This document shows positions 1 through 64,000 of a DNA stretch of 64,000 nucleotides, in pieces. Under the pieces are notes generated by a model that saw only the letters and a list, made by a program, of their open reading frames with translations, ran no database searches and was not told where the DNA came from. The translations under genes and the position numbers were made by a program. Source of the stretch: Dehalococcoidia bacterium (lineage in GTDB: Bacteria; Chloroflexota; Dehalococcoidia; Bin125); contig CAXXNO010000004.1 in NCBI GenBank assembly GCA_963663235.2, positions 416,001 to 480,000 on the forward strand, written 5' to 3'. Positions within the stretch are counted from its first letter, which is position 1. Each line of letters starts with the position of its first letter.

Positions 1-1506
1 GCGCTGGTAGGCCTCGGCGGCGGGCTGGCCCAGGCGCTCCAGCGTCTTGCCGCTCCAGAGCCAGGCGCGCTGGGCGTCGGCCGTGGCGCTCTCCGTGCTG
101 AGGGCGGTGAAGGCGGCTTCGGCCGCGATGTGGTCACCGAGCAGGAAGCGGTCGAGCGTGGCCAGGAAGCGAGCCCGCGGGGCGAAGTGAGAGGTGGGGC
201 GCTGCTCCGCGAGGCGATCGTAGATCAGGCTTGAGAAGGAGAGCTGCCCCTCCTCCTCCAGCAGGCGGGCAGCCCACCAGAGCGCGTCGTCGGCGAAGGT
301 GCCCGTCGGGTCCACCGCCGCGGCCGCTAGGTAGCCCGAGACGGCCTCGCCGCCGGCGCCGCGGTCCTCGTCGATGGCGGCGCGGTAGTAGCGCGCCACG
401 GCCCACTCCTGCGGGGGCGGCTCTTGCGCCAAGAAGGCGTCCAGGGTGGCGGCCGCGTCGTCATAGCGGAACTGGCGGTAGAGGAAGACACCGCGCGTGA
501 TGGGGTCGATGGGGACGGCGCGCTCATCGAGTCCGGCGTGGGCCTCAGCGGCCCGCCAGTGCCACGGGTACTCACGCAGCAGCCGCAGCCAGGCCGTTTC
601 CGCGGCCTCGACGTCACCCGTCAGCCAGGCGACGGCGCCGAGGCGGTGGAGGGCCAGCGCGCGATGCGAATCCGACGGCGCCTCGACAAGGAGCCGTTCG
701 TAGTGAGCGGCCGCCTGGGGGTACTGCTCCTGCGCTTCGAGACGGGCGCCGAGCTGCGCGCGGGCCGCGGCGCGTTCGACGGGCGTGGCGTTGAGGTCCG
801 CAAGGACGGCGTCGAGGTCGGCTTGAGCGGCGGTCGCGGCGCCGGTGCGCGCGAGCAGATCGGCCCGCAGGAGGCGCACGGCGGCCCCGGCGGCGCCGCC
901 GCCTTGGAGGTAGCGGCCGTAGGCGGCGACAGCGACCGCGATCTCGCCGAGTCCCGTGGTGGCACGCGCTTCGAGCAGGTCCAGGCTGCGAAGGGCGGTG
1001 GGGGTCGCCGCGTCGCGCTGGACCGTCTCGACTAACGCAGCGGCATCGCCGTAGCGCTCAAGCCGGAGGAGGAGGCGGGCCTGGGCGAGTTGGGCGTCCA
1101 GGAGCGCCTCCCGTGGCAAGGCGGCGCCCAAGCCGCCGTCCAGCACCGCGGCGCGTTCGACCAGCGCGGCTTCCCAGTAGCCGTCGTGCTCCAGGGCGGC
1201 GGCTTGGGCGAGGAAGGCCTGGGCGGTGTCGACGGCGTCGCGATGGGGGGCCGGGGTGTCGACGGCCTGGGCCTGCGCTTGGGCCTGCGCTTGCGCGTCG
1301 GGCGCGGGCGGTGCGAGGGCGGGCGGTGCGAGGGCGGGCGGATCGCCGTCGTCCCCGCAGGCGGCCAGGACGCTCGCTGCCACGATCAGCAGGAGGGCGA
1401 TGCGGGGAGGGCCGCGACGGCACGGGCGCGCGCGTGCCCGGAGTGAAGCCGATACGCGGGCCAGTGGTTGCGCGATGGCGTGCTCCGGTCCGCAGAGCGC
1501 CCACAC
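1..1506 (-). CDS. TPR-like helical-repeat lipoprotein, possibly the N-terminal part of a soluble lytic transglycosylase (3' end outside window; start uncertain)
   Basis: Not in the ORF track because it runs off the left edge. Manual translation gives the lipobox RIALLLIVAASVLAA-C-GDD, an Ala/Gln/Pro linker, and the TPR-like segment AWLWSGKTLERLGQPAAEAYQR in the same frame. Nearest in-frame GTG upstream of the lipobox is at 1506. Confidence 0.6.
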   Translation of the reverse strand, partial: MWALCGPEHAIAQPLARVSASLRARARPCRRGPPRIALLLIVAASVLAACGDDGDPPALAPPALAPPAPDAQAQAQAQAQAVDTPAPHRDAVDTAQAFLAQAAALEHDGYWEAALVERAAVLDGGLGAALPREALLDAQLAQARLLLRLERYGDAAALVETVQRDAATPTALRSLDLLEARATTGLGEIAVAVAAYGRYLQGGGAAGAAVRLLRADLLARTGAATAAQADLDAVLADLNATPVERAAARAQLGARLEAQEQYPQAAAHYERLLVEAPSDSHRALALHRLGAVAWLTGDVEAAETAWLRLLREYPWHWRAAEAHAGLDERAVPIDPITRGVFLYRQFRYDDAAATLDAFLAQEPPPQEWAVARYYRAAIDEDRGAGGEAVSGYLAAAAVDPTGTFADDALWWAARLLEEEGQLSFSSLIYDRLAEQRPTSHFAPRARFLATLDRFLLGDHIAAEAAFTALSTESATADAQRAWLWSGKTLERLGQPAAEAYQR

Positions 1507-1639
1507 GTACGATATTGAGGGCGCAGACGGCTGTCCACGACAGCCCGGGCGGTCATATAGTTCGTGTATGAACTACTGTGATCCGGCGGCGGTGAAGGCG
1601 GTTGCCCGCGCGCGGGCGCCTGTCTACGATGGCCGGACC

Positions 1640-2251
1640 ATGCGACGTCCGAGAGCGAACCTGCCCCCCGCGGCCTTGGCGGCTTGGGCTGTGGCGGCGG
1701 CGGCCATCATGCTCGTGCTCACGGCGCCCACGCCGGCGGCCGCTATCGAGCCGATCGAGACGGACCCCCCGGCCGACTCCGTGCTGGGCGAAGAGCCGGA
1801 AGTCATTCGAATCACCTTCGACGAGCCGCTGCTGCTGGAAGCCGGGGCGAACCGGGCGACGCTCGTGGATGCCGATGGCAACCCCGTCCCCAGCCGCGCC
1901 GCCGGGCTGGCCGCCTACAGCCCCCGCACACTCTTGCTGCACCCGGGCCCGGCGTTGCCCGAGGACGGCGCGGTGTCCGTGCGCTGGTCCGTGCGATCCG
2001 CGGCGACCGGGGAGCAGAGCAGTGGAAGCTTTTCCTTCGCGCTGCTGACTGCGCCGGGAGCGGAGGGCGAGTTCGAAGCGGCGGCTCCGCTGGTCGATCC
2101 GCGAGAAGAGGAGCGCAGCCCCCAGTCGATCGTGCTGTGGACCGTGGGCATCGTCCTGGGAGTCGCGTTGGCGATGACGGCGCTGTATTTCCTGCGCCGC
2201 GAGATGGGGCTGGGCGAGAGCAGTCTGGAATCCGAAGAGGAGGCGCACTAG
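1640..2251 (+). CDS. CopC-like protein with C-terminal membrane anchor (canonical Cu-binding His residues absent)
   Basis: Signal peptide, then DPPADSVLGEEPEVIRITFDEP...VRWSVRS...GSFSF, typical of the CopC Ig-like fold; C-terminal TM helix. Confidence 0.65.
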   Translation: MRRPRANLPPAALAAWAVAAAAIMLVLTAPTPAAAIEPIETDPPADSVLGEEPEVIRITFDEPLLLEAGANRATLVDADGNPVPSRAAGLAAYSPRTLLLHPGPALPEDGAVSVRWSVRSAATGEQSSGSFSFALLTAPGAEGEFEAAAPLVDPREEERSPQSIVLWTVGIVLGVALAMTALYFLRREMGLGESSLESEEEAH

Positions 2252-3009
2252 CGCGCCGCAGCCGGGCTGCCGCGATCCTCGAACTCCTCCTCCTCGTCTT
2301 CGGTTTCGCCGGGCGGCCCCACCTGGGGGAGCGTGGCGGTGGCGGCGCCCGCGGGCGCCGGACGCGAGTGCCGGGGCAGCGAGGTGATGCGGTCGCGCAG
2401 CGTCTGCACCTGCTCCGCCGGGGGCCGATCCAAGATCAGCAGGACCACTCCCGAGTCGCGCAGCGCCTCGATCGAGCCCGCAGAGAGATCCGCGTGCACG
2501 GGTACAGCGAGTGGAGCGCCCGTGCCGGCGGCGATCTGGCGTAGCTCGAGAATTTGGCGGAGCGGGATGGTCGAGGGAAGCGGCGGCACGACGACGGCGA
2601 CCGGCCGCAGCGTTCCGATGGCCTTGAGCACGGCCTCCGCCGGCAAGTCGTCGAGGCGCACGACGTAGTCCAGTTCGGGGGCGACCAGGCCGTCGGCCGT
2701 CACGTTGTCCAGCCCCACCAGGACGAAATCCACGCCCGCCTCCTGGGCGGTCATCGCTCCGGTCTGGGACAGCGCCGTCGCAGCGATGCCGAGCGGGATA
2801 TCAGCGGCGGCTTCGACGGCCGACTGCAGGGCCGCGCGGTCGGCGGGGTCGGCGGCGCGGATGAGGACATCGGCGCCGTGGGCGGCGTCGCCGGCCGCGG
2901 CGATGAGCAGGCCGCGGTCGGAGGGCGCCTGGGGGTCGCGCGTGCCGAAGCCGATGGGGCGGTCGCTGCGCAGTTTGGCGAGGCGAATGCGGTCCGCCAG
3001 CTTGCCCAC
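2248..3009 (-). CDS. hypothetical protein (possible TIM-barrel/aldolase-like fold)
   Basis: GTG at 3009 preceded by AAGGAA; typical codon usage; IGFG N-terminal motif, alternating beta/alpha pattern, acidic tail. Confidence 0.55.
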   Translation of the reverse strand: MGKLADRIRLAKLRSDRPIGFGTRDPQAPSDRGLLIAAAGDAAHGADVLIRAADPADRAALQSAVEAAADIPLGIAATALSQTGAMTAQEAGVDFVLVGLDNVTADGLVAPELDYVVRLDDLPAEAVLKAIGTLRPVAVVVPPLPSTIPLRQILELRQIAAGTGAPLAVPVHADLSAGSIEALRDSGVVLLILDRPPAEQVQTLRDRITSLPRHSRPAPAGAATATLPQVGPPGETEDEEEEFEDRGSPAAAR

Positions 3010-3171
3010 GGAGAGTTCCTTCCGTTCCCGGGACGGCGTGGAGTGTCGCCGCGTGGAGCGATCGTATGAAGCGGGCGCGAGCACGGTCAAACGTCGGCGG
3101 GCGCGGAGCGCGAGAAGGTCGACGGCGGGCGGGGGCTGCGCTAGGGTCGCAGGCGGAGTCGGGCCGGGTCC

Positions 3172-3609
3172 GTGGAGGGTGCGGTGGATTGGGTCACGCA
3201 GCCGTGGGGTGTCGAGAACCTGGAGTGGGCGGCGGTGCCGCTGCGCATTGGCCTGGGAGTGATCTTCGTCGATGCCGGTTTCTCGAAGTGGCGCGGCGGC
3301 ATCCGAGGGACGGGCGAGTGGATGGGGGGGCTCGGGATCCCCTTCCCCCATCTGGCGGCTCCCGGCGTGGCGACGCTGGAAGTTGTCGGCGGGCTGCTCC
3401 TGCTGATGGGGGTCCTGGTGCCCTGGGTGGCGATCCCCCTGGCGCTGAACATGCTGGGGGCGACGGTCCTTTCGAAGTTTCGCATGGGCCTGTCGTTCCG
3501 GGGCGGTGAAGCGCAGGGCTACGAGTTGAACGTCATCCTGGTGCTCGCCTTGGTCGCGCTGATCTTTCTGGGGGCCGGCCCGCTCTCGCTGGACCGCCTG
3601 TACGACTAG
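3172..3609 (+). CDS. DoxX family membrane protein
   Basis: LRIGLGVIF..G.SK, E.VGGLLLL.G, GYELN and GAGPLSLD motifs. Confidence 0.9.
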   Translation: MEGAVDWVTQPWGVENLEWAAVPLRIGLGVIFVDAGFSKWRGGIRGTGEWMGGLGIPFPHLAAPGVATLEVVGGLLLLMGVLVPWVAIPLALNMLGATVLSKFRMGLSFRGGEAQGYELNVILVLALVALIFLGAGPLSLDRLYD

Positions 3610-3653
3610 ACCGCTGCCGGCAACCGGCCGCGGCAGGCAAAGGAGTGACGATC

Positions 3654-4577
3654 ATGGGTCAACTGGACGGTCGAGTAGTGATCATCACCGGGGCCGGACG
3701 CGGGATCGGCGCATCGCTGGCGCGCGTGATGGCCGGTGAAGGTGCGCGGGTGGTGGTCAACGACCTCGGCGGCGCCGTCGACGGGGCGGGCGCGGACAAG
3801 GCTCCGGCCTCCGAGGTGGTGGACCAGATCCGCGCCGACGGCGGCACGGCGGTGGCGAACTTCGGCAGCGTGGCGGACAACCATGACGCCGAACAGATGG
3901 TCACCCAGGCGCTCAAGGAATACGGGCGGCTGGACGTATTGATCAACGTGGCGGGCATCCTGCGCGACCGCATGATCTTCAACATGACGGAAGAGGAGTG
4001 GGACGCGGTCATCGCCGTGCATCTCAAGGGCACCTACAACACCACCCGCTACGCCGCCATCCACTGGCGGCAGGCGCGGGAGGGACATTACCGTCTGATC
4101 AACTTCTCCTCGGTCTCGGGGCTGCACGGCTCCCCCGGGCAGCCCAACTACGCGGCGGCCAAGATGGGCATCGTGGGCCTGACGTGGTCGTGCGCCAACG
4201 GGCTGGCGCGCTACGGCGTCACCGCCAACGCCATCGCGCCGTCGGCGGCGACGCGCATGCTCCAGGACATCCCCACGGACCGGCAGGGAACGACGATGCA
4301 GAACCCCGCGGACGACCCGCAACGCTCGCCGGACAACATGGCGCCGCCGATCGTCTATCTGGCGAGCACCGCGTCCGACTGGCTCAGCGGGCGGGTCATC
4401 GGTATCCGGGGCTACAAGATCCAACTCTACTCGAACCCGATGATCGAGCGGGAGATGATCTCGCAGGAGCCCTGGTCGGTCGATGAATGCTGCGCGGAGA
4501 TGGAGGGGGCATTCCGATCGGCAGTGGGGGGTGGTCCGGTGTTCGTCTGGGCCGGGCTCGATCCGCAGATCGTCTAG
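3654..4577 (+). CDS. SDR family oxidoreductase (hydroxyacyl-CoA dehydrogenase-like)
   Basis: TGAGRGIG, VVVNDLG, AGILRD and catalytic YAAAK. Confidence 0.9.
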   Translation: MGQLDGRVVIITGAGRGIGASLARVMAGEGARVVVNDLGGAVDGAGADKAPASEVVDQIRADGGTAVANFGSVADNHDAEQMVTQALKEYGRLDVLINVAGILRDRMIFNMTEEEWDAVIAVHLKGTYNTTRYAAIHWRQAREGHYRLINFSSVSGLHGSPGQPNYAAAKMGIVGLTWSCANGLARYGVTANAIAPSAATRMLQDIPTDRQGTTMQNPADDPQRSPDNMAPPIVYLASTASDWLSGRVIGIRGYKIQLYSNPMIEREMISQEPWSVDECCAEMEGAFRSAVGGGPVFVWAGLDPQIV

Positions 4578-4602
4578 GCGCGGGTTTCGGCACGGGGGCG
4601 CC

Positions 4603-5796
4603 ATGGCTACACAGCAGCGCGACGCCGCGATCGTGGGGATCTACGAGTACCCGCGTCGCAAGGTGGACGGGCTCAGCGCGCTCCAGATCCGGGCGGAGTG
4701 CGCCGCCCGGGCGCTGGAGGACGCCGGGCTGACCTGGAGCGACGTAGACGCTCTCTACGACGCCGCCGACCCGGCGCGCTGGGGGGCCGCGAATTTCGCC
4801 GAATACCTGCAACTGAAGCCGGGGATCATCGACACCACGGACGTCGGCGGGAGCTCCTACGAGTTCCATGCCGCGCACGCGAAGCAGGCGATCGCCGCCG
4901 GTAAGACGCGGGTGGCGTTGCTGACCTACGGGTCGACCTCGCACAGCAGCGCCTGGGCCATCGGGACCGGTGCGCGGGAGCCATCGGGACCGCCGACGCC
5001 GTGGGAGAGCATGGAGGCGCCCTGGGGGCTGACGCTGATCGCGAACTATGGCCTGGTCGCGCAGCGCCACCAGTTCGAATACGGCACACGGCCCGAGCAG
5101 TTGGCGGCCATCTCCGTGACGACGCGGGCGCACGCGATGCGCAACCCCGAGGCCGTGCAGGCGATGAAGGATCTGCAGTTCGAGGAGATCCGGGAGATCA
5201 CGGTGGAGGACGTCCTGGGGTCCCGCCTGATCGCGGATCCGATCCATCTGCTGGAGTGCTGCATGATCTCAGACGGCGGCGGCGCGGTGGTGATCGCATC
5301 GGCGGAGGTGGCGCGGGACTGCCGCCGGCCGCCGGTCTGGATCCTGGGGACCGGCGAGGCCACCAAGTATCCGGAGAACGGGGGCGACATCACGACCTCC
5401 GCGGCGGCTCAGTCAGGGCCCGTGGCCTTTGGGGAGGCGGGGGTGGGGCCCGCGGAGATCGATATCGCGATGCTCTACGACTCCTTCACCATCACGGTGC
5501 TGACGGCGCTGGAGGACCTGGGGTTCTGCCAGAAGGGCGAGGGTGGGGCGTTCGCGTCCGAGGATCGCCTGCGCTTCGACGCGCCGCTGCGACCGGCGCT
5601 GAACACGGACGGCGGGGGGCTTTCCTCCAACCATCCGGGAAAACGGGGGATGTTCCTCCTGATCGAGGCGACGCGGCAGCTGCGGGGGCAATCGAACTCG
5701 CAGGTTGAGGGAGCGGGCCTGGCCGTGGCGCACGGCAACGGCGGCGCGTTGGGCACGCAGCACAACGCGGCCACCGTGATCTTGGGGAGGGACTAG
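4603..5796 (+). CDS. thiolase-superfamily protein (SCP-x/Ltp2-like; catalytic Cys absent)
   Basis: LECCMISDGGGA, LYDSFT and NTDGGGLS..HPG motifs; VGGSS where the nucleophilic Cys normally sits. Confidence 0.85.
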   Translation: MATQQRDAAIVGIYEYPRRKVDGLSALQIRAECAARALEDAGLTWSDVDALYDAADPARWGAANFAEYLQLKPGIIDTTDVGGSSYEFHAAHAKQAIAAGKTRVALLTYGSTSHSSAWAIGTGAREPSGPPTPWESMEAPWGLTLIANYGLVAQRHQFEYGTRPEQLAAISVTTRAHAMRNPEAVQAMKDLQFEEIREITVEDVLGSRLIADPIHLLECCMISDGGGAVVIASAEVARDCRRPPVWILGTGEATKYPENGGDITTSAAAQSGPVAFGEAGVGPAEIDIAMLYDSFTITVLTALEDLGFCQKGEGGAFASEDRLRFDAPLRPALNTDGGGLSSNHPGKRGMFLLIEATRQLRGQSNSQVEGAGLAVAHGNGGALGTQHNAATVILGRD

Positions 5797-5800
5797 AGCC

Positions 5801-6211
5801 ATGGCCGCGACACGACCGCTGCCTCGCTTGCCGGAGCCCGATACGCAGCCGTTCTGGGAAGCCACGCGCGGGCACGCACTGCGCTACCAGGCTTGTGAGC
5901 AGTGCGACGCGGTGATTTTCTATCCGCGCCGCCATTGCACGAAATGCTTGAGCCAAAGCCTGACCTGGCGCACGTCCAAGGGCGAGGGCACGCTGTACAC
6001 CTTCAGCGTGGTGCGGCTGAGCCGCCATCCGTTCTTCAAGGAGCGGCTGCCGTACGTGGTGGCCTGGGTGGACCTGGACGAGGGCTTCCGCCTCCTCTCG
6101 AACATCGTCGGGTTCGACGATCCCGCCCGCGACGTGCACATCGGCCAGCGGGTGCGCGTCGAGTGGGAGGACCACGAGACCCTGTCGCTGCCCCTGTTCC
6201 GCCCGCTGTAG
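5801..6211 (+). CDS. DUF35-type Zn-ribbon/OB-fold protein
   Basis: PFWEA, CxxC...PRxxCxxC, GTLYTFSVV, PYVVAWVDLDEG; directly follows the thiolase-fold gene. Confidence 0.9.
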   Translation: MAATRPLPRLPEPDTQPFWEATRGHALRYQACEQCDAVIFYPRRHCTKCLSQSLTWRTSKGEGTLYTFSVVRLSRHPFFKERLPYVVAWVDLDEGFRLLSNIVGFDDPARDVHIGQRVRVEWEDHETLSLPLFRPL

Positions 6212-6458
6212 TCCCCTCGGTGGTGAGCCCCCACCGGCGCGCGCGAGCGGGCGCGGTGAGACTCGTCGCGCCTCCACGCCCGGCGATCCGGCGGTGGCCG
6301 GGCGGTCGTGGGGGGCGGCGCTAGTTGCCGCTGGCCGTGGAAGGAATACGATCGAGGCTGATCGGCGCATCGCGGGGGAGCGGGCCAGCGTCGGTGGATT
6401 CCGGCGCGCCGGCGGCGCCGGGCGGGGACGCGCGCGGCTTCGCGGGTAGAGGGGGGCC

Positions 6459-7763
6459 GTGATGGAGCTTCTGGACGAAGCCTACGAGCGAGCGTTGGAA
6501 TCGCTGCGGCGCAACGTGACCCCCATGGGCTTCACGGCCGCGCCGGGGGACGAACCGGCCAATGGAGAGCGCGCTCCACGCGCCGGGAGCTACGACGCCG
6601 TCTGGGCGCGGGACGGCGTGATCAGCGGGCTGTGGGCGCGCGCGACCGAAGATCGCGAGCTATCCGACTGTTCCCGGCGGACCCTGGAAACGCTGGCGGA
6701 GCATCAAACGCCCGGGGGGCAGATCCCTCTCAACGTTCACGTGCGCACCGGGCGCCCGGAGTATTCGGGCCTGGGCGGGATCTCGGGCGTGGACGCCGTG
6801 CTGTGGTTCGTGATCGGGGTGGCGCGCTACACATTCGATACGCAGGACCGCGCCTTCGGCGAGGCGCTGGCGCCCAACGTGGCCGCCGCCATGCAATGGC
6901 TGGAGGCGCACGACTCCAACAACGATACGTTGCTGGAGCTGCCGGAGGCCTCGGACTGGATGGACCTCTTCCCCCGCTCGTACAACGTGTTGTACGACGA
7001 AGTGCTCTGGTACCAGGCCTGCCAGGACTACGCGGCTCTGCTGGATGGTCTGGGGGGGGATGGTGGGGCTTGGCGGCGGTTCTCGGAGCGCGTGCGCGAC
7101 CGGGTCCTGGAGGTCTTCTGGCCCACCTATACGGAGGCGGAGTGGACGGCGCTGGGCAGCAGCGGCCGGCGCATCACCGGCGAGCCGCAGTACCTGCTGA
7201 GCTACGTCACGCCGTACGACTTCTCCTGGCGCTGCGACGTCTTCGCCAATCTTCTGGCGGCGCTCAGCGGCCTGCTGGACGACCCCAAACGCGCGCGGCT
7301 GTACAGCTTCCTGTGGGGCGTGGGCGTCGATCAGCCCTATCCGGTCCGCGTTCTCTACCCGCCGGTCCATTCCGGCGCCGAGGACTGGAAGGACTACTTC
7401 ATCCTGAATTTCCTCAACCTGCCGGATCATTACCACAACGGGGGCATCTGGCCGTTCATCGGAGGGCTCTGGGTGCGCTTCCTTTACACGTTGAGCCGCA
7501 CCGATCACGCCTATGAGCAACTGACGCGCCTGGCTGAGGCCTGCCGCCAGGGCGTCCACGGCGAGTGGGAGTTCAACGAGTGGCTGCACGGCCGCACCGG
7601 CCGGCCGATGGGCAAGGCGCACCAGGCCTGGAGCGCGGCCAGCTATCTCAAGGCGCACTTGGCGCTCCACGGTCACACGACCGTGGAGGACTTCCTGCCG
7701 TTGGTGCCGACGGAACTCAGCCCTACCCCAGCGGTCGCGAAGCCAGAGGGCGCCGCCGAGTAG
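6459..7763 (+). CDS. glycoside hydrolase, (alpha/alpha)6 barrel (GH100 / amylo-alpha-1,6-glucosidase-like)
   Basis: VWARDG, DWMD, YHNGGIWPFIGG, EFNEWLHG and QAWSAA motifs. Confidence 0.8.
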   Translation: MMELLDEAYERALESLRRNVTPMGFTAAPGDEPANGERAPRAGSYDAVWARDGVISGLWARATEDRELSDCSRRTLETLAEHQTPGGQIPLNVHVRTGRPEYSGLGGISGVDAVLWFVIGVARYTFDTQDRAFGEALAPNVAAAMQWLEAHDSNNDTLLELPEASDWMDLFPRSYNVLYDEVLWYQACQDYAALLDGLGGDGGAWRRFSERVRDRVLEVFWPTYTEAEWTALGSSGRRITGEPQYLLSYVTPYDFSWRCDVFANLLAALSGLLDDPKRARLYSFLWGVGVDQPYPVRVLYPPVHSGAEDWKDYFILNFLNLPDHYHNGGIWPFIGGLWVRFLYTLSRTDHAYEQLTRLAEACRQGVHGEWEFNEWLHGRTGRPMGKAHQAWSAASYLKAHLALHGHTTVEDFLPLVPTELSPTPAVAKPEGAAE

Positions 7764-7769
7764 GGGCGT

Positions 7770-9071
7770 CTATTTGGCCGGGTGCGGCGCCGGCTCCAGG
7801 CCGCGGTAGCGCCCCCGGAACTGTTCGAAGATGGCAGCCGTTCGCTTGGCCACGCCGGTCCAGCCGAACTGGCGCCGCGCGAAGCGGGCGCCTTCGTTGC
7901 TCAGTCGTGCCCGCAGGCTTGGGTAGCGGAGCGGCAGGCTGAGAACGGTGGCGAACTCCGTGGGGCGGCTGGGGTCGGCGTAGAGCGCCTGCACGCCGAA
8001 GTCGATCATCTGGTGCAGGCCGCCGTTCACGGTGATCACGGCCGGTGTCCCGCACGCCATCGCCTCCACGGCGGTCATGCCGAACGGCTCGTAGCGTGAG
8101 GGCAGGGCGAAGACGGCGGCGGCGCGGTAGTGGTCGGTCATCGCCTCGTCGGTGATGTACCCGCGCCAGCGAATCCAGCGGGTGACCTCCAGTTGATCGG
8201 CCAGCGCCTGCCAGCGCTGCACCTTGCGACGGTCCCGCGCAGAGTCGGCCCCCACCGCCAGTTGCAGGCGCGCATCGGGAACCAACGTGCGCAGCACCGG
8301 CAGCGCGCGGATGAGGAAGTCATACCCCTTGTTGGAGGCGGCGCGGCCCACGCAGTACACATCATGGGTGCGGAACCCCAAGCGGCGGCGCGCATCGGTG
8401 ACGCTCTCCGGCAGCGCCGGCGTGTAGCGCGCCTCATCGATGCCGGGAGGCACCAGCGTGACGTGCTCGGCGGGCACGTCGTAGTGGTCGCGGAGGATGT
8501 CGGCTTGGTCGGGCGAGGTGGCGATCAGGTGATCGCAGTGCTGATAGACCAGAAACTCTTTGCGGATCCGTTCATCGAAGCGGTACTGCTGTTCCAGGAC
8601 CGCGGGGTCCTCTTTCATCTCTGTGCGCTTCCACCAGCCCAAGGAGTGAGGCGTATGGATGTGGGGGATGTTCAGCTCCTCGGCGATCCGCTGGCCGGCC
8701 CAGCCGGCGTCCCAGTAGTGCGAGCTGACGACGTCGTAGCGGGTCCGGCTGGTGGCGACGGCCGCGAGGAACCGGGTGATGAAATCGCCCAGGTAGTCGT
8801 GCATGTCTTCTTTGCGCACGAACCCCGGGGCGCCGAAGGGGATGCGCCAGATGCGCAAGCCGTCCGCGATCTCGTCGACGGCCGGCTGGGTCTCGAAGCG
8901 GCGGGTGACGATGTCGACCCGGTAGCCGAGGCGGGCGAAGCGCTTGGCCATCTCCAAGACGAAGACGACCTGGCCCCCGGTGTCCGGCAAGCCCAACTCC
9001 GGCTCCGCGGCCACATACCCGTGCACCGAAAGCATCAGGATGGAGCCGACGGGGGATGGCCCTAGGGTCAT
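7770..9071 (-). CDS. mfpsA: mannosylfructose-phosphate synthase-like GT4 glycosyltransferase
   Basis: HGYVAAEPELGLPDTGGQVVFVLE, TRRFE, SHYWDAG, HTPHSLG, SRYEPFGMTAVEAMACGTP and ALYADP closely follow Agrobacterium MfpsA as recalled. Confidence 0.75.
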   Translation of the reverse strand: MTLGPSPVGSILMLSVHGYVAAEPELGLPDTGGQVVFVLEMAKRFARLGYRVDIVTRRFETQPAVDEIADGLRIWRIPFGAPGFVRKEDMHDYLGDFITRFLAAVATSRTRYDVVSSHYWDAGWAGQRIAEELNIPHIHTPHSLGWWKRTEMKEDPAVLEQQYRFDERIRKEFLVYQHCDHLIATSPDQADILRDHYDVPAEHVTLVPPGIDEARYTPALPESVTDARRRLGFRTHDVYCVGRAASNKGYDFLIRALPVLRTLVPDARLQLAVGADSARDRRKVQRWQALADQLEVTRWIRWRGYITDEAMTDHYRAAAVFALPSRYEPFGMTAVEAMACGTPAVITVNGGLHQMIDFGVQALYADPSRPTEFATVLSLPLRYPSLRARLSNEGARFARRQFGWTGVAKRTAAIFEQFRGRYRGLEPAPHPAK

Positions 9072-9322
9072 GCACGCTCCTCGAGCGGCCGAGCAGCCCG
9101 GATAGCCATGGTAGCCGTTCTGTAAAGTCCGTGAGCGCTCGCCGACGCCAGGACGGCCGTCCGCGCCCCCAGGCGGACGGCCGTTCGCGGGCGCCGCGGG
9201 ATCTTTGCCCGGCGCGCCGTGGGGCGCTGGGCCCTCAGGGATAGCCAGTGATCGGGCCGCCGAGCCGACAGAATCTGGTAGCGTGCCCTCGCCGGCGACA
9301 ACCGGCCGGGAACGTGGGGGCG

Positions 9323-9739
9323 ATGGCGCACGATCCGACGGTGATCCGCGTGCTGCTGGCCAAGGTCGGGCTGGACGGCCACGACCGCGGGGTGAAGATC
9401 GTCGCGCGCTGCCTGCGCGATGCGGGCATGGAGGTGGTCTACATCGGGCTGCACCATACGCCCGGCGATATCGTGGACACGGCCATCGAGGAGGATGTCG
9501 ACATCCTCGGCGTGAGCCTGCTCTCGGGCGCGCACATGACGATCTTCCCGCGCATGGTGGAGTTGCTTCGCGAGAACGGCGCGGACGATATCATCTTGGT
9601 CGGAGGCGGCGTGATGGCGGAAGAAGACGTCGTGGCGCTGAAGGCGCAGGGCGTCGCCGAGATCCTGCTGCAGGACGCGCCGCCCGACGCGATCGTGGAG
9701 ACGATGCGCCGGCTCATCGCCGAGCGCGGGCCGCGCTGA
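9323..9739 (+). CDS. hcmB: 2-hydroxyisobutyryl-CoA mutase small (B12-binding) subunit
   Basis: IRVLLAKVGLDGHDRG (DxHxxG), GVSLLSG and LLQDAPP are HcmB-like; lies upstream of the large subunit. Confidence 0.8.
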   Translation: MAHDPTVIRVLLAKVGLDGHDRGVKIVARCLRDAGMEVVYIGLHHTPGDIVDTAIEEDVDILGVSLLSGAHMTIFPRMVELLRENGADDIILVGGGVMAEEDVVALKAQGVAEILLQDAPPDAIVETMRRLIAERGPR

Positions 9740-9793
9740 GCGGCGGTCGTGGCGGCGCGGGAGTCCCCGCCGCGGTGAGGGAAGGGGAAGCCG

Positions 9794-11494
<1,701 letters not shown>

Positions 11495-11532
11495 GCGACG
11501 GCCGAGCGGGCGGCTCGGCGACGGAGCGGGAG

Positions 11533-12936
11533 ATGGCCGGCGCGGACACCGAGCTTGCCTACGCGTCGATCGCCGACGTCGGCGCGCGGATCCGGCGGCG
11601 CGAGGTGTCGCCGGTGGAGCTCACCGAGCTCGTGCTGGCCCGCATCGAGGAGCACAACCCCGCGCTCAACGCCTACTACGCGCTGTTTCCCGAGCAGGTC
11701 CTCGCCGCGGCCCGCGCCGCAGAGCAGGAGATCGCGGCCGGGAGCTACCGCGGGCCACTGCACGGCATCCCGATCTGCATTAAGGACATCTACGAGAGCG
11801 GCCCGACGACCTGCGGGTCGAAGGCGCTCGACGGCTACGTGGCGGAACGAGATTGCACGGCGGTGGCGAAGCTCAAGCAGGCCGGCGCCCTGGTCCTGGG
11901 CAAATCCGCCACCTACGAGTTCGCCACCGGCTATCAGGTCACGGACTCCCACTTTGGGCCCACGCACAACCCCTGGAACCCGGCGTACGACGCCGGCGGC
12001 TCCAGCAGCGGCACGGGGGCGGCGGTCGCGGCGGGGCTGGCGTACGCGGGCATGGGCTCCGACACCGGTGGCTCGATCCGGTGGCCGGCGCAGGTGTCCC
12101 TGATCGTCGGGCTCAAGGGGACCTACGGCCGCGTCAGCCGCGCCGGCGTGTACCCGCTGGCCTGGACGCTGGATCATACCGGCCCGCTGGCCCGCACGGT
12201 GACCGACGCGGCGTTGATGTTGCAGGGGTGTGCGGGCTACGACCCCGGAGATCCGGCCTCGGCGGACGTGCCGGCGCCGGACTTTACGGCGAAGATCGGG
12301 CGGGAGATCCGGGGCATGAAGGTTGGGCTGCCGCGGGCCCTCTACGAGGAGAGTTGCGAGCCCGGCCTCCTGCAGGCGTTCAACGCGGCGCTGGCGGTGT
12401 TCGAGTCGCTGGGGGCGGAGTTGGTGGATGTGCCGTCGATCACGCTGACGCAGCTGCAAGCGGTGCAGTGGCCCATTGCGTTCGCGGAGCAGGCCGCCAT
12501 CCACCAGGCGAACGTGCGCCGGCGTGGCCAGGACTACAGCCCGCACCTCAGGCAGTTCGTGCAGTACGGCACGCTGATCCCGGCGGCGTACTACTTGTCG
12601 GCGAACCGGGTACGCGCGCAAGTGCTCGCCGACCAGGTCCGGATGCTCACGGAGGACGTGGACGTCCTGGCGCTGCCGACGACCGGGTTTCAGATCAACA
12701 AAGTCTTCGATCGGTCGCCGGGGCTCAGCCTCTTGTCTGCCGTCTTCTCGCTGTACACGCCCCTGTTCAACCTCACCGGCCTGCCATCGATCCAGGTTCC
12801 CTGCGGCTTCGATCAGCGTGGACTGCCGGCCGGGCTGCAGATTGCGGCGAAGCCGTTCGATGAGGCGACCGTGATCCAGGTGGCTTACGCCTACGAGCAG
12901 GCGGCGGGCTGGCACAGGCGGCACCCGGACCTGTAA
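11533..12936 (+). CDS. amidase signature family enzyme
   Basis: GPLHGIPICIKD (Lys), GGSSSGTG and GSDTGGSIRWP (Ser-cisSer-Lys triad). Confidence 0.9.
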   Translation: MAGADTELAYASIADVGARIRRREVSPVELTELVLARIEEHNPALNAYYALFPEQVLAAARAAEQEIAAGSYRGPLHGIPICIKDIYESGPTTCGSKALDGYVAERDCTAVAKLKQAGALVLGKSATYEFATGYQVTDSHFGPTHNPWNPAYDAGGSSSGTGAAVAAGLAYAGMGSDTGGSIRWPAQVSLIVGLKGTYGRVSRAGVYPLAWTLDHTGPLARTVTDAALMLQGCAGYDPGDPASADVPAPDFTAKIGREIRGMKVGLPRALYEESCEPGLLQAFNAALAVFESLGAELVDVPSITLTQLQAVQWPIAFAEQAAIHQANVRRRGQDYSPHLRQFVQYGTLIPAAYYLSANRVRAQVLADQVRMLTEDVDVLALPTTGFQINKVFDRSPGLSLLSAVFSLYTPLFNLTGLPSIQVPCGFDQRGLPAGLQIAAKPFDEATVIQVAYAYEQAAGWHRRHPDL

Positions 12937-12986
12937 CCGCCGGCCACGGATCGGTTGTGGTAGGTTCCCGTGCAAGGGGGCGGGAG

Positions 12987-15440
12987 ATGCTCAGCCCGTA
13001 CCGTGTGCTGGACCTGACGGATGAGCGCGGGGTGCTGTGCGGCCAGATCCTGGCCGACCTGGGCGCCGACGTGATTCAGGTGGAGCCGCCGGGCGGCTCG
13101 CCGGCGCGGCGGCTGGGGCCCTTCTACCAAGATGAGCCGTCGCCCGAGAAGTCGCTCTACTGGTGGGCCTACTGCCGCAACAAGCGCGGGATCACGCTTG
13201 ACCTCGACGACTCGGACGGGCAGGAGACGCTGCGCCGGCTCGTGCGGAGCGCGCACTTCTTCATCGAGTCCGAGACACCCGGCGTCATGGCCGCGCGCGG
13301 CCTGGGCTACGACGATCTGGCGCGCATCAACCCCGGGCTGATCTACGTGTCGATCACGGCGTTCGGGCAAGACGGCCCCAAGGCGGGCTGGGCCGGCACC
13401 GACCTGACCGTGCTGGCCGCCGGCGGGCCGCTGATCCTGGCCGGCGACCGCGACCGCGCGCCGGTCCGCGCGAGCGTGCCGCAGGCCTCCCACCACGCCG
13501 CGGGGGACGCCGCGGGCGCCGCGCTGATCGCCCACCAGGAGTGGCGCCGATCCGGCCTGGGCCAGCACGTCGACGTGTCGGCGCAGCAGTCGGTCGCGCA
13601 GGCGACCATGGCGCTGATCCTCTCGGCGCCCGTGGGGGAAACGGAGAGTGTCCGCGCCTCCGGCGGCATGGTGCTGGGGCCGCTGGAAGCGCGGCTGATC
13701 TGGCAGGCCACGGACGGGTATATCTCGCTGACCTTCTTCTTTGGCTCCGCCATCGGGCCGTTCACGCGGCGTTTCATGGAGTGGGTCTTTGAGGAGGGTG
13801 GCTGCGACGCAGCGACCCGCGACAAGGACTGGATCGCCTACGCGCAACTCCTGCTGAGCGGCGATGAGCCGATGGAAGAGTTCGAGCGCGTCAAACAGGT
13901 TGTGGCGGAGTTCATCGCGACGAAGAGCAAGGCCGAGTTGTTCGAAACGGCGCAGGAGCGGGGTTTGCTCATCGTCCCGGTCACGGAGATCGACGAGGTG
14001 GCCACGAGTCCGCAACTGGAAGCCCGAGGCTACTGGCGGACACTCGAGCACCCGGAGGTCGGAGCGTCGATTCGCTACCCCGGCCCGTTCGTCCAGTTCA
14101 GCGAAAACCCGATCGCCTACCGCCGGCGGGCGCCGCTCATCGGGGAGCACAACGCCGAGGTCCTCGGCGAACCAGTGGCGGACGCGCCCGCCGCGTCGCC
14201 CTCCCCCTCCGCGGAGCCCGCGGAGCCCGCGGAGCTGCCCCTGCGCGACGTCAAGGTGCTGGATTTCTTCTGGGTCGTCGCGGGGCCCACCGCGACGCGC
14301 GTGCTGGCCGACTACGGGGCCACCGTGATCCGGGTGGAATCGACGAAGCGGGTGGAGACGGCCCGCACCATTCAGCCGTTCCACAAGGGCCAGCCCGGCC
14401 CGGAGAACTCCAGCCTGTTCGGTACGGCGAATGCAGGCAAGCTGGGGCTGACGCTGAACCTGGGGACGGAGGAGGGACGCAACGTGGTGCGCGATCTCGC
14501 GCGCTGGGCGGACGTGGTCACCGAGTCCTTCTCCCCCAAGGCGATGCGCGCCTGGGGCCTGGATTACGAAGCGCTGGCGCGGATCAACCCCCGCATCATC
14601 ATGCTCAGCAGCTGCCTCTTCGGGCAGAGCGGCCCGCTGGCGGGGGTGGCGGGGTTCGGCACGATGGGGTCGGCGATCTCCGGCTTCATCAACCTGGCCG
14701 GCTGGCCGGACCGCCCCCCGGTGGGGCCGTTTGGGGCCTACAGCGACTACTGCGCCCCCCGCTTCACGGTGCCGGCGCTGCTGGCGGCGCTGGAGTACCG
14801 CGACCGCACGGGCAAGGGGCTGTACATCGATCAGTCCCAGGCCGAGTCGGCGCTGCACTTCATCGGCCCGGCGTTCCTGGACTACACGGTGAATGGGCGC
14901 GTCGCGAAGCGCAACGGGAACCGCGATCCGCTCATGGCGCCGCACGGCGTCTACCCGGCCTCCGGGGAGGATGCCTGGGTCGCCATCGCCGTGCGCGACG
15001 ACGACGACTGGCGGCGGTTCTGCGTCGCCAGCGGCCGGGCGGATTTGGCGGGCGACGCCCGTTTCGCCACGGCGGCGGGGCGCAAGGCGAATGAGGACGC
15101 CCTGGACGCGCTGGTGAGCGAGTGGTCGGCGTCGCGGCCGGCGGCGGACGCGGAGCGCGCGCTGCAAGCGCAGGGGGTGCCTGCCTCGGTGGTGCAGGGC
15201 AGCTCGCTCTGCGCGGCGGACCCGCAGTTGGGCCATCGCGGGCACTTCGTGGAGCTGGAGCATCCGGTGCACGGCACGACCATTGTGGAGGGGTCGCGCT
15301 TCCGGCTCTCTCGCACGCCCGCGGCGATCACGCGCGCCGCGCCGACATTCGGCCGCGATAACGACTACGTCCTGCGGGAATTGCTGGGCTACGACGAGGG
15401 CCGGATCGCAGATCTGGCGATCGCCGGCGCCTTGGAATAG
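12987..15440 (+). CDS. double-domain CaiB/BaiF family III CoA-transferase (BbsE-BbsF-like fusion)
   Basis: Two tandem modules (VLDL...LADLGADVIQVEPPGG and VLDF...LADYGATVIRVES). The catalytic-Asp region (GAYSDY) is evident only in the second module. Confidence 0.88.
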   Translation: MLSPYRVLDLTDERGVLCGQILADLGADVIQVEPPGGSPARRLGPFYQDEPSPEKSLYWWAYCRNKRGITLDLDDSDGQETLRRLVRSAHFFIESETPGVMAARGLGYDDLARINPGLIYVSITAFGQDGPKAGWAGTDLTVLAAGGPLILAGDRDRAPVRASVPQASHHAAGDAAGAALIAHQEWRRSGLGQHVDVSAQQSVAQATMALILSAPVGETESVRASGGMVLGPLEARLIWQATDGYISLTFFFGSAIGPFTRRFMEWVFEEGGCDAATRDKDWIAYAQLLLSGDEPMEEFERVKQVVAEFIATKSKAELFETAQERGLLIVPVTEIDEVATSPQLEARGYWRTLEHPEVGASIRYPGPFVQFSENPIAYRRRAPLIGEHNAEVLGEPVADAPAASPSPSAEPAEPAELPLRDVKVLDFFWVVAGPTATRVLADYGATVIRVESTKRVETARTIQPFHKGQPGPENSSLFGTANAGKLGLTLNLGTEEGRNVVRDLARWADVVTESFSPKAMRAWGLDYEALARINPRIIMLSSCLFGQSGPLAGVAGFGTMGSAISGFINLAGWPDRPPVGPFGAYSDYCAPRFTVPALLAALEYRDRTGKGLYIDQSQAESALHFIGPAFLDYTVNGRVAKRNGNRDPLMAPHGVYPASGEDAWVAIAVRDDDDWRRFCVASGRADLAGDARFATAAGRKANEDALDALVSEWSASRPAADAERALQAQGVPASVVQGSSLCAADPQLGHRGHFVELEHPVHGTTIVEGSRFRLSRTPAAITRAAPTFGRDNDYVLRELLGYDEGRIADLAIAGALE

Positions 15441-15463
15441 CGCCGGAGCCGGGCGGGCCGGTC

Positions 15464-16297
15464 TCAGCCCTCGCGCTCGAAGACCGCCCGCACGACCGCG
15501 ATGCGGCCCTCCTCGAGGTTGCGGGAGAGGTTCCCGATCGCCTCGCCAAACCCGGGGCCCAGGAGGACGGCCGGGCTGAGCGGCGGCGGGCCCTGGTCGG
15601 CGGCGGTCGCCCGCGCGGCCCGGACCCAGGCGATGGACTGATCGGTCACGTCCTGCCAGACGCGCTCGCGGAGGCCGCTTTGCTCGATGAGCGTGCGCAG
15701 CTCCTGGGCGCCCACCAGGAAGCTGATGGCGGGATCGCGAGCCCAGGGCACGGGAAAGTGGGGCTCCGGCGTTGGGCCGGAGAGGACTTCGTGCAGGATG
15801 AAGCGGCCGCCGGGCTGGAGGACTCGCAGGATTTCCGTGCAGAGGCGTCCCTTGTCCTGGATGTTCATTTGCGCGTGCTGCGTCCAGACGACGTCGTAGG
15901 ACGCATCGGCGAAGGGCGTGGCGAGGGCGTCGGCGCAGCGGATCTCCACCTGGTCGCTCAGGCCGGTGCGCGCCGTGAGGAGCTCGGCCGCTTGGCAGTA
16001 GGCCTCGGTGAGGTCGATGCCGGTGACGCGACAGCCAAACCCGGCGGCCAGCGTGCGGGCGGGTCCGCCGATGCCGCAGCCGATGTCCAGGACCCGCATT
16101 TCCTCCCGCAGACCGGCCAGGGAGGCGAGTGCGAGGGTCGCGTCGTGGCCGCCGATGTGGAAATGGTCGAGCGGCGCGAGGTCCGCCGGCCTGAGCGCAT
16201 CCAGGTCCTTGCCGGCGCGGGCGAGCGCTTCCAGGATCCGTCCCCCCAGATCCGGCCGGCCGTAGTGCTGGTTGACCGCTTCGGCGATGTCGCTGAC
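15464..16297 (-). CDS. class I SAM-dependent methyltransferase (sarcosine/dimethylglycine N-methyltransferase-like); start codon uncertain
   Basis: DHFHIGG, VLDIGCGIGGPAR, GIDLT and LQPGGRF motifs. A strong SD (AAGGAG) sits 6 nt before a GTC codon at 16297. Confidence 0.8.
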   Translation of the reverse strand, partial: VSDIAEAVNQHYGRPDLGGRILEALARAGKDLDALRPADLAPLDHFHIGGHDATLALASLAGLREEMRVLDIGCGIGGPARTLAAGFGCRVTGIDLTEAYCQAAELLTARTGLSDQVEIRCADALATPFADASYDVVWTQHAQMNIQDKGRLCTEILRVLQPGGRFILHEVLSGPTPEPHFPVPWARDPAISFLVGAQELRTLIEQSGLRERVWQDVTDQSIAWVRAARATAADQGPPPLSPAVLLGPGFGEAIGNLSRNLEEGRIAVVRAVFEREG

Positions 16298-16453
16298 GGG
16301 CCGCTCCTTTTTGTGCTGGGTCGGGCCCGGCACCCAGCGATAGCGTAGCGAACCGTCGAAGTAGGGGCCGCGGCGTCGCTGCGTCGCCGCCGTTTGCGAC
16401 GTTCGTCGGAGGAGGAATCCGTCCTTGGTCGCTCCGGAATCCCGAGGCACTGC

Positions 16454-16482
16454 CGTCACAAAGCCCCGCCGCATCGACCATA
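16454..16482 (+). promoter_or_regulatory. candidate ECF sigma promoter of the tasA/sipW operon (CGTCAC-N17-ACCATA)
   Basis: Same -35 hexamer pattern and spacing as three other island sites (25124, 34945 minus, 35186). Confidence 0.4.
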
Positions 16483-16617
16483 CAGGTAGAGGAAGTCTGC
16501 CGATTTTCCGGTCCCAAGTGGGGCCCGGCATCGGTAACGGGGGGAAAGAGGTCCAGAGGGCGTGACGCCATTGGACATCGGAGCGAATCACCACCCCGAT
16601 ACGGACGGGAGGCAGCG

Positions 16618-17160
16618 ATGCTGCGCCTGATTCTCACCCTCGTGGGAGTTATCGGTATTTCGACGGCCTTTGTCGTGACCGACACCCTGGCGGTCTACAC
16701 CGACCAGGAGACGAACAGCGCCAACGCCTTCGACACTGGGAGCGTGGATTTGGCCAACGCCCCGGACAGCGCCATCGTGACTTTCACCAACATGGCGCCC
16801 GGCAACTCGGTGATCCAGCCGCTGACTGTGACCAACAGCGGCTCGCTTGATCTGCGCTACGCCATGACGGCGACGGCGACCAACGCCGACAGCAAGAACC
16901 TCCGCGACCAGTTGCTGCTGACGGTGCGCACGCAGACGGCCAATCCGTGCTCCTCGGAGGACGGGGCGGTGCTCTACGGGCCCGCGGCCCTCTCAGCCGG
17001 CGCTTTCGGCGACGCGACCCAGGGGGCGCAGGCCGGTGACCGGACACTGTTGATCGGCACGAACGAATCATTGTGCTTCAAGGTGGAGTTGCCGGCGGCG
17101 AGCGCCAATTCCTTCCAGAGCGCGGCCGCGACCGTCACGTTCACGTTCGACGCGGAATAG
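16618..17160 (+). CDS. tasA: TasA/CalY (camelysin, M73-like) fibre subunit with SipW-type signal peptide
   Basis: GGAGG RBS; TLA|VYTDQETNSANAFDTGSVDL; NMAPGNSV..LTVTNSGSLDLRY; LCFKVELP; FTFDAE. The TAG is followed in frame by TTNNP-TAA. Confidence 0.8.
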   Translation: MLRLILTLVGVIGISTAFVVTDTLAVYTDQETNSANAFDTGSVDLANAPDSAIVTFTNMAPGNSVIQPLTVTNSGSLDLRYAMTATATNADSKNLRDQLLLTVRTQTANPCSSEDGAVLYGPAALSAGAFGDATQGAQAGDRTLLIGTNESLCFKVELPAASANSFQSAAATVTFTFDAE

Positions 17161-17201
17161 ACGACTAACAACCCGTAACCCCAGGAGCGACGCGGACGCT
17201 G

Positions 17202-18716
17202 ATGACAACCTCAAGGCACAAAAATCGATCGCGCTCTCGGCGGCCACTGCTATTGTTGCTGGCCGTTGTGGGCGCCGTCAGCCTGGCGATCGTTGGGACG
17301 GCGGGCCCGGCGCTGCTGCCGGGCGAAGGCTCCGGCGGCGACGATTTCACGGCGCAAGCCGCCGCCGACGCCGGCGGCGCGCTCAGCGCGCCGGTGAGTC
17401 CCGACGGCGACTGCGACACCGATGCAGCCGAACGCGGCGCAACCCTGCCGGACGAGTGCACTGAAGGCCGGAACGGGGGCGACCACACCGCCGCCGCGGC
17501 CGGCGAGGACGCCACGACCGACGAGTACATCCTCAGCGTCGCCGTGGTGGAGGACGGCGCCACGGACGGGGGCACTCCTGCTGCCTCTGGGACGGGCAAA
17601 CTCCCCGGCGGGCCGGGGGCCATCGAAGACCCGACCGGCGGCATTTTCATCAACTTTGGCGGTATCGAGGTCCGTGGCCGCGATGGCGAGCCGGCCGGTG
17701 GGGCTGACGCTGGGTCCGATCCGCCGGGGCCCAACGGGGCGTTTGGCCCCGGCGGCGGTGACCCGTCCGGTTCCTTTGTGGCGGGGGACGGCGATTCGGC
17801 CGGTCCCGACGCCTCGGACGGAATCTTTGGCTTCCAGCCCGACGACGGGGACGGCTCTGGCGCCGATGATGCGTCGTCCGGCTCAGGCGACTCCGGCGGC
17901 GACTCCGGCGGCGTCTTCGGCGGCGGCACTGGCAGCGGCGGCGGCGGCTCCGACGACGGCTCGGACATCGGCTCGGGCGACAACTCGGGCAGCGGCACCA
18001 GCGACGGCACGGACGACGGCTCGGGCGATGACTCGGGCAGCGGCACGGGCGACGGCACGGGCGATGACTCGCGCAGCGACTCGGGCGATGACTCGGGCAG
18101 CGACTCGGGCGACAGCTCGGGCAGCGGCTCCGACGAAGACTGCGACGACGGTTCCGACGACGACTGCGGCGACGGCACGGGCGACAACTCAGGCAGCGGC
18201 TCCGGCGGTGACTCCAACGATCCCCCGCCCCCGCCTCCGCCCCCACCCCCGCCCCCGCCCCCGCCGAGCGGAGGGGGCCCCGTGGATCTGGTGGCTTCGC
18301 CCGGGAGCGCGGTGGTCAGCTTCTCGAACATGGCCCCCGGCGACTCCGTGATCGCGGTGTTGGTGCTCACCAACAACGACTCCACCGAGCTGCGCTACGC
18401 CATGACGACCTCCGCCACCAACGCGGACGGCAAAAACCTGGCGGGCCAGTTGCTGGTGACGATCCGGCTGAAGACGTCGAATCCTTGCTCTGCGGAGGAC
18501 GGCGCGATTCTCTACGGCTCCGGGCCGTTGAGCGGCGCGGCCTTCGGCGATCCGGCGCAGGGAGCCCAGGCCGGCGACCGTGTCTTGGCGCCCGGCGCGA
18601 GCGAGCAACTGTGCATCAAAGTGGAACTCCCGCTTTCCAGCGGCAACGAGACCCAGAACGCGGCGACCGTGGCCCCCTTCGTTTTTGACGCGGAAGAGAC
18701 CTTCAATAACCCGTAG
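17202..18716 (+). CDS. N-terminally anchored or secreted protein with Gly/Asp/Ser stalk, polyproline hinge and C-terminal TasA-like domain
   Basis: Hydrophobic N-terminus and GSGDDSGS-type repeats. The C-terminal ~155 aa closely match the preceding TasA (NMAPGDSV, LRYAMT, NADGKNL, NPCSAEDGA, FGDPAQGAQAGDR, LCIKVELP, FDAEETFNNP). Confidence 0.75.
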   Translation: MTTSRHKNRSRSRRPLLLLLAVVGAVSLAIVGTAGPALLPGEGSGGDDFTAQAAADAGGALSAPVSPDGDCDTDAAERGATLPDECTEGRNGGDHTAAAAGEDATTDEYILSVAVVEDGATDGGTPAASGTGKLPGGPGAIEDPTGGIFINFGGIEVRGRDGEPAGGADAGSDPPGPNGAFGPGGGDPSGSFVAGDGDSAGPDASDGIFGFQPDDGDGSGADDASSGSGDSGGDSGGVFGGGTGSGGGGSDDGSDIGSGDNSGSGTSDGTDDGSGDDSGSGTGDGTGDDSRSDSGDDSGSDSGDSSGSGSDEDCDDGSDDDCGDGTGDNSGSGSGGDSNDPPPPPPPPPPPPPPPSGGGPVDLVASPGSAVVSFSNMAPGDSVIAVLVLTNNDSTELRYAMTTSATNADGKNLAGQLLVTIRLKTSNPCSAEDGAILYGSGPLSGAAFGDPAQGAQAGDRVLAPGASEQLCIKVELPLSSGNETQNAATVAPFVFDAEETFNNP

Positions 18717-18736
18717 CCGCCCAGCGCGGGGTGTGA

Positions 18737-19984
18737 ATGATGGAAAAATCTATGCCAGCCGCTTCGACCCGCATTCGGAGGATCGCACTCCGAACGGCGC
18801 TGCTTGTGGTCGTGGCGACGCTCGGTCTGGTGGTCACGGGCGCGCTGCCCACGCTGCTGGGCTATGACTCGTTTGTGGTCACGGGAAGCAGCATGGAGCC
18901 CACGGTACGCAAGGGCTCCGTCGTGATCGCGCGGCGGGTCGCCCCCCACACGATCGCGGCCGGCGACATCATCACGTTCCGCCGGACGCAGGATCCCGGC
19001 GTCGCGGTCACGCACCGCGTCATCGACGTGCGCGAAGTGGACGGTGTCCCGGTCTTCGAGACCAAAGGAGACGCCAACGAGACCGCGGATCCGGAGGCCG
19101 TGCAGGCCACCGCGTTGATCTCCAAGATGCAGTATTCCGTCCCCTATGTGGGCTACGTATTGATGTTCGGACGGTCGACGATGGGCAAGGCGGTGCTGAT
19201 TGTGGTTCCCCTGCTCGCTCTGGCCCTGAGCTTCCTCCCGGCCCGGCGCTTGCGCCGGAGGGACGGGGGGGTGGAGGCGACGGCGGCCTCGCCTGAGCCG
19301 AGCGAAGCGCCGGCGCGGGTCGCGCCAGAGGAGCCGCCGCCTGCGCGTCGGTTCCCGCCGGGCCCCGCGGCGGCCCCGGATCCGATGGCGGGCCCGGCCG
19401 TGATGGTGGCCCCGGCCGTGATGGCGGCCCAGCCTCCGACGGCCGTCCCGGCCCGTCCAGCGGCCCCGGCGCGTGCGGCGGCCCCGGCCGTGATGGCGGC
19501 CCCGCCTCCGATAGTGACTCTGCCTCCGACGGCGGCCCCGGTCCGTGCGGCGGCCTCGCTCCCTATGGTGGCCCCGCCTCCGAGGGCGGCCCCGGCCCGT
19601 GCCGCGGCCTCGCTCCCTATGGTGGCCCTGCCTCCGATGGCGGCCCCGGCCGTGAAGGCGGCCCCGCCTCCGATAGTGACTCCGCCTCCGACGGCGGCCC
19701 CGGCCCGTGCGGCGGCCTCGCTCCCTGTGGTGGCCCCGCCTCCGACGGCGGCCCCGGCCCGTGCGGGGATCCTGCTTCCTGTGGCGCGCCCGACCCCTAC
19801 GGTCCTCCGGGCCCCCGCGGCGGTCCCGGTCTCCGCGCCGCCCAGCATGGCGCTCGCCTCCGATCGCGGCGCAGCGACTTCGCAACGGCAGCCGGACCGG
19901 TCCCATAACGCCGCCGCCGCGGCGCGGGCGCGGATCCTGGCCAGGCTGACCGCTCAGGTGGCGCATAGAGGGGCGACGGCTTAA
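18737..19984 (+). CDS. sipW: signal peptidase I, SipW/S26B type, with Pro/Ala-rich repeat tail
   Basis: VVTGSSMEP (Ser), GDIITF, VTHRV (His), TKGDAN..D and VPYVGY motifs. Confidence 0.9.
   Translation: MMEKSMPAASTRIRRIALRTALLVVVATLGLVVTGALPTLLGYDSFVVTGSSMEPTVRKGSVVIARRVAPHTIAAGDIITFRRTQDPGVAVTHRVIDVREVDGVPVFETKGDANETADPEAVQATALISKMQYSVPYVGYVLMFGRSTMGKAVLIVVPLLALALSFLPARRLRRRDGGVEATAASPEPSEAPARVAPEEPPPARRFPPGPAAAPDPMAGPAVMVAPAVMAAQPPTAVPARPAAPARAAAPAVMAAPPPIVTLPPTAAPVRAAASLPMVAPPPRAAPARAAASLPMVALPPMAAPAVKAAPPPIVTPPPTAAPARAAASLPVVAPPPTAAPARAGILLPVARPTPTVLRAPAAVPVSAPPSMALASDRGAATSQRQPDRSHNAAAAARARILARLTAQVAHRGATA
19430..19770 (+). repeat. ~54-bp (18-aa) imperfect tandem repeats in the SipW tail
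   Basis: PPTAAPVRAAASLPMVAP / PPRAAPARAAASLPMVAL / PPMAAPAVKAAPPPIVTP / PPTAAPARAAASLPVVAP. Confidence 0.8.
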
Positions 19985-19988
19985 CGCG

Positions 19989-22880
19989 ATGACTACACGC
20001 GCGCTCAGCTGGAGAATTGGTGTCGCGCTCTTGAGCCTCGTGGCGCTGGGCGCCTCGATCGTCGTGACGGGCGCCAGCGGCGCGTTCTTCACGGATGGCG
20101 AGCCGAACGCCGCCAACACCTTCACCACCGACACGCTGCAGCCCGTCACGGGCCTGACTGCGGGCGCCAACGGGCAGACCGCCATCGACCTGAGCTGGAC
20201 GGCGAGCGCATCGGCCGACGCCGCCGGGTACAACGTCTACCGCAGCGCGACTTCGGGCAGCGGCTACGCGCTGGTGACCACCCTGGCCGGCGGAGCGACC
20301 ACGAGCTACGGCGACAGCGGCCTCACCGCCGCGACGACGTACTACTACGTCCTGGAGACCACCTTCCAGAACTGGGTCAGCGTCTACTCGGCCGAGGCCT
20401 CGGCGACGACCGGCGCGCTCCCGGCGCCCACGGTCGGCAGCGTCAGCCCGACCGGCGGCACCACGGCGGGCGGCACGGCGGTCACGATCACGGGCACGAA
20501 CTTCGTGGCCGGGGCCACGGTGAGCTTCGGCGGCGCGGCCGCCACCAACGTCAGCGTGGCCAGCGCCACCAGCATCACCGCCGACACGCCCGCCGACACG
20601 CCCGCCCACGCGGCCGGGACCGTGGACGTGGTGGTCACCAACCCCGACCTCCAGAGCGGCACCCTGGCGAGTGGCTACACCTACGCGGCGGCGCCCACGG
20701 TCGCCAGCGTCAGTCCGGCCAGCGGCCCCGCGGCGGGCGGCACGGCGGTCACGATCACGGGCACGAACTTCGTGGCCGGGGCCACGGTGAGCTTCGGCGG
20801 CGCGGCCGCCACCAACGTCAGCGTGGCCAGCGCCACCAGCATCACCGCCGACACGCCCGCCCACGCGGCCGGGCCCGTGGACGTGGTGGTCACCAACCCC
20901 GACCTCCAGAGCGGCACCCTGGCGAGTGGCTACACCTACCAGGAGCCGCCGCCGTCTAGGTTCCAGAGCGTCGCGACGGCGATCACCAGCAGCAACGCAC
21001 CGAGTCTCGCCATCGGCCTGCCCGCCGGCACGGTCGCCGGCAACTTCCTTGTGGCGGCCCTCTCAATCGACGGAGGTGTGACGATCACGCCGCCCGCGGG
21101 CTGGACCGAGATCCTTCAGACCAGCGACGGCGATCGTACGAACTTGGGCGTCTGGTACAGGGTCGCGACCGGCTCGGAGCCGTCCTCGTACACCTTCTCC
21201 TGGGGCGCGAACGAAAAGGCGACGGGCGCGATCCTGCGCTACAGCGGCGTAGACAACGCCAACCCGATCGACGGTTTCGGAGCCGCCTTCGGCAACAGCA
21301 TCAACCCGACCGCGCCGAGCGTGACCACGACGGTCGCCGACACGCTGGTGCTGCGCGTCGCCGCGATGGAGGGGGAAAAGCTGCCCACGCCGTCGAGCGG
21401 CGTGTATCCCGCGGGCACGGACGGCCGCTACGCCCATCAAACCAGCGGCTCCGGCTCGAGCACTGGCGCGGGCGCGGATCTGGCGCAGGCGTCGGCCGGA
21501 GCCACGGGGACGGCGGCGTTCACACTCAGCGGCGCGAAGGCGTGGGTGACGGCCACGATCGCGATCAGGCCGGGCTCCGGCGCGCCCCTCCCGGCCCCCA
21601 CGGTGAGCAGCGTCAGCCCGGCCACCGGCTCCACGGCGGGCGGCACGGCGGTCACGATCACGGGCGCGGACTTCGTGGCCGGGGCCACGGTGAGCTTCGG
21701 CGGCGTGGCCGCCACCAACGTCAGCGTGGCCAGCGCCACCAGCATCACCGCCGACACGCCCGCCCGCGCGGCCGGGGCCGTGGACGTGGTCGTCATCAAC
21801 CCCGACCTCCAGAGCGGCACCCTGGTGAGTGGCTACACCTACGCGGCGGCGCCCACGGTCGGCAGCGTCAGCCCGGCCAGCGGCCCGCCCGCGGGCGGCA
21901 CGGCGGTCACGATCACGGGCGCGAACTTCGTGGCTGGGGCCACGGTGACCTTCGGCGGCGTAGCCGCCACCAACGTCAGCGTGGCCAGCGCCACCAGCAT
22001 CACCGCCGACACGCCCGCCCACGCGGTCGGGGCCGTGGACGTGGTGGTCACCAACCCCGACCTCCAGAGCGGCACCCTGGCGAGTGGCTACGCCTACCAG
22101 GGGCCGCCCGTCAGCGTGGCGGCCAGCCCGGGCAGCGGCACGGCCGTCTCGCTGTCCTGGTCCGCCTCGACGAACATGTCCGTCGAGGGCTATAACATCC
22201 TCCGCAGCACCACCTCCGGCAGTGGATACACGACGGTGACCAGCGTCGCCGGCCGGTTGACGATCACCTATGCGGACACGCCGCCGGACGCCGAGACTAG
22301 TTACTACTACGTAGTGGAGCCGTACTACAGCGCCGGCACCGACCCCGTGTCCAACGAGGCCGCGCGCGCGGTCCTGGTGTCCACGGCGGACGGCTACATC
22401 AAGCTGGACAAGCCCGACGAGGTCCGCGGCGGCGAAAACGCCTTCTATGTCAGGAGCGAACCAAGCAAGGACAAGCGCTCCTTCGTGCAGTTCGACCTGA
22501 GCGGCATCCCTGCCTCGGCGACGGTCGATACCGCCACCCTGCGCCTGTTCATGAACGACGCGCCGGCTGCAGCGAGAATCTACGAGGCGCAGCGGGCCAG
22601 CGCGGCGTGGGCGGAGGGCACCCTCAACTGGAACACCCAGCCGGCGGTGTCAGGGGTGGCGGTGACGGCCGCAATCGGGACCATCAATAACACCTGGAAC
22701 GAATGGACCATCACGGTGGACCTACAGGCCTTCGTGGACGGGTCGGTCAGCAACAACGGCTGGCGGTTCAACGATCAGACGGCAGGGGCCAGTCCAACCC
22801 AGGAGGGCGAGCATCGGACCCGCGAGCACGGGACCGCGGCGGAGCGCCCTCACTTGGTGGTGTTCTATGCGACGCCCTAA
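19989..22880 (+). CDS. SipW-substrate multidomain adhesin: FN3 - 2x IPT/TIG - beta-rich domain - 2x IPT/TIG - FN3 - DNRLRE-like domain
   Basis: ASGA|FFTDGEPNAANTFTT SipW-type N-terminus; LSWTAS..GYNVYR FN3; four PTV.SVSP..G..AGGTAVTITG.NF modules; RSFVQFDLSGIP..ATLRL..W.EGTLNWN...RPHLVV. Confidence 0.8.
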   Translation: MTTRALSWRIGVALLSLVALGASIVVTGASGAFFTDGEPNAANTFTTDTLQPVTGLTAGANGQTAIDLSWTASASADAAGYNVYRSATSGSGYALVTTLAGGATTSYGDSGLTAATTYYYVLETTFQNWVSVYSAEASATTGALPAPTVGSVSPTGGTTAGGTAVTITGTNFVAGATVSFGGAAATNVSVASATSITADTPADTPAHAAGTVDVVVTNPDLQSGTLASGYTYAAAPTVASVSPASGPAAGGTAVTITGTNFVAGATVSFGGAAATNVSVASATSITADTPAHAAGPVDVVVTNPDLQSGTLASGYTYQEPPPSRFQSVATAITSSNAPSLAIGLPAGTVAGNFLVAALSIDGGVTITPPAGWTEILQTSDGDRTNLGVWYRVATGSEPSSYTFSWGANEKATGAILRYSGVDNANPIDGFGAAFGNSINPTAPSVTTTVADTLVLRVAAMEGEKLPTPSSGVYPAGTDGRYAHQTSGSGSSTGAGADLAQASAGATGTAAFTLSGAKAWVTATIAIRPGSGAPLPAPTVSSVSPATGSTAGGTAVTITGADFVAGATVSFGGVAATNVSVASATSITADTPARAAGAVDVVVINPDLQSGTLVSGYTYAAAPTVGSVSPASGPPAGGTAVTITGANFVAGATVTFGGVAATNVSVASATSITADTPAHAVGAVDVVVTNPDLQSGTLASGYAYQGPPVSVAASPGSGTAVSLSWSASTNMSVEGYNILRSTTSGSGYTTVTSVAGRLTITYADTPPDAETSYYYVVEPYYSAGTDPVSNEAARAVLVSTADGYIKLDKPDEVRGGENAFYVRSEPSKDKRSFVQFDLSGIPASATVDTATLRLFMNDAPAAARIYEAQRASAAWAEGTLNWNTQPAVSGVAVTAAIGTINNTWNEWTITVDLQAFVDGSVSNNGWRFNDQTAGASPTQEGEHRTREHGTAAERPHLVVFYATP
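20425..22100 (+). repeat. four near-identical ~250-bp IPT/TIG-encoding DNA repeats in two tandem pairs
   Basis: Recurring ggcggcacggcggtcacgatcacggg...aaccccgacctccagagcggcaccctgg; the first copy has an extra 12-bp ADTP duplication. Confidence 0.9.
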
Positions 22881-22897
22881 GCCTGTAGGGTGCCAAA

Positions 22898-23012
22898 ACC
22901 TGTGGGACCACAAAATGCGGATCGTCACGCGACCATCCGTTCGTAGCGATGATGGAGCCCCCCCGAGCATCGGAATCGCGACCACCTGTGGGACCACGAA
23001 ACTCGGATCGTC
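22898..23012 (+). repeat. 29-bp intergenic direct repeat, 2 copies 86 bp apart
   Basis: acctgtgggaccacaaaatgcggatcgtc (22898-22926) vs acctgtgggaccacgaaactcggatcgtc (22984-23012); 26/29 identical. Confidence 0.8.
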
Positions 23013-23092
23013 GACGATTGCCCGCTGATCTGAAGGCCAGGAGCCATCGGATGACGTTGCTTTCCGTCCGTTCGATGAGCTGGAGGTGGACC

Positions 23093-24620
23093 GTGCAGGA
23101 AAAGAAACGCAAGCGGAATGCAGCCTCGGTGGCAGGGCGGCGGGACTTGATTCGGGTGGGCTCGGCCACTGTTGCCCTCGCGTTGCTTGCGGCTGTTGGG
23201 CTGGCGCTCTTCGCCTTTAGCGCTAGCCAGGCCTACGCGACGGGCGGCCAGTGCGAAGACCTGACGAATAACGGCAACATCATCGCCAAAGTGACCTCGC
23301 CGACGGGCAGCGGCAGCCCGGACATCGAGGTCATCCGCGACGGCGTCTTTCCCCCGGTCGGCAGCGGCGACACGTTGGCTCAGTACGACACCTTCGACGG
23401 CGCCAACACGGCGACGGAAGATTGGATCGGCTACTCGCTCCAGTTCAGCTTCACCTGGGAGGAAGTCATCTTCCAGGAAGGGATACATTTCTGGGACGGC
23501 GGCTGGTTCGAATCGCTTACCGTCCAGGTCCGCCAGAGTGGGGACTGGAACACCGTAACGGGCCTCTTCATCTCGCCGTCCTACCCCTTCGTCAACAACG
23601 GCGTGTCGTACGAGACCTACACCCTGACATTCGACCCCATTCCCGGCGACGGCATCCGCATCTTCGGCGCGCCCGGTGGCAACGCGGCCTTCATCTCAGT
23701 GGGCGAGTTGAGAGTCTTCGGCGACTGCAACCCGCCGCCGCCGCCCCCCCGCCGCCGCCTCCGGTCTGTGACAACAACTTGACCGGTGGTGCACAGATCG
23801 TCGCCCGTGTGACCGCAGCGACGGGCGGCGGCTCCCCGAACATCGAGGTCATCCGCGACGGCATCTTCCCGCCGGTTGGCAGCGGCAGCTCGGCGACGCA
23901 GTACGACACGTTCGATGGCGTCAACGCGGCCTTCGAGGATTGGATCGGCTACACGTTCCCTGCCGCGCACCTCTGGGAAGCGGTCCTCTTCCAGGAAGGG
24001 CGGCACTTCTGGGACGATGGCTGGTTCGACAGCCTGACCGTGCAGGTCCGCCAGAGCGGGACCTGGGTGCCGGTGACTGGCCTGTCCATCGTCCCGGCCT
24101 ACCCCGGTTTCGATAACGGCCTCTCTTACGAGACCTTCGCGCTGTCGTTCGTTCCGATCAGCGGCGACGGCATCCGCATCTTCGGCGCCCCCGGCGGGTT
24201 TGCCGACTTCATCTCCGTCGGCGAGCTGAGCGTCTTCGGAGACTGCCAGCCGCCGCCGCCCCCCCCCCCCCCCCCCCCCCGGCCTCCTGCGAAGACGGGA
24301 AGATGGCCACCATCACGTTGCAGCTGACCGCCGCGCCGGCGGGGCCCGGCCCGTACACGGTCGTGGTCTTCACCGACAAGAACAACCCGCTCGGCACGTT
24401 CACCGTGTCCGTTGGTGACACCTTCACGGTCGGAACCCCCGGCCAGAAGTTCGAAAAGTCGAGCATCGAACTGACGTTCACCGGGCCGGCGAGCACCAGC
24501 GGGATGAAGGTGCACGTCTCGTGCTCCGACGACCCCGTCGCCGGTGTGACCACCCACTCGCAAGATGGCTTCACGACGCTGATCACGACCTTCACGACGG
24601 TGCCGAAGAAGAAGAAGTAG
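23093..24620 (+). CDS. secreted protein with two discoidin/CBM-like beta-sandwich repeats and polyproline linkers; split by two -1 frameshifts in C-runs
   Basis: GGAGG RBS before GTG at 23093; RRDLI plus hydrophobic signal peptide; duplicated IEVIRDG.FPPVGSG...QYDTFDG.N...EDWIGY...FQEG.HFWD.GWF...FISVGEL. Frames join at C7 23744-23750 and C22 24259-24280. Confidence 0.7.
24259..24280 (+). repeat. C22 homopolymer in a polyproline-coding tract
   Basis: Direct count; it coincides with the frame switch. Confidence 0.9.
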
Positions 24621-24700
24621 GGCAATATTGAGGGGATCCGTCTCGCCACGCGGGCAACCGTTGCGGTGAGACGGATTCGGCAGCGGTCCGGGCGCCGCCC

Positions 24701-24964
24701 CTACGGCCTGCCGGGCCGGGCTTGGGTAGTGCGATCCAGCCCGGCCTCGACCTTGGCGATGATGCGCTCGGCGTCGATCGGGGGGGCGCTCTCCCAGAAC
24801 CGCACCAGCGCCTCGACGGCTTCGGCCAGGGCCTCCAGCTCATCGAGCACGGTGTCTTCCGCGATCGCCACGTCCTCGGGCGCGGCGGTCACCCCGCCGG
24901 CCCCTCTGGCGGCCAGGCGCCGATCCAAACGGTCGGCCAGTTGCGCGTCTCGGTCCTCTGGCAC
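24701..24964 (-). CDS. small soluble protein homologous to the N-terminal repeats of the anti-sigma-like protein at 35320
   Basis: GGGAG RBS. LAEAVEALVRFWESAPPIDAERIIAKVEAGL aligns with LAATVLVLSAFWEQAPAIDQSAVRARVDGHL. Confidence 0.6.
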   Translation of the reverse strand: MPEDRDAQLADRLDRRLAARGAGGVTAAPEDVAIAEDTVLDELEALAEAVEALVRFWESAPPIDAERIIAKVEAGLDRTTQARPGRP

Positions 24965-25123
24965 TACAAGCTCCCGTCCCGGCGTCGACCATATGAGGGT
25001 AGGGAAGGGGCGTCGCTCCAGGCAAGGCGCACTCGGCCCAGGAGGAAAGGGTGCCCTCCTTCTGGGCGCGACCGGGGTGAAGCGGTCCAGCCCGCTCCCG
25101 GGGGCGGAAAAGACATCTCACGG

Positions 25124-25152
25124 CGTCACGTACCCCTAGCTCAGGAGTCAGT
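25124..25152 (+). promoter_or_regulatory. candidate ECF promoter of the flp/tad operon (CGTCAC-N17-GTCAGT)
   Basis: Shared motif and spacing; ~70 bp upstream of the flp start. Confidence 0.45.
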
Positions 25153-25220
25153 TAAGCATAAGGGACTCCGGCTCCGGCAGCCGAGCACGCCGGGCCGGCA
25201 AGCGAAATAGAGGAGAAACC

Positions 25221-25418
25221 ATGCGAAACGTGATGCTCAAGACTGCCAGCAAGCTGAACGATGCGCGCCGACGGCTGCACCGTGACGAAGAGGGCGCGGG
25301 CGTCCTGGAGTACGCCCTGGTGGCCGGGGTGGTTTCCGCCGCTCTGATCGCCGCACTCGCCACCTTCGCGGGGGACGTCGTGGACGCCGCGGGGGTCGCG
25401 GTCAACGCGCTGATCTAG
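25221..25418 (+). CDS. flp: Flp family type IVb/IVc pilin
   Basis: AGAGGAG RBS; DEEG|AGVLEYAL Flp motif followed by a hydrophobic helix. Confidence 0.9.
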   Translation: MRNVMLKTASKLNDARRRLHRDEEGAGVLEYALVAGVVSAALIAALATFAGDVVDAAGVAVNALI

Positions 25419-25458
25419 CCGCCGCATCCATCCCAGCGAGGGAGCAGTCACGCGCTGA

Positions 25459-25487
25459 GGGAGAGCCGGGCCAACTCCGGCTCTCCT
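25459..25487 (+). terminator. GC-rich hairpin after flp (partial terminator or mRNA-stabilising stem)
   Basis: ggagagccgg-gccaact-ccggctctcc 10-bp stem; no U-tract. Confidence 0.55.
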
Positions 25488-25517
25488 GGGCAGCGCGCGC
25501 TGAGGGCCCAACGTCCG

Positions 25518-25860
25518 ATGTTCCGGAAACTCTGGAAGCCGCAGGAAGGCGTCGCCGCCCTCGAGATGGCGCTGATCATGCCGGTGATCGCCATGATCAT
25601 CATCGACACGGGGCTGTTCTTCTTCGACTACGTCAGCGCCGCCAACGCCACCCGTGAGGGGGCGCGCTGCGGCGCCGTAGGGGGCGCGGACACGGTCATC
25701 GAGGACCGGGTGGCGGAAACCTACGGCTTTGCCGATCCCACGCTCGTCGTCACCGACCGCACGGGCGGGCAGATCGGTGACGACATCATCGTGACGACGA
25801 CGTTCGACCACGATGCGGATCGAGATGGACACGATTAATCCGGACCAATGCGGCACTTGA
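25518..25860 (+). pseudogene. tadE: TadE-like pseudopilin with apparent internal deletion or frameshift near 25810
   Basis: EG|VAALEMALIMP and ATREGAR motifs; the typical C-terminal MRIE appears in another frame (25813-25860). Confidence 0.7.
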
Positions 25861-25954
25861 CCCGGGCCAATGCGGCACTGATGCCGGCGGTGACGACGAT
25901 GACGACTAGGGCAACTCGCCAGGCCGCGCTGCGTAGCTCGCGACGCCGTCCACG

Positions 25955-27205
25955 ATGAGCAAGACGATTCGACGGCTCCGGGGCGAGACGGGCACAGTGG
26001 CCATCCTGTTTGCGGTGGGCATGACGAGCTTCATGGCGTTCCTGGCCATCGTGGTGGAGGTCGGGTTGATCCACGCGGAGAAGACGAACTTGCAGGCCGC
26101 CGCGGACGCCGCGGCCCTGGCCGGGGTCCAGTCGCTGCCCTGGAACCCGGCGCAGGCGGTGCTGGACGCGCAGGAGTGGGCGGCCAAGAACGTGGACGGC
26201 TTGACGTTCAACGACGCCGTGGTCGTCGACGGACAGCGCATCGAGGTGACGGTGCGGCGCAACGCCATCGGCGTCTTCAACGGCGCGCTGAGCCTGGGCA
26301 AGCCGGAGGTGGAGGCCACCGCGTCGGCGCTGGCCCTGAACACGGGCGTTCCCTACGCCATCTTCGGCATCGGCGATAAGTGCAGCGGCGGAACCCGCCC
26401 CGTCAAGATCGAGGGCTCGGGCGCCCTGGTCACCGGCACGGTCCACAGCAACGGCCGCATCAAGGTCAGCGGCGGATCGCACGAGGTCCAGGGCATAGTC
26501 ACGTACGTCTGCGACCCCCCGGGCATCAACGGGAGCGGCCACGATTTCCAAGGCGGGCTCGCGGAGATCGAGCCGAGGCCTACTCCCTTGGAGCCCCCCG
26601 ATCTGGCCCCATATTTCGCCTACCTCGCGAGCCCGGCGACCTGCACCTTCGAGCTCACGGGCTCGGACGAGCTCAAGAATTATCCGGAGTTTTGGGTGGA
26701 CGGCGATCCCGACTCCAACCAACTCCTCCCGGGCGTGTACTGCTCCGACGACGACATCGAGCTCAAGCAGTCAAACGTCTCGGGGACGGTCACCTTCATC
26801 GCCGACCAGAAGGTCAAGATCAGCGGCCACGACATCATCCTGACGGCCTTCGTCGGGGGCGTGCTCGTCTTTTCGGCCGACTACAAGGTCGAGTGGACCG
26901 GGAACAATGGGCAGTGGACCGGCGACATGCTGGCCGCCGACGGCGAGATCAAGGTGTCCGGCAGCGACCACAGCTGGACCGGTGATATGTATTCCGCCGA
27001 CGGCGAGATCAAGATTTCCGGCAGCGACGCCACCTGGACCGGCAATCTCTTCGCCCCAAACGACAAGGTGGAGGTGACGGGCGCGCGCGCGACCGCGACC
27101 GGGGTGCTGGTCGGCGATGAAGTGAAGCTCAACGGGAGCGACATCACGATCAACTACAACCCGGCCCACGAGGGCACCACAATCCTGTATCGCCTGGTCG
27201 CGTAA
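25955..27205 (+). CDS. tadG: TadG-like pilus-associated adhesin with C-terminal beta-solenoid repeats
   Basis: ETG|TVAILFA, LQAAADAAALAG and ATASA; ~20-aa repeats such as GEIKVSGSDHSWTGDMYSAD. Confidence 0.8.
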   Translation: MSKTIRRLRGETGTVAILFAVGMTSFMAFLAIVVEVGLIHAEKTNLQAAADAAALAGVQSLPWNPAQAVLDAQEWAAKNVDGLTFNDAVVVDGQRIEVTVRRNAIGVFNGALSLGKPEVEATASALALNTGVPYAIFGIGDKCSGGTRPVKIEGSGALVTGTVHSNGRIKVSGGSHEVQGIVTYVCDPPGINGSGHDFQGGLAEIEPRPTPLEPPDLAPYFAYLASPATCTFELTGSDELKNYPEFWVDGDPDSNQLLPGVYCSDDDIELKQSNVSGTVTFIADQKVKISGHDIILTAFVGGVLVFSADYKVEWTGNNGQWTGDMLAADGEIKVSGSDHSWTGDMYSADGEIKISGSDATWTGNLFAPNDKVEVTGARATATGVLVGDEVKLNGSDITINYNPAHEGTTILYRLVA

Positions 27206-27232
27206 CCAGCGCACTGAAGGAGCAGGGACATC

Positions 27233-28564
27233 ATGCTGCAAGGAGCAACTCGCCCGATGTCAAGCGGCGGCTCGATCCGCGGCTCGATCCGCGGCAAGTG
27301 GCTGCGGCTGCTGCTGGCACTGGGGCTGGGCGTGGTGGCCTTCGCGCTGGTGGTCGCCGCGCTGCGCAGCCAGGAAGGTTCGGGCGGCGTCGTAACCGCG
27401 CCGGCGGTGACCAGCATCTCCATCGTCACCGCCGCGCGTGACGTCCCGGCGGGCCAGCGGATCACGGCGGAGATGCTGGAGTTGACCGCCATGCCTCCGG
27501 ATCTGGCCCTTGCGGATGCGTTCAACCGCTCGGAGCTGGTGACCGGGCGCTTCGCTCGGATTCCTATCTACCGGGGTGAACAGTTGGTTGAGGCCAAGCT
27601 GGCGTCGGTTGGCGACGGCGCCAGCGGCCTCAGCTACACCGTGCCCGACGGGTATCGCGCCATGGCGGTGGAAGTGGACAAGGTTGTGGGTGCGGGCGGC
27701 CTGCTGCGGCCCGGCGATCGGGTGGACGTGGTGGCCGTATTGATCGTCGGCGACGACGGGAACCGCGCCTTGACGATCGCCCAGAACGTGGAAGTGTTGG
27801 CGGTGGAGCAGAAGTTGATCAACGTGGTCCCGGCCGCTGAGGGCGCTACCGCAGGCAGCGACGGCACGCTGGTGGACCAGCCCGATGCGCAACCCAAGGG
27901 ATCGGTCGCGACGCTGGCGCTGACGCCGGAGCAGGCGCAGCAGGTCCTCCTGGCCGAAGTGGAGGGCAGCATCCGCCTGTCCGTGCGGGCGCCCGGCGAC
28001 TCGGCCGAGGTGGCGCTGCCGAACGCGTCGTTCGTGGAGAGCGCGAACGCCGGCGCCGGTCCGAACGGCTCGGAGACGGCCGTTCCGCTCAGTCAGGTCG
28101 TCCCCGAAGGGATGCGGACGATGGCCGTCGGCGTCGACAGAGTGATCGCCGCGGGCGGTCTGCTGCGGCCCGGCGACCGGGTGGACGTGCTGGCTCTGCT
28201 GGAGCTGCAGCAGACGGACGCCTCCGGCACGCAGATCGTCGACGAGGCGCGCGTGGTCACCATCGCCCAGTACGTACAGGTGCTGGCCGTCGAGCAACGC
28301 TTGCTGGAGGACCCCACGGTCTCCGCGTCCGACGCGATCGTCGATCAGTCCGCCACGTTGCCCTCCGCGACGGCGGTCACCTTGGCAGTGACCCCGCTGC
28401 AAGCGCAGCAGATCCTGCTGGCGGAGGCGCGCGGCGTGATCCGGCTCTCCCTGCGGCCCACGGATGAGACAGAGATCCTCGATCTGAACTACAGGGCGCT
28501 CCTGGCCGTCACGGATCCGCGGTTCCAGGGTCTGGTTGAAGAGGCGTTCCGCGAGTTGGGCTAG
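27233..28564 (+). CDS. cpaB: CpaB/RcpC pilus assembly protein with duplicated RcpC domain
   Basis: TM helix, SAF domain (VTAARDVPAGQRIT), and two copies of VP.G.R.MAV.VD.V..AGGLLRPGDRVDV.A. Confidence 0.88.
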   Translation: MLQGATRPMSSGGSIRGSIRGKWLRLLLALGLGVVAFALVVAALRSQEGSGGVVTAPAVTSISIVTAARDVPAGQRITAEMLELTAMPPDLALADAFNRSELVTGRFARIPIYRGEQLVEAKLASVGDGASGLSYTVPDGYRAMAVEVDKVVGAGGLLRPGDRVDVVAVLIVGDDGNRALTIAQNVEVLAVEQKLINVVPAAEGATAGSDGTLVDQPDAQPKGSVATLALTPEQAQQVLLAEVEGSIRLSVRAPGDSAEVALPNASFVESANAGAGPNGSETAVPLSQVVPEGMRTMAVGVDRVIAAGGLLRPGDRVDVLALLELQQTDASGTQIVDEARVVTIAQYVQVLAVEQRLLEDPTVSASDAIVDQSATLPSATAVTLAVTPLQAQQILLAEARGVIRLSLRPTDETEILDLNYRALLAVTDPRFQGLVEEAFRELG

Positions 28565-28583
28565 GAGTAAGTGGAGACGCGAA

Positions 28584-29815
28584 ATGCGTGACAAAATGGA
28601 CGCTACCCGCAGCGTGATGATCATCGACGAAGACCCCTCCTTCCGGGCGGAGTTGGCGGCGATGGTGAAGCCGGCGAACTGGGAGGCCGTGGCCGCCTCC
28701 GGCTACGGCGTGGAGGCGGCTTCGCTGGCGGAGGAGAAGCGGCCGCAACTGGTCCTGACGGCCGTGCAGGCGCCGGAGTCGCGGGCCATCCGGACCATCC
28801 GTTCGATCCGCGCGGTGCTGCCGGACACACCGGTGATCGCGTACTCGGAGATCACCGAGATGGCTGTGGTCCGACAGTTGCTGCAGGCCGGCGTGCGCGA
28901 CTTCTTGCCGCTCCCGCTGCACGACGACGACCTGCTGGACGCCATGACCGCGCCATGGCCGAGGTGAGCAACACCGCGGACGTGCCGGCCCGCGAGGGCG
29001 CCGCCGCGGGCGTGGTCCTGACGGTGTTCGGCGCCAAGGGCGGGATCGGCAAGTCCACCATCGCCACGAACCTGGCCACCGCGATCACCGGGCGGACGGA
29101 CCACTCGGTGCTGATCATCGACCTGGACACGCGCTTTGGCGACATCGCCATCATGATGGATATAGATGCGCCGGTGACGCTGGCGGATCTGGCCAGCAAC
29201 ATCGATACCCTGGACCGGCAGACGTTCCGCAACGCGCTGACGGAGCACGAGTCGGGCGTCTACGTGCTCTCGGCGCCGAAGCATCCGCGAGAGTGGCGAT
29301 CGATGAGCCCCGACCAGTTGCGACTGGTCGTGCAGATGGCGGCGCGGCTCTTCGATTACGTCATTCTCGATACGCCCGGCGCGCTCAACGATGTCGTTTC
29401 CATGGCCGTCGAGGAGGCCACACAGTTGATCCTGGTGACGAGCCTCGACATGTCCAGCATTAAGGACTCGGCGTACGTCCTTGATCTGTTGCAAAGCGAA
29501 GGCTATCCGGATCGGCGGCTGCTGCTGGTGGTCAACAACGTCAACCAGAATCACACGTTGTCCGCCGAAGACGTGGAACGGGTTCTGCTGCGCAATGTCG
29601 ACTGGCAGATCCCCTATGACGCGCGGGTGGTGCGCACGAGCCAGATCGGGTTGCCGGTGGTGGTCGCCAAGCCCAAGTCTCCGTCCTCGCGCTCGTTGGT
29701 GGCCTTGGCGGGTCATCTGACAGGCAACGTGTCGATGATCGAGGAGGCCCGCAAGACCGGATTCTTGCGCTGGCTGCCGCGGCGCTTGGGCTTCGGCGGC
29801 GCCGCCGCGGAATAA
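28584..29815 (+). CDS. cpaE: CpaE/TadZ (pseudo-receiver + MinD-like ATPase); split by a -1 frameshift at ~28948
   Basis: Receiver-like N-half without the phospho-Asp (LVLTAV); GAKGGIGKST deviant Walker A; IDLD and ILDTP. One extra C in 'accgcg' fuses the two ORFs. Confidence 0.8.
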
Positions 29816-29855
29816 GCGGCGCGCGATACAGCGATGGGAGTGACCACAGAGCGCT

Positions 29856-31247
29856 ATGGCGTTAAAAGCGGATTCTGACCAAGGCCGACTGTTCTCGTTC
29901 CGTCCCGCCACGAGCGGCCGGAACATTCGCGCTGTGTCGCCCGCGGAGGCGGGGCCGACGGTGCTGGCGGCGGCCGGCCCCGATCTGGTGGAACTGGCCG
30001 CGGCGATCCACGAGGCGTTGCTCAAACGGATAGACGGCGAGAAGCTGCACGGCGCCCCCGAAGCGGAGGCGCGCATCCTTGTGCAGGAGGCGGCCACGAC
30101 CCTGATCGCCGCGAGTGGGAACTCCCTCTACGGGGATATGCGGGACCAAGTGGTGGCGATGGTCACCGACGAAGTCCTTGGCCTGGGCCCGCTCCAGCCG
30201 CTGCTGAATGACCCCAGCATTTCCGAGATCATGGTGAACGGCGCGCACCAAGTCTTCTGCGAGCGCGACGGTGTGATCCGACTCACCGATCGGCGCTTCC
30301 GCGACGAAGCGCATGTGCGCCGCATCGCAGACCGCATTCTGGCCCAGATCGGCCGGCGCGTGGATGAAGCCTCTCCCCTGGTGGACGCGCGGCTGACCGA
30401 CGGCTCGCGCGTGAACGTGACGATCCCGCCGGCGACTCCCGGCTGCGTCACCATGACCATCCGGAAGTTCCGTGGTGACCGGCAGGGGATGGATGATCTG
30501 CTGCACGCCGGCGCATTTGACCGACGCATGCAGTATTTCCTCAACATCTGCGTCGAGAACAAGAAGAACATGCTGGTCGCCGGTGGCACGGGCAGCGGCA
30601 AGACGACGCTGCTGAACGCGCTCTCGGCATCCATTCCGAGCTCGGAGCGCATTGTGACCATTGAGGATCCGGTGGAGCTGTCGCTCCAGCAGTCGCACGT
30701 GATCGCCATGGAGGCGCGCCCGCCGGACCTGCGCGGGATGCACGCCATCACTCAGGGCGATCTGTTGCGGAACGCGTTGCGCATGCGGCCCGACCGGATC
30801 ATTGTGGGCGAGATCCGCGGCGCGGAGGCGTTCGACATGCTGCAGGCGATGAACACCGGCCATGACGGGTCGCTCAGCACGGTCCACGCCAACTCGCCCA
30901 GTGACGCACTGGCGCGGGTGGCGAACATGGTCTTGATGGCGGGCTTGGACCTGCCGGTCAGCGCCATCCGCGAGCAGCTCGCCTCGGCGGTGCATCTCAT
31001 TGTGCAACTTCAGCGCTTTCCCGATGGCGCGCGCCGCGTGGTGAAGATCGCCGAGATCACCGGCCTGGAGGGCCAGAGCGTCAGTTTGCAAGAGATCTTC
31101 ACCTTCCAGGCCGAAGGCCGAGGCGACGACAATCGGATCCGAGGCAGCTTCCACGCCACGGGGCTGCGGCCCACGTTCTCCGAGGCGCTCCTGGCCCGCG
31201 GCTGCGAGCTGCCGCCGGCGCTCTTCCTGGACGGCGTGGACGCATGA
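29856..31247 (+). CDS. cpaF: CpaF/TadA pilus assembly ATPase
   Basis: [45 protein letters not shown] and HAN. Confidence 0.95.
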
Positions 31248-32227
31248 CGATCGAACTGGCCGCGGCGCTGGCTGCCGCGCTGGCCGTCTTCATGGCGGCG
31301 CGGGCACTTTGGGGCGGGCGCTCGCCGGCGCAACGCCGGATGACGGCCTGGTCCGGGGCGATCCAGCGCCACCGCGATATGGGGGAGGAAGCGCCGGAGA
31401 CCTCCGATGGGCAGACGACGATCCTGCGCGACGAGGCGGGAAGCGAGGGCGGTTCACGGCACGGGATGCTGCCGGGCTTCCACTGGCGGGCTCGCCGGGC
31501 CGCCAGGCTGGACCAGGCGGACCTCTCCCTGCGAGTCGGCGAGTACGCGGTGGTCTTGCTCGTGGTAGGCGCGCTGCTCACGGCGCTCGGCACAGTTGTG
31601 AGCGGATCCATTGTTGTGGGGCTGGGCGCCGGAGTGGTCGGCGTGGTCATGGGTGAGTGGCTGCTGGCCCGCCGCGCGAAGCAACGCCAGGCCCGCTTTC
31701 ACCAACAACTGCCGTCGGCGCTGCAGATGATGGCGACAGCGATGGAGGCCGGGTTCAGCATCCTGGACGCCGTGCGTCTGGTGAGCCAGGAGATGGGGGC
31801 GCCGTTGGGCTCCGAATTCACGCGCATCTTGGACGAGACGCGGAGCGGCGGATCGTTTGAGGAGAGCCTTCAGCGTTTGGTGACCCGTATCGGGAGCCGG
31901 GACCTCTACATCGTGGCGCGTGCGCTCCAGAGCCACCGCAAGGTCGGGGGCAACCTGGCGGAGATCTTCCACCAGGTTGGCGGCACCATGCGGGAGCGGG
32001 AAGAGCTGCGCGGGCACATCAACTCGCTCACCGCGGAGCAGCGCATGAGCGCCGTGATCGTGGCTGCGCTGCCCGTGGTGGTGGTGGGGTTGTTCCTGGT
32101 GACGGATCCGGATTTCGTCTCGCCGCTGTGGACGACGAAGGTTGGGCTGTTCATCCTCGGCGCCGCCGGCGGGATGGAGGCGATCGCCTTCTTGTTCATG
32201 CGGCGCATCGCCTCCATCAACGTGTAA
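31244..32227 (+). CDS. tadB: TadB platform protein
   Basis: F..QLP.AL, PLGSEF, GGNLAE and LTAEQRMSA; overlaps the cpaF stop. Confidence 0.9.
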   Translation: MTIELAAALAAALAVFMAARALWGGRSPAQRRMTAWSGAIQRHRDMGEEAPETSDGQTTILRDEAGSEGGSRHGMLPGFHWRARRAARLDQADLSLRVGEYAVVLLVVGALLTALGTVVSGSIVVGLGAGVVGVVMGEWLLARRAKQRQARFHQQLPSALQMMATAMEAGFSILDAVRLVSQEMGAPLGSEFTRILDETRSGGSFEESLQRLVTRIGSRDLYIVARALQSHRKVGGNLAEIFHQVGGTMREREELRGHINSLTAEQRMSAVIVAALPVVVVGLFLVTDPDFVSPLWTTKVGLFILGAAGGMEAIAFLFMRRIASINV

Positions 32228-32230
32228 CCC

Positions 32231-33126
32231 ATGGTACTCATTGCTGCTCTGGTGTCTGCGCTCGCCGTCTCCGTGGCGGTATACGTGCTCACCAATCGGG
32301 ACAGGGATGGCTACCTCGATGCGCGGCTCGCCCGCCTGCACCGGAAGACGCTCTCGTATCGCGAGGCCAAGCTGGCTACGCCCTTCTTCCAGCGGGTGGC
32401 GCTGCCGATCGGGACGTGGGTGCGCGCATGGTTCGTGAAGATGCTGCCGACCACCATGGCCAGTGGCACCGAGGATCGGCTGGTGGTCGCGGGTGAGCCG
32501 ATGTCGGCGCGGGCCTACCTCACCTGGCAGGCGATGATGGCGGTGGCGGCGCTCTCCGTGCTGGTCATGGGCCTCACCGCCGGCGCCGAGGGGCTGACGA
32601 AGATCGGCGTGTTTTGGTGGTCATCATGATCCTGGCCACGCCGTACTTGTGGCTGCGCTCCAAGGTGGCGGCCCGGCAGCAGGCCGTGATCAGGGCGCTG
32701 CCGGATGCGGTGGACCTCATTGTCACGATGGTCGAAGCGGGCCAGAGCATCGAGGCGGCCATCGCGGACGTCGCGGCCGAAAGCGACGGGCCTCTGGCGG
32801 ACGAGTTGCAGGTGGCGATGCGCGAGATCACGCTCGGGCGCAGCCGCCGCGATGCGTTGCTGCGGTTGATTGAGCGCGTGCCGGTACCGGAGCTCACGGC
32901 CTTCGTGCAGGCGGTGCTGCAGGCGCAGACCAGCGGGGTTCCGTTGGGGGACGTGCTTCGCACGCAGGCGGTCGAGATCCGCCGCAAGAAGCGTCAGCGT
33001 GCCGAGGCCGAGGCGGGCCGGGCGCCGGTCAAGATGGTCCTGGTCATGGTCTTCCTGATCATGCCGAGCATGGTGCTGGTCATGTTGGGCCCCACGGCCC
33101 TGCGGATGATGGCCATCACCGAGTAG
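32231..33126 (+). CDS. tadC: TadC platform protein; split by a -1 frameshift at T4 32612-32615
   Basis: LPDAVDL...EAG, G.SRRDAL and R.KKRQRAE..A.RAPVKM. One extra T joins the two ORFs. Confidence 0.85.
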
Positions 33127-33592
33127 GCGGCCGGACCGGGCCTACAGCTACAGCGCAAACCCACAGAGCGACGCCCCCGCAGCCGGCGCACAAGTAGGGG
33201 CCGTAGGCGATCTTCATACTTCGCGTCCAGCGTCCCGCCGTCAGCATGGCCGCAGACACGACGGCCGCCAGCAAGGACGCAACCAGCAGGCCGAGGAGGA
33301 CGGCGGGGAAGCCGAGCGTCAGGCCGATGAGCGCGGCGAGTTTGACGTCGCCGGCGCCCATGGCCTGGGGGCGCGCGAAGAACGCGACGGCGAAAATGCC
33401 GAACGCCAGAACGCCGCCCGCGACGGCGTCGACGTAGCCCCCGGCGGGCAGGATGGGGGCGGCGGCGAGCGCGGCCACGATGCCGGGGTAGATGAGCGCG
33501 TTGGGCAGGATGCGCCGACGGACGTCGATCGCCGCGAGAAGCGCCAAGAGGCTCAGCAGGACCGCCAGCGCCGCGATCTCGGGAGCGTCCAC
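33116..33592 (-). CDS. A24 prepilin peptidase (CpaA/TadV-like)
   Basis: AAID.RRRILPN and MGAGDVKL aspartates; IAYGPYL. Confidence 0.9.
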   Translation of the reverse strand: MDAPEIAALAVLLSLLALLAAIDVRRRILPNALIYPGIVAALAAAPILPAGGYVDAVAGGVLAFGIFAVAFFARPQAMGAGDVKLAALIGLTLGFPAVLLGLLVASLLAAVVSAAMLTAGRWTRSMKIAYGPYLCAGCGGVALWVCAVAVGPVRPPTR

Positions 33593-33675
33593 GCATCTCT
33601 CCTACGTCCGTTGGGCCGGGCCCAGACGGGCAGATCTATCGTAGGGCGATGCCGGACGTAGAGGGGTGGCGGCGC

Positions 33676-34398
33676 CTAACCGGCGTCGGTCTGGACCTCC
33701 GAACGCATGAGCTGGCGCAGCCGGTTGAGGGCGCGGTACTGCAGCGCCCGCACCGCCTCTTCACTCTTGCCGGTCATCGTCGCGATGCGCGCGTGCGGCA
33801 ACTCATGCACGAAGCGCATCACGAGAACGGCGCGCTGGTCCTCAGAGAGTTTCTGCATGGCGTCGCCAACCGCCTGGGCGTCCATTCGGCCTTCCAGGAC
33901 CGCCGTGGGGGAATTGAGGCGGTTCTCATCGGGCGGCTCGAATACGTCCGTGAGGGGCAGCGCGCGCTGACGCTTCAGTTCGTTCATGGCAAGGTTGCGG
34001 GCGATACGGAACATCCAGGCGTCGAAGCGATCCGGTCGGCGCAGGGTGGACAACTGCCGCCAGGCGACGAGGAAGGTCTCCGCCGCGGCGTCGTCGGCGC
34101 GGTCGGCGTCGCGCAAGATCGCCGTGAGGTAGCGGGTGACGATGCCGAGCCGCTGCCGGTAGAGCTGGGCGAACGCCTCGTGGTCTCCCGCCTGGGCGCG
34201 TTCGACGAGCTCCAGGGCGCTTGAGCCGGCGGCGCTCGCAGGAGCGACGGCGTCGCTTGCCGGAGCGGCGTCGGGCGCGCCGCCTTGAGGCTCAGGGAGC
34301 GTTTCGCCTGCGGCCGGGCTGGGGACGGCGATGTCGCCGCGTGAGCGCGGATGCTCTGCCGTCTGGTCCGGTCGCCTGCGGGTGATGAGTGAAACCAT
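33676..34398 (-). CDS. ECF sigma-70 factor (BldN/ShbA-like)
   Basis: LVERAQAGD.EAFAQLY, D...ETFLVAW, FDAWMFRIARN, LSEDQRAVLVMRF and AVRALQYRAL. Confidence 0.9.
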   Translation of the reverse strand: MVSLITRRRPDQTAEHPRSRGDIAVPSPAAGETLPEPQGGAPDAAPASDAVAPASAAGSSALELVERAQAGDHEAFAQLYRQRLGIVTRYLTAILRDADRADDAAAETFLVAWRQLSTLRRPDRFDAWMFRIARNLAMNELKRQRALPLTDVFEPPDENRLNSPTAVLEGRMDAQAVGDAMQKLSEDQRAVLVMRFVHELPHARIATMTGKSEEAVRALQYRALNRLRQLMRSEVQTDAG

Positions 34399-34683
34399 CG
34401 TGGACCTCACCGTCCCGCCACCGACGGCACTGTCGCAGCGCGCGCGATCGGGAACATCGGGCGTGAAGACCAATTCGGCGGTGCGAAACGGTGGACCTCT
34501 TGGAGGGGCGGCTGGCGGAGTGGTCTCCGACGCTGGTCGTAGGTCGGAGTCCGACCGGCGGCGGGCCCGCTCGTGGTGCTGGCGGGGGGCCGCGCCGCAG
34601 GAGGGTTCGCATCGAGGGCCCGGCGGGCGCTGCCCGCTCCATGCGTCCGGCGGGCCGTGCGCGGGACCGTGGACGGCTCCTGC

Positions 34684-34899
34684 TTAGGATCGCCGCCGAT
34701 CGGAGATGACGGCGGCTTGGGCCTCGGCGCTGGGGCCGCCGGCGAATCCGCAAGCAAGGCATGAGACTTCGCCGCGGACGTCCACCAGCAGGGTGCCGCA
34801 GTGGCAGCGCGGGCAAAAGGGCCTCCGCGCGGTGTAGACGCGGGCATCTATCTGTAGTGCGTGTGCGTCGGCGCTGAAATGACATGTGGAGTCGTTCAT
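34684..34899 (-). CDS. small Zn-ribbon protein (71 aa)
   Basis: Strong SD (GGAGGTGA) before ATG at 34899; CPRC...CLACG. Confidence 0.6.
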   Translation of the reverse strand: MNDSTCHFSADAHALQIDARVYTARRPFCPRCHCGTLLVDVRGEVSCLACGFAGGPSAEAQAAVISDRRRS

Positions 34900-34916
34900 A
34901 CGATCACCTCCACCGA

Positions 34917-34945
34917 ATAGACCCGCCGCGGGCGAAATTGTGATG
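34917..34945 (-). promoter_or_regulatory. candidate ECF promoter (CATCAC-N17-GTCTAT) upstream of the Zn-ribbon gene
   Basis: Shared motif and spacing; ends just upstream of the SD. Confidence 0.4.
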
Positions 34946-35185
34946 CGGAGGTTCTCGGTCACGCCCGGCTGAACCTCTTGGCTTCCGGTTGCCGCGCCGT
35001 CGTGACGGCGGGAACCGGCGCAGCTGAAGAGGCGGTCCGAGGCGCCGCTGCGACCTTCGGCGGGCCAGGAACCCGACGGCAGTTGGATGGCGACGGCTCC
35101 GCGGCGTGTCGACGCTGAGTGTGAGGGAGCGGCACATATCGGGCCGGCCCTCAGTTTCGTTTTTTGACTTCCCACGGCCCTGCGG

Positions 35186-35214
35186 CGTCACAAACAGGCT
35201 CCTTCACCGCCTAA
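35186..35214 (+). promoter_or_regulatory. candidate ECF promoter (CGTCAC-N17-GCCTAA) upstream of the anti-sigma-like gene
   Basis: CGTCACAAA is identical to the tasA site; same spacing. Confidence 0.4.
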
Positions 35215-35319
35215 CAGATGTGGCCGCAGAAGAGGGGCCATCCGATTCCGGGGTTTGCTGTCGGTCACTACGGCGCAATCCAGGAATGGATCCAGGGAGG
35301 CTGAGAGATTCGAAGCCCC

Positions 35320-36843
35320 ATGCCATGTAATGCAGACCTCGCGGCGCTCGACCGCCTGATCAGATCGCGAGTCGAGGGTCGGACGATTGGAGCGGGGATG
35401 GCGGGCGCCACCATGGAGCCGCTGGCCGACACCGCAGCGGACCTGATGCTGTGGCGGGACCGGGCGCCGGCCGTCGATCAGGTGGGCCTCTGTGCCCGCC
35501 TCGATTTGGGCCTGCCCGCCATCCAGCAACATCAAGCGCTCTCGTGGTGGTTGCGGCTACGGCCCGCGACGATGCTCCTCGCCCGCGCCTCCGCGATCGC
35601 TGCGGCGACGCGGATCCGCTTCGCGGCGGTGCTTACGAGCATGACGGGGTGGCGTGGACCCGAGGATGAGGAGCCGTCGTTGAACCTCGCCGCCACGGTG
35701 CTGGTGCTCTCGGCGTTCTGGGAGCAGGCCCCCGCGATCGATCAGAGCGCCGTGCGCGCACGCGTCGACGGGCACCTGCCATGGCTCAACCAGGAGCAGC
35801 GGCCCCGCCGCATGCCCCGCTTCGCGCTTCCCGGCGGGTTCCTGCCCGTCCCGGCCCCGGCGCTCCGGTACGTGGCCGCGGCGGCGACGGTGGTTAACAT
35901 CGCGGTCGCCGGCTATCACATGACCACCATCGGCGCCACGGAGCAGAACACCGTATTGGCCGCGTCCGCTGTGAGCAGCGATGGCGCCGCTGACGAGGCT
36001 CTCTTCCTCACGTCGATTGAGACGCTCACCGAGGCGAGCGATGGCGTCCTGGCGGACGGCCGCCTGAGCGACCACGAGGCGCTGACGCTGAGCCGGCAGT
36101 GGCAAGAGCTGGCCCCCACGGAACAGTCGCTGGAGAGCCTGATCCAAGGGATGTCCCTCCAGGACCTGGACGGCGCGCTGGCTGAGATCACCGCCCTTCA
36201 GCAGCAGCTCGAGGTGCTGGACGACGGCACGAGCGAGGAGATTCGCCCGCTCCTGACGTCGTTGAGCGCGCTGGCTGCGGCCTTCCACGACGCGATCCAG
36301 GGTGAAGGCGCCGGCGCGGACGATTCCGGCGTCGGCGGCGATGGCCCGGTGGGACCCAACGGCGATGGCCGGCCCGATGCTCCGGCCAACGGCGCCCCGG
36401 CGCTCGGCGGCGAGGGCGCGCCCGGCCCGGAGGGTGACGGCCCGCGCGGCCCCGATGGCTACGGCCCGCCCGGCCCCGACGGCGACGGCCCGCCCGGCCC
36501 CGACGGCGACGGCCCGCCCGGCCCCGACGCTACCGGCCCGGCCGCCGAGGACGGCGCCAGCGACAACGACGGCAACCGCGGCGCGAACGTCGGCAGCGAT
36601 GACGACGACGGCGACGACCGCGATGACGACGACGGCGACGGCAATGGCAACGCCGGCGGCCACGGCAACGGCAACGCCGGCGGGAACGGCAACGACTCCG
36701 ACGGCGGCAACGGCAACACCGGTGGCGGCGACGACGGCAACGCCGGCGGGAACGGCAACGACTCCGACGGCGGCCACGGCAACGGCAACGCCGGCGGGAA
36801 CGGCGACGGCCACGGAAATGGGGGCGCGCACGATGACGCTTAG
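35320..36843 (+). CDS. putative membrane anti-sigma factor: two N-terminal repeats, TM, helical domain, Gly/Pro/Asp/Asn-rich tail
   Basis: Lies between two ECF genes; repeats ..WRDRAPAVD.. and ..FWEQAPAID..; TM YVAAAATVVNIAVAGY; low-complexity tail. Confidence 0.55.
   Translation: MPCNADLAALDRLIRSRVEGRTIGAGMAGATMEPLADTAADLMLWRDRAPAVDQVGLCARLDLGLPAIQQHQALSWWLRLRPATMLLARASAIAAATRIRFAAVLTSMTGWRGPEDEEPSLNLAATVLVLSAFWEQAPAIDQSAVRARVDGHLPWLNQEQRPRRMPRFALPGGFLPVPAPALRYVAAAATVVNIAVAGYHMTTIGATEQNTVLAASAVSSDGAADEALFLTSIETLTEASDGVLADGRLSDHEALTLSRQWQELAPTEQSLESLIQGMSLQDLDGALAEITALQQQLEVLDDGTSEEIRPLLTSLSALAAAFHDAIQGEGAGADDSGVGGDGPVGPNGDGRPDAPANGAPALGGEGAPGPEGDGPRGPDGYGPPGPDGDGPPGPDGDGPPGPDATGPAAEDGASDNDGNRGANVGSDDDDGDDRDDDDGDGNGNAGGHGNGNAGGNGNDSDGGNGNTGGGDDGNAGGNGNDSDGGHGNGNAGGNGDGHGNGGAHDDA
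36420..36830 (+). repeat. 24-bp GPDGDGPP repeats followed by GNGNAGG/GNGNDSDGG repeats
   Basis: Visible tandem units in DNA and protein. Confidence 0.8.
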
Positions 36844-37425
36844 CCCCCCCTGGCCGGGACGGCGGCGACAGGCCGCGTCACGGCTCCGGCCCAACAGGCC
36901 ACGGAGGCTCAGGACGAACTCGTCCAGCGCGCGCAGCAGGGCGATCGCGACGCTTACGGCGCCCTCTACAAGACGCGGGTGGACGGGCTCTCACGCTACG
37001 TCGGGGCCATTCTGCGCGACGTGGATCGCACGGAGGACGTGGTCGCCCAATCGTTCATGCTGGCCTGGCGGGACTTGCCGAAGCTCCGCGACCCGCGTCG
37101 GTTCGACGCCTGGCTCTTTCGCATCGCACACAACCAGGCCATGAATGAGTTCAAGCGCCCGTCCACCACAGGGCTGGAGCAGACGCTTGAGCCCCCCGAG
37201 CCGAACCCGGCGTACTCGCCGTCCGCGCGGATGGATGCCCAGGTGGACAGCGAGAAACTGCGCAACGCGTTGCTGGGCTTGGCCGAGGACCAGCGGGATG
37301 TCCTGGTGCTTCGCTTCCTGCGCGGCCTGCCGCACTCAGAGGTCGCGAAGCAGATGGGCCGCAGCGAACAGGCGGTGCGGGCGTTGCAGTACCGCGCCCT
37401 CCAGAGCCTGCGACACGGATTCTAA
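36833..37425 (+). CDS. second ECF sigma factor, paralogue of 33676-34398; probable -1 frameshift in C7 36844-36850
   Basis: ELVQRAQQGDRDAYGALY lies upstream of the ORF-track start; FDAWLFRIAHN and AVRALQYRAL. ATG 36833 comes into frame if C7 is C8. Confidence 0.85.
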
Positions 37426-37503
37426 AGACAGTGGATAGGCGCCGGAAGTCCGGCACGGCCCGCACGCAGACCGCCCCCGCGGCGGGTTGGAGGAGAACGA
37501 CCG

Positions 37504-39426
37504 ATGACGGCTTCACAGCCTGACCCCGCATTGGCTCGCAAGGTCACCGAGGTCCGTCAGGCTCTGGAGACGATGCTTGGCTCCATGGTGAACGCCGTGA
37601 CGTTGCTCGATGACGAAGTGGGCAGTGTCCCCACCGTCGGGCAGGCAGATGGAGGCCACGGCGCTCCGGTCCCCGATCCGCTTGCGCGGGGCATCGCGCC
37701 GCTGGACTTCCCCGGCGGCGCGAGCGAAGAGCGCCAGCCGTCCGAGTCCGGGACGGCTCTGGCACGGGCCGAGCGGCGCCTGCATGTGATCAGCAACAAC
37801 TTGCCGCTCTATCTTTTCGAGATCGATCGCGACGGGATCTACACGTGGATGGAGGGCCAGGGGCTCGAGTCGTTCGGGGTGTCCCCGGGAAACCAGGTGG
37901 GGGCGTCGCTTTTCGCCGTGCACCGAGCGCGGCCGGAGCTCATCGCCCACGTGCGACGGGCGCTGGCCGGGGAGGTTGTGCGGGCGACGGAAGAGGTGGA
38001 CGGGGTCTTGCTGGACGCCGTCTACGAGCCGCTCCGGGACCGCGGGGGGGAGATCGGCGGTGTGATCGGCGTGGCGCTCGATGTGAGCGAGCGCTCGCTG
38101 GCGCAGGCGGAACTGATTCGCCGCTCGCTTTTCGATCCTCTGACCGAGCTGCCCAATGCGGCGCTCTTTCGCGAGTGGGTGGACGAGGCGATCGCCGCCG
38201 CCCGCGACGAAGTGCGCCCGTTCGCCGTGCTGGTGGTGGCGCTCGATCGGACGCGGATCACCAACGAGACCTACGGGCGCGAGTACGGAGAGCTTCTGGT
38301 CCAAGCGGTCGGTCAGCGTCTCCGGTCCCTGTTCGATGGCAACAACGACACCGTCGCACGGTTAGACAGCGACGAATTCGGTGTGCTGCTCCAGTCCCGG
38401 AGCGGCGGGAGTGACGTGGCTGCGGTCGCCGAGCAGATCCGCAGCACCTTTGCCGCCGGTTTCCACGTCGAGGGGCATTCCCTTGCGCTGGATGCCAGCG
38501 TCGGGGTGGCGCGCTTTCCCGGACACGGCGACGACGCGGACGTGCTCCTGCGCCATGCCCAGGCGGCCCTGAGCGCCGCGAAGCAGAATCCGGGGGGCTA
38601 CGCGGTCTACACCGCGACGCAAGACCCGGATCCCGCCGCGCGGCTGCGGCTCATGAGCGATCTGCGCCGCGGTATCGACGAGGACCAACTCGTGCTGCAC
38701 TATCAGCCCAAGATCGACATGGAGTCCGGACAGGTGCGTGGCGCGGAAGCGCTGGTGCGCTGGCAGCACCCCGAGCGGGGCATGGTCATGCCCGGCGAGT
38801 TCATTGGCACGGCGGAGCGAACGGGACTGCTGAAGCCGCTGACGACGTGGGTCATCGACGCGGCGCTGCGCCAGCTCTACGCCTGGCAGCGCGATGGGCT
38901 GGATATGAAGGTTGCCGTCAACGTTTCCGTCGAGAGCCTGCGCGACCCCGATTTTCCCAGCCAGTTGAGCACGGCCCTGGACGCTTGGGGGGTGCCAGCG
39001 GAGAAACTGCAGCTGGAGATCACGGAGAGCGCGCTCATGGTGGAGCCGGAGGCGGCCGTGCGGGTGCTGACCCGCTTGGAGCAGATGGGTGTGGGCTTGA
39101 TCGTGGACGATTTCGGGACCGGGTACAGCGCCATGACGTACCTCAAGCTGCTGCCCGTCGACGAGATCAAGATCGACCAGGCGTTCGTGCGCGGCGTGGC
39201 GGCCGACGAAAAGGACTCCCTCATCGTGGAGGCGATCATCGGCATGTCCAAAGGCATGGGCCGACGCGTGGTCGCGGAGGGGGTGGAGACGCAGGAGACC
39301 TGGACGGCGCTGGCGGCGCTTCACTGCGACATGGCGCAGGGCTACTACATGTGCCGCCCGCTGGACGCCTCGGAGTTCACCAACTGGCTGTCAGGGCCGG
39401 GCGCGTCCCTGCACATGCGCAACTAG
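37504..39426 (+). CDS. PAS-GGDEF-EAL protein, likely c-di-GMP phosphodiesterase
   Basis: DPLTELPN; degenerate RLDSDEF; intact EAL, DDFGTGYS, KID and EGVE. Confidence 0.9.
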   Translation: MTASQPDPALARKVTEVRQALETMLGSMVNAVTLLDDEVGSVPTVGQADGGHGAPVPDPLARGIAPLDFPGGASEERQPSESGTALARAERRLHVISNNLPLYLFEIDRDGIYTWMEGQGLESFGVSPGNQVGASLFAVHRARPELIAHVRRALAGEVVRATEEVDGVLLDAVYEPLRDRGGEIGGVIGVALDVSERSLAQAELIRRSLFDPLTELPNAALFREWVDEAIAAARDEVRPFAVLVVALDRTRITNETYGREYGELLVQAVGQRLRSLFDGNNDTVARLDSDEFGVLLQSRSGGSDVAAVAEQIRSTFAAGFHVEGHSLALDASVGVARFPGHGDDADVLLRHAQAALSAAKQNPGGYAVYTATQDPDPAARLRLMSDLRRGIDEDQLVLHYQPKIDMESGQVRGAEALVRWQHPERGMVMPGEFIGTAERTGLLKPLTTWVIDAALRQLYAWQRDGLDMKVAVNVSVESLRDPDFPSQLSTALDAWGVPAEKLQLEITESALMVEPEAAVRVLTRLEQMGVGLIVDDFGTGYSAMTYLKLLPVDEIKIDQAFVRGVAADEKDSLIVEAIIGMSKGMGRRVVAEGVETQETWTALAALHCDMAQGYYMCRPLDASEFTNWLSGPGASLHMRN

Positions 39427-39618
39427 GCGCCGGCTCCCCCGGAATCCTGGCGCGCGCGTCGCGCCTAGGCTGACCCGGCGGCGATCCTGCGCCTGCGATT
39501 CACACCGCACGACCCGGCGTTCCGGCGACCGCACAGCGGCGGACCCCTTCCGACGGCGGTCCGGGCGGTCCCCTTCGTGGTCGTGTCCGAGGACGCACGG
39601 TCGGAGGCCGGCACCGTC

Positions 39619-41415
39619 TCAGCGGCCTGGGGCCGCCCGCATCTCCCGTCGAAGCGTGTCCGTGGCGCCTCGATCGATCTCGAAGATCAGCCGCCGCCGG
39701 TCGATCTCCTTGACCACCACGCCGTAGCGGCTGCGCGCCGCCGCGATGGTGAGGTAGTCGTCCTGGATGTCTTCCAAGACCTGCTCCGGCGGCCGCGCCA
39801 GCCGGTCCCCGTACCCGCCGCCGCCCGCCGACTGAAACGACACCGTCTCCCCGGGGTAGACGGGCGCGCCGGAGCAGAAGATGCCGATGTTGCGCTCGTT
39901 TTCCGATTCGAAGTTCACCACCAGGCGCGCCAGGGCGCCCGCCTCTCCGCCGAAGACGCCGGGCGGGCCGAAGACCTCGCGGTCGCCCACGCAGGACAGG
40001 GTGCCGGGCCCCCAGGGGTACTCCATCATTTGGTCCAGGGCCAGGCCGCCGCGGGTCCGGCCGGGCCCGCCGGTATCCGGCACCAACTGGTAGCGCCGCC
40101 AGAGCAGCGGGTAGCGGCGCTCCTGGATTTCGCACGGGACGTTCTGGGTCCCGCCCGCGTAGGCGGATCCCACGGCGCTGGGGCCGTCCTTGTACTTCGT
40201 GGCGCCCCAGCCTCCGAAGCTCCAGACGTATTCGATGAAGGGGGCGTCGAACCCCGGGCGTTCGTCCGTCCCGGCGAAGATGGTGTTGAGGATGCTGTAC
40301 GGCGTCCCCACCCCCCGTTCCGGCAGCGCCTTGCTCAGGGCCTGCATGACGGAGCTGATGACCATCTCCATGCTGGTCGCCGCCAGCCCGGAGACGGCCA
40401 CCGGCGGCTGGGCCCAGACGATGGAGCCGCGGCGCGCCTTGATCTCGATCGTGCGCATCACGCCGGCGTTCATCGGCATTGGCGGCAGGATGGAGGCCGT
40501 GGAGATGAAGATGCCGGAGGTGGTGGCGGCGATGGTGCAGTTGATGGCGGCCTCGGCGGGGCCGTCACTCTCTGTGAAGTCGAAGATGGCGTGATCCCCG
40601 TCGACCTTGAGCTTCAGGCGAATGGCGACGGGCTTGCCCGTGTAGACGTCCTTGTCCACGTAGTCTTCGCCTTCGTAGACACCGTCGGCGATGCTGGACC
40701 AGGCGACGCGGGCGAGGCGCTCGGAGTGGTTCTGCACTTCATCCATGGCGGCGAAGACGGTGTCCGGCCCGTGTTTGTCGATCACCGCCCGCACGCGGGA
40801 CTCCCCCACGTTGACGGCGGCCACCTGGGCGTTGAGATCGCCCACGCGCTCCCATGCCTGCCGCATGTTGGCCAGGAGGATGTCGAGCACATCTTTGTTG
40901 AGCACGCCCTGGCGGTGGATCCGCAGCGCCGGAATCCGTACTCCCTCTTCAAAGTGCGTCCGCGCGCGGGCGTTCAGCGAGCCCGGATAGACCCCGCCCA
41001 CGTCGGACCAGTGGGCGGTGGACGTCACGAAGGCGACAAGACGGTCGTCGTAGAAGACCGGCTTGACGAGATGGATGTCGTTGCAGTGCGTGCTGGCCAC
41101 GTAGGGGTCGTTGATCATGTAGATGTCGCCGGGCTGCATGTTTTCCAGCCCGATGGCGCGCACAACCTCCGGCACGGTGAGCTGGGTGATCCCCACGAAC
41201 GCCGGCAGGTCGAACTCGCCCTGCGAGACCAACTTGCCCGAGCGGTCATAGAGCGCGCCGGCGAAGTCGCGTCCTTCGTTCACGGCGGTGGAGTAGGCCG
41301 TCTTCGCCACCACGATGGCCATCTCGTTGCAGACGGCGATGAAGGTGTTGCGCAGGACCTCGAAGGTGATGGGGTCGATCGGGGCCGAAGCCCGTCGACC
41401 CGGTTCATTCGCCAT
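39619..41415 (-). CDS. hydantoinase B/oxoprolinase family protein
   Basis: DPITFEV, NDPY..THCND, HWSDVGG, EEG.RIP, D.GGPGRTRGG and GGGGYGD. Confidence 0.92.
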   Translation of the reverse strand: MANEPGRRASAPIDPITFEVLRNTFIAVCNEMAIVVAKTAYSTAVNEGRDFAGALYDRSGKLVSQGEFDLPAFVGITQLTVPEVVRAIGLENMQPGDIYMINDPYVASTHCNDIHLVKPVFYDDRLVAFVTSTAHWSDVGGVYPGSLNARARTHFEEGVRIPALRIHRQGVLNKDVLDILLANMRQAWERVGDLNAQVAAVNVGESRVRAVIDKHGPDTVFAAMDEVQNHSERLARVAWSSIADGVYEGEDYVDKDVYTGKPVAIRLKLKVDGDHAIFDFTESDGPAEAAINCTIAATTSGIFISTASILPPMPMNAGVMRTIEIKARRGSIVWAQPPVAVSGLAATSMEMVISSVMQALSKALPERGVGTPYSILNTIFAGTDERPGFDAPFIEYVWSFGGWGATKYKDGPSAVGSAYAGGTQNVPCEIQERRYPLLWRRYQLVPDTGGPGRTRGGLALDQMMEYPWGPGTLSCVGDREVFGPPGVFGGEAGALARLVVNFESENERNIGIFCSGAPVYPGETVSFQSAGGGGYGDRLARPPEQVLEDIQDDYLTIAAARSRYGVVVKEIDRRRLIFEIDRGATDTLRREMRAAPGR

Positions 41416-41744
41416 GACGGCTCCTCCTCTGATGCAGACCGCGACGGTGACGGGCTATGATCGCACCCCTTCCACGACGAGATCGGCGGCCTGCGGCCGC
41501 CCTAGTCGTGACGGCGTATTGTACGTCACCCGTAGCGTCTCTCAGAGGGTGACGGGGCGCCGATCGGGGGCCGTGGTGCGCTCGCGGAGCGGAAGCCCCG
41601 GCGCATCGACGGAGAGGGTCTTGCGCCGCTGCGCGTCGCCGCTGACGGCGACCCCGGAGACGGTTCGAGCGCGGCCAGATCTGAGCCGAAGCCGCGCCGG
41701 TGGTCCTGGGGCCGCGCGGTCCCGTGCGGGGGTATCCTGGGGAG

Positions 41745-42350
41745 GTGTCAGCATCCGTTCCCGCCCCGGCGCTCAAAGAGTGGGCCGTCATCTACGACGC
41801 CATCCTGAGCGGCCGGCAGATCATCGACTTACGCAAGGGCGGCATCCGCGAGACGGAGAGGCACTTCGCCGTCCGCGCGCGGCGGTTCTGGCTGTATCCG
41901 GGCTACGAGCACCAGCGGCGCGAGCTGCTGAAGCCCGCCGTCGCGCGAACGCTGGATCGGGTGCTCCTGGAACGACCCCCGGACGAGGTCATTCGCGTGC
42001 CCGGGTGGGCGGACATCGTCGCCACCGTCGAGGTGTCCACAGACGATGAGATCGCCCGACTCGATCCGGATTTCGTCTGGACGCGCGAATACGCCGAGAG
42101 CCGGTTGCACTGGAAGCCGAAGCAGCCGCTGCATGTGCTGGTACTCCGCGCCTACGCGCTGCGTGAGCCGTTGGAGATCCCAGAGCGGGAGGCGTACCGC
42201 GGTTGCGCGTCCTGGACGGAATTCGTCGATGTGCCCGCCGATCCGGCGCAGCTGCCCGCCGATCCCGTCCTGACTGACGCCGAGTTCGAGGCTCGCAGCC
42301 GCGCGTTGCTCGCGCGGCTGCCTGCCGGCGCCGCGCTCACGCCACCCTGA
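41745..42350 (+). CDS. DUF1802 family protein
   Basis: ALKEWAV, LRKGGI.E, FWLYP..EHQ and Y.GC.SW. Confidence 0.85.
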   Translation: MSASVPAPALKEWAVIYDAILSGRQIIDLRKGGIRETERHFAVRARRFWLYPGYEHQRRELLKPAVARTLDRVLLERPPDEVIRVPGWADIVATVEVSTDDEIARLDPDFVWTREYAESRLHWKPKQPLHVLVLRAYALREPLEIPEREAYRGCASWTEFVDVPADPAQLPADPVLTDAEFEARSRALLARLPAGAALTPP

Positions 42351-42420
42351 CGCCCCGCCAGACGCGACGGCGCGTTGCTCGGCAATCTCCCCGGCGGATC
42401 GTGCGCCTGACTCGCGCCGC

Positions 42421-44181
42421 CTAGCCGTCGTCCGCGATGGGAAGCACCTCAATCCGCACGCGCAGCTGTCCCTCTGCCAGGTCGCCGAGTTGCAGGAAGG
42501 CCGCTTCCGAGAGATCCACGTGGTTGGGCGGCAGCAGGCCCGTGTCCCGTACTACGACGTCGACGGTGCGGTCGCCGCGCGACACGCGAAGCCGCGTCCC
42601 GCAGGGCCAGCTTGTGGCCGCGGCGATGGTGGGGTCGAAGCGATCGTAGGCGCCGCCGCAGGACATCGGGTTCCCGTGGAGCCCGGGGTAGACGAATGTC
42701 GCCGTGCCCTCGGCGACGCCCGCGCCCGGGCCGGTCACGATGTAGGCGGCGAACACCCAACCCGTGTGGCCGGCGGCGTGGACGAAGAGCCACTCGTCGC
42801 CGTTGGCGTCGTGGGCCGTCTGTCCAGTGAGCTCCACGGCGGTCCCCTGGGCGAGGCAGGCCAGGGGCGGGGCATCGACCGTTGTGGGCGCGGGCCGGAT
42901 GTTGAGACAGCCCGGTCCCAGCACGTACGCCGGGGCTGCGCCCGGCGCGGGCTCGTCCTGTGGCGGCTCGTCCTGTGGCGGCTCGTCCTCTGTTGACGAG
43001 GGGCCTTCGTCGGCGGCCCAAAGCGCGGCATCCTGGACGCGCACCCAGAGCGCTTGTCCCGTTTCCAGGGTCTCGAGGTCACTCAGGACGGCCGGCGCGT
43101 GCGGACGGTAGATCCGGTACCGCTGGCTGTCGGCGTCGAAGGCGTAGGCGGCGATCAAGACTTGCTCCAGCCCGCTCATCGCATCCGCCACCGACTGTTG
43201 GCCGCCGGTCCAGGTCACAAGGTTGAAGCCGGCGACGAGCGGCAGCGGCCGGGGCTCGGGGACCGGCGGGACGGCCCAGAGCACGCCGTCGGGCGCGGTC
43301 ACGTGGACCAGCACGCCCTGGCCCGTCTTCAGGGTGGTGAGCGTGTTGGAGACGGGCGGCGCGCCGGGCGCGTAGCGGCTGAACTGTTGCCGCCCTGCAT
43401 CAAAGGTGAAGACGGCATCGATGCTTGCGGCGATGGGCGCCGTCGCGTCCTCGACGTCGGTGAGACCGCTCCAGCCCACCAGGTTCCAGCCGAGGCGGAG
43501 GAACCGCGGCTCGTCGGCCGGCGGCGCGTCGGCCGGATCCACGGGCGGCTCCTGCTCTGTGGGTTCGGCGGGATCGGCCGGCGCGGGCGGCTCCCGGCCG
43601 GGCTGGTTGGTGGAGCGGAAGCGCTCGCCGGCGTAGGCGTTGGAGGCGTTGGTGGGCGGGAGATCGCGCCCTTCGAGTGCGTAGCCGCCGGTGAAGGGGA
43701 TGGTGTCTTGCAACCGCCCCGAGCCCGACGTGCGGTGCACCGCCAGGTGCAGGTGGGCGAGGCCGCCGTTCCCGGCGAGCCCGGCCGGGGCCACTTCCCC
43801 GATCAGCCGTCCGGCAGCGATCGCGAGGCCCGGCGCGACGTCCGGCGCAGGGAAGAGGTGGCAGAACAGGATCGCCATGCCGTGCTGGTCATCGATCGTG
43901 AGGCACTGCTCCGAGACCCAGCTGACTGTGCCGGCGAGAGGGGCCAGCACCAGGGCGCCGGCAGTCGGCGCGTCCTCGCGCACCAGGTCGATGGCGTAGG
44001 GGTCGTCGCCGGTGTGCGTCGCCGTGTTGTAGCCGGCGACGATCGACCACTCGCTGCCGGCCGGGGCGGGCAGCAAGAGGAGCGGGTGATCGGCCTGGAC
44101 GACGGTCGGCCGGCCACCGGCAGCCAAGAGGAGCACGGTCAACACGCTTATGACCGCTGCCCAGGTGCAAACGCGGCGCAT
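42421..44181 (-). CDS. secreted M23 peptidase - 2x 'LxxGWNLVxW' modules - SH3b - RlpA-like DPBB protein
   Basis: H...YAID and HLH M23 motifs; LRLGWNLVGW and LVAGFNLVTW; CLNIRPAP...W...GWV SH3b; PCGT.LRV...VRD.G...DLS.AAF DPBB. Confidence 0.75.
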   Translation of the reverse strand: MRRVCTWAAVISVLTVLLLAAGGRPTVVQADHPLLLLPAPAGSEWSIVAGYNTATHTGDDPYAIDLVREDAPTAGALVLAPLAGTVSWVSEQCLTIDDQHGMAILFCHLFPAPDVAPGLAIAAGRLIGEVAPAGLAGNGGLAHLHLAVHRTSGSGRLQDTIPFTGGYALEGRDLPPTNASNAYAGERFRSTNQPGREPPAPADPAEPTEQEPPVDPADAPPADEPRFLRLGWNLVGWSGLTDVEDATAPIAASIDAVFTFDAGRQQFSRYAPGAPPVSNTLTTLKTGQGVLVHVTAPDGVLWAVPPVPEPRPLPLVAGFNLVTWTGGQQSVADAMSGLEQVLIAAYAFDADSQRYRIYRPHAPAVLSDLETLETGQALWVRVQDAALWAADEGPSSTEDEPPQDEPPQDEPAPGAAPAYVLGPGCLNIRPAPTTVDAPPLACLAQGTAVELTGQTAHDANGDEWLFVHAAGHTGWVFAAYIVTGPGAGVAEGTATFVYPGLHGNPMSCGGAYDRFDPTIAAATSWPCGTRLRVSRGDRTVDVVVRDTGLLPPNHVDLSEAAFLQLGDLAEGQLRVRIEVLPIADDG

Positions 44182-44431
44182 GGTCCGGACACTCTGACGA
44201 GGAGGCGCGGTTCGATCCAGTCATTCGTTGTTAACGCGAGGCGACGGGTTGCGCGCGGTTGGGCGGGCTGCGCGGCGCCGCCCGGGAATCACCGGCGCCG
44301 CTACACTACAGCGGCGCGGTACGCTCGGTGATGAGCCCGCCCTGCGGGCGGTGATGCACCCCCGGACTTGTCGAGAGCCTGCCAAGCAACGCCCGGACGC
44401 GGCGGCGGGTGCCCGGCGGAAAGGACGGACG

Positions 44432-45214
44432 ATGAACGGACGCTTCGAGGGCAAGGTAGCGGTGATCACCGGTGCGGCCGGCGGCATCGGCCGCGCGGCG
44501 GCGGAGCGCTTCGCGTCGGACGGCGCGCGCGTCGTGTTGGTGGACCTGACGGGGAGCCCGCTGGATGAGACGGTCGCCGCCGTGCAGCGGGCCGGGTCCG
44601 AGGCGCTGGCGGTGGAGGCGGACGTGTCCAAGGCCGCCGACGTTGAGCGCTACGTGGAGCAGGCGACGGCGCGATTTGGGGGCGTCGATATCCTCTTCAA
44701 CAACGCTGGGATTCTGGGCCCGGTCGTCGCCCTCGCCGACTATGCGGAAGAGACGTTCGACAAGGTGATGGCGATCAACGCGAAGGGCGCCTGGCTGGGC
44801 ACGAAGGCCGTCGCACCGGTCATGAGCCGGCGCGGCGGGGGCGCGATCATCAACACGGCCTCGACGGCGGGGCTGGCCGCCGCGCCGATGCTGGTGGCCT
44901 ACGGGGCCAGCAAGCACGCCGTCATCGGCATCACGCAGACCGCCGCGGTGGAGCTGGCGCCTCAGGGGATCCGGGTGAATGCGATCTGCCCCGGACCCAC
45001 GGAGACCCAGATGATGCGGGCCGCCGAGCGGGGCTACAACCCCGACGCGCCCGAGGACGAACACCAGGCGTGGGCGGGCAGCGTCCCGCTGAAGCGTTAC
45101 GGGGACCCGGCAGAGATGGCGGCGGCGGTCGCCTTTCTCGCCAGCGACGACGCCTCCTTCATCACCGGCAGCATCTACAACGTGGACGGCGGCTTGATGT
45201 GCCAGCAGAAGTGA
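44432..45214 (+). CDS. classical SDR oxidoreductase
   Basis: TGAAGGIG, NNAG, YGASK, RVNAICPG and VDGG. Confidence 0.92.
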   Translation: MNGRFEGKVAVITGAAGGIGRAAAERFASDGARVVLVDLTGSPLDETVAAVQRAGSEALAVEADVSKAADVERYVEQATARFGGVDILFNNAGILGPVVALADYAEETFDKVMAINAKGAWLGTKAVAPVMSRRGGGAIINTASTAGLAAAPMLVAYGASKHAVIGITQTAAVELAPQGIRVNAICPGPTETQMMRAAERGYNPDAPEDEHQAWAGSVPLKRYGDPAEMAAAVAFLASDDASFITGSIYNVDGGLMCQQK

Positions 45215-45251
45215 TCGCGCTCCGGGGCCGGCCGTCGTAAGTGGGATCGGC

Positions 45252-45971
45252 ATGAACCCGCCGCGAGCGGATCGCGAGCGCTGGCGCCCGGCATCCGCGG
45301 TGGCCGGCCATCCGCTGGCCGCCATCGAGGGGAGCGCTGTGGGCGACGGCTTCACGCTCGAGGTGGAGATCGGTCCGACGAATTCGGTCGGGGCGGCCTA
45401 TTTCCGCGCCTTCTTGCGTGACCCGGACCGGGGCCGCACGGTGGATCCGGTGATCGAAGGCCTCCAGAACTGTGGGATCTACCCGGCGTTCAACTGGGTG
45501 GAAGTCAGCGCGTGCAACACCCGGCTCCGACTCCAGACGGGAGAGAGCGCCGATCCCTCCGCCGTGGTTGACGGCGGCCTTCTGGCGCGGCTCGCGGAGC
45601 TGGTACCCTCCGGCGGGCACCTGATGGTGGAGTACGACTCGCCGGGGCGCGCGCTGACGGCGAAGGCCTTGACGGCGGGCGTGCCGCCGGCCGCCACCCC
45701 GCTGGGAGCGATGCTGTTCGACGTGGGCTGCGGCGCAGCCTTCAAGGACTGGTACATCGCGGAAGGGGGCCGCGAGGGGCCGCGCAAGCTGCAAGGCTTC
45801 CGGGCGCTCGATGCGGAGCACGAGCGTCGTCGCGGGCTGGAGATGTTGGACGTCTTGGAGGCGTTCTTGGGCCGCAGCGGCGACCTGGACGCCGCGATCG
45901 AGACGGCGACGCGGCCGCTCGCGGCGGGCGTCGTCGCCGCGCTCCGTGAGCGGCAGAGCAGACCGAACTGA
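45252..45971 (+). CDS. DUF1122 family protein
   Basis: GGHLMVEY, GVPPAATPLG and FKDWYIAEGGREGPRKLQG. Confidence 0.75.
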   Translation: MNPPRADRERWRPASAVAGHPLAAIEGSAVGDGFTLEVEIGPTNSVGAAYFRAFLRDPDRGRTVDPVIEGLQNCGIYPAFNWVEVSACNTRLRLQTGESADPSAVVDGGLLARLAELVPSGGHLMVEYDSPGRALTAKALTAGVPPAATPLGAMLFDVGCGAAFKDWYIAEGGREGPRKLQGFRALDAEHERRRGLEMLDVLEAFLGRSGDLDAAIETATRPLAAGVVAALRERQSRPN

Positions 45972-46050
45972 CGGACATAAAGTGGATCGTGGCGGCTACG
46001 CCCAGGTGGGCTATCCTCCGGCGTGCGGCAACCAATGAGGGGGAGTGGCG

Positions 46051-47190
46051 ATGCAGACGCTCAGTGTAATCAAGGCGGACGTGGGTGGCTTCGTGGGGCA
46101 TTCGGCGATGCACCCAGAGGTCCTGGCTACCGGGCGCGAGGCGCTGGCCGGCGCGGTCCAGGCGGGCCTGCTCATCGACGGGCACGCGGCGGCCTGTGGC
46201 GACGATCTCTTTCTGGTGATGTCGCACGATCATGGGACGGACAGCGAGGCGATTCATCATTTCGCCTGGGACACCTTCCTTGCGGGGACGGAGGTGGCCA
46301 AGAAACTGCACCTCTATGGGGCAGGGCAGGATCTCCTCACGGACGCCTTTTCCGGCAACATCCGCGGGGCCGGGCCCGGGGCGGCGGAGATGGAGCTTGA
46401 GGAGCGGCCCTCGGAGCCGGTGATCGTGTTCATGGGGGACAAGACCTCAGCCGGCGCGTTCAACCTTCCCTTCTTCAAGATGTTCGCCGACCCCTTTAAC
46501 ACTGCCGGACTGGTCATCGCCGACGCGCTGCACGACGGCTTCAGCTTTGAGGTCCACGACCTGAAGGAGCAGCGAAAAATCGAGTTGCACTGCCCGGATG
46601 AGGTGTACGACCTGCTGGTCTTCATCGGCTCTCCCTCCCGCTACGTGATCAAGCGCGTGCGGTCCCGCCATACCGGCGACGTGGGGGCGGTCACGTCTAC
46701 CGAGAAACTGGCGCTGATCGCCGGTCGCTACGTGGGCAAAGACGACCCGGCGGCGATCGTCCGCTGTCAGGGCGTGTTCCCCGCCGTGGGCGAAGTCCTG
46801 GAGCCGTTCACCACGGCCTGGACCGTGGAGGGGTTCATGCGCGGGTCGCACCACGGCCCGTGGATGCCGGTCTCGCAAGCGGACGCGCATCCGGCGCGCT
46901 TCGACGGCCCCCCGCGAGTGGTGGCGCTGGGGTTCCAGATCGCGAATGGGAAGTTCGTCGGACCGCGCGATATGTTCGACGACCCCTCCTTCAACGATGC
47001 GCGCGCGGAGGCCAACCAGGTTTCCAACTACCTCCGCAAGCACGGCCCCTTTGAGCCCCACCGGCTTCCGCTGGAAGAGATGGAGTACACGACCATGCCG
47101 GCCGTGGCGGCGAAGATGGCCGACCGCTGGTCCGTGCTGGACGAGGCGTCGCCGCCGCGGAAGGAGCCCGAGGGCGTGAGCCCCCGCTAG
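46051..47190 (+). CDS. fbp: class V bifunctional fructose-1,6-bisphosphate aldolase/phosphatase
   Basis: SVIKADVGG..GH, GDD, YGAGQDLL.DAFSGN, YVGKDDP, MRGSH.GP and EMEYTT. Confidence 0.95.
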   Translation: MQTLSVIKADVGGFVGHSAMHPEVLATGREALAGAVQAGLLIDGHAAACGDDLFLVMSHDHGTDSEAIHHFAWDTFLAGTEVAKKLHLYGAGQDLLTDAFSGNIRGAGPGAAEMELEERPSEPVIVFMGDKTSAGAFNLPFFKMFADPFNTAGLVIADALHDGFSFEVHDLKEQRKIELHCPDEVYDLLVFIGSPSRYVIKRVRSRHTGDVGAVTSTEKLALIAGRYVGKDDPAAIVRCQGVFPAVGEVLEPFTTAWTVEGFMRGSHHGPWMPVSQADAHPARFDGPPRVVALGFQIANGKFVGPRDMFDDPSFNDARAEANQVSNYLRKHGPFEPHRLPLEEMEYTTMPAVAAKMADRWSVLDEASPPRKEPEGVSPR

Positions 47191-47456
47191 GCGCGGGCGT
47201 TCAACGACCGCGCGCCCATCCGCCAGGATTGGACGCCCCCTGGGCATCGAGCAGAGCGCGTTCGCCGCGTGTCTCCATCCCGTAACGCGACCCTGGTCGC
47301 GTCGATAAGCGGCCGATAAGCGATCGCTCCGCCTCGGCGCTCCCTTCGGGAACCCCGGCCCGCGGCGCCATCGCCGATCGCGGGCCGGGGATGGTACGCT
47401 CCGCGACGCATCCTTGATGGCCCCCGAGGGCGTAAGGGCGGTGGAGGGGGGAGCAG

Positions 47457-49256
47457 ATGGCGGCTCAGGACGGCTCGGATCTGGACGCGACGTTCGACCC
47501 GATCACCTTTGAGGTGCTGCGGAACGCGTTCGCTGCCGTATGCAACGGCATGGCGTTGGTGGTGGCGAAGACGGCGTATTCGACGCCGGTCAACGAGGCC
47601 CGGGATTTCGCCGGCGCGGTCTACGACCGCCACGGCAAACTGGTGGCGCAAGGCGAGTTCGACCTGCCGGCGTTCGTGGGACTGACGATGCTCACCGTGC
47701 CGGAGGTGATCCGGGCGATCAGATTGGAGAAGATGCGGCCCGGCGACATCTACATGATCAACGACCCCTACGTGGCCAGCACCCACTGCAACGACATCCA
47801 CCTGGTCAAGCCGATCTTCCACGAAGGGGACTTGATCGCGTTTGTCACGTCTACCGCCCACTGGTCGGACGTGGGCGGCGTCGCCCCGGGATCGTTGAAC
47901 TCCCGCGCGCGGAGCCACTTCGAAGAGGGTGTGCGTATCCCCGCGCTCACCATCTACAAACAAGACGAGCTCAACCACGACGTGCTCAAGATCCTCCTGG
48001 CGAACATGCGGGGGGCGTGGGAGCGGATGGGAGACTTTAACGCACAGGTCTCCGCCGTGCGAATCGGCGAGGAGCAGTTGCTCGTCCTGGTCGCGCGACA
48101 CGGCTTGCAGACCGTGCTGAGCACGATGGAAGAGGTGCAGAACCACTCCGAGCGGCTCGCGCGTGCGGCCTGGAGCAGCCTGCCGGACGGCGTCTATGAA
48201 GCCGAGGATCGGGTGGATCAGGACGTGTATACGGGGGAGCCGAAGCTGATCCGCCTGAAGCTCACCATCGAAGGCGACCACGCGGTCTTCGATCTCACCG
48301 GGAGCGACGGACCGGCCCAAGCGAGCATCAACTGCACGTTCCCGGCTACGACCTCCGGCGTCTTCATTGGTCTGGCCAGTATCCTGCCGCCGATGCCCAT
48401 GAACTCGGGCGTGATGCGCTCGATCGAGATCGAGGCGCGCCGCGGATCGCTTGTCTGGGCGCAGCCCCCGGTGGGTATCTCCGGGTTGGCCGCCACCAGC
48501 ATGGAGTGCGTGATCGGCTGCTGCATGCAGGCGCTGAGTCAGGCGCTGCCGGAGCGCGGCGCGGCGACGGCGTTCAGCATCCTCAATACGGTCTTCGCGG
48601 GCCACGACACCCGGCCCGACTTCGATTCCCCGTTCATCAACTACGTCTGGGGCTTCGGCGGCCTGGGCGCGACGAAGCGCAACGACGGCGCGAGCGTGGT
48701 GGGCTCCCCCTACACCGCGAGCACCCGCAACATCCCGGCCGAGCTGCAAGAGCGCCGCTATCCGGTCCTCTGGCGTCGACACCAGTTCACGCAGGACTCG
48801 GGCGGCCCCGGCGCGACCCGCGGCGGTACCAGCCTCCTGCAGATCGTGGAGTTCGCCTACACGGACGGGACGATCTCCTGCATCGGCGACCGCGAGCGCT
48901 TCGGTCCCCCCGGCATCTTCGGCGGCGAGCCGGGCGATCTCGCCGGCCTGGTCATCAACAAGGGGAGCGAGAGCGAACGCAACATCGGCATCTTTTCGGT
49001 GAACGAGTCGGTGGCGCGCGGCGAGCTGATGACGTTCTGGTCCGCCGGCGGCGGGGGCTACGGCGATCCGCTCGATCGCGACGTGGCGCGGGTCGTCGAG
49101 GACGTCAAGGACGAGATCGTCTCGATTGCGGCGGCGCGGTCAACGTACGGGGTCGTGTTCGCCGAGAGCGACCGGCGGACGCTGCGCTTCGAGGTGGACG
49201 AGGGCGCCACCGCGAAGCGGCGGCTGGAGATGCGCGCGGCCGGCGCCCGCACCTGA
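47457..49256 (+). CDS. hydantoinase B/oxoprolinase family protein (close paralogue of 39619-41415)
   Basis: Shares long identical blocks with the paralogue (GDIYMINDPYVASTHCNDIHLVKP, TSTAHWSDVGGV). Confidence 0.92.
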   Translation: MAAQDGSDLDATFDPITFEVLRNAFAAVCNGMALVVAKTAYSTPVNEARDFAGAVYDRHGKLVAQGEFDLPAFVGLTMLTVPEVIRAIRLEKMRPGDIYMINDPYVASTHCNDIHLVKPIFHEGDLIAFVTSTAHWSDVGGVAPGSLNSRARSHFEEGVRIPALTIYKQDELNHDVLKILLANMRGAWERMGDFNAQVSAVRIGEEQLLVLVARHGLQTVLSTMEEVQNHSERLARAAWSSLPDGVYEAEDRVDQDVYTGEPKLIRLKLTIEGDHAVFDLTGSDGPAQASINCTFPATTSGVFIGLASILPPMPMNSGVMRSIEIEARRGSLVWAQPPVGISGLAATSMECVIGCCMQALSQALPERGAATAFSILNTVFAGHDTRPDFDSPFINYVWGFGGLGATKRNDGASVVGSPYTASTRNIPAELQERRYPVLWRRHQFTQDSGGPGATRGGTSLLQIVEFAYTDGTISCIGDRERFGPPGIFGGEPGDLAGLVINKGSESERNIGIFSVNESVARGELMTFWSAGGGGYGDPLDRDVARVVEDVKDEIVSIAAARSTYGVVFAESDRRTLRFEVDEGATAKRRLEMRAAGART

Positions 49257-49279
49257 CACGGACCCTGCTTGCTCGCGGC

Positions 49280-52008
49280 TTAGGGGCCTTGGCCGCCGCC
49301 GACCGAGATCGGGAGATCCGAGGCCCGACAGTTGTTCGTCTCATCCCTCTCGTCGAATTGATCGGCGCCGTCGGCGCAGGCGATCAGTAAGTAGGTACCC
49401 GGCGGCGTGTTCAGCGGGATCACGAGCGTCACGGACCCCTCCGAGACATTGACTTCGGACAACTGTTGCCCGATCTGGGCGGCGATGAGCCCCGTCAGGT
49501 TCGGCAACGGGATGGGGAACGGCGGAACCGGGCGCTCGACATCGAACAGGATCGATAGGGGGCCCATGACCCGGCTCTCGTCCAGGTAGTAGCGGACGAC
49601 CGTCGCCGGGGCGTCATCGCCAGCGAAGCGCACCCGATCCTGCACCACGAAGCTGCCACCCGGGCTCCCCGACCGCGGCGGGTTTGTGAGGGACTCGAGG
49701 GTGAGATCGCCGACGAAGATGAACGGCTCGCCTTCGACGGTGAGTTGCTCATCGGAGGCGAGGCAGTTGTTGGTCTCGGTGAGCTCGTCGATCTTTTCGG
49801 TGTCGTCCGCGCAGGCGATGACGAAGTAGTCGCCGTTGGCCTCGGCGGGCACGGTCGCGGTGACGGTCTGCGTATCGCTGTCGCCGCTGCCCAGGCTCGG
49901 CACCTGGTGCAGACCGATCAAGAGCAGGTCATTGCTGCTCTGGGTCTGGTCTCGGGACAGGTAGAACCGCGTGAAGGACGAATCCGCGGTGATGCCGCCG
50001 ATGTTTGCGGTCGTGTCGGTGATGGAGATGGCGAAGCCCGCCTCGATCACGGCGGAAAGGAAGTCGACCAGCGTGATCGTGAGGTCCGAGCAGCCGTCCC
50101 GTTCGCGCCCGAACCAGACGAAGCGGTGCTCGGCGTCGTCGTTGGTCCCGCCGTCCTGCATGGTGTAGAGCGTGCCGAGCCAGGTGTCGCGGCAGTTGTC
50201 GTACGCGGCGGCGGCCCCGTAGTCGCCGTAACGCCCGTTCGCCTGCGCGCCGCTGCCCGAGCCGACGGGCGCGTCGTTGCCGACGCGCAGCGTATGGTTC
50301 TCCCACGGCGCCGGTGGGCCCGAGATGTCGTCCCAGATGAACGCTTGCGCCCTCGGGTAGTGACCGCCCCCCATCACGTAGATCGGCCCGGCGATGTCGC
50401 CGCGGCGGTTCACGCCCACCGCCGGCATCACCCAGGCATAGGACTCGTGCCAGATGTGTGGCTGGCTGGTCAAGGTGAGATCGGAGGTGCGGAAGATCGC
50501 GACCCGCGTGTGCGGGAAGGGCCAGCCGCTGCTTGAATCCTGCGCCGCATGCCACATGAAGCCGAGCCCGCTGTCGCCGACCCAAGCCACGGACAGGCGA
50601 CGGTTGAAGCGGCCGCAGGGGTCGCTGCCGTCCGGCGCGGTGCAGGAGTAATCGCCCCGGTTGCTGGTGGGGAAGGTGCTGATGCTTCGGGTGAAGAGGC
50701 TGATCGACGCCGAGGAGTCGCTCGCGCGGCCGATGTGGAGGGAGTTATTGCCGGAGCCGTCGTGCACGCCCCAGTACATCGTGCTGCTGTCGTCGGCCAG
50801 CGCGATGCCGTAGTAGTCATCGTTGAAGTAGTACTGCCAGGAGACGCTGCCGCAGGAGGATGAGAAGTCGGCGAGCCCCATCCGCCAGACGTAGCCGCCC
50901 TGGTGGCTGCTGCTATCGGAAGAGGCGCTGTACTGGTAAACGTTCGAGGTGAGGTAGAGCCAGTCCTCGGACGATTCCATGCCGTTGAAGTCGAACCAGT
51001 AGGAGTTGGGCTGGCCGAAATCCTGCGGCGTGTAGTCGTAGACGCAGTAGGTCTGCGCGGCCAGGGCGCTGCGGCCCTCATAGACCACGATGCGGACGGT
51101 GTTGTTGCCGCTGCCGTCGCGCGAGTACTGGAGCAACCAGAACAGGAGGCCGCTGGCGTCGTCGTAGTGGACGAGCTGGTCGCAGCAGAAGGAGCCGCCG
51201 CTGCTGGGCGCGGAGAAGTTGCTGTACGGGTTGATGTAGCTCCAGCTCGACCCGTTGTCGAACGAGGCGGCCGCGTGCCAGTTCCCCGTGTAGAGGATTG
51301 CGTTGCGATCGTTGCCCGCGTCCGGCTCGCCGATGCGGCTGGTGTTGGTACCCTGGAGCACCTCGGTATTGCGGAAGATGACGAAATCATTGGCGGCGGC
51401 CGTCTGCAGCCCCGCCTGCACGGCCGGCAAGAGCAGCGTGAGAACCTGGTCGACCGGCGAGACGAGCCACAGCACCAACCCATCCACGAGCGGGAAATCG
51501 CCCCGTCCGAGCGCCGGAATGTACGGATTCCAGCGTCCCGCATCTGGATTGAAGAGCCAGGCGATGGTGAGGTCGCCGAACCAGTCCGATGCCGTTGTGC
51601 CCGGACCGAGATTCCAGAACAGGAACTGGCCGCCCGCGCGCACCGAGAGGGTGCGCTCGTCGCCGTCGGGGACCTGGACATCCGGGCGCTGGCCGCCGCG
51701 CGGTCCGCTGTCGATGTCGGTGCTCTCCACCTCCGGCGGCGCAACCGGGTCCAGGGCCTCGTTGCGGTCCACCTCCGGGTTGGCCAGGTTCATGCCCAGT
51801 TCGCGGTCGCGGATCTGTTCCGGCGTGGGGATGGGGGGCGTGTCGAGCAGTTCCCCCGTCCCGGGGCGACGCCGGGGACCGCGGCGGCGTCGGTCCAGCG
51901 CGCGTCAGACGGCGCCTGCGCCTCTCCGATGGAGGGGTTGGCGATCCAGGCGAATCCAAGGACCGAGGCAGCGAGGACGACGAGGGCCGGAGTCTTCGAG
52001 AAGGACAT
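49280..52008 (-). CDS. large secreted beta-rich protein with two C-terminal CARDB-like domains; -1 frameshift near 51863-51866
   Basis: The signal peptide (MSFSKTPALVVLAASVLGF..) is in an upstream frame that joins the 837-aa ORF if one C is added. RYGDY motif; two Y..IACAD...E..ETNNC CARDB endings. Confidence 0.7.
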
Positions 52009-52325
52009 GATGCGCTCCAAGCGCCGCCTGCGGGGCGCGGCCGCTAGGCCGGAAGGCTAACGCGGTTCCGTTGAGGCTGCAACGGCGCGCGCCGTCCGTG
52101 CTCCCCGGAGCCGGCGGTTGCACGTCGCCTGATCGTCCCAGCGCTTGTCGAAGAAGCCCGCCGCCTGCGGCAGCGGTGGAGGCAGGGAATGTCCGGCCGG
52201 CTGAGATCGGCTGCGCACACCCGATGGATCCGACCCGACCGGCTGGGCTCGCGGCGTGGGGCGTATACTTCCGCCGCGCGGTCGCGCCGCGTTGACGCGA
52301 GGGACGGAGAGCGCAGGACGGCGAG

Positions 52326-52409
52326 ATGATCGCAAACCGCGATCCCGGATCGGCGACCACCATCGAGCCGAGCACGTTCAAGGTGCTGCGCAACGAACGT
52401 TCGCGGTAG
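52326..52409 (+). pseudogene. relic 5' fragment of a third hydantoinase B gene
   Basis: MIANRDPGSATTIEPSTFKVLRN resembles IDPITFEVLRN of both paralogues; removing 2 nt restores NAFAV. Confidence 0.6.
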
Positions 52410-52425
52410 CGGCAGGGAGGGGTCC

Positions 52426-53628
52426 GTGGCGGCGGTCGAGCGAAAGGCGGCGATAGTGCAGGTGAAGATCCCCGCCGTCTTCATGCGCGGCGGCACGAGT
52501 AAAGGGATGTTCTTCCGCCGAGAGTGGCTGCCGCAGGATCCGGCAGCGTGGCCCTCCATCTTCCTCGCGGCGCTCGGCAGCCCGGACCCGTACGGGCGCC
52601 AGCTCGACGGCCTGGGTGGTGGGATCTCCTCCCTCTCCAAAGTCGTGGTCGTCGATCGGTCGAGCCGCAGCGATTCCGACATCGAGTACACCTTTGGGCA
52701 GGTGGCGATCGGCGAGCCGGCCGTGGCCTTCCGGACCAACTGCGGGAACCTCACGGCCGCCGTCGGGCCGTTCGCCGTCGACGAGGGGATGATCGCCCCC
52801 GTCGGTGATGGTGCGGTGGTCCGCCTCTACAACACCAACACCGGCAAGCGGGTCACCGCGCGCTTCCCGCTCGATGACGGCCGGGCCGCGGTCGAGGGAG
52901 ACTTTGCGCTTCCAGGCGTCGCCGGGCGAGGCGCGCGGATCCGTCTGGAGTTTCAGGACCCGGGAGGCGCCGTCACCGGCCACCTGCTGCCGACGGGTCA
53001 ACCAGGAGAACGCCTCGCGCTGCCGGGGCACGGCGACGTCGAGGCATCGCTCGTGGATGCGACCACTGCGGTCGTCTTCGTGCGCGCGGACGCGCTCGGG
53101 GCCGGGGGCGCCGAGAGCCCGGAGGCGGTGGAGGCGAACCAGCCGCTGCTCGAGCAACTCGAAGCGGTCCGAGCCGCGGCGGCGGTCCGCATGGGGATCG
53201 CCGCCACTATGGAGGAGGCCTCGCTGCGGTCGCCGAGCAGCCCGATCGTCGCGCTGGTGGCCCCGCCCCGGCGGGCGCGAACGCTCACCGGCGAATGGCT
53301 GGAGGCGGAAGCGATGGACGTGACCGCGCGTATGCTCTCGATGGGCCGGCCGCATCGCGCGCTGCCCCTCACCGGCGCGATGTGTCTGGCGGTTGCCGCG
53401 CGCATCGAGGGGACCGTGGTGCACGCAGTGGTCCGGCCCGGTGAGACGCCGAGCCGCGACCTGCGCATCGCCCATCCCTCCGGCGTGATGCCGCTTGCGG
53501 CGGCGGTTCGGCAGGCCGACGGCTGGACGGCCGACGAGGTCGTCGCTTACCGCACGGCACGACGTCTCATGGAAGGGAGCGTGCTGGTGCCTGCGTCGCG
53601 ACTGGGCCCGCTGGTGGCCGGCGCATGA
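52426..53628 (+). CDS. prpF: PrpF family isomerase
   Basis: MRGGTSKG, LGSPDPYGRQLDGLGGG.SS.SK, NCGNL, LSMG.PH, HPSG and RTARRLMEG. Confidence 0.88.
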   Translation: MAAVERKAAIVQVKIPAVFMRGGTSKGMFFRREWLPQDPAAWPSIFLAALGSPDPYGRQLDGLGGGISSLSKVVVVDRSSRSDSDIEYTFGQVAIGEPAVAFRTNCGNLTAAVGPFAVDEGMIAPVGDGAVVRLYNTNTGKRVTARFPLDDGRAAVEGDFALPGVAGRGARIRLEFQDPGGAVTGHLLPTGQPGERLALPGHGDVEASLVDATTAVVFVRADALGAGGAESPEAVEANQPLLEQLEAVRAAAAVRMGIAATMEEASLRSPSSPIVALVAPPRRARTLTGEWLEAEAMDVTARMLSMGRPHRALPLTGAMCLAVAARIEGTVVHAVVRPGETPSRDLRIAHPSGVMPLAAAVRQADGWTADEVVAYRTARRLMEGSVLVPASRLGPLVAGA

Positions 53629-54500
53629 GCGCGGAATCGGTGCGAGCGAGCGCGCGGCTGCGAGCGCTCCTGCGCGGTGGGGAGATCCTGGTCGCCCCCG
53701 GCGTGTTCGATGGACTGTCGGCGCGGCTGGTGGAGCGCGCCGGCTTCTCCGCCGTCTACGCGAGCGGCGGCGCGTTCGCGCGCGCCATGGGCTATCCCGA
53801 TCTCGGCCTGCTCAGCATGACCGAAGTGCTTGACCGCTTGGGTCCGATCGTCGACGCGGTGCGGATTCCCGTAATCGCGGATGCGGACACCGGCTACGGC
53901 AATGCGCTGAACGTCCGTCGCACCGTGCAAGCCTTCGAGCGCGCCGGCGTCGCCGGGCTGCACCTGGAAGACCAGAGCTTCCCCAAGCGCTGTGGCCACT
54001 ACGCGAACAAGGCGCTGATCTCGAGCGCCGAAATGGCACAGAAGCTGCGCGCCGCGCGGGAGGCCGCCTCTCACCCGGACCTCGTCCTGATCGCCCGGAC
54101 CGACGCCATCGCCGTCGAGGGGCTGGACGCGGCCATCGAGCGGGCCCTTCGCTACCGCGAGGCGGGCGCCGACCTCTTGTTCGTGGAGGCGCCCGAGAGC
54201 GAGGCGCAGATCGAGGAGATCGGGCGGCGGCTGCCGTTCCCCAAGCTGATCAACCTGTTCCAGGGGAGCAAGACGCCGTTCGTGCCGTTCCCGCGCTTGA
54301 TCGAGCTCGACTACCGCGTGGTGATCATCCCCTCCGATCTCCAACGGGCGGCGATCCACGCAATGGCCGATGTGCTGGAGGCGATCAAGCGCGACGGCAG
54401 CAGCGCCGCGCGCGTCGATCGCATGGTGTCGTTCTCGGAACGCGAGGCGATCGTCGACACCGATGCCTACGAGCGACTCAGCGACCGCTACCGCCCCTGA
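53625..54500 (+). CDS. isocitrate lyase/PEP mutase family lyase (PrpB/2,3-dimethylmalate lyase-like)
   Basis: PDLGL, DADTGYG, EDQ.FPKRCGH and IARTDA. Confidence 0.88.
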   Translation: MSAESVRASARLRALLRGGEILVAPGVFDGLSARLVERAGFSAVYASGGAFARAMGYPDLGLLSMTEVLDRLGPIVDAVRIPVIADADTGYGNALNVRRTVQAFERAGVAGLHLEDQSFPKRCGHYANKALISSAEMAQKLRAAREAASHPDLVLIARTDAIAVEGLDAAIERALRYREAGADLLFVEAPESEAQIEEIGRRLPFPKLINLFQGSKTPFVPFPRLIELDYRVVIIPSDLQRAAIHAMADVLEAIKRDGSSAARVDRMVSFSEREAIVDTDAYERLSDRYRP

Positions 54501-54531
54501 GGCCCGAGGGGCCGAGACGGTCGTGCGAGAG

Positions 54532-56007
54532 TCAGGCGCCGGCGGCGCTGGCGGCGCCGGCGCCGGCGATGCGGCCGAACACCGCTCCGGACATCAGCCC
54601 GGCCCCACCGGGGTAGTTGGAGTGAAAGAGCCCGCCAACCATCTCACCGCAGGCGTACAGCCCCGGGATGGGCGACGAATCCGCGCCGAGCACCTGCGCC
54701 TGCTCGTTCACGTGGACGCCGCCGAACGTAAACGTGATGCCCCCCGTCACCGCATACACGCGGAACGGCGGCGTATCGATGCGCTGCGCCCAGTTGCTCT
54801 TCGGTGGCTGGAGGCCCTCGGTCGAGAGACCGTCCCGGACCGTCGGATCGAACGGCCTCTGACTCGCGACCGCGGCGTTGTAGGCGGACAGGGTGCTGAG
54901 GAAGGCCTCTCGGTCGACCGGCAGCTGTTCGGCCAGCGCCTCCAGCGTTTCACCGACGATCGGGGTGCTGGTTGCGTACCTCGGCTCCAGGAGGTCCGTC
55001 ACCTTGGCATCGAAGATCTGGAAAGCGAGCTGGCCGGGCTGATGCAAGATGGCTCCACCCATCTTGGCGTAGGTGAGGAACTGGAAGTCCTCGCCCTCAT
55101 CGACGAAGCGCAGCCCCTGCGTGTTCACGAGGATGCCGAACGGGTAGGAGAGGCGGTTGGTCTTGTCCGTCCGCTTCCGATCGCCGAACTCGGGTGAGTC
55201 CGCGGCGATCGGGGTGCCGTGGCAGCCGTTCCACTGGCCGTGCCGAGTGGCGCCAGCCTCGATCGCCATGCGCAGCCCATCGCCGGTGTTGAACCGCGTG
55301 CCACGCACCTTGGCCTGCTCCCAGGCTCCTTTGAGGTGGAGGGCTCGCCACGCGCGGTTCGCCTCGAAGCCGCCGCAGGCGAGCACGATGGCTCGGGCTC
55401 GGACCACCTGCTCGCCCGCGGAGTCACGAATCTCGACGCCGTTCACGCGGCCGTCTGCCTGCAGCAGGCGCTGGGCGGCGGCCGCGTAGCGGATCTCGCA
55501 GCCCTTCCGCTCGGCGATTGCGAACCACATCCGTGAGAGACCCACGCCCTCACCGACGGCGCGGATGACCGCGCCACCCGGCCACTTGATGCGGCCATCG
55601 AACTGGATGGCGGCCAGGGACACTGCCCCCTCCATGCGGATGCCCTGATCGGCCATCCAACACGCCGTCTCGTACGACCTGGAGATGAGGACCTGGGACA
55701 GCCGGGGGTCGGTTTGCCCTTGCGTGACATCGTCCAACTCCCGCCGGAACGCCTCCGCGGGATAGGGCTTGATCGACGAGAGGAAGCCGGGAGCCTGCGT
55801 CTCGACGTCCGGGGCGAGTCGCAAGAGATCCTGCGGCCGGTCGAAGGCGAAGCGAAGAAGCGCCCCGCTGTAGTGCGTGTTGCCGCCGCGCACCGCCAGC
55901 GGCGCCTTCTCCAGCACGAGCACGCGCTCGGCGCCCTCATTGCGCGCCGAGACGGCCGCGGCCAACGCGGCGTTGCCGGCTCCGACCACGATGACGTCGT
56001 AGTCCAT
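54532..56007 (-). CDS. tcuA: FAD-dependent tricarballylate dehydrogenase TcuA-like protein
   Basis: VVGAGNAA, RGGN, ACGGFEAN, VRGT.FNTGDG, RFVDEGEDF...YAK.G, ITFTFGG and NYPGGAGL..GAVFGR.AG. Confidence 0.7.
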   Translation of the reverse strand: MDYDVIVVGAGNAALAAAVSARNEGAERVLVLEKAPLAVRGGNTHYSGALLRFAFDRPQDLLRLAPDVETQAPGFLSSIKPYPAEAFRRELDDVTQGQTDPRLSQVLISRSYETACWMADQGIRMEGAVSLAAIQFDGRIKWPGGAVIRAVGEGVGLSRMWFAIAERKGCEIRYAAAAQRLLQADGRVNGVEIRDSAGEQVVRARAIVLACGGFEANRAWRALHLKGAWEQAKVRGTRFNTGDGLRMAIEAGATRHGQWNGCHGTPIAADSPEFGDRKRTDKTNRLSYPFGILVNTQGLRFVDEGEDFQFLTYAKMGGAILHQPGQLAFQIFDAKVTDLLEPRYATSTPIVGETLEALAEQLPVDREAFLSTLSAYNAAVASQRPFDPTVRDGLSTEGLQPPKSNWAQRIDTPPFRVYAVTGGITFTFGGVHVNEQAQVLGADSSPIPGLYACGEMVGGLFHSNYPGGAGLMSGAVFGRIAGAGAASAAGA

Positions 56008-56087
56008 CCGCTGATTCTCGCACGGCCCGGGTCGCGGCTTGGGCGCCGCTCCGCGCACCGGAGCCGCCACGCCGCCGCGCCTCGGCG

Positions 56088-56882
56088 CTATCGACCCCGG
56101 AACACGGGCTTGCGCTTCTCCAAGAACGCTCGCTGTCCTTCGCGGTAGTCGTCGCTGGCGAAGCAGTCCGCGACCAGGCGCTCGATGAGGGCGTAATCGC
56201 GGTCCGCCTTCTCCTTCAGCGCCTCTCGGATGGCAACGCGAATGAGGTTGATCGTCAGCGGCGCATTGTCGGCGATCGTCGACGCGAGGTCGCGAACGGT
56301 GGCCTCCAACTCGGCCGCCGGGACGACGCGGTCGATCAACCCCATCCGCAGCGCATCGGCCGCATCGAAGCGCCGGCCGGTGAGGAGGATCTCCCGGGTG
56401 TGGGCCGGCCCCACCAGGTCGATGAGCGCCTTCACCCCGGCCAAGCCGTAGCCGAGGCCGAGCCGCGCCGCGGGGACGCCGAAGTACGCATCCTCGGACG
56501 CGATGCGGAGATCGGCTTGCATCGCCGTGAGCATCCCGCCGCCCATGCAGGACCCCCGGATCATCGCGATCAGCGGCTTGCCGAGCGCCGCGTAGCTCGC
56601 GGCCGCCTCCGCCATGAGCCGGTCGTAGGCCTTGATCGCCTCCGGCGAAGAGCGCCGCTCCTGGAACTCCGAGATGTCTGCACCGGAGACGAACGCCCGA
56701 TCGCCCGCGCCCGCCATGACGACGATGCGGACGGCCCCATCCCGCGCGAACTCACCGAGGATCTGCGGGATCGCCTCCTGCATCTCCATGGAGAGGGCGT
56801 TTCGGCGCTGCGGATTATTGAAGATCATCCAGGCGATGGCGCCCTCGCTCCGGGCGATCATCTTGTCAGTGCTGAGCTGCAT
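56088..56882 (-). CDS. enoyl-CoA hydratase/isomerase
   Basis: AFVSGADISEF, KPLIAMI.G.CMGGG and EG..AFLEKRKP.F.GR. Confidence 0.92.
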   Translation of the reverse strand: MQLSTDKMIARSEGAIAWMIFNNPQRRNALSMEMQEAIPQILGEFARDGAVRIVVMAGAGDRAFVSGADISEFQERRSSPEAIKAYDRLMAEAAASYAALGKPLIAMIRGSCMGGGMLTAMQADLRIASEDAYFGVPAARLGLGYGLAGVKALIDLVGPAHTREILLTGRRFDAADALRMGLIDRVVPAAELEATVRDLASTIADNAPLTINLIRVAIREALKEKADRDYALIERLVADCFASDDYREGQRAFLEKRKPVFRGR

Positions 56883-56963
56883 GGTCGTTCGCTTCCGTTC
56901 GGGCGCATTGAAGGCCGACTGGCACGGCTTGTCCCTGCCTCACGCCGCCCCGCGGCCCGCCCC

Positions 56964-57731
56964 TCAACCGGGAGCCATTCGGATGGCGGCGTCCAGGCGG
57001 ATCACGGTGCCGTTGAGATAGCGATTCTCGATGATCTGCCGGGCGAGCTGCGCGAACTCGTCCGGCTGGCCGAGCCGCCGCGGGTAGGGCACGGATTCGC
57101 CCAGGGATTCTCGGACGTCGCCGGGCAACCCGGCCAGCAGCGGCGTGTCGAACAGGCCGGGGGCGATGGTGACCACCCGGATCCCGTGGCGGGCGAACTC
57201 GCGGGCGATGGGGAGGGTCATCCCCACGATGCCGCCTTTCGATGCCGAATAGCCTGCCTGCCCGATCTGCCCTTCGAAGGCGGCGACGGAGGCGGTGTTG
57301 ATGATGACGCCGCGCTCGCCCTCGGCCCCGGCCTGGTTCTGCGCCATGGTGGCGGCGGCGAGCCGGATCACGTTGAATGTCCCGATGAGGTTGACGTGCA
57401 CGATCTTGGTGAACCACTCCAGATCGACGGGGCCTTCCCGGCCCAGGACGCGATTCGACCCTCCGATCCCGGCGCAATTGAGGGTGATGTCAATCTTGCC
57501 GAAGCGCTCCACGGTGTCGGCGACCGCGCGCTCGACCTGCTGCGGATCGGTGACGTCCGCCCGCGAATAGTGCGCGGCGTCTCCCAACGAGCGCGCCAGC
57601 GCCTCTCCCTTTTCGTCGTCGATATCAACGAGGCCCGCCGTCGCGCCCGCGTCGACCAGCATGCGAGCCGTCGCGGCCCCCAAACCGGAGCCGCCTCCGG
57701 CGATGAGGGCGGTCTTTCCGCGTAGTTCCAT
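56964..57731 (-). CDS. 3-hydroxyacyl-CoA dehydrogenase, type II/HSD10-like SDR
   Basis: [40 protein letters not shown] and YLNG.VIRLD. Confidence 0.9.
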
Positions 57732-57863
57732 GAGCCTTCTCCGTCTCAGATTGCTCCCACCGACCGCCGGCGGGACCGCACATCGCAGGGGAAATGTAGG
57801 CGGGGTTGGGGCTGAGATCGAACCGGGTGGTGATGCAAACCCGTTTGTGGGGCGCCAAAACTC

Positions 57864-57933
57864 CATCTGTTCTGGTGTCGAAGGCTGATGAGGCGCACTC
57901 CGACATTCGATCACGCCGAAAACAGAACGGATG
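57864..57933 (+). ncRNA. structured intergenic element with hammerhead-ribozyme-like core (tentative)
   Basis: CTGATGA-GGCG/CGCC-GAAA; stem III TCTGTT/AACAGA; loop-loop TGTCG/CGACA. Stem I is almost absent and an 11-bp helix competes. Confidence 0.3.
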
Positions 57934-58095
57934 TGTTACTCATGCCCCCCAGGTGATGGACACGCGTGGCGTCATGGTCTGCGCGGGACTGCTCCTATGC
58001 GCCCGCACCGGCCGTCGCCACCGCCCGCGTTGACGGCCGCCGAGCCTGACGACTAGCCTCCGTGTTCCTCCGGGACGGCGAAAGGAGGCCAATCG

Positions 58096-59115
58096 ATGGA
58101 AATTGGCACGTCCATGAACTCCCACGGGGCGATGTTTCGCAGCGAGACGGAGGTCTGGCTGGAATCGCTTCCGCCGCAGGATTTCGAGCCGGTGCGGCTT
58201 GCCCGCCTCGCCGAACGGGTGGGCTTCCATTCGCTCTGGTTCCCGGACCACGTCACCTTGCCGTTGAAAACGACCAACGTGAAGGTCGCCAACCCCGAGA
58301 CGGGCAAGCGCCACTACCCGGAGAAACCGGAGATGTTCGACGCCCTGACCACCATGGCCGCCGTCGCGGTGACCACGGAGCGGATCAAGCTGGCCACCTC
58401 CGTGCTGATCTCGCCCTACCGCCCGCCGCTCCACGATGCCCGCCAGTTCGCCACCCTCGACTGGCTCTCGAACGGGCGGCTGATTGCGGGCGTGGGCGCC
58501 GGCTGGGCCAAGGAGGAGTTCGAAGCGCTCGGCCTGCCGTATGACCGACGGGGCGACATGACCGACGAATGCATCGAGGTCTACAAGCGCGCCTGGACGG
58601 ACGACGTCGTTGCCTTCCACGGCGAGTTCTACGACTTCGCGAACCTCTCCATGGACCCCAAGCCGCTGCAGAAGCCCTGGCCGCCCATCGTCTTCGGCGG
58701 CCAGTCCATGGCCGGCGCCCGCCGGGCCGCGCGACTCTGCGACGGCTTCTACCCGCTCTTCGTGCACCCCCGGGCACGACCGCACGAGATCGATCACTTC
58801 CAGGACGAGATTCGCCGCGAAGCGGAACGCGTGGGCCGGGACCTCTCCGATTTCATGATGATCGGGGGCGTGGGCGTGCGCATCACGGACGCCGATGATC
58901 CGCACCTGAAGCGCAAGGTGCGTCCGATCTGCGAGGGCACGCCGGAGATGATCCTCTCGGACCTAGAGGAGTTCGCCGAGGCCGGATACTCCTTGATGGT
59001 GGTGAACCAGGATTGCCAGACCAGCACCGCCGCCGAGCTGTTCGAGCGCACGGAGCAGTTCGGGCAGGAGATCCTCCCGATCGCCAAGGAGTTCAAGCCG
59101 GGCGGTGAGTGGTAG
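58096..59115 (+). CDS. LLM class (probably F420-dependent) oxidoreductase
   Basis: AE.VGF.SLWFPDH, LATSVLI.PYR.P, LD.LSNGR..GVG.GW..EFE, PKPLQKP.PPI.FGG and RRAARL.DG. Confidence 0.88.
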   Translation: MEIGTSMNSHGAMFRSETEVWLESLPPQDFEPVRLARLAERVGFHSLWFPDHVTLPLKTTNVKVANPETGKRHYPEKPEMFDALTTMAAVAVTTERIKLATSVLISPYRPPLHDARQFATLDWLSNGRLIAGVGAGWAKEEFEALGLPYDRRGDMTDECIEVYKRAWTDDVVAFHGEFYDFANLSMDPKPLQKPWPPIVFGGQSMAGARRAARLCDGFYPLFVHPRARPHEIDHFQDEIRREAERVGRDLSDFMMIGGVGVRITDADDPHLKRKVRPICEGTPEMILSDLEEFAEAGYSLMVVNQDCQTSTAAELFERTEQFGQEILPIAKEFKPGGEW

Positions 59116-59175
59116 CCGGTGCCGTAGGCACGTACTCGTCAGCCGGCAAGCCAACCCAGCGAACGGACTGCACGT

Positions 59176-60000
59176 CTACCGGTCGTGCCCGAGGCCCCAT
59201 GCAATCGCGTTCCGCAACAACTGCTGATACGCGTCGGACTCCCACGGTCCGCGGACGACGGTCGAGGGCTTGCCCGATGGGCTCACACTGGCGTCCACCA
59301 GCGTGTGGTTGTCGCTCGTTGCGGAGTGGCAATGGCCGAGCGCGACATACGTCACGCCGCCGTCTCCAACCGCGAGGGTGTAGCCCAGCACACGGGTCTT
59401 GCCATCCGGCAGGAGGGCCGTGTCTTTGTCGTACTCGAAACCGAACCCCGGCGGCGACGTATCCTTGCCGATTTCCGCCGTTAAGAGCACGTGCGTTGTC
59501 GACGGTTGCTGCAGCTCGATCATGTACGGTTCGTCGATCACTTCGAAGAATTCGGGCAAGTCTTTGGTTAAGAAATGTTCGCGCTCGGCGACATCGACCT
59601 GGAACTTGCGCATCGGCGGATGATTGATGAAGAAGCCTCCCAGTGTCTCGTGGTGGCCGGTCTTCACCATCGTGCGGCGCCGGCCGCCGTCTCCGACCCG
59701 ACTGGCCCGCCCGCCGCTGGTGCCGTGCAGCCCCACCCAGCGGCCGCCGGCCGCGAGCCAGCCCCGCACGAAGCGGTTCTGCTCGTCGTTCAGGTAGGGG
59801 CCGGCGACGTAGGTGATCAGAGCCTGGGCGCCGGGTAACCACCGCTCGACGTCGGTAAAGTCGTTCGCCGTGGTGGTGAGCGCGTCCTGCTCCTCCTGGA
59901 GCAGTTCTAGGATCCGCAGGCGGGCGTAGTCCGTGTCGTGCCCCGCCGTCGAACCTGGGGGGAACCCCCCTGCGATGACGTGTACCCGAGCGGCGTTCAT
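59176..60000 (-). CDS. ThuA-like (class I GATase-like) domain protein
   Basis: GG.WVGLHG, LGGFFINHP, F...DEPY and G.G.V.YVALGH. Confidence 0.8.
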   Translation of the reverse strand: MNAARVHVIAGGFPPGSTAGHDTDYARLRILELLQEEQDALTTTANDFTDVERWLPGAQALITYVAGPYLNDEQNRFVRGWLAAGGRWVGLHGTSGGRASRVGDGGRRRTMVKTGHHETLGGFFINHPPMRKFQVDVAEREHFLTKDLPEFFEVIDEPYMIELQQPSTTHVLLTAEIGKDTSPPGFGFEYDKDTALLPDGKTRVLGYTLAVGDGGVTYVALGHCHSATSDNHTLVDASVSPSGKPSTVVRGPWESDAYQQLLRNAIAWGLGHDR

Positions 60001-60424
60001 CTGCGATCCCTCCCGGCTGCGCTACGAGGCCGGTCTCTGCGCGTGCGTGCAGAGTGGTTCTGAGGCGTCCCAAACCTATCCGCCCGCGTCGCGCTTGGGA
60101 AGGCCTGCTGCACCGCTCTCGGCGGGGGCCGCCTCGACAGCGGCGAGGTCCCTCACGCCTCTTCCGGCGTTCTGCGAGCTTCGGGCGAAACGCGACCACG
60201 AAAGGACGAAGCGACCAGTGCGTACGGAGCTTTTGGCGTTCCTTCTTGCAGGCCTGTTGGCGCTGTCCGCGGCGGGCACGGCCTGCGCTGAGCGGCGCGA
60301 TTACACCTGTCCCTCAAAGGGGGCTAGCGACCGCGGCCGGCCCGCCTTTCCCGCGAGGATGGCGAGTGTTAGGTTTCCTCTCTCATGAGTTCCGACGGTC
60401 TAGGGTGCAGAGGAAGGATAATCA

Positions 60425-60925
60425 ATGGCTACGGTCGAGCAGCGGCTTCAACGGTTGGAGGACATCGAGGAGATCCGCACGCTTAAGCAGAAGTACGCGA
60501 AGCTGTGTGACACGGGTCTCGTCGAACCCGGTCTCTCCGAACTGTTCACCAAGGATGCGCACTGGGACGCCGACGAGCTGGGCTTCCAGCTCAAAGGGAA
60601 GGCCGACGCGCAGGGCGTCCACCTCAAAGGGACGAAGGAGATCCACGCCTTCTTCGACGACGTCTCCTCAAGCTTCTCGTTCGCGTTGCACTACACGCTG
60701 GGACACATCATCGACGTGGACGACAACGGCGTCGACGCGAAGGGCACCTGGTACATCTGGATGCCGGCGACGGTGAGCGACTCCGCCACCTTCTTCGCGG
60801 CCACCTACGAGGACACCTACAAGAAGGTCAGTGGCACGTGGAAGTGCGACTCGGTGCGCATCCACCTGGGCTTCTTCACCCGCTACGAGAACGGCTGGGC
60901 CAAGGAGCGCGTGGCGGAGCTCTAG
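60425..60925 (+). CDS. SnoaL/NTF2-like family protein (BaiE/LinA-like)
   Basis: RL.RLEDIEEI..LK.KY...CD, LFT.DA.W, H.....I and Y.D.Y.K..G.WK. Confidence 0.85.
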   Translation: MATVEQRLQRLEDIEEIRTLKQKYAKLCDTGLVEPGLSELFTKDAHWDADELGFQLKGKADAQGVHLKGTKEIHAFFDDVSSSFSFALHYTLGHIIDVDDNGVDAKGTWYIWMPATVSDSATFFAATYEDTYKKVSGTWKCDSVRIHLGFFTRYENGWAKERVAEL

Positions 60926-61316
60926 TCACCCGCTCCTGGGGACGCGCGGCCTCTTCGGCTTCCTGCTTGGGGATTCCGATGACCACGCGCTGGAAAAGAA
61001 CAAGGCAAAGGAGAACGGCGGAGACGGGTTTGCGACCGTGGGGACCTCAAGCCTCACCATCTTCACCAAGAACGCGTCCGAGAAGAACGATGGCTTCGGC
61101 TACTCGGACGGCACGCGCGGATCCAAGCCCTGCGGGCCGCGGCCGAACAGGTGATATCGCTGCTTCCGTAGTGGACCCGCACGGAACGTCGCGCGGTTCG
61201 GCCGTTCGACAAACGGAGCCCGGCGCGATGTGCGCATCGTGTGCGGTGCGCCGCCCGCCGCTTAGCAGCGGACATCGCTCCTTCTGCGGACGCGGGAAGT
61301 CAAACGCCCGCCCGGT

Positions 61317-61344
61317 TTGACACCGCGGTGCAGCGCACTATGCT
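61317..61344 (+). promoter_or_regulatory. sigma-70 promoter TTGACA-N16-TATGCT
   Basis: Consensus -35 and near-consensus -10 immediately upstream of the riboswitch. Confidence 0.7.
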
Positions 61345-61354
61345 GCGCTCACTG

Positions 61355-61460
61355 CTGCGTGGTGTTCGGGGAAGTCCGGTGTAAATCCGGCGCTGTCCCG
61401 CAACTGTGAGTTCCCGATCCGAAGGGGTGGGGGACGAGCCAGAGCACCGGCCCACGCGAC
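61355..61460 (+). promoter_or_regulatory. cobalamin riboswitch
   Basis: GGGAAGTCCGGTGTAAATCCGGCGCTGTCCCGCAACTGT ... GAGCCAG conserved boxes upstream of btuFCD-like genes. Confidence 0.92.
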
Positions 61461-61512
61461 GTGTCGACCTGCGAGGACAGGCAGCGACGTGGTTCTTCCC
61501 CGTCACCCGCCT

Positions 61513-61538
61513 GCCCCCTCGTATTCGGAGGGGGTTTT
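61513..61538 (+). terminator. intrinsic terminator, likely the riboswitch expression platform
   Basis: gccccctc-gtattcg-gagggggt followed by a T-run. Confidence 0.65.
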
Positions 61539-61597
61539 CACGCCCGCGAAATGCGGCGCGCGTGAAGACCTCGTCCGAGGCTGAGGAGGCGGATGCC

Positions 61598-62608
61598 ATG
61601 CCAACCCGGATGAAGAAGCACCGCGTGTTGTGGGCAGCAATCTTGCTCGCGGCAATCGTCGCGGCGGCGTGCTCCGGATCCGATGACCGCCCCAGTCAGC
61701 CCGCAACGATCGCAACGGACTCCGCCGGGCAGGAGGCGACGACACAAGAAGCAGCCGACCTTGAGCCCGATCAAGATGCGGGGCCATTTCCCTTGACGGT
61801 GACCGACTCAAGTGGCGCCGACGTCATCTTTGAGGCGGCGCCCGAGCGCATCATCTCGTACTCGGCGGGCTCCACCGAGATTCTGTACGCCGTGGGCGCC
61901 CAAGATCAGATTATCGCCGTGGATCGCTTTTCCGACTTTCCAGCCGCGACAGCCGACCTTGCTAAATTGGAGTACAGCAGTCCCGACCCCGAAGCCGCCC
62001 TCGATCTGAGACCCGATCTCGTCATCATGGTCACGCGCCAGGAGGAACAGGTCGCGCAGTATCGCGACCTCGGAATGCGGGTGTTCTTCCTCCGCGAAGC
62101 CGACTCGCTGGAGGGCGTGATCGAGAGCATCATGGAGATTGGCGCGATTACCGGGCACCCGAGCGAGGCGGAAACGCTCGTTCACGACCTCCGCGCTCGG
62201 ATCGACGCGGTCGCAGCCGCGCTGGCCGACGCCACGGAGGGGCCGCGGGTGTTCTTCGAAGTCACTGCCGATCTCTATACGGCAGCCCCGGCCACCTTCA
62301 TCGGAGCGATGCTCTCGCTGCTCAAAGCTCACAACATCGCCGCCGGTGCGGAGACCGCCTTTCCCCAACTCGGTGCGGAGGCCGTGGTTGCCGCCGACCC
62401 TGAAGTGATCTTGCTTTCCGACGCCCGACACGGCGAGAGTCTGGCGACCGTCCGCGATCGCCCCGGATGGAGCGGGATATCCGCCGTCGTCAACGAGCGC
62501 GTGCACCCCATCAACCCTGACATCGTCAACCGTCCCGGACCGCGCATCGTGGAAGGCTTGGAAACCATGGCGATGCTGCTGTATCCGGACCGGTTCGGAG
62601 GGGAGTGA
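61598..62608 (+). CDS. btuF: cobalamin ABC transporter substrate-binding lipoprotein
   Basis: Lipobox IVAAA-C; PERIIS, TEILYA, E..L.L.PDLV and RPGPR; downstream of the B12 riboswitch. Confidence 0.8.
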   Translation: MPTRMKKHRVLWAAILLAAIVAAACSGSDDRPSQPATIATDSAGQEATTQEAADLEPDQDAGPFPLTVTDSSGADVIFEAAPERIISYSAGSTEILYAVGAQDQIIAVDRFSDFPAATADLAKLEYSSPDPEAALDLRPDLVIMVTRQEEQVAQYRDLGMRVFFLREADSLEGVIESIMEIGAITGHPSEAETLVHDLRARIDAVAAALADATEGPRVFFEVTADLYTAAPATFIGAMLSLLKAHNIAAGAETAFPQLGAEAVVAADPEVILLSDARHGESLATVRDRPGWSGISAVVNERVHPINPDIVNRPGPRIVEGLETMAMLLYPDRFGGE

Positions 62609-62611
62609 CCG

Positions 62612-63688
62612 GTGCCGTCCGGAACGCCGCGCGGCTCCCAGCGGCCGAATCTGCTCCGGCGTGACAGACGGCGCTGGACCACCCTCCTTAGCGTGGCTCT
62701 TCTGTTCGCGGTCGTGGGCCTGGGATTAACCCAAGGCGCCGCCGAGATTCCCGTGGGTACGGTCCTGCGCCTGTTCGTCGACCGGCTCCCTGGGATTTCG
62801 ATCGACATCAACGGCCCGAGCACCTGGGAGACCATCGTCTTCGATATCCGCGTCCCACGGGTGGTTGCCGCTGGGCTGGTGGGGGCTGCGCTGGCGTACG
62901 CAGGCGCCGGATATCAGGGTGTCTTTCGCAATCCGCTGGCGGGGCCGTTCCTGCTCGGCGTCGCTTCCGGCGCAGCGTTGGGCGCGTCCATCGCCATTGT
63001 GTCCCCGCTACCGTCCGGAGCGTACGGCCTGGGCTGGGTTCCCGTCTTCGCGTTCGTCGGGGCCGCAATAACCGTCGTCATCGTCTATCTGCTGGCGCGC
63101 AGCGGGTCGGCCGTGGACAACACCACGCTCATTCTCGGCGGCGTCGCGTTGGCAGCCATCTTTTCCGCGGTGACCTCGTTTCTCTTGCTCACTGGGGGTG
63201 AGGATACGCGACCGATCTTCTCGTTCCTCTTCGGCGGTTTCAATACCGCGAGTTGGCAACGGGTACTAGTGGCGCTGCCCTACTTGGTCGTGGGTGCGGT
63301 GATCGTCGCCGCCTACGCCCGCGTGCTCAACGTGCTGCAACTCGACGAGGAACAGGCGGCGCAACTCGGTGTTGATGTGACACGCACGAAGCTCATTGTG
63401 CTTGGCGCCGCCTCGTTGATCGCCGCGACCGCCGTGGCCGTCGCAGGCGTGATTGGGTTTGTCGGCCTCATTATTCCGCATGTCGTTCGCATGTTCTTCG
63501 GGACGGATTATCGCAGCGTGCTTCCTTTAGCAGCGGTGCTCGGCGCTGCCTTTTTGATCGGCACGGACGTGCTAGCGCGCACCGTCCTCGCGCCGCAGGA
63601 GGTGCCGGTCGGCATCGTCACCGCGATTGCCGGCGGCCCGTTCTTCCTCTACCTCCTCAAGACGCGGCGGGTGGCGGGAATGTCCTGA
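62612..63688 (+). CDS. btuC: cobalamin ABC transporter permease (FecCD family)
   Basis: R.PR, QGVFRNPLA.P, GVIGFVGLIIPH and E.PVGIVT...GGPFF. Confidence 0.85.
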   Translation: MPSGTPRGSQRPNLLRRDRRRWTTLLSVALLFAVVGLGLTQGAAEIPVGTVLRLFVDRLPGISIDINGPSTWETIVFDIRVPRVVAAGLVGAALAYAGAGYQGVFRNPLAGPFLLGVASGAALGASIAIVSPLPSGAYGLGWVPVFAFVGAAITVVIVYLLARSGSAVDNTTLILGGVALAAIFSAVTSFLLLTGGEDTRPIFSFLFGGFNTASWQRVLVALPYLVVGAVIVAAYARVLNVLQLDEEQAAQLGVDVTRTKLIVLGAASLIAATAVAVAGVIGFVGLIIPHVVRMFFGTDYRSVLPLAAVLGAAFLIGTDVLARTVLAPQEVPVGIVTAIAGGPFFLYLLKTRRVAGMS

Positions 63689-64000
63689 TGGGCACGCTCC
63701 AGCCGACCGCCGCGCGGGGCCGGCTCGCGGTCACCGATCTCTCGGTGCGCCTTGGAGACCAACAGGTCTTGAGCGAGGTCGGCCTCGAGATCATGGGAGG
63801 CGAGGTGGTTGGGCTCGTGGGGCCCAATGGCGCGGGCAAAACCACGCTGGTGCGCGCGATCACGCGCGTGGTCGACGTGGAGCAGGGCTCGATCACGATA
63901 GACGGCCGATCCGTCTTTGGGCTTTCGCGACCGGCGATCGCGCGCTGCGTCGCCGTGGTTCAGCAGATCCCGGTGGCTCCGGCCACGCTGCGCGTCGGCG
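63688..64000 (+). CDS. btuD: ABC transporter ATP-binding protein (partial, runs off window)
   Basis: ATG overlaps the btuC stop (TGATG); GLVGPNGAGKTTL Walker A. Confidence 0.8.
   Translation, partial: MGTLQPTAARGRLAVTDLSVRLGDQQVLSEVGLEIMGGEVVGLVGPNGAGKTTLVRAITRVVDVEQGSITIDGRSVFGLSRPAIARCVAVVQQIPVAPATLRVG

Follow-up and report, generated by a model that had tools for sequence, protein, structure and literature searches.

A 2-hydroxyisobutyryl-CoA mutase gene cluster with an amidase and a fused CoA-transferase in a Dehalococcoidia bacterium: a candidate transferase-activated variant of 2-hydroxyisobutyrate catabolism

Four consecutive genes of a Dehalococcoidia bacterium, encoding the two subunits of a mutase of the 2-hydroxyisobutyryl-CoA mutase (HCM) type, an amidase and a fused CoA-transferase, are as a whole best explained, with moderate confidence, as a variant catabolic module for 2-hydroxyisobutyrate (2-HIBA) in which the acid would be activated by CoA transfer. 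Metabolism of 2-HIBA is known from only a handful of organisms, and an HCM module with a CoA-transferase replacing the ATP-consuming ligase would, if true, alter the energetics of the pathway.

Organization of the locus

The locus was analyzed within a window of 64,000 nucleotides, the whole stretch of DNA under study, and comprises the following features:

7770..9071, minus strand: GT4 glycosyltransferase gene, opposite-strand left boundary of the unit
9072..9322, no strand: divergent intergenic region of 251 nt between the GT4 gene (minus) and hcmB (plus), presumed promoter region of the four-gene unit
9323..9739, plus strand: hcmB-like gene, small B12-binding subunit, 139 aa from the ATG at 9323
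9794..11494, plus strand: hcmA-like gene, large subunit of HCM, 566 aa
11533..12936, plus strand: amidase of the amidase-signature (AS) family, 467 aa
12987..15440, plus strand: single-chain double family III (CaiB/BaiF) CoA-transferase, BbsEF-like, 817 aa from the ATG at 12987
15464..16594, minus strand: methyltransferase gene, opposite-strand right boundary of the unit

Order and coordinates agree with an earlier note on this DNA, which had placed hcmB, hcmA, the amidase gene and the double CaiB gene, separated by short spacers, on one strand between 9323 and 15440. The products match the Pfam families B12-binding, MM_CoA_mutase, Amidase and, twice, CoA_transf_3. The spacers measure 54 nt (hcmB/hcmA), 38 nt (hcmA/amidase) and 20-50 nt (amidase/CaiB), each contains a purine-rich stretch resembling a Shine-Dalgarno sequence, and lengths of 38-54 nt would be compatible with a single transcript. 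Two of the starts admit alternatives. For hcmB a GTG at 9248 is possible, and homologues align only from about residue 24-33. For the fused CaiB gene a GTG at 12957 is possible, the ATG at 12987 being the likelier start because GGGGGCGGGAG is found just upstream, the database copy has 817 aa and homologues align from about residue 11.

A scan for sigma-70-like promoters gave no site at the locus, which says little in a genome of 70% G+C. The terminator scan returned two terminator-like sites, where chance predicts 2.1; both lie within the CaiB gene, and none stands out between the genes of the unit. No Rfam family is matched in the four-gene cluster or its 5' intergenic region. The sole Rfam match of the window is a cobalamin riboswitch located 46 kb from the cluster. 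Contigs from four public runs, belonging to four studies, were compared with the locus; one from each bridges the 3' end of hcmA, the amidase, the CaiB and the methyltransferase genes (10913/11020 to 15900), with 0-22 positions differing from the window. The gene arrangement is no assembly artefact.

The mutase subunits

The large subunit matches PF01642 at 4.7e-206 and scores 895 bits against the crystallised HcmA (4r3u_A), 444 against human methylmalonyl-CoA mutase (MCM) and 256 against IcmF. The motifs RQIAGFG and IDFDMP, singled out in the earlier note, start at residues 92 and 120. In the alignment Ile94 of the former and Asp121 of the latter are identical to 4r3u_A, and Gln212 (in IAQKEW) aligns with a Gln of 4r3u_A and with an Arg of human MCM (MVRNTY). 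We take the specificity residues of HcmA to be Ile90, Asp117 and Gln208, the Ile presumably corresponding to Tyr89 of MCM and Phe80 of ICM; Arg207 of MCM is assumed to bind the substrate carboxylate, and a Gln in its place would fit a monocarboxylic substrate. Genes of the MCM and ICM types from this phylum encode RQY, RQF or RMF and AFD, that is, Tyr or Phe and Ala at the first two discriminating positions. Every specificity position examined in the large subunit is that of the crystallised HcmA; the protein is 66-82% identical to members of the HcmA clade and in the tree nests within this clade, with the proteobacterial HcmA.

The small subunit matches PF02310 at 2.1e-24 and TIGR00640 at 3e-39, carries a DGHDRG (DxHxxG) motif from residue 43 and is 57-72% identical to the hcmB products of canonical HCM loci, compared with 46% to the small subunit of the genome's own MCM. 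Judged by its sequence, it is of the HcmB type. The signature residues, the closeness to the crystallised HcmA and the position in its clade bear out the earlier assignment of the mutase to the HCM type, and hcmB and hcmA very probably encode a coenzyme-B12-dependent enzyme interconverting 2-hydroxyisobutyryl-CoA and (S)-3-hydroxybutyryl-CoA. The mutase clade of this family was probably acquired by horizontal transfer.

HCM enzymes are reversible and somewhat promiscuous, and it has to be considered, as a very improbable reading, that the substrate of this one, stemming from a different amide, is lactyl-CoA or another 2-hydroxy-2-methylacyl-CoA, or that the enzyme runs in reverse, with the transferase releasing free 2-HIBA and saving the thioester. 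An enzyme of Bacillus massiliosenegalensis converts lactyl-CoA, according to passages of PMC11599936, and butanone too induces the mutases of sulfate reducers that degrade ketones, according to passages of PMC7888143; the identity to the HcmA clade and the agreement at all specificity positions examined argue, however, against a different substrate here. As regards direction, CoA-transferases are described in passages of PMC11599936 as able to recycle CoA between the acids of mutase product and substrate, but the amidase would have no obvious role in biosynthesis and the neighbouring genes include no evident consumer of free 2-HIBA.

Absence of Hcl and MeaH from the cluster

As described in passages of PMC7176365, hcl and meaH next to the HCM genes are the usual operon association, and hcl, so far described as the dedicated activating enzyme, shares an operon with either the mutase or a lyase. 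In the present cluster neither gene lies between or near the subunit genes, as the earlier note had observed. Nine Hcl-type queries taken from HCM loci gave no match by tblastn (E<=1e-3) in the 91.9%-complete genome, where the PF14535 profile had no match either. The genome search for hcl, proposed in the earlier note, hence found none, which at a completeness of about 92% stops short of proving its absence. The claim that meaH is missing holds for the cluster, but a MeaB-type chaperone is encoded elsewhere in the genome: the only full MeaB adjoins the methylmalonyl-CoA mutase operon, on contig C6.

Ten generic AMP-binding ligases are encoded in the genome; the PaaK-like ligases of G603, a genome of the sister genus g222, are only 25-30% identical to Hcl. 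A genuine HCM could be supplied with 2-hydroxyisobutyryl-CoA by a generic acyl-CoA ligase, or by a thiamine-dependent lyase acting on acetone and formyl-CoA, the neighbouring transferase and amidase then serving formyl-CoA supply or unrelated substrates. Condensation by the lyase has been proposed for sulfate reducers, and in actinobacteria the reaction runs in reverse. We consider such a supply improbable. Any of the ten ligases could activate 2-HIBA, and an oxalyl-CoA decarboxylase/HACL-like thiamine enzyme adjoins a formyl-CoA-transferase-like CaiB (C8:111.5-114.8 kb), but this enzyme is encoded on a different contig from the hcm operon and remains under the NCBIfam cut-offs (402 vs 557 bits for oxalyl-CoA decarboxylase, 273 vs 600 for the lyase). 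In a relative from the same phylum, G224, hcl, hcmA and a thiamine enzyme are kept side by side. An acetone pathway in which HCM works without Hcl is on record for Desulfococcus and Desulfosarcina (passages of PMC7888143 and PMC7176365), but the clusters described for that pathway have retained a MeaB-like gene and the thiamine enzyme as neighbours of the mutase, and neither adjoins it here. An alternative supply moreover leaves unexplained that the Hcl-less loci (4/4) all carry an orthologous fused transferase.

The fused CoA-transferase

The transferase contains two PF02515 (CoA_transf_3) domains in one chain. The best solved-structure match of the N-terminal half is 9fn0_A (212 bits) and that of the C-terminal half 9fn0_B (220 bits), which we take to be subunits BbsE and BbsF of an enzyme using succinyl-CoA as CoA donor. 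In the N-terminal half, Asp149 (GTDLT) aligns with the Asp of 9fn0_A, at a position assumed to hold the catalytic residue of family III CoA-transferases. Its counterpart in the C-terminal half is Gly568 (GFGTM); at the aligned position 9fn0_B likewise has Gly, and 4ed9 and SUGCT have Asp. Among 41 fused homologues the Asp is kept in at least 90%, and the Gly at the equivalent place is invariant. The protein may hence be pictured as a single-chain interlocked dimer that would work like the benzylsuccinate CoA-transferase heterodimer, although it is not filed here as a member of that enzyme. None of the NCBIfam equivalog cut-offs is reached by the transferase (best 381 vs 750 bits required), and its substrate presumably differs from benzylsuccinate because the match to 9fn0 is only moderate in strength.

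CaiB loci number more than 20 in the genome, and three of them, besides the present one, encode double-domain proteins; the fused CaiB family comprises 3449 relatives at E<=1e-150, all with generic names. At none of 80 metagenome loci with fused CaiB relatives (33-60% identity) were hcmA, hcmB, amidase or MeaB genes found, so dedication to HCM is not a trait of the fused CaiB family at large.

Conservation of the cluster

Thirty-five other HCM-signature loci were compared: 26 from the genome collection, 6 from the phylum or class and 3 from sister genus g222. In the collection Hcl accompanies the mutase at 25 of the 26 loci and MeaB at 23, amidase and CaiB at none (0/26 each); considering all loci outside this family, Hcl is present at 30/32 and an amidase or fused transferase at 0/32. 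The loci of g222 (G603, G760 and G763) present the opposite picture, Hcl and MeaB being absent from all three and a fused CaiB orthologue present in each. Their hcmB-hcmA genes are 79-80% identical to those of this genome, and the transferase orthologue (68-69% identity) lies on the same strand, 1.3-3.4 kb from hcmA, in 3/3. Synteny of the transferase with hcmBA, on which the earlier reading depended, is thus upheld in all three relatives bearing this HcmA clade. Of 61 genomes sampled from the family, 4 encode HcmA, and these same 4 have a CaiB orthologue (at least 68% identity). In both genera hcmBA and CaiB stay together, although their flanks are not alike. The family belongs to the Chloroflexota, and Tepidiformaceae is among the source names of its nearest relatives.

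Between hcmA and CaiB, the place of the amidase is occupied in g222 by an opposite-strand gene with a periplasmic-binding fold (Peripla_BP_2). A plus-strand ORF of G603 (309 aa, no Pfam match) was considered as the gene in this interval and rejected, because the opposite-strand Peripla_BP_2 gene has the higher GC3, a Pfam match and 88-90% conservation in G760 and G763.

The description of the phylum as unexpected was overstated. Six other genomes of the phylum or class, 4 from a sample of 400 phylum genomes and 2 from a sample of 400 class genomes, carry HCM-signature mutases, and HCM is not unique in the phylum. At five of these loci Hcl adjoins the mutase; the sixth stops 0.9 kb beyond the mutase.

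Comparative synteny supports the reading in which a transferase stands instead of the ligase. Since the two genera are close relatives, the conserved association of hcm and CaiB counts as one or two independent events. Given this synteny and the mutual exclusion of fused transferase and Hcl, the adjacent transferase has probably taken over the task of activating the free acid.

It could be argued that the genes are adjacent without sharing a pathway, and that the amidase and fused CaiB genes are paralogues for other substrates that came to lie beside an HCM operon shorn of hcl and meaH. Chance adjacency is not negligible because the genome holds 21 amidase loci in addition to its numerous CaiB loci, three further double-domain proteins among them; the nearest fused CaiBs outside g222 occur in unrelated contexts, and the amidase link is confined to this genome. 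Yet the CaiB orthologue keeps its distance and strand relative to hcmA in 3/3 g222 genomes despite differing flanks, is restricted to the 4 HCM genomes among 61 and is encoded in a unit whose spacing would suit one transcript, and an HCM lacking any route to its CoA substrate would be useless. Mere adjacency is thereby left as a distinctly improbable account, and activation by the transferase is the reading that we follow.

The amidase and the nitrile hydratase

The amidase matches PF01425 at 4.7e-108, and its motifs IKDI (K84), GGSSSG (155) and GGSIR (179), which we take to be the Lys, cis-Ser and Ser catalytic motifs of the AS family, are intact. It scores below every NCBIfam cut-off (best GatA, 320 vs 481 bits, and PRK06169, 305 vs 506 bits). 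Synteny with hcmAB, which the earlier note had expected, was not borne out: an amidase accompanies the mutase at 0/35 other HCM-signature loci, its position in the operon is peculiar to this genome among the HCM loci compared, and the sister genus has no orthologue.

A search of the genome for nitrile hydratase, also proposed earlier, was positive. The enzyme is encoded by a complete cluster (beta, alpha, activator-like) on a contig other than that of the hcm operon, adjoining the closest in-genome paralogue of the operon amidase (63% identity); in 2/3 g222 genomes about 22-25 kb separate it from the hcm cluster. The amidase subfamily is found in only 4/61 genomes of the family, namely the four HCM genomes, and in 4/4 of these one member flanks nitrile hydratase. 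Within the tree the operon amidase is an orphan, a separate early branch of the subfamily having nitrile-hydratase-linked members. Its origin as a recent copy of the nitrile-hydratase-linked amidase was considered and is rejected by this placement.

The suggestion that 2-hydroxyisobutyramide is the amidase substrate is weakened by these results: it retains the nitrile hydratase encoded elsewhere in the genome, but no amidase stands beside other hcm loci, and hence it rests on this one operon. The amide substrate is speculative.

Proposed pathway

In the module that we propose, Hcl, an ATP-dependent ligase, and MeaH, a G-protein chaperone, would have been lost from between hcmB and hcmA in this family. 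The adjacent fused CoA-transferase, through one active site, would charge 2-HIBA with CoA taken from a donor thioester, at no cost in ATP, the candidate donors being succinyl-CoA, acetyl-CoA, acetoacetyl-CoA or the product 3-hydroxybutyryl-CoA. Both mutases may share the one full MeaB, whose gene goes with the methylmalonyl-CoA mutase operon, and the 3-hydroxybutyryl-CoA formed would be oxidised by 3-hydroxyacyl-CoA dehydrogenase homologues encoded elsewhere. Upstream of activation, the most plausible role of the amidase, a tentative and rather doubtful one, would be to free the acid from an amide precursor, for instance 2-hydroxyisobutyramide or another 2-hydroxy-2-methyl amide related to it, and the amide could possibly come from cyanohydrins via the nitrile hydratase of the genome.

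Joined together, these steps would make a full ATP-independent chain leading from a cyanohydrin-type nitrile through hydratase, amidase and CoA-transferase to a horizontally acquired HCM with no dedicated MeaH. In this chain, which we regard as unlikely in its entirety, nitrile hydratase would make 2-hydroxyisobutyramide or 2-hydroxy-2-methylbutyramide, the amidase would free the tertiary 2-hydroxy acid, and the donor would perhaps be 3-hydroxybutyryl-CoA, made by the mutase itself, or acetoacetyl-CoA, an arrangement that would recycle the thioester. If true, it would provide the first natural 2-HIBA:CoA-transferase and the first link of nitrile and amide catabolism to a B12 mutase.

The locus suggests a putative, cheaper way of feeding branched compounds into metabolism. 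The literature searched, which included passages of PMC7176365, PMC11599936, PMC7888143, PMC2847961 and PMC6544822, yielded neither a naturally occurring CoA-transferase for 2-HIBA nor an HCM operon containing such an enzyme; engineered pathways have borrowed unrelated transferases for the analogous step (passages of PMC11599936). 2-HIBA is a precursor of methacrylate polymers, and if the proposal is true, a thioester-conserving enzyme by which it could be made or released would be at hand, and one member of the large unannotated family of fused double CaiBs would receive a concrete candidate function. The locus would also illustrate the remodelling of a module after horizontal transfer, in which hcl and meaH were lost and a resident transferase paralogue was recruited.

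Comparison with known systems

In Desulfococcus biacutus and Desulfosarcina cetonica, as in the present genome, an HCM-type mutase occurs without Hcl (passages of PMC7888143 and PMC7176365). The clusters of those sulfate reducers, as described there, hold a thiamine-dependent enzyme, a dehydrogenase and a MeaB-like kinase, whereas none of these is adjacent here. A route from acetone cyanohydrin to 2-HIBA through hydratase and amidase is known as a biotechnological process (passages of PMC2847961); it ends, as presented there, at the free acid and is not tied to HCM. The same chemistry in this bacterium would yield 2-HIBA.

With the succinyl-CoA:(R)-benzylsuccinate CoA-transferase (PDB 9fn0) the fused enzyme shares the asymmetry of an Asp in the A-like half and a Gly in the B-like half. 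The two subunits of 9fn0 are replaced here by one polypeptide with a Pro/Ala-rich linker of about 25 residues, no genes of the benzylsuccinate (bbs) pathway occur in the neighbourhood, and the substrate of 9fn0 is a dicarboxylate, benzylsuccinate, whereas the one proposed here is a small 2-hydroxy acid.

Finally, HcmAB of Aquincola tertiaricarbonis L108 (PDB 4r3u) and the mutase of this work both have separate large and small subunits. The Aquincola cluster is ordered hcmB-hcl-meaH-hcmA; in the present one hcmB and hcmA adjoin directly across the 54-nt spacer, with neither hcl nor meaH, and, unlike in Aquincola, the fused CoA-transferase and the amidase come after hcmA, in a host of a different phylum.

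The operon and its mutase

The four-gene unit occupies the plus strand between two genes of the opposite strand.

7770..9071, minus strand: GT4 glycosyltransferase, upstream border
9323..9739, plus strand: hcmB-like small B12-binding subunit (GTG at 9248 possible)
9794..11494, plus strand: hcmA-like large subunit of the methylmalonyl-CoA-mutase family
11533..12936, plus strand: amidase-signature amidase
12987..15440, plus strand: CaiB with two family III CoA-transferase domains (GTG at 12957 possible)
15464..16594, minus strand: methyltransferase, downstream border

The spacers measure 54, 38 and 20-50 nt and all end in purine-rich sequence, and the GC3 of the four genes (0.90-0.93) is similar to that of their neighbours, in a genome of 2.75 Mb on 14 contigs (91.9% complete, about 70% G+C). 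When contigs from four public runs of four coded studies were placed on the window, the 3' end of hcmA, the amidase, the transferase and the methyltransferase lay on a single contig in every run, with 0-22 differences over ~4.9 kb. The arrangement is no misassembly, and the gene order, single strand and short spacers described in the earlier note are borne out.

In a search of all PDB sequences the large subunit matched 4r3u_A, the crystallised HcmA ("2-hydroxyisobutyryl-CoA mutase large subunit"), with 895 bits (E 1.6e-268), against 444 bits for human methylmalonyl-CoA mutase (MCM) and 256 bits for IcmF. The specificity positions of HcmA are the Ile found in place of MCM Tyr89, Asp117, and the Gln in place of MCM Arg207; aligned with 4r3u_A, the large subunit carries the HcmA residues at all three (Ile94, Asp121 and Gln212). 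The motifs reported from the sequence, RQIAGFG and IDFDMP, were found at residues 92 and 120, and mutase genes of the same phylum fall into HcmA-like ones, with RQIAG[FY]G...xDFDMP, and the rest, with RQY, RQF or RMF and AFD. The small subunit has the DxHxxG motif; its identity is 57-72% with hcmB from canonical loci and 46% with its counterpart in the genome's second mutase. That second mutase is encoded on contig C6 together with its small subunit, a glyoxalase gene of epimerase-like type and the sole full MeaB of the genome, in an ordinary methylmalonyl-CoA mutase operon. Judged on sequence, the assignment of the operon enzyme as a 2-hydroxyisobutyryl-CoA mutase (HCM) is strong.

Two further loci of the window lie nearby. 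At 4483-6211 (plus strand), 3.5 kb upstream of the operon and separated from it by other genes, a thiolase-domain protein (SCP-x/PRK08142-like, 406 bits, under the cut-off) precedes a 136-aa ORF that had no match in the NCBIfam search; downstream of the pathway, the thiolase-domain protein could have acetoacetyl-CoA as its substrate. At 16618-22880 (plus strand) a TasA/camelysin-like protein, a 504-aa protein without family, a SipW-type signal peptidase I and a 963-aa TIG/CBM96 "choice-of-anchor" protein follow in a row, which suggests a locus for a secreted fibre or a biofilm matrix.

A CoA-transferase proposed to replace the ligase

A scan with one genome per species returned 80 loci, 26 of them with the exact Ile/Asp signature pattern, where the commonest gene order is hcmB, a ~1.4-kb gene, a meaB-like gene and hcmA. 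The PaaK-like ligase Hcl, which activates 2-hydroxyisobutyrate (2-HIBA) with ATP, is present at 25 of these 26 loci, the lone exception being a 3.5-kb contig, and the chaperone MeaB at 23; neither an amidase nor a CaiB occurs at any of the 26. This pattern agrees with PMC7176365, according to which many strains have hcl organised as in an operon together with meaH and either hcmAB or rcmAB. Among 400 genomes sampled from the phylum and another 400 from the class, HCM-signature mutases (57-67% identity) were found in six more genomes (G224, G062, G167, G050, G448 and G483), so that HCM is rare in the phylum and not unique to this genome; to call the phylum unexpected was an overstatement. Hcl adjoins the mutase in five of these six, the sixth locus stopping 0.9 kb beyond the mutase; no amidase was seen at the six loci, and one has a single-domain CaiB 4 kb off, past other genes. 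In G224 (locus L115, G224:C1:634000-653900, about 7497-12610) hcl, an HCM-signature hcmA and a thiamine-diphosphate enzyme stand in a row, with no hcmB match nearby; this genome may combine a mutase route and a lyase route for 2-hydroxyisobutyryl-CoA. The sample tallies take in six unpublished genomes (G145, G344, G227, G173, G038 and G272), on which no specific claim depends.

The window's family presents another picture. HcmA-type genes occur in 4 of its 61 sampled genomes (10 genera), namely the window's own and all three of a sister genus (G603, G760 and G763; 79-80% identity). In these three, hcmB directly adjoins hcmA, an orthologue of the fused transferase (68-69% identity over its full length) lies on the same strand 1.3, 1.6 or 3.4 kb downstream of hcmBA, an MFS transporter is convergent with it, and neither Hcl nor MeaB was found within ~6-10 kb on either side. 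The synteny of the four genes, named as a check in the earlier note, holds for the transferase but not for the amidase, since none of the three genomes has an amidase gene between hcmA and the transferase. The intervening gene is there an opposite-strand Peripla_BP_2 protein of periplasmic-binding fold, from a family that includes the cobalamin-binding BtuF; G760 has two further genes inserted. The outer flanks are unlike those of the window. The G760 inserts (locus L238, G760:C1:862000-880000, 8012-9522), between hcmA and the BtuF-like gene, are one weakly phosphoribosyltransferase-like and one DprA/SLOG-like, and may form a small defence-type pair. The window itself holds a BtuF-like Peripla_BP_2 homologue at about 61847-62581 (plus strand; C4:477847-478581), 27% identical (tblastn) to the sister-genus protein and a few hundred bases past a cobalamin riboswitch (61312-61469, plus strand; RF00174, 40 bits).

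One main rival reading holds that the adjacency of amidase and transferase to hcmBA is meaningless. The genome has a marked expansion of amide- and CoA-handling paralogues, with 21 amidase loci and more than 20 CaiB loci, the double-domain ones being the operon gene and three others; many luciferase-like monooxygenases also cluster with its amidase and CaiB loci (L128-L131). Fused or split CaiBs at 53-61% identity are common in other genera of the family, all without HCM, and, the two genera being relatives, the four cases of the hcm-transferase link reflect one or two events in evolution. On the other side, Hcl is present at 30 of 32 HCM-signature loci outside the family and the fused transferase at all four inside it, and the two are mutually exclusive across all such loci seen.

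Another main rival would have either a lyase acting with acetone and formyl-CoA or a generic ligase supply the 2-hydroxyisobutyryl-CoA. Contig C8 encodes a thiamine enzyme of the oxalyl-CoA decarboxylase/2-hydroxyacyl-CoA lyase kind, under both curated cut-offs and adjoining a formyl-CoA-transferase-like CaiB, and the genome has ten generic AMP-binding ligases. The genome search suggested in the earlier note found no hcl in this 91.9%-complete assembly, either with nine Hcl-type queries from HCM loci (at least 53% identical to one compared member; E<=1e-3) or with Pfam AMP-binding_C_2; a full MeaB was present only at the C6 operon, and a nitrile hydratase was found, on contig C9. In G603 the PaaK-like ligases are just 25-30% identical to Hcl. 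Conserved synteny and mutual exclusion with Hcl support the proposal that a CoA-transferase would act in place of the ligase. Homologues of 3-hydroxyacyl-CoA dehydrogenase are present in the genome.

Amidase and nitrile hydratase

The operon amidase has the motifs of the amidase-signature family, reaches no curated specificity model and finds its best solved relatives in GatA subunits. Its subfamily (56-63% identity) is confined, among the 61 family genomes, to the four with HCM, at 4-5 copies each, and one orthologous group of it adjoins nitrile hydratase in all four; full-length nitrile hydratase alpha occurs in seven of the 61, these four included. On C9 the hydratase cluster (beta, alpha, activator-like) is arranged divergently with the amidase that, within this genome, most resembles the operon copy (63% identity), and the distance between such a hydratase-amidase pair and the hcm cluster is ~22-25 kb in both G603 and G763. 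According to PMC2847961, acetone cyanohydrin, from the plant glucoside linamarin, is converted to 2-HIBA via hydratase and amidase, and by analogy such chemistry would be a plausible source of 2-HIBA here. In a careful tree the operon amidase splits off early and by itself, on a fairly long branch, and the sister genus has no orthologue of it, so that only its position inside the operon argues directly for its acting before the transferase; that it feeds in 2-hydroxyisobutyramide is a reasonable guess, based on one genome.

Origin of the module

The earlier note proposed a phylogeny; in quick trees of HcmA-type proteins, the large subunit forms one clade with those of the sister genus and a third lineage (P0029-P0031), SH-aLRT 98. 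A hint that this third lineage may have both genes together is that P0030 (HcmA-like) and P0128 (fused CaiB, 67% identity) are each encoded on an ENA contig of 13,877 bases. The clade is nested in a Pseudomonadota-dominated radiation, apart from other HCM-type genes of the same phylum, and its closest named relatives are labelled Acidiferrobacterales (78-82% identity). The transferase has its closest relatives labelled Tepidiformaceae and Chloroflexota, and its paralogues fill the family. The simplest reading of these sequences would be one horizontal acquisition of hcmBA, after which hcl and meaH were lost and a transferase already resident was recruited; as the operon GC3 resembles that of its neighbours, the transfer would not be recent.

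The fused transferase and its nearest solved match

The transferase reaches no NCBIfam equivalog cut-off, and its 3449 relatives at E<=1e-150 bear generic names only. In genus g2 and other genomes of the family, relatives at 58-61% identity mostly show one in-frame stop, and no more, close to where the two domains meet; here two neighbouring genes probably share a reading frame, and fusion and split forms would then alternate inside one family. In a third genus (g405; G759:C35:9588-13484) a fused double CaiB with 54% identity to the operon transferase has a nitrile hydratase alpha gene ~1 kb away, in a genome where no HcmA was found; this proximity hints at a link between nitrile/amide catabolism and fused transferases. 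The remaining main rival is that the module may serve another substrate or run in another direction.

The literature searched contained no description of a natural 2-HIBA CoA-transferase or of an HCM operon with one, and the operon should be of use chiefly in the study of acyl-CoA mutases, in 2-HIBA bioproduction and in work on what fused CaiBs do. The nearest solved system is the succinyl-CoA:(R)-benzylsuccinate CoA-transferase 9fn0, whose chain A is the best match of the N-half (212 bits) and chain B of the C-half (220 bits), the two halves of the operon protein being joined through a Pro/Ala-rich linker. The catalytic Asp of canonical family III enzymes aligns in 4ed9 and SUGCT, and at that position the transferase has Asp149 in the N-half and Gly568 in the C-half; of 41 aligned fused homologues, at least 90% have this Asp and every one has the Gly. 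The benzylsuccinate enzyme has the same distribution, Asp in chain A and Gly in chain B; by sequence, the operon transferase is thus a single-chain version of such a heterodimer, with one predicted active site.

Follow-up and report, generated by a model that had tools for sequence, protein, structure and literature searches.

The tapA-sipW-tasA operon of Bacillus subtilis resembles the locus reported here in combining a TasA-family shaft (PF12389, 5OF2 fold) with a SipW-type peptidase. A donor-strand chain mechanism is established for the assembly of TapA and TasA, in which the mature N-terminus of the accessory protein mimics the donor strand of the shaft, at the filament start only (PMC9674648, PMC10151520); TapA donates its N-terminus and, as reported, can sit only at that start (PMC10151520). 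The TasA monomer is described as hiding its own strand until its own groove has been filled (PMC9674648), and a role as a donor-first adhesin was suggested earlier for AbpB/TapA (PMC9245690). An acceptor-only subunit is not known in this system. For bacterial TasA-type fibres TapA explains only the start, not how growth stops or how the fibre is held to the cell. In C. perfringens, BsaA oligomers are reportedly membrane-held, and the published assembly model has the newest subunit retained by its signal anchor (PMC11580942).

A fuller set of parts has been described for the haloarchaeal Tafi fimbriae of Haloarcula hispanica (PMC11821415) and Natrinema (PMC12337348): a tip (TafC), an adapter (TafE), a shaft (TafA), a terminator/anchor (TafF) and a peptidase (TafD). 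According to these accounts, the Tafi fibre is a linear donor-strand chain. Its tip protein bears a lectin-like domain as payload and takes part in the chain only as donor of its N-terminal strand, the other end is closed by a pilin-like jelly-roll protein that has a membrane segment ('finalized chains'), and the locus encodes a dedicated peptidase. There, too, structure prediction is the basis for the terminator role. AbpX-type loci of the TasA superfamily are described as encoding a peptidase, minor subunits and predicted tip proteins and, in bacteria, also putative anchors that join the fibre by strand complementation according to AF3, and homologues are reported in Chloroflexota (bioRxiv 10.64898/2026.01.04.697558). 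The anchors named in that account use SLH or LPXTG wall attachment, in contrast to the N-terminal hydrophobic segment and stalk found here, and its peptidase has ten transmembrane helices. The initial annotation of the present locus did not recognise its architecture as described, a view that the Tafi scheme and the AbpX anchors overturn. A layout with end caps thus has a precedent in proposals on archaeal fimbriae, whereas none has been put forward for TasA of bacteria.

Chaperone-usher pili (type 1 and P) are likewise built from a shaft with an adhesin at its tip and a terminator at its base, where the terminator both ends growth and retains the fibre; they grow tip-first from that base. The polarity of their parts is inverted relative to the one proposed below: the FimH or PapG tip is acceptor-only and the terminator donates a strand. 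Their assembly also depends on a chaperone in the periplasm and an usher in the outer membrane, and the present locus encodes neither. The Enterococcus WxL pilus ElrA-E is described as a monoderm donor-strand pilus with a predicted distal adhesin, a predicted terminating base subunit and modular adhesins that join a constant attachment module to a variable payload, but it has an unrelated WxL fold, a membrane chaperone and sortase-dependent wall anchoring (bioRxiv 10.64898/2026.10.17.759780).

Gene content of the cluster

The host is a soil-type Chloroflexota bacterium that carries a four-gene TasA-like fibre set (Table 1), arranged as a tight cluster at positions 16618-22880 of the window (the whole 64,000-nucleotide stretch of DNA analysed), with all genes on the same strand. 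The set seems to include a starter for one end of a fibre and, for the opposite end, a stopper that may be tethered to the membrane. We consider it probable (roughly 0.6) that the cluster encodes a TasA-superfamily fibre assembled by donor-strand complementation and furnished with dedicated end subunits. Gene content, homology, fold and motif distribution, described first, are shown by the analysis.

Table 1. Genes and protein segments of the cluster, with coordinates in the window
Feature	Length	Coordinates	Strand	Basis or remark
P1, TasA-like shaft subunit	180 aa	16618..17160	+	PF12389, AF2, Foldseek
P1 parts: signal 1-25; donor strand about 26-40; jelly-roll body 41-180				
P2, donor-strand-less TasA body on stalk	504 aa	17202..18716	+	proposed fibre terminator, possible anchor
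P2 residues 12-40, sole hydrophobic segment of P2		17235..17321	+	Kyte-Doolittle peak 2.58
P2 residues 37-340, acidic Gly/Asp/Ser-rich stalk, four Cys		17310..18221	+	composition, AF2
P2 residues 341-355, 15 consecutive prolines		18222..18266	+	mixed CCN codons
P2 residues 359-504, TasA body without donor strand		18276..18713	+	
P3, SipW-type (archaeal/ER-type) signal peptidase I	415 aa	18737..19984	+	TIGR02228
P4, donor-only protein	963 aa	19989..22880	+	Pfam, NCBIfam, N-terminal profile
P4 order, first parts: SipW-type signal 1-32, donor strand 33-47, FN3, two TIG				
P4 order, after the first two TIG: 220-aa domain, two TIG, FN3-like stretch, CBM96/DNRLRE				
P4 residues 33-123, 'donor strand + FN3' attachment module		20085..20357	+	

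P1 has a hydrophobic N-terminus that runs into ...TLA/VYTDQETNSANAFDTG, and it matches the Pfam TasA/camelysin family PF12389 over residues 15-92 (41.9 bits against a cut-off of 22.5). Its AF2 model (pLDDT 87.3) retrieves TasA structures 5OF2/5OF1 at Foldseek ranks 1-3 (E 1.2e-5, TM 0.51), with 8AUR and 7UEG also among the matches. A family sequence profile matches 8aur_A at 2.3e-8, and the SipW-type signal/donor-strand segment of P1 aligns to TasA residues 31-81 of 8AUR. P1 proves to be what had been read from it at the outset, a SipW-type strand followed by a TasA body. It is the smaller protein when mature (about 155 aa versus about 234 aa for TasA).

The peptidase P3, noted early on as a sipW among the cluster genes, scores 105.8 bits against TIGR02228 (cut-off 51.85; model positions 9-150 of 158). 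It contains hydrophobic segments at residues 13-43 and 146-172, after which comes a tail of 240 aa, rich in Pro and Ala, that differs between populations. SSMEP, THRV and GDAN are readable in its translation, and these we take to be the catalytic motifs. P3 falls below the cut-off of the Bacillus SipW equivalog NF046067 (99.8 versus 190 bits) and, judged by these scores, is the same kind of enzyme as Bacillus SipW but not its equivalog. The whole genome contains one sipW and two TasA bodies, and it also encodes LepB-type peptidases. Two sortase genes lie elsewhere in the genome, and the cluster proteins lack LPXTG.

P4 begins ...GA/FFTDGEPNAANTFTT, with 14 of 40 N-terminal positions identical to P1 (E 0.002). 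Pfam and NCBIfam together place fn3 at residues 52-123, four TIG/CoaZ repeats, and CBM96/DNRLRE at 796-958; the 220-aa domain has no family match in either collection, and neither of them, nor the body profile, detects a TasA body. This agrees with the first description of P4 as a SipW strand joined to FN3, IPT and DNRLRE-like domains without a TasA body. P4 shares with TapA a shaft-like mature N-terminal donor strand and the absence of an acceptor body. The passenger of TapA, in contrast, is a small Ig-like domain that is absent from P4, where Pfam and NCBIfam match only fn3, TIG, CBM96/DNRLRE and CoaZ, so that the payload is of the FN3 + TIG + CBM96 kind. P4, a putative adhesin, may work like TapA without belonging to the TapA family.

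The SipW-type N-terminus is confined to these two proteins. Across the 25,687 six-frame ORFs of at least 60 aa in the whole genome, its profile matches only P1 (7e-17) and P4 (0.011), the next-best ORF scoring 8.9, which argues that the pattern of the gene set is beyond chance.

P2, a TasA body without a donor strand

Residues 359-498 of P2 are 61% identical to residues 41-180 of P1 (86/140, E 6e-57), and the alignment begins exactly past the donor-strand segment of P1. P2 has no Pfam match at E <= 0.01, no match to the SipW-type N-terminus profile and no SipW-type motif, and the earlier reading of it as a TasA-like body lacking the N-terminal strand is borne out. The C-terminal strand of this body reads ..TVAPFVFDAEETFNNP. 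The Gly/Asp/Ser stalk, polyproline and hydrophobic N-terminus reported at the same time also stand, with the stalk length refined from ~300 aa to about 306 aa plus 15 Pro. The stalk (G84 D57 S41, net charge -62) is predicted to be disordered, AF2 pLDDT being below 50 for most of residues 32-336. The polyproline run comprises seven residues in P0121 and nine in P0122, which repeat the P2 architecture.

On several grounds P2 is a real gene: its 1,515-nt frame is open, with coding-type GC3 that is highest in the P2 frame along the whole ORF; P0121 and P0122 have the same architecture; in run X10, from another population, the stalk differs by indels of 24 and 84 nt that preserve the frame; and the stretch is present in 12 runs from 6 studies. 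The sequence of the hydrophobic segment, which is preceded by a region with six Arg/Lys and modelled by AF2 as a helix at residues 14-31, fits either a signal-anchor or a cleavable signal. Past this segment P2 reads ..GTA/GP.., and the propeller forms introduced below read ..ALA/AP.. and ..AIA/AP..; these look like ordinary signal-peptidase sites. AF2 also places a short low-confidence strand at residues 50-54 of full-length P2, which may allow self-complementation in cis or may be an artefact of MAFFT aligning the donor strands of relatives to that segment.

By role and domain order, as given in the Tafi descriptions, P2 can be likened to TafF (PMC11821415, PMC12337348), and Natrinema TafF1/2 is described with one membrane helix and then a jelly-roll, which is the order of P2 (PMC12337348). 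Tafi differ in being archaeal, with Tat-secreted major pilins of another family (DUF1102/TafE); the TafF of H. hispanica ends in three helices, and the accounts of these proteins give no long acidic stalk or polyproline, unlike P2. Here, the proposed terminator arose by recent duplication of the gene for the shaft, to which it is 61% identical, and the signal is of the Sec/SipW type.

Modelled joints and proposed assembly

Both strand-groove joints, and the order of the subunits, come from a three-chain structure model. In it the P4 strand lies in the P1 groove (P4 33-50 with P1 166-180) and the P1 strand in the P2 groove (P1 29-40 with P2 487-497), in the same register at both joints, which is the docking foreseen in the initial annotation. 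The ipSAE was 0.75, 0.78 and 0.72 in three runs and 0.00, 0.00 and 0.42 in controls; the TasA fibre 8AUR may have been among the structures known to the predictor. The runs had at least 97% of contacts in common, and partner pLDDT was at least 91. In the calibration of the ipSAE tool, 116 of 157 solved complexes attained the mark, as did 2 of 215 mismatched pairs; that calibration refers to pairs, whereas this job has three chains. With P2 replaced, the P4-P1 pair scored only 0.42 and partner pLDDT fell to 70. The pilin-like, strand-less body of P2 is thus predicted to accept the shaft strand, a TafF-like trait (ipSAE 0.75; best control 0.42), although its docking is expected from likeness, P2 being a close paralogue of P1. 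P1 itself would polymerise by donor-strand complementation, modelled here as a predicted heterotrimer.

In the assembly that we propose, P3 would cut the special signal peptides off P1 and P4, a cleavage that we infer from the motif common to both. The freed N-terminal strand of P4 would fill the groove of the first P1, the displaced P1 strand would fill the next P1, and so onward until P2 takes the last free P1 strand. Since P2 has a groove but no strand, it would accept without passing one on and would thereby terminate the fibre. Were its hydrophobic segment left uncut by general signal peptidase, the terminated fibre would be tied to the membrane by the roughly 300-aa acidic disordered stalk and the polyproline rod; growth would then be tip-first, with the FN3/TIG/CBM96 payload of P4 distal. 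The initiator-shaft-terminator polarity, taken from the TasA mechanism as published (PMC9674648, PMC10151520), is supported by the model. The original proposal that the two fibre ends are occupied by a donor-only and an acceptor-only protein, respectively, finds support in that mechanism, in the three-chain model, and in the second-lineage gene set and lineage-independent substitutions described next.

Recurrence in relatives

Donor-only proteins adjoin sipW in 13 of 78 other genome loci; of the 15 loci flagged, L012 was dropped because it is dubious and L074 because of a frameshift. Among the payloads of these proteins are CBM96, DUF7483 and Laminin_G_3, and a protein composed of donor strand, FN3 and variable payload recurs next to sipW in relatives. 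The 'donor strand + FN3' module of P4 is 49% identical to that of locus L016 (E 9e-22) and 32% identical to that of L115. It is conserved in relatives and kept in strains without the rest of P4; a deletion of 20340-22901 in runs X7 and X8, from two other populations, removes the P4 payload.

The donor-less body is rare: it occurs in none of the 78 other genome loci, in none of the 20 loci kept from a strict first-pass search of 401 Chloroflexota genomes, and in one of 30 metagenome loci. A second lineage has the same four-part gene set. Locus L115, from another Chloroflexota lineage, encodes tasA, sipW, a donor-only FN3 protein and a 585-aa donor-less protein with a hydrophobic N-terminus, a beta-propeller, a Pro/Thr linker and a donor-less body; P0123 and P0124 are orthologues of the last. 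In a tree of TasA bodies the P2 class and the propeller class stand apart, and a constraint placing both donor-less classes in one clade is rejected (dlnL 36.3, p-AU 0.0185, for a group chosen after a quick tree had been viewed).

Both donor-less classes share changes at two columns of the strand against which the incoming donor strand pairs. Of 230 distinct donor-bearing bodies, 215 have the T of 'FTF' and none has V, I or F in its place, whereas the residues found there in the donor-less forms are V, F, V and I; a donor-bearing body from the 401-genome search set (L130) has L. The Q of 'AEQ' is present in 227/227 donor-bearing bodies, and the corresponding residues of the donor-less forms are E, D, Q and D. 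In the model the 'FTF' column contacts the donor strand (P2 residue 494 with P1 residue 32). We suggest, tentatively and with considerable doubt, that TasA-family terminators arose at least twice in Chloroflexota by duplication of the shaft gene, loss of the donor strand and SipW motif, and insertion of a spacer or module that separates the old signal from the body. The same two otherwise near-invariant pairing-strand residues would then have changed in each line (T to V/I/F, Q to E/D) as the signature of a terminal, non-exchanging joint, and the P2 signal would stay uncut as its SipW site was destroyed, turning a pilin into a membrane anchor.

Alternative readings

The alternative that survives best, though we think it unlikely, keeps the polarity and reverses or frees the topology. 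P2 would be a cleaved, secreted cap bearing an acidic module at the far end of a matrix fibre, with P4 cell-proximal through CBM96/TIG on the cell's own wall or exopolysaccharide, or released fibres would cross-link substrates at both ends. The AXA-like sites past the hydrophobic segments of P2, L115 and P0124, and the general signal peptidases in the genome, would allow this, but the strongly basic N-flank and the AF2 helix at 14-31 fit a signal-anchor equally well, and P2 lacks the SipW motif common to its two operon partners. The L115-class propeller looks like a functional module rather than a spacer; the 300-aa disordered acidic stretch and polyproline rod of P2 are, on the other hand, more like a wall-spanning stalk than a binding module. 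The analogy behind this wall-spanning reading is with staphylococcal Ser-Asp repeat regions. TapA has been described as an anchoring/assembly protein (PMC9674648, PMC9245690), and non-halophilic archaea reportedly have analogues of TafF that lack a transmembrane region (PMC11821415); against this, the P4 payload is dispensable in two populations, which would be odd for a sole cell anchor. Under such a topology, the cap module of the other lineage would be its beta-propeller and the role of P4 would be the one first proposed for TapA.

It is far less probable that P2 is a membrane-side chaperone or inhibitor that binds freshly exported P1 by its donor strand and so limits or times polymerisation. 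In the model a strand-less groove can sequester a donor strand, P2 would be membrane-located if uncleaved, and a concentration-dependent chaperone or arrest function has been proposed for CapP with CalY in B. cereus (bioRxiv 10.1101/2024.02.27.582368). If, as described for TasA, the strand is hidden until the groove is filled, a free acceptor would meet mostly fibre ends, which amounts to termination, and the changes in the pairing strand towards hydrophobic residues suggest a tighter rather than a transient joint. Least probable of all is that P2 is a functionless, decaying tasA duplicate fused to low-complexity sequence in an operon that is eroding in this strain: the body deviates at 8 of 45 columns that are at least 85% conserved, including one G and one T invariant among 53 homologs compared, P1 has a premature TAG, the gene directly downstream of the cluster carries two frameshifts and the donor-less form is rare, but P2 keeps its long open frame with coding-type GC3 throughout, is retained in P0121, P0122 and populations from several studies with indels in frame, and has a counterpart in a second lineage that built the same kind of protein and altered the same two columns.

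Implications and strain variation

If P2 is a terminator, the minimal four-gene set of starter, shaft and stopper would make termination directly testable in vitro. The stopper is a close shaft paralogue with few defined residue differences, and such a test would employ three soluble domains and two point mutations. The two-column signature could serve for finding terminators across the TasA superfamily, and the modularity of donor strand, FN3 and payload suggests a route to protein display at the fibre end.

The copy of the cluster in this strain may be impaired, as the conserved QTxNNP is missing from the C-terminus of P1 and a Pro in P2 replaces the Thr of the family and the Ser of other populations. 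P1 stops six codons early, at a TAG (17158-17160), where relatives have Gln followed by TTNNP; the same position is CAG in runs X7, X8 and X10.

Organization of the TasA/SipW cluster

The genes for the TasA-like shaft P1, the stalked TasA body P2, the SipW-type peptidase P3 and the donor-only protein P4 lie head to tail, separated by gaps of 41, 20 and 4 nucleotides (see table), in G000, a 2.75-Mb assembly of about 70% GC in 14 contigs (window G000:C4:416001-480000) whose closest TasA relatives are Chloroflexota/Dehalococcoidia MAGs. The initial annotation had described, over 16618-22880, one protein with both a donor strand (the N-terminal strand that enters the groove of a neighboring subunit) and a TasA body (the jelly-roll with that groove), a second with the body and no strand, a third with the strand and no body, and sipW among them; sequence and profiles confirm this description. 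Among the 25,687 six-frame ORFs of the genome, a profile of the SipW-type N-terminus picks out P1 at 7e-17 and P4 at 0.011; the next best hit is at 8.9, and P2 is missed. The N-terminal motif common to P1 and P4 is beyond chance. None of the translations of P1, P2 and P4 has an LPXTG-type end, and the two sortase genes of the genome are on another contig. A promoter and terminator scan of 16000-25300 gave no signal (0 promoter-like and 4 terminator-like sites, with 0.5 and 3.7 expected). The operon is patchy in its distribution: it was found in no genome of 24 from its own family and, elsewhere in the class, in one of 16.

Features of the window cluster (window coordinates) and of the metagenomic locus L115 (locus coordinates)
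Feature	Coordinates	Strand	Description
P1	16618-17160	+	TasA-like shaft
P2	17202-18716	+	Donor-less TasA body, proposed stopper
P3	18737-19984	+	SipW-type peptidase
P4	19989-22880	+	Donor-only protein, proposed starter
L115 tasA	2964-3557		
L115 sipW	3865-4698		
L115 585-aa protein			Hydrophobic N-terminus, NHL/YncE-like beta-propeller, ~70-aa Pro/Thr linker, donor-less body
L115 donor-only protein	6470-8248		FN3 + DUF7483

P1 matches the Pfam Peptidase_M73/camelysin family at 41.9 bits (cut-off 22.5), and a 54-sequence family profile matches the TasA fibre chain 8aur_A (2.3e-8) and the monomer 5of1 (3.4e-8). Its AF2 model (pLDDT 87.3, pTM 0.76, with low confidence at N-terminal residues 18-41) retrieves TasA 5OF2/5OF1 at the top in Foldseek (E 1.2e-5, TM 0.51), in a list that also contains the TasA fibre 8AUR and the archaeal bundling pilus 7UEG. 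Alignment to TasA predicts that cleavage should occur after Ala25, and in the profile alignment residues 26-38 are the counterpart of the TasA donor strand 28-38 (PMC9674648). P3 belongs with the archaeal/ER-type signal peptidases (TIGR02228, 105.8 bits; cut-off 51.85) and is the only such peptidase in the genome; two hydrophobic segments are followed by a 240-aa Pro/Ala-rich repetitive tail (19259-19984) that has no Pfam match at E <= 1.

The last 146 residues of P2 form a TasA body that is 61% identical to P1 residues 41-180, and the similarity starts exactly past the donor strand. Ahead of the body are one hydrophobic segment (12-40, preceded by six basic residues), a 306-aa stalk (G84 D57 S41; net charge -62) for which Pfam gives nothing at E <= 1, and 15 prolines. 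In the AF2 model of full-length P2, residues 14-31 are helical, most of 32-336 has pLDDT below 50, and the body is confident. GC3 is highest in the P2 frame along the whole ORF, and the same architecture occurs in two independent assemblies (P0121, 99% identity, and the partial P0122). A vestigial donor strand in P2 (residues 37-51, which MAFFT places against the donor strands of relatives; AF2 strand at 50-54) was rejected as too weak, given that the N-terminal profile misses this protein.

P4 begins with a signal and strand that resemble those of P1, followed by FN3, four TIG/CoaZ repeats, a 220-aa domain (residues 318-540) without a Pfam match at E <= 1, and CBM96/DNRLRE. An Atlas search with this middle domain returned only unnamed clusters (scores 0.90-0.91) and is uninformative.

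Proposed fibre polarity and possible anchoring

In B. subtilis, the groove of the TasA monomer is self-complemented and its own strand is freed only once a foreign strand fills the groove, while TapA gives the first strand; since the fold of TapA is complete in itself, its position is possible at the filament start only (PMC9674648, PMC10151520). In a fibre of this type, the donor-only P4 would be able to occupy the chain start only, and the groove-only P2 would be limited to the opposite end.

A three-chain prediction of P4 33-150, P1 26-180 and P2 343-504, scored with P1 as the partner, gave ipSAE values of 0.75, 0.78 and 0.72, as against 0.00 and 0.00 with P1 replaced and 0.42 with P2 replaced, on a tool calibrated on pairs rather than three chains (116 of 157 solved complexes reach its mark, as do two of 215 mismatched pairs). 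These values are to be read with the TasA fibre present in the PDB, which the predictor may recall, and with P2 a paralogue of P1, whose docking is expected from likeness. In the control with P2 replaced, the P4-P1 pair reaches only that 0.42 by itself. At least 97% of contacts are common to the three-chain runs, with partner pLDDT of at least 91. The model is most informative in its contacts: P1 residues 29-40 run antiparallel to the C-terminal strand of P2 (residues 487-497), P4 residues 33-50 rest against P1 residues 166-180, and the register is equal in both joints (P4 45/46 contact P1 170; P1 38/39 contact P2 488). The interpretation first proposed is partly supported by the three-chain model, the published TasA mechanism and the comparative loci: they uphold the fibre polarity and the part that each protein plays in it, with an acceptor-only subunit at one end and a donor-only subunit at the other, while membrane anchoring of P2 and an adhesive function of P4 are putative.

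P2 may be retained in the membrane, or it may be cleaved. BsaA oligomers of C. perfringens reportedly stay at the membrane, and assembly is modelled at the signal-anchored newest subunit, with SipW cutting later (PMC11580942); by analogy with this scheme, a subunit that SipW is unable to cut would act as an anchor permanently. A cleaved P2 would instead be a secreted cap, with P4 possibly the cell-side element, a role first proposed for TapA. The hydrophobic segment of P2 ends in ..GTA|GP.., and those of the propeller forms described below end in ..ALA|AP.. and ..AIA|AP.., ends that resemble usual signal-peptidase sites; LepB-type peptidases are present in the genome.

Relation to known fibre systems

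The initial annotation had recognised no earlier description of the architecture; its claim to novelty is smaller, as such a scheme has been put forward for archaea. The Tafi of Haloarcula have the same overall architecture: the tip protein TafC donates a strand and has its laminin-G domain facing outwards, TafE serves as adapter, TafA as shaft and TafD as peptidase, and TafF, in a role that is AlphaFold-based, terminates the chain and anchors it to the membrane (PMC11821415). The P1-P4 cluster is a bacterial TasA-family variant of this scheme. AbpB/TapA have been suggested to be first-strand donors whose distal domains act as adhesins 'similar to FimH' (PMC9245690); SLH or LPXTG anchors are predicted to join AbpX fibres, and AbpX homologues occur in Chloroflexota (bioRxiv 10.64898/2026.01.04.697558). 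A WxL pilus with tip, shaft and base is described in enterococci (bioRxiv 10.64898/2026.10.17.759780). In the papers searched, we found no description of a donor-less, tethered TasA-family (PF12389) subunit. What our analysis adds is a recurrent starter module of strand and FN3, and a second stopper class that is apart from P2 on the tree and carries the same two residue changes.

Donor-only proteins as a recurrent class

The scan of species-representative genomes gave 78 loci in Chloroflexota and Actinomycetota, which together with the window and locus L004 were annotated as 80 sources with body, N-terminus and SipW profiles; SipW adjoins a TasA body in 74 of them. Donor-only proteins were flagged in 15 other loci. 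Leaving out L074, where the flagged protein is a TasA with a frameshift, and L012, where it overlies sipW on the opposite strand, keeps them in 13 of the 78. Their payloads are CBM96 (L014), DUF7483 (L016, L023, L031) and Laminin_G_3 (L041, L056), with none recognised in seven. The strand and FN3 module of P4 is 49% identical to that of L016 (E 9e-22) and 32% to that of L115; this identity, and the varied payloads, place P4 in a recurrent class whose attachment module is constant and whose payload varies.

Several other arrangements were also seen. P0125 (951 aa) is a canonical TasA (signal, donor strand, body) followed by C-terminal TIG-like, Laminin_G_3 and F5/8-type-C domains, and could be a shaft-type subunit bearing a lectin payload. 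The L107 protein (6266-8161), TasA-like with signal and donor strand, holds a seven-bladed DUF5122 beta-propeller (E 1.7e-97) within the body, inserted between profile positions 47 and 52. In three Acidimicrobiales loci (L042, L061, L072), SipW matches lie inside open frames of 1,000-1,370 aa, and a second TasA-like paralogue has another N-terminal motif (..SANFAENE.. / ..GANFADDE..); these may represent fused peptidases and a distinct subunit class.

A second class of donor-less bodies

The stalked donor-less body occurs in none of the 78 scanned genome loci. Fourteen other 'body-only' flags were rejected: in 12, the upstream residues show a signal and a weaker donor-like segment, and the other two are a frameshifted assembly (L041) and a frameshifted TasA (L074). 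Among 1,498 candidates of 277-882 aa from a word-indexed search, only P0121 and P0122 are long-form homologues of the P2 body, in a search that was not exhaustive and missed the L115 class. Scanning metagenomes with P2 brought up 30 loci, each matched through the body alone, and one of these, L115, holds the second donor-less example (see table). Its 585-aa protein has two orthologues, P0123 (68% identity; 'YncE family protein [Chloroflexi bacterium]' at NCBI) and P0124 (65%), and we refer to the three as propeller forms. A strict first look at 401 Chloroflexota genomes, in which 20 loci were inspected and other matches such as G328 left out, gave no further donor-less body, and all 16 bodies in these loci from genomes other than G000 bear donor strands. 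A 495-aa open frame in genome G213 was set aside as a high-GC artefact around a normal TasA.

In a tree of 44 bodies (quick IQ-TREE mode, trait column omitted), P2 and P0121 fall within a supported 13-row set with P1, and the propeller forms lie inside the other, 31-row clade, near the shaft of L115 itself. A tree that forces the five donor-less rows into one group is 36.3 log-likelihood units worse (p-AU 0.0185, for a group named after the tree was seen).

The donor-less bodies share changes in two columns. At the T of the C-terminal 'FTF', 230 distinct donor-bearing bodies have T (215), A (9), S (2), R (2), E (1) or N (1), and V, I or F in none; in the four sequences of the donor-less lineages this position reads V, F, V and I. 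At the Q of 'AEQ', Q is found in 227 of 227 donor-bearing bodies, and the donor-less sequences have E, D, Q and D. One donor-bearing body of the later 401-genome set (L130) has L at the 'FTF' T column. In the three-chain model this column (P2 residue 494) contacts P1 residue 32 with the lowest expected error. Overall, the P2 body departs from eight of 45 well-conserved body columns, and P1 from three, its missing tail uncounted.

Variation among populations

Twelve sequencing runs from six coded studies contain 50% or more of the words sampled from 16600-19600, and contigs of four of them (X2, X7, X8 and X10) were compared with the region. None of the runs listed as containing the stretch is of RNA. 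X2 is near-identical to the window across the region, with only three G>C places, all in the P4 repeat region. The window strain has two unusual changes in C-terminal strands. P1 stops at a TAG (17158-17160), beyond which are in-frame TTNNP codons and a TAA (17158-17178); position 17158 is T in the window and X2, and C (CAG, Gln) in X7, X8 and X10, which gives back the conserved ...AEQTTNNP end known from P0001-P0003. The TAG is a strain-specific nonsense change common to run X2. The second change is at P2 residue 492, a Thr position in the family, where the window has Pro and X7, X8 and X10 have Ser.

The repetitive regions also vary in length. The SipW tail shows 252- and 342-nt deletions and a 54-nt duplication in other populations, and an extra G at 19264 in X7 (GGGG in X10) that would shift the frame. 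The P2 stalk has indels of 24 and 84 nt in X10, with the frame intact. One TIG repeat of P4 (267 nt) is missing in X10, and in X7 and X8 a 2,560-nt deletion, from 20340 to 22901, takes all of P4 past the FN3 module, including the gene end. The strand and FN3, spared by this deletion, are therefore the conserved core of P4, with an optional payload.

Neighboring genes

A Tad/Flp pilus locus (25221-28564; Flp pilin, TadE, a TadG-like protein with DUF7305, and CpaB/RcpC) begins 2.3 kb downstream on the same strand. In C. perfringens, type IV pilus proteins have been linked to secretion of a bsa-operon protein (preprint, PMC11580942).

Downstream of P4, one secreted protein is apparently split over three frames (22949-24620). 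It contains two 68%-identical domains of about 160 aa, each ending in ..FGDC and polyPro, for which Pfam gives nothing at E <= 1, and then a DUF7467-like piece. The frame changes lie in C-rich tracts (around 23737-23760, and a run of about 23 C at 24258-24281), and the broken frames reflect either assembly error or slipped-strand variation. A form that is 2 nt shorter at 23744/23746, present in three contigs of X7 and one of X2, would mend the first junction.
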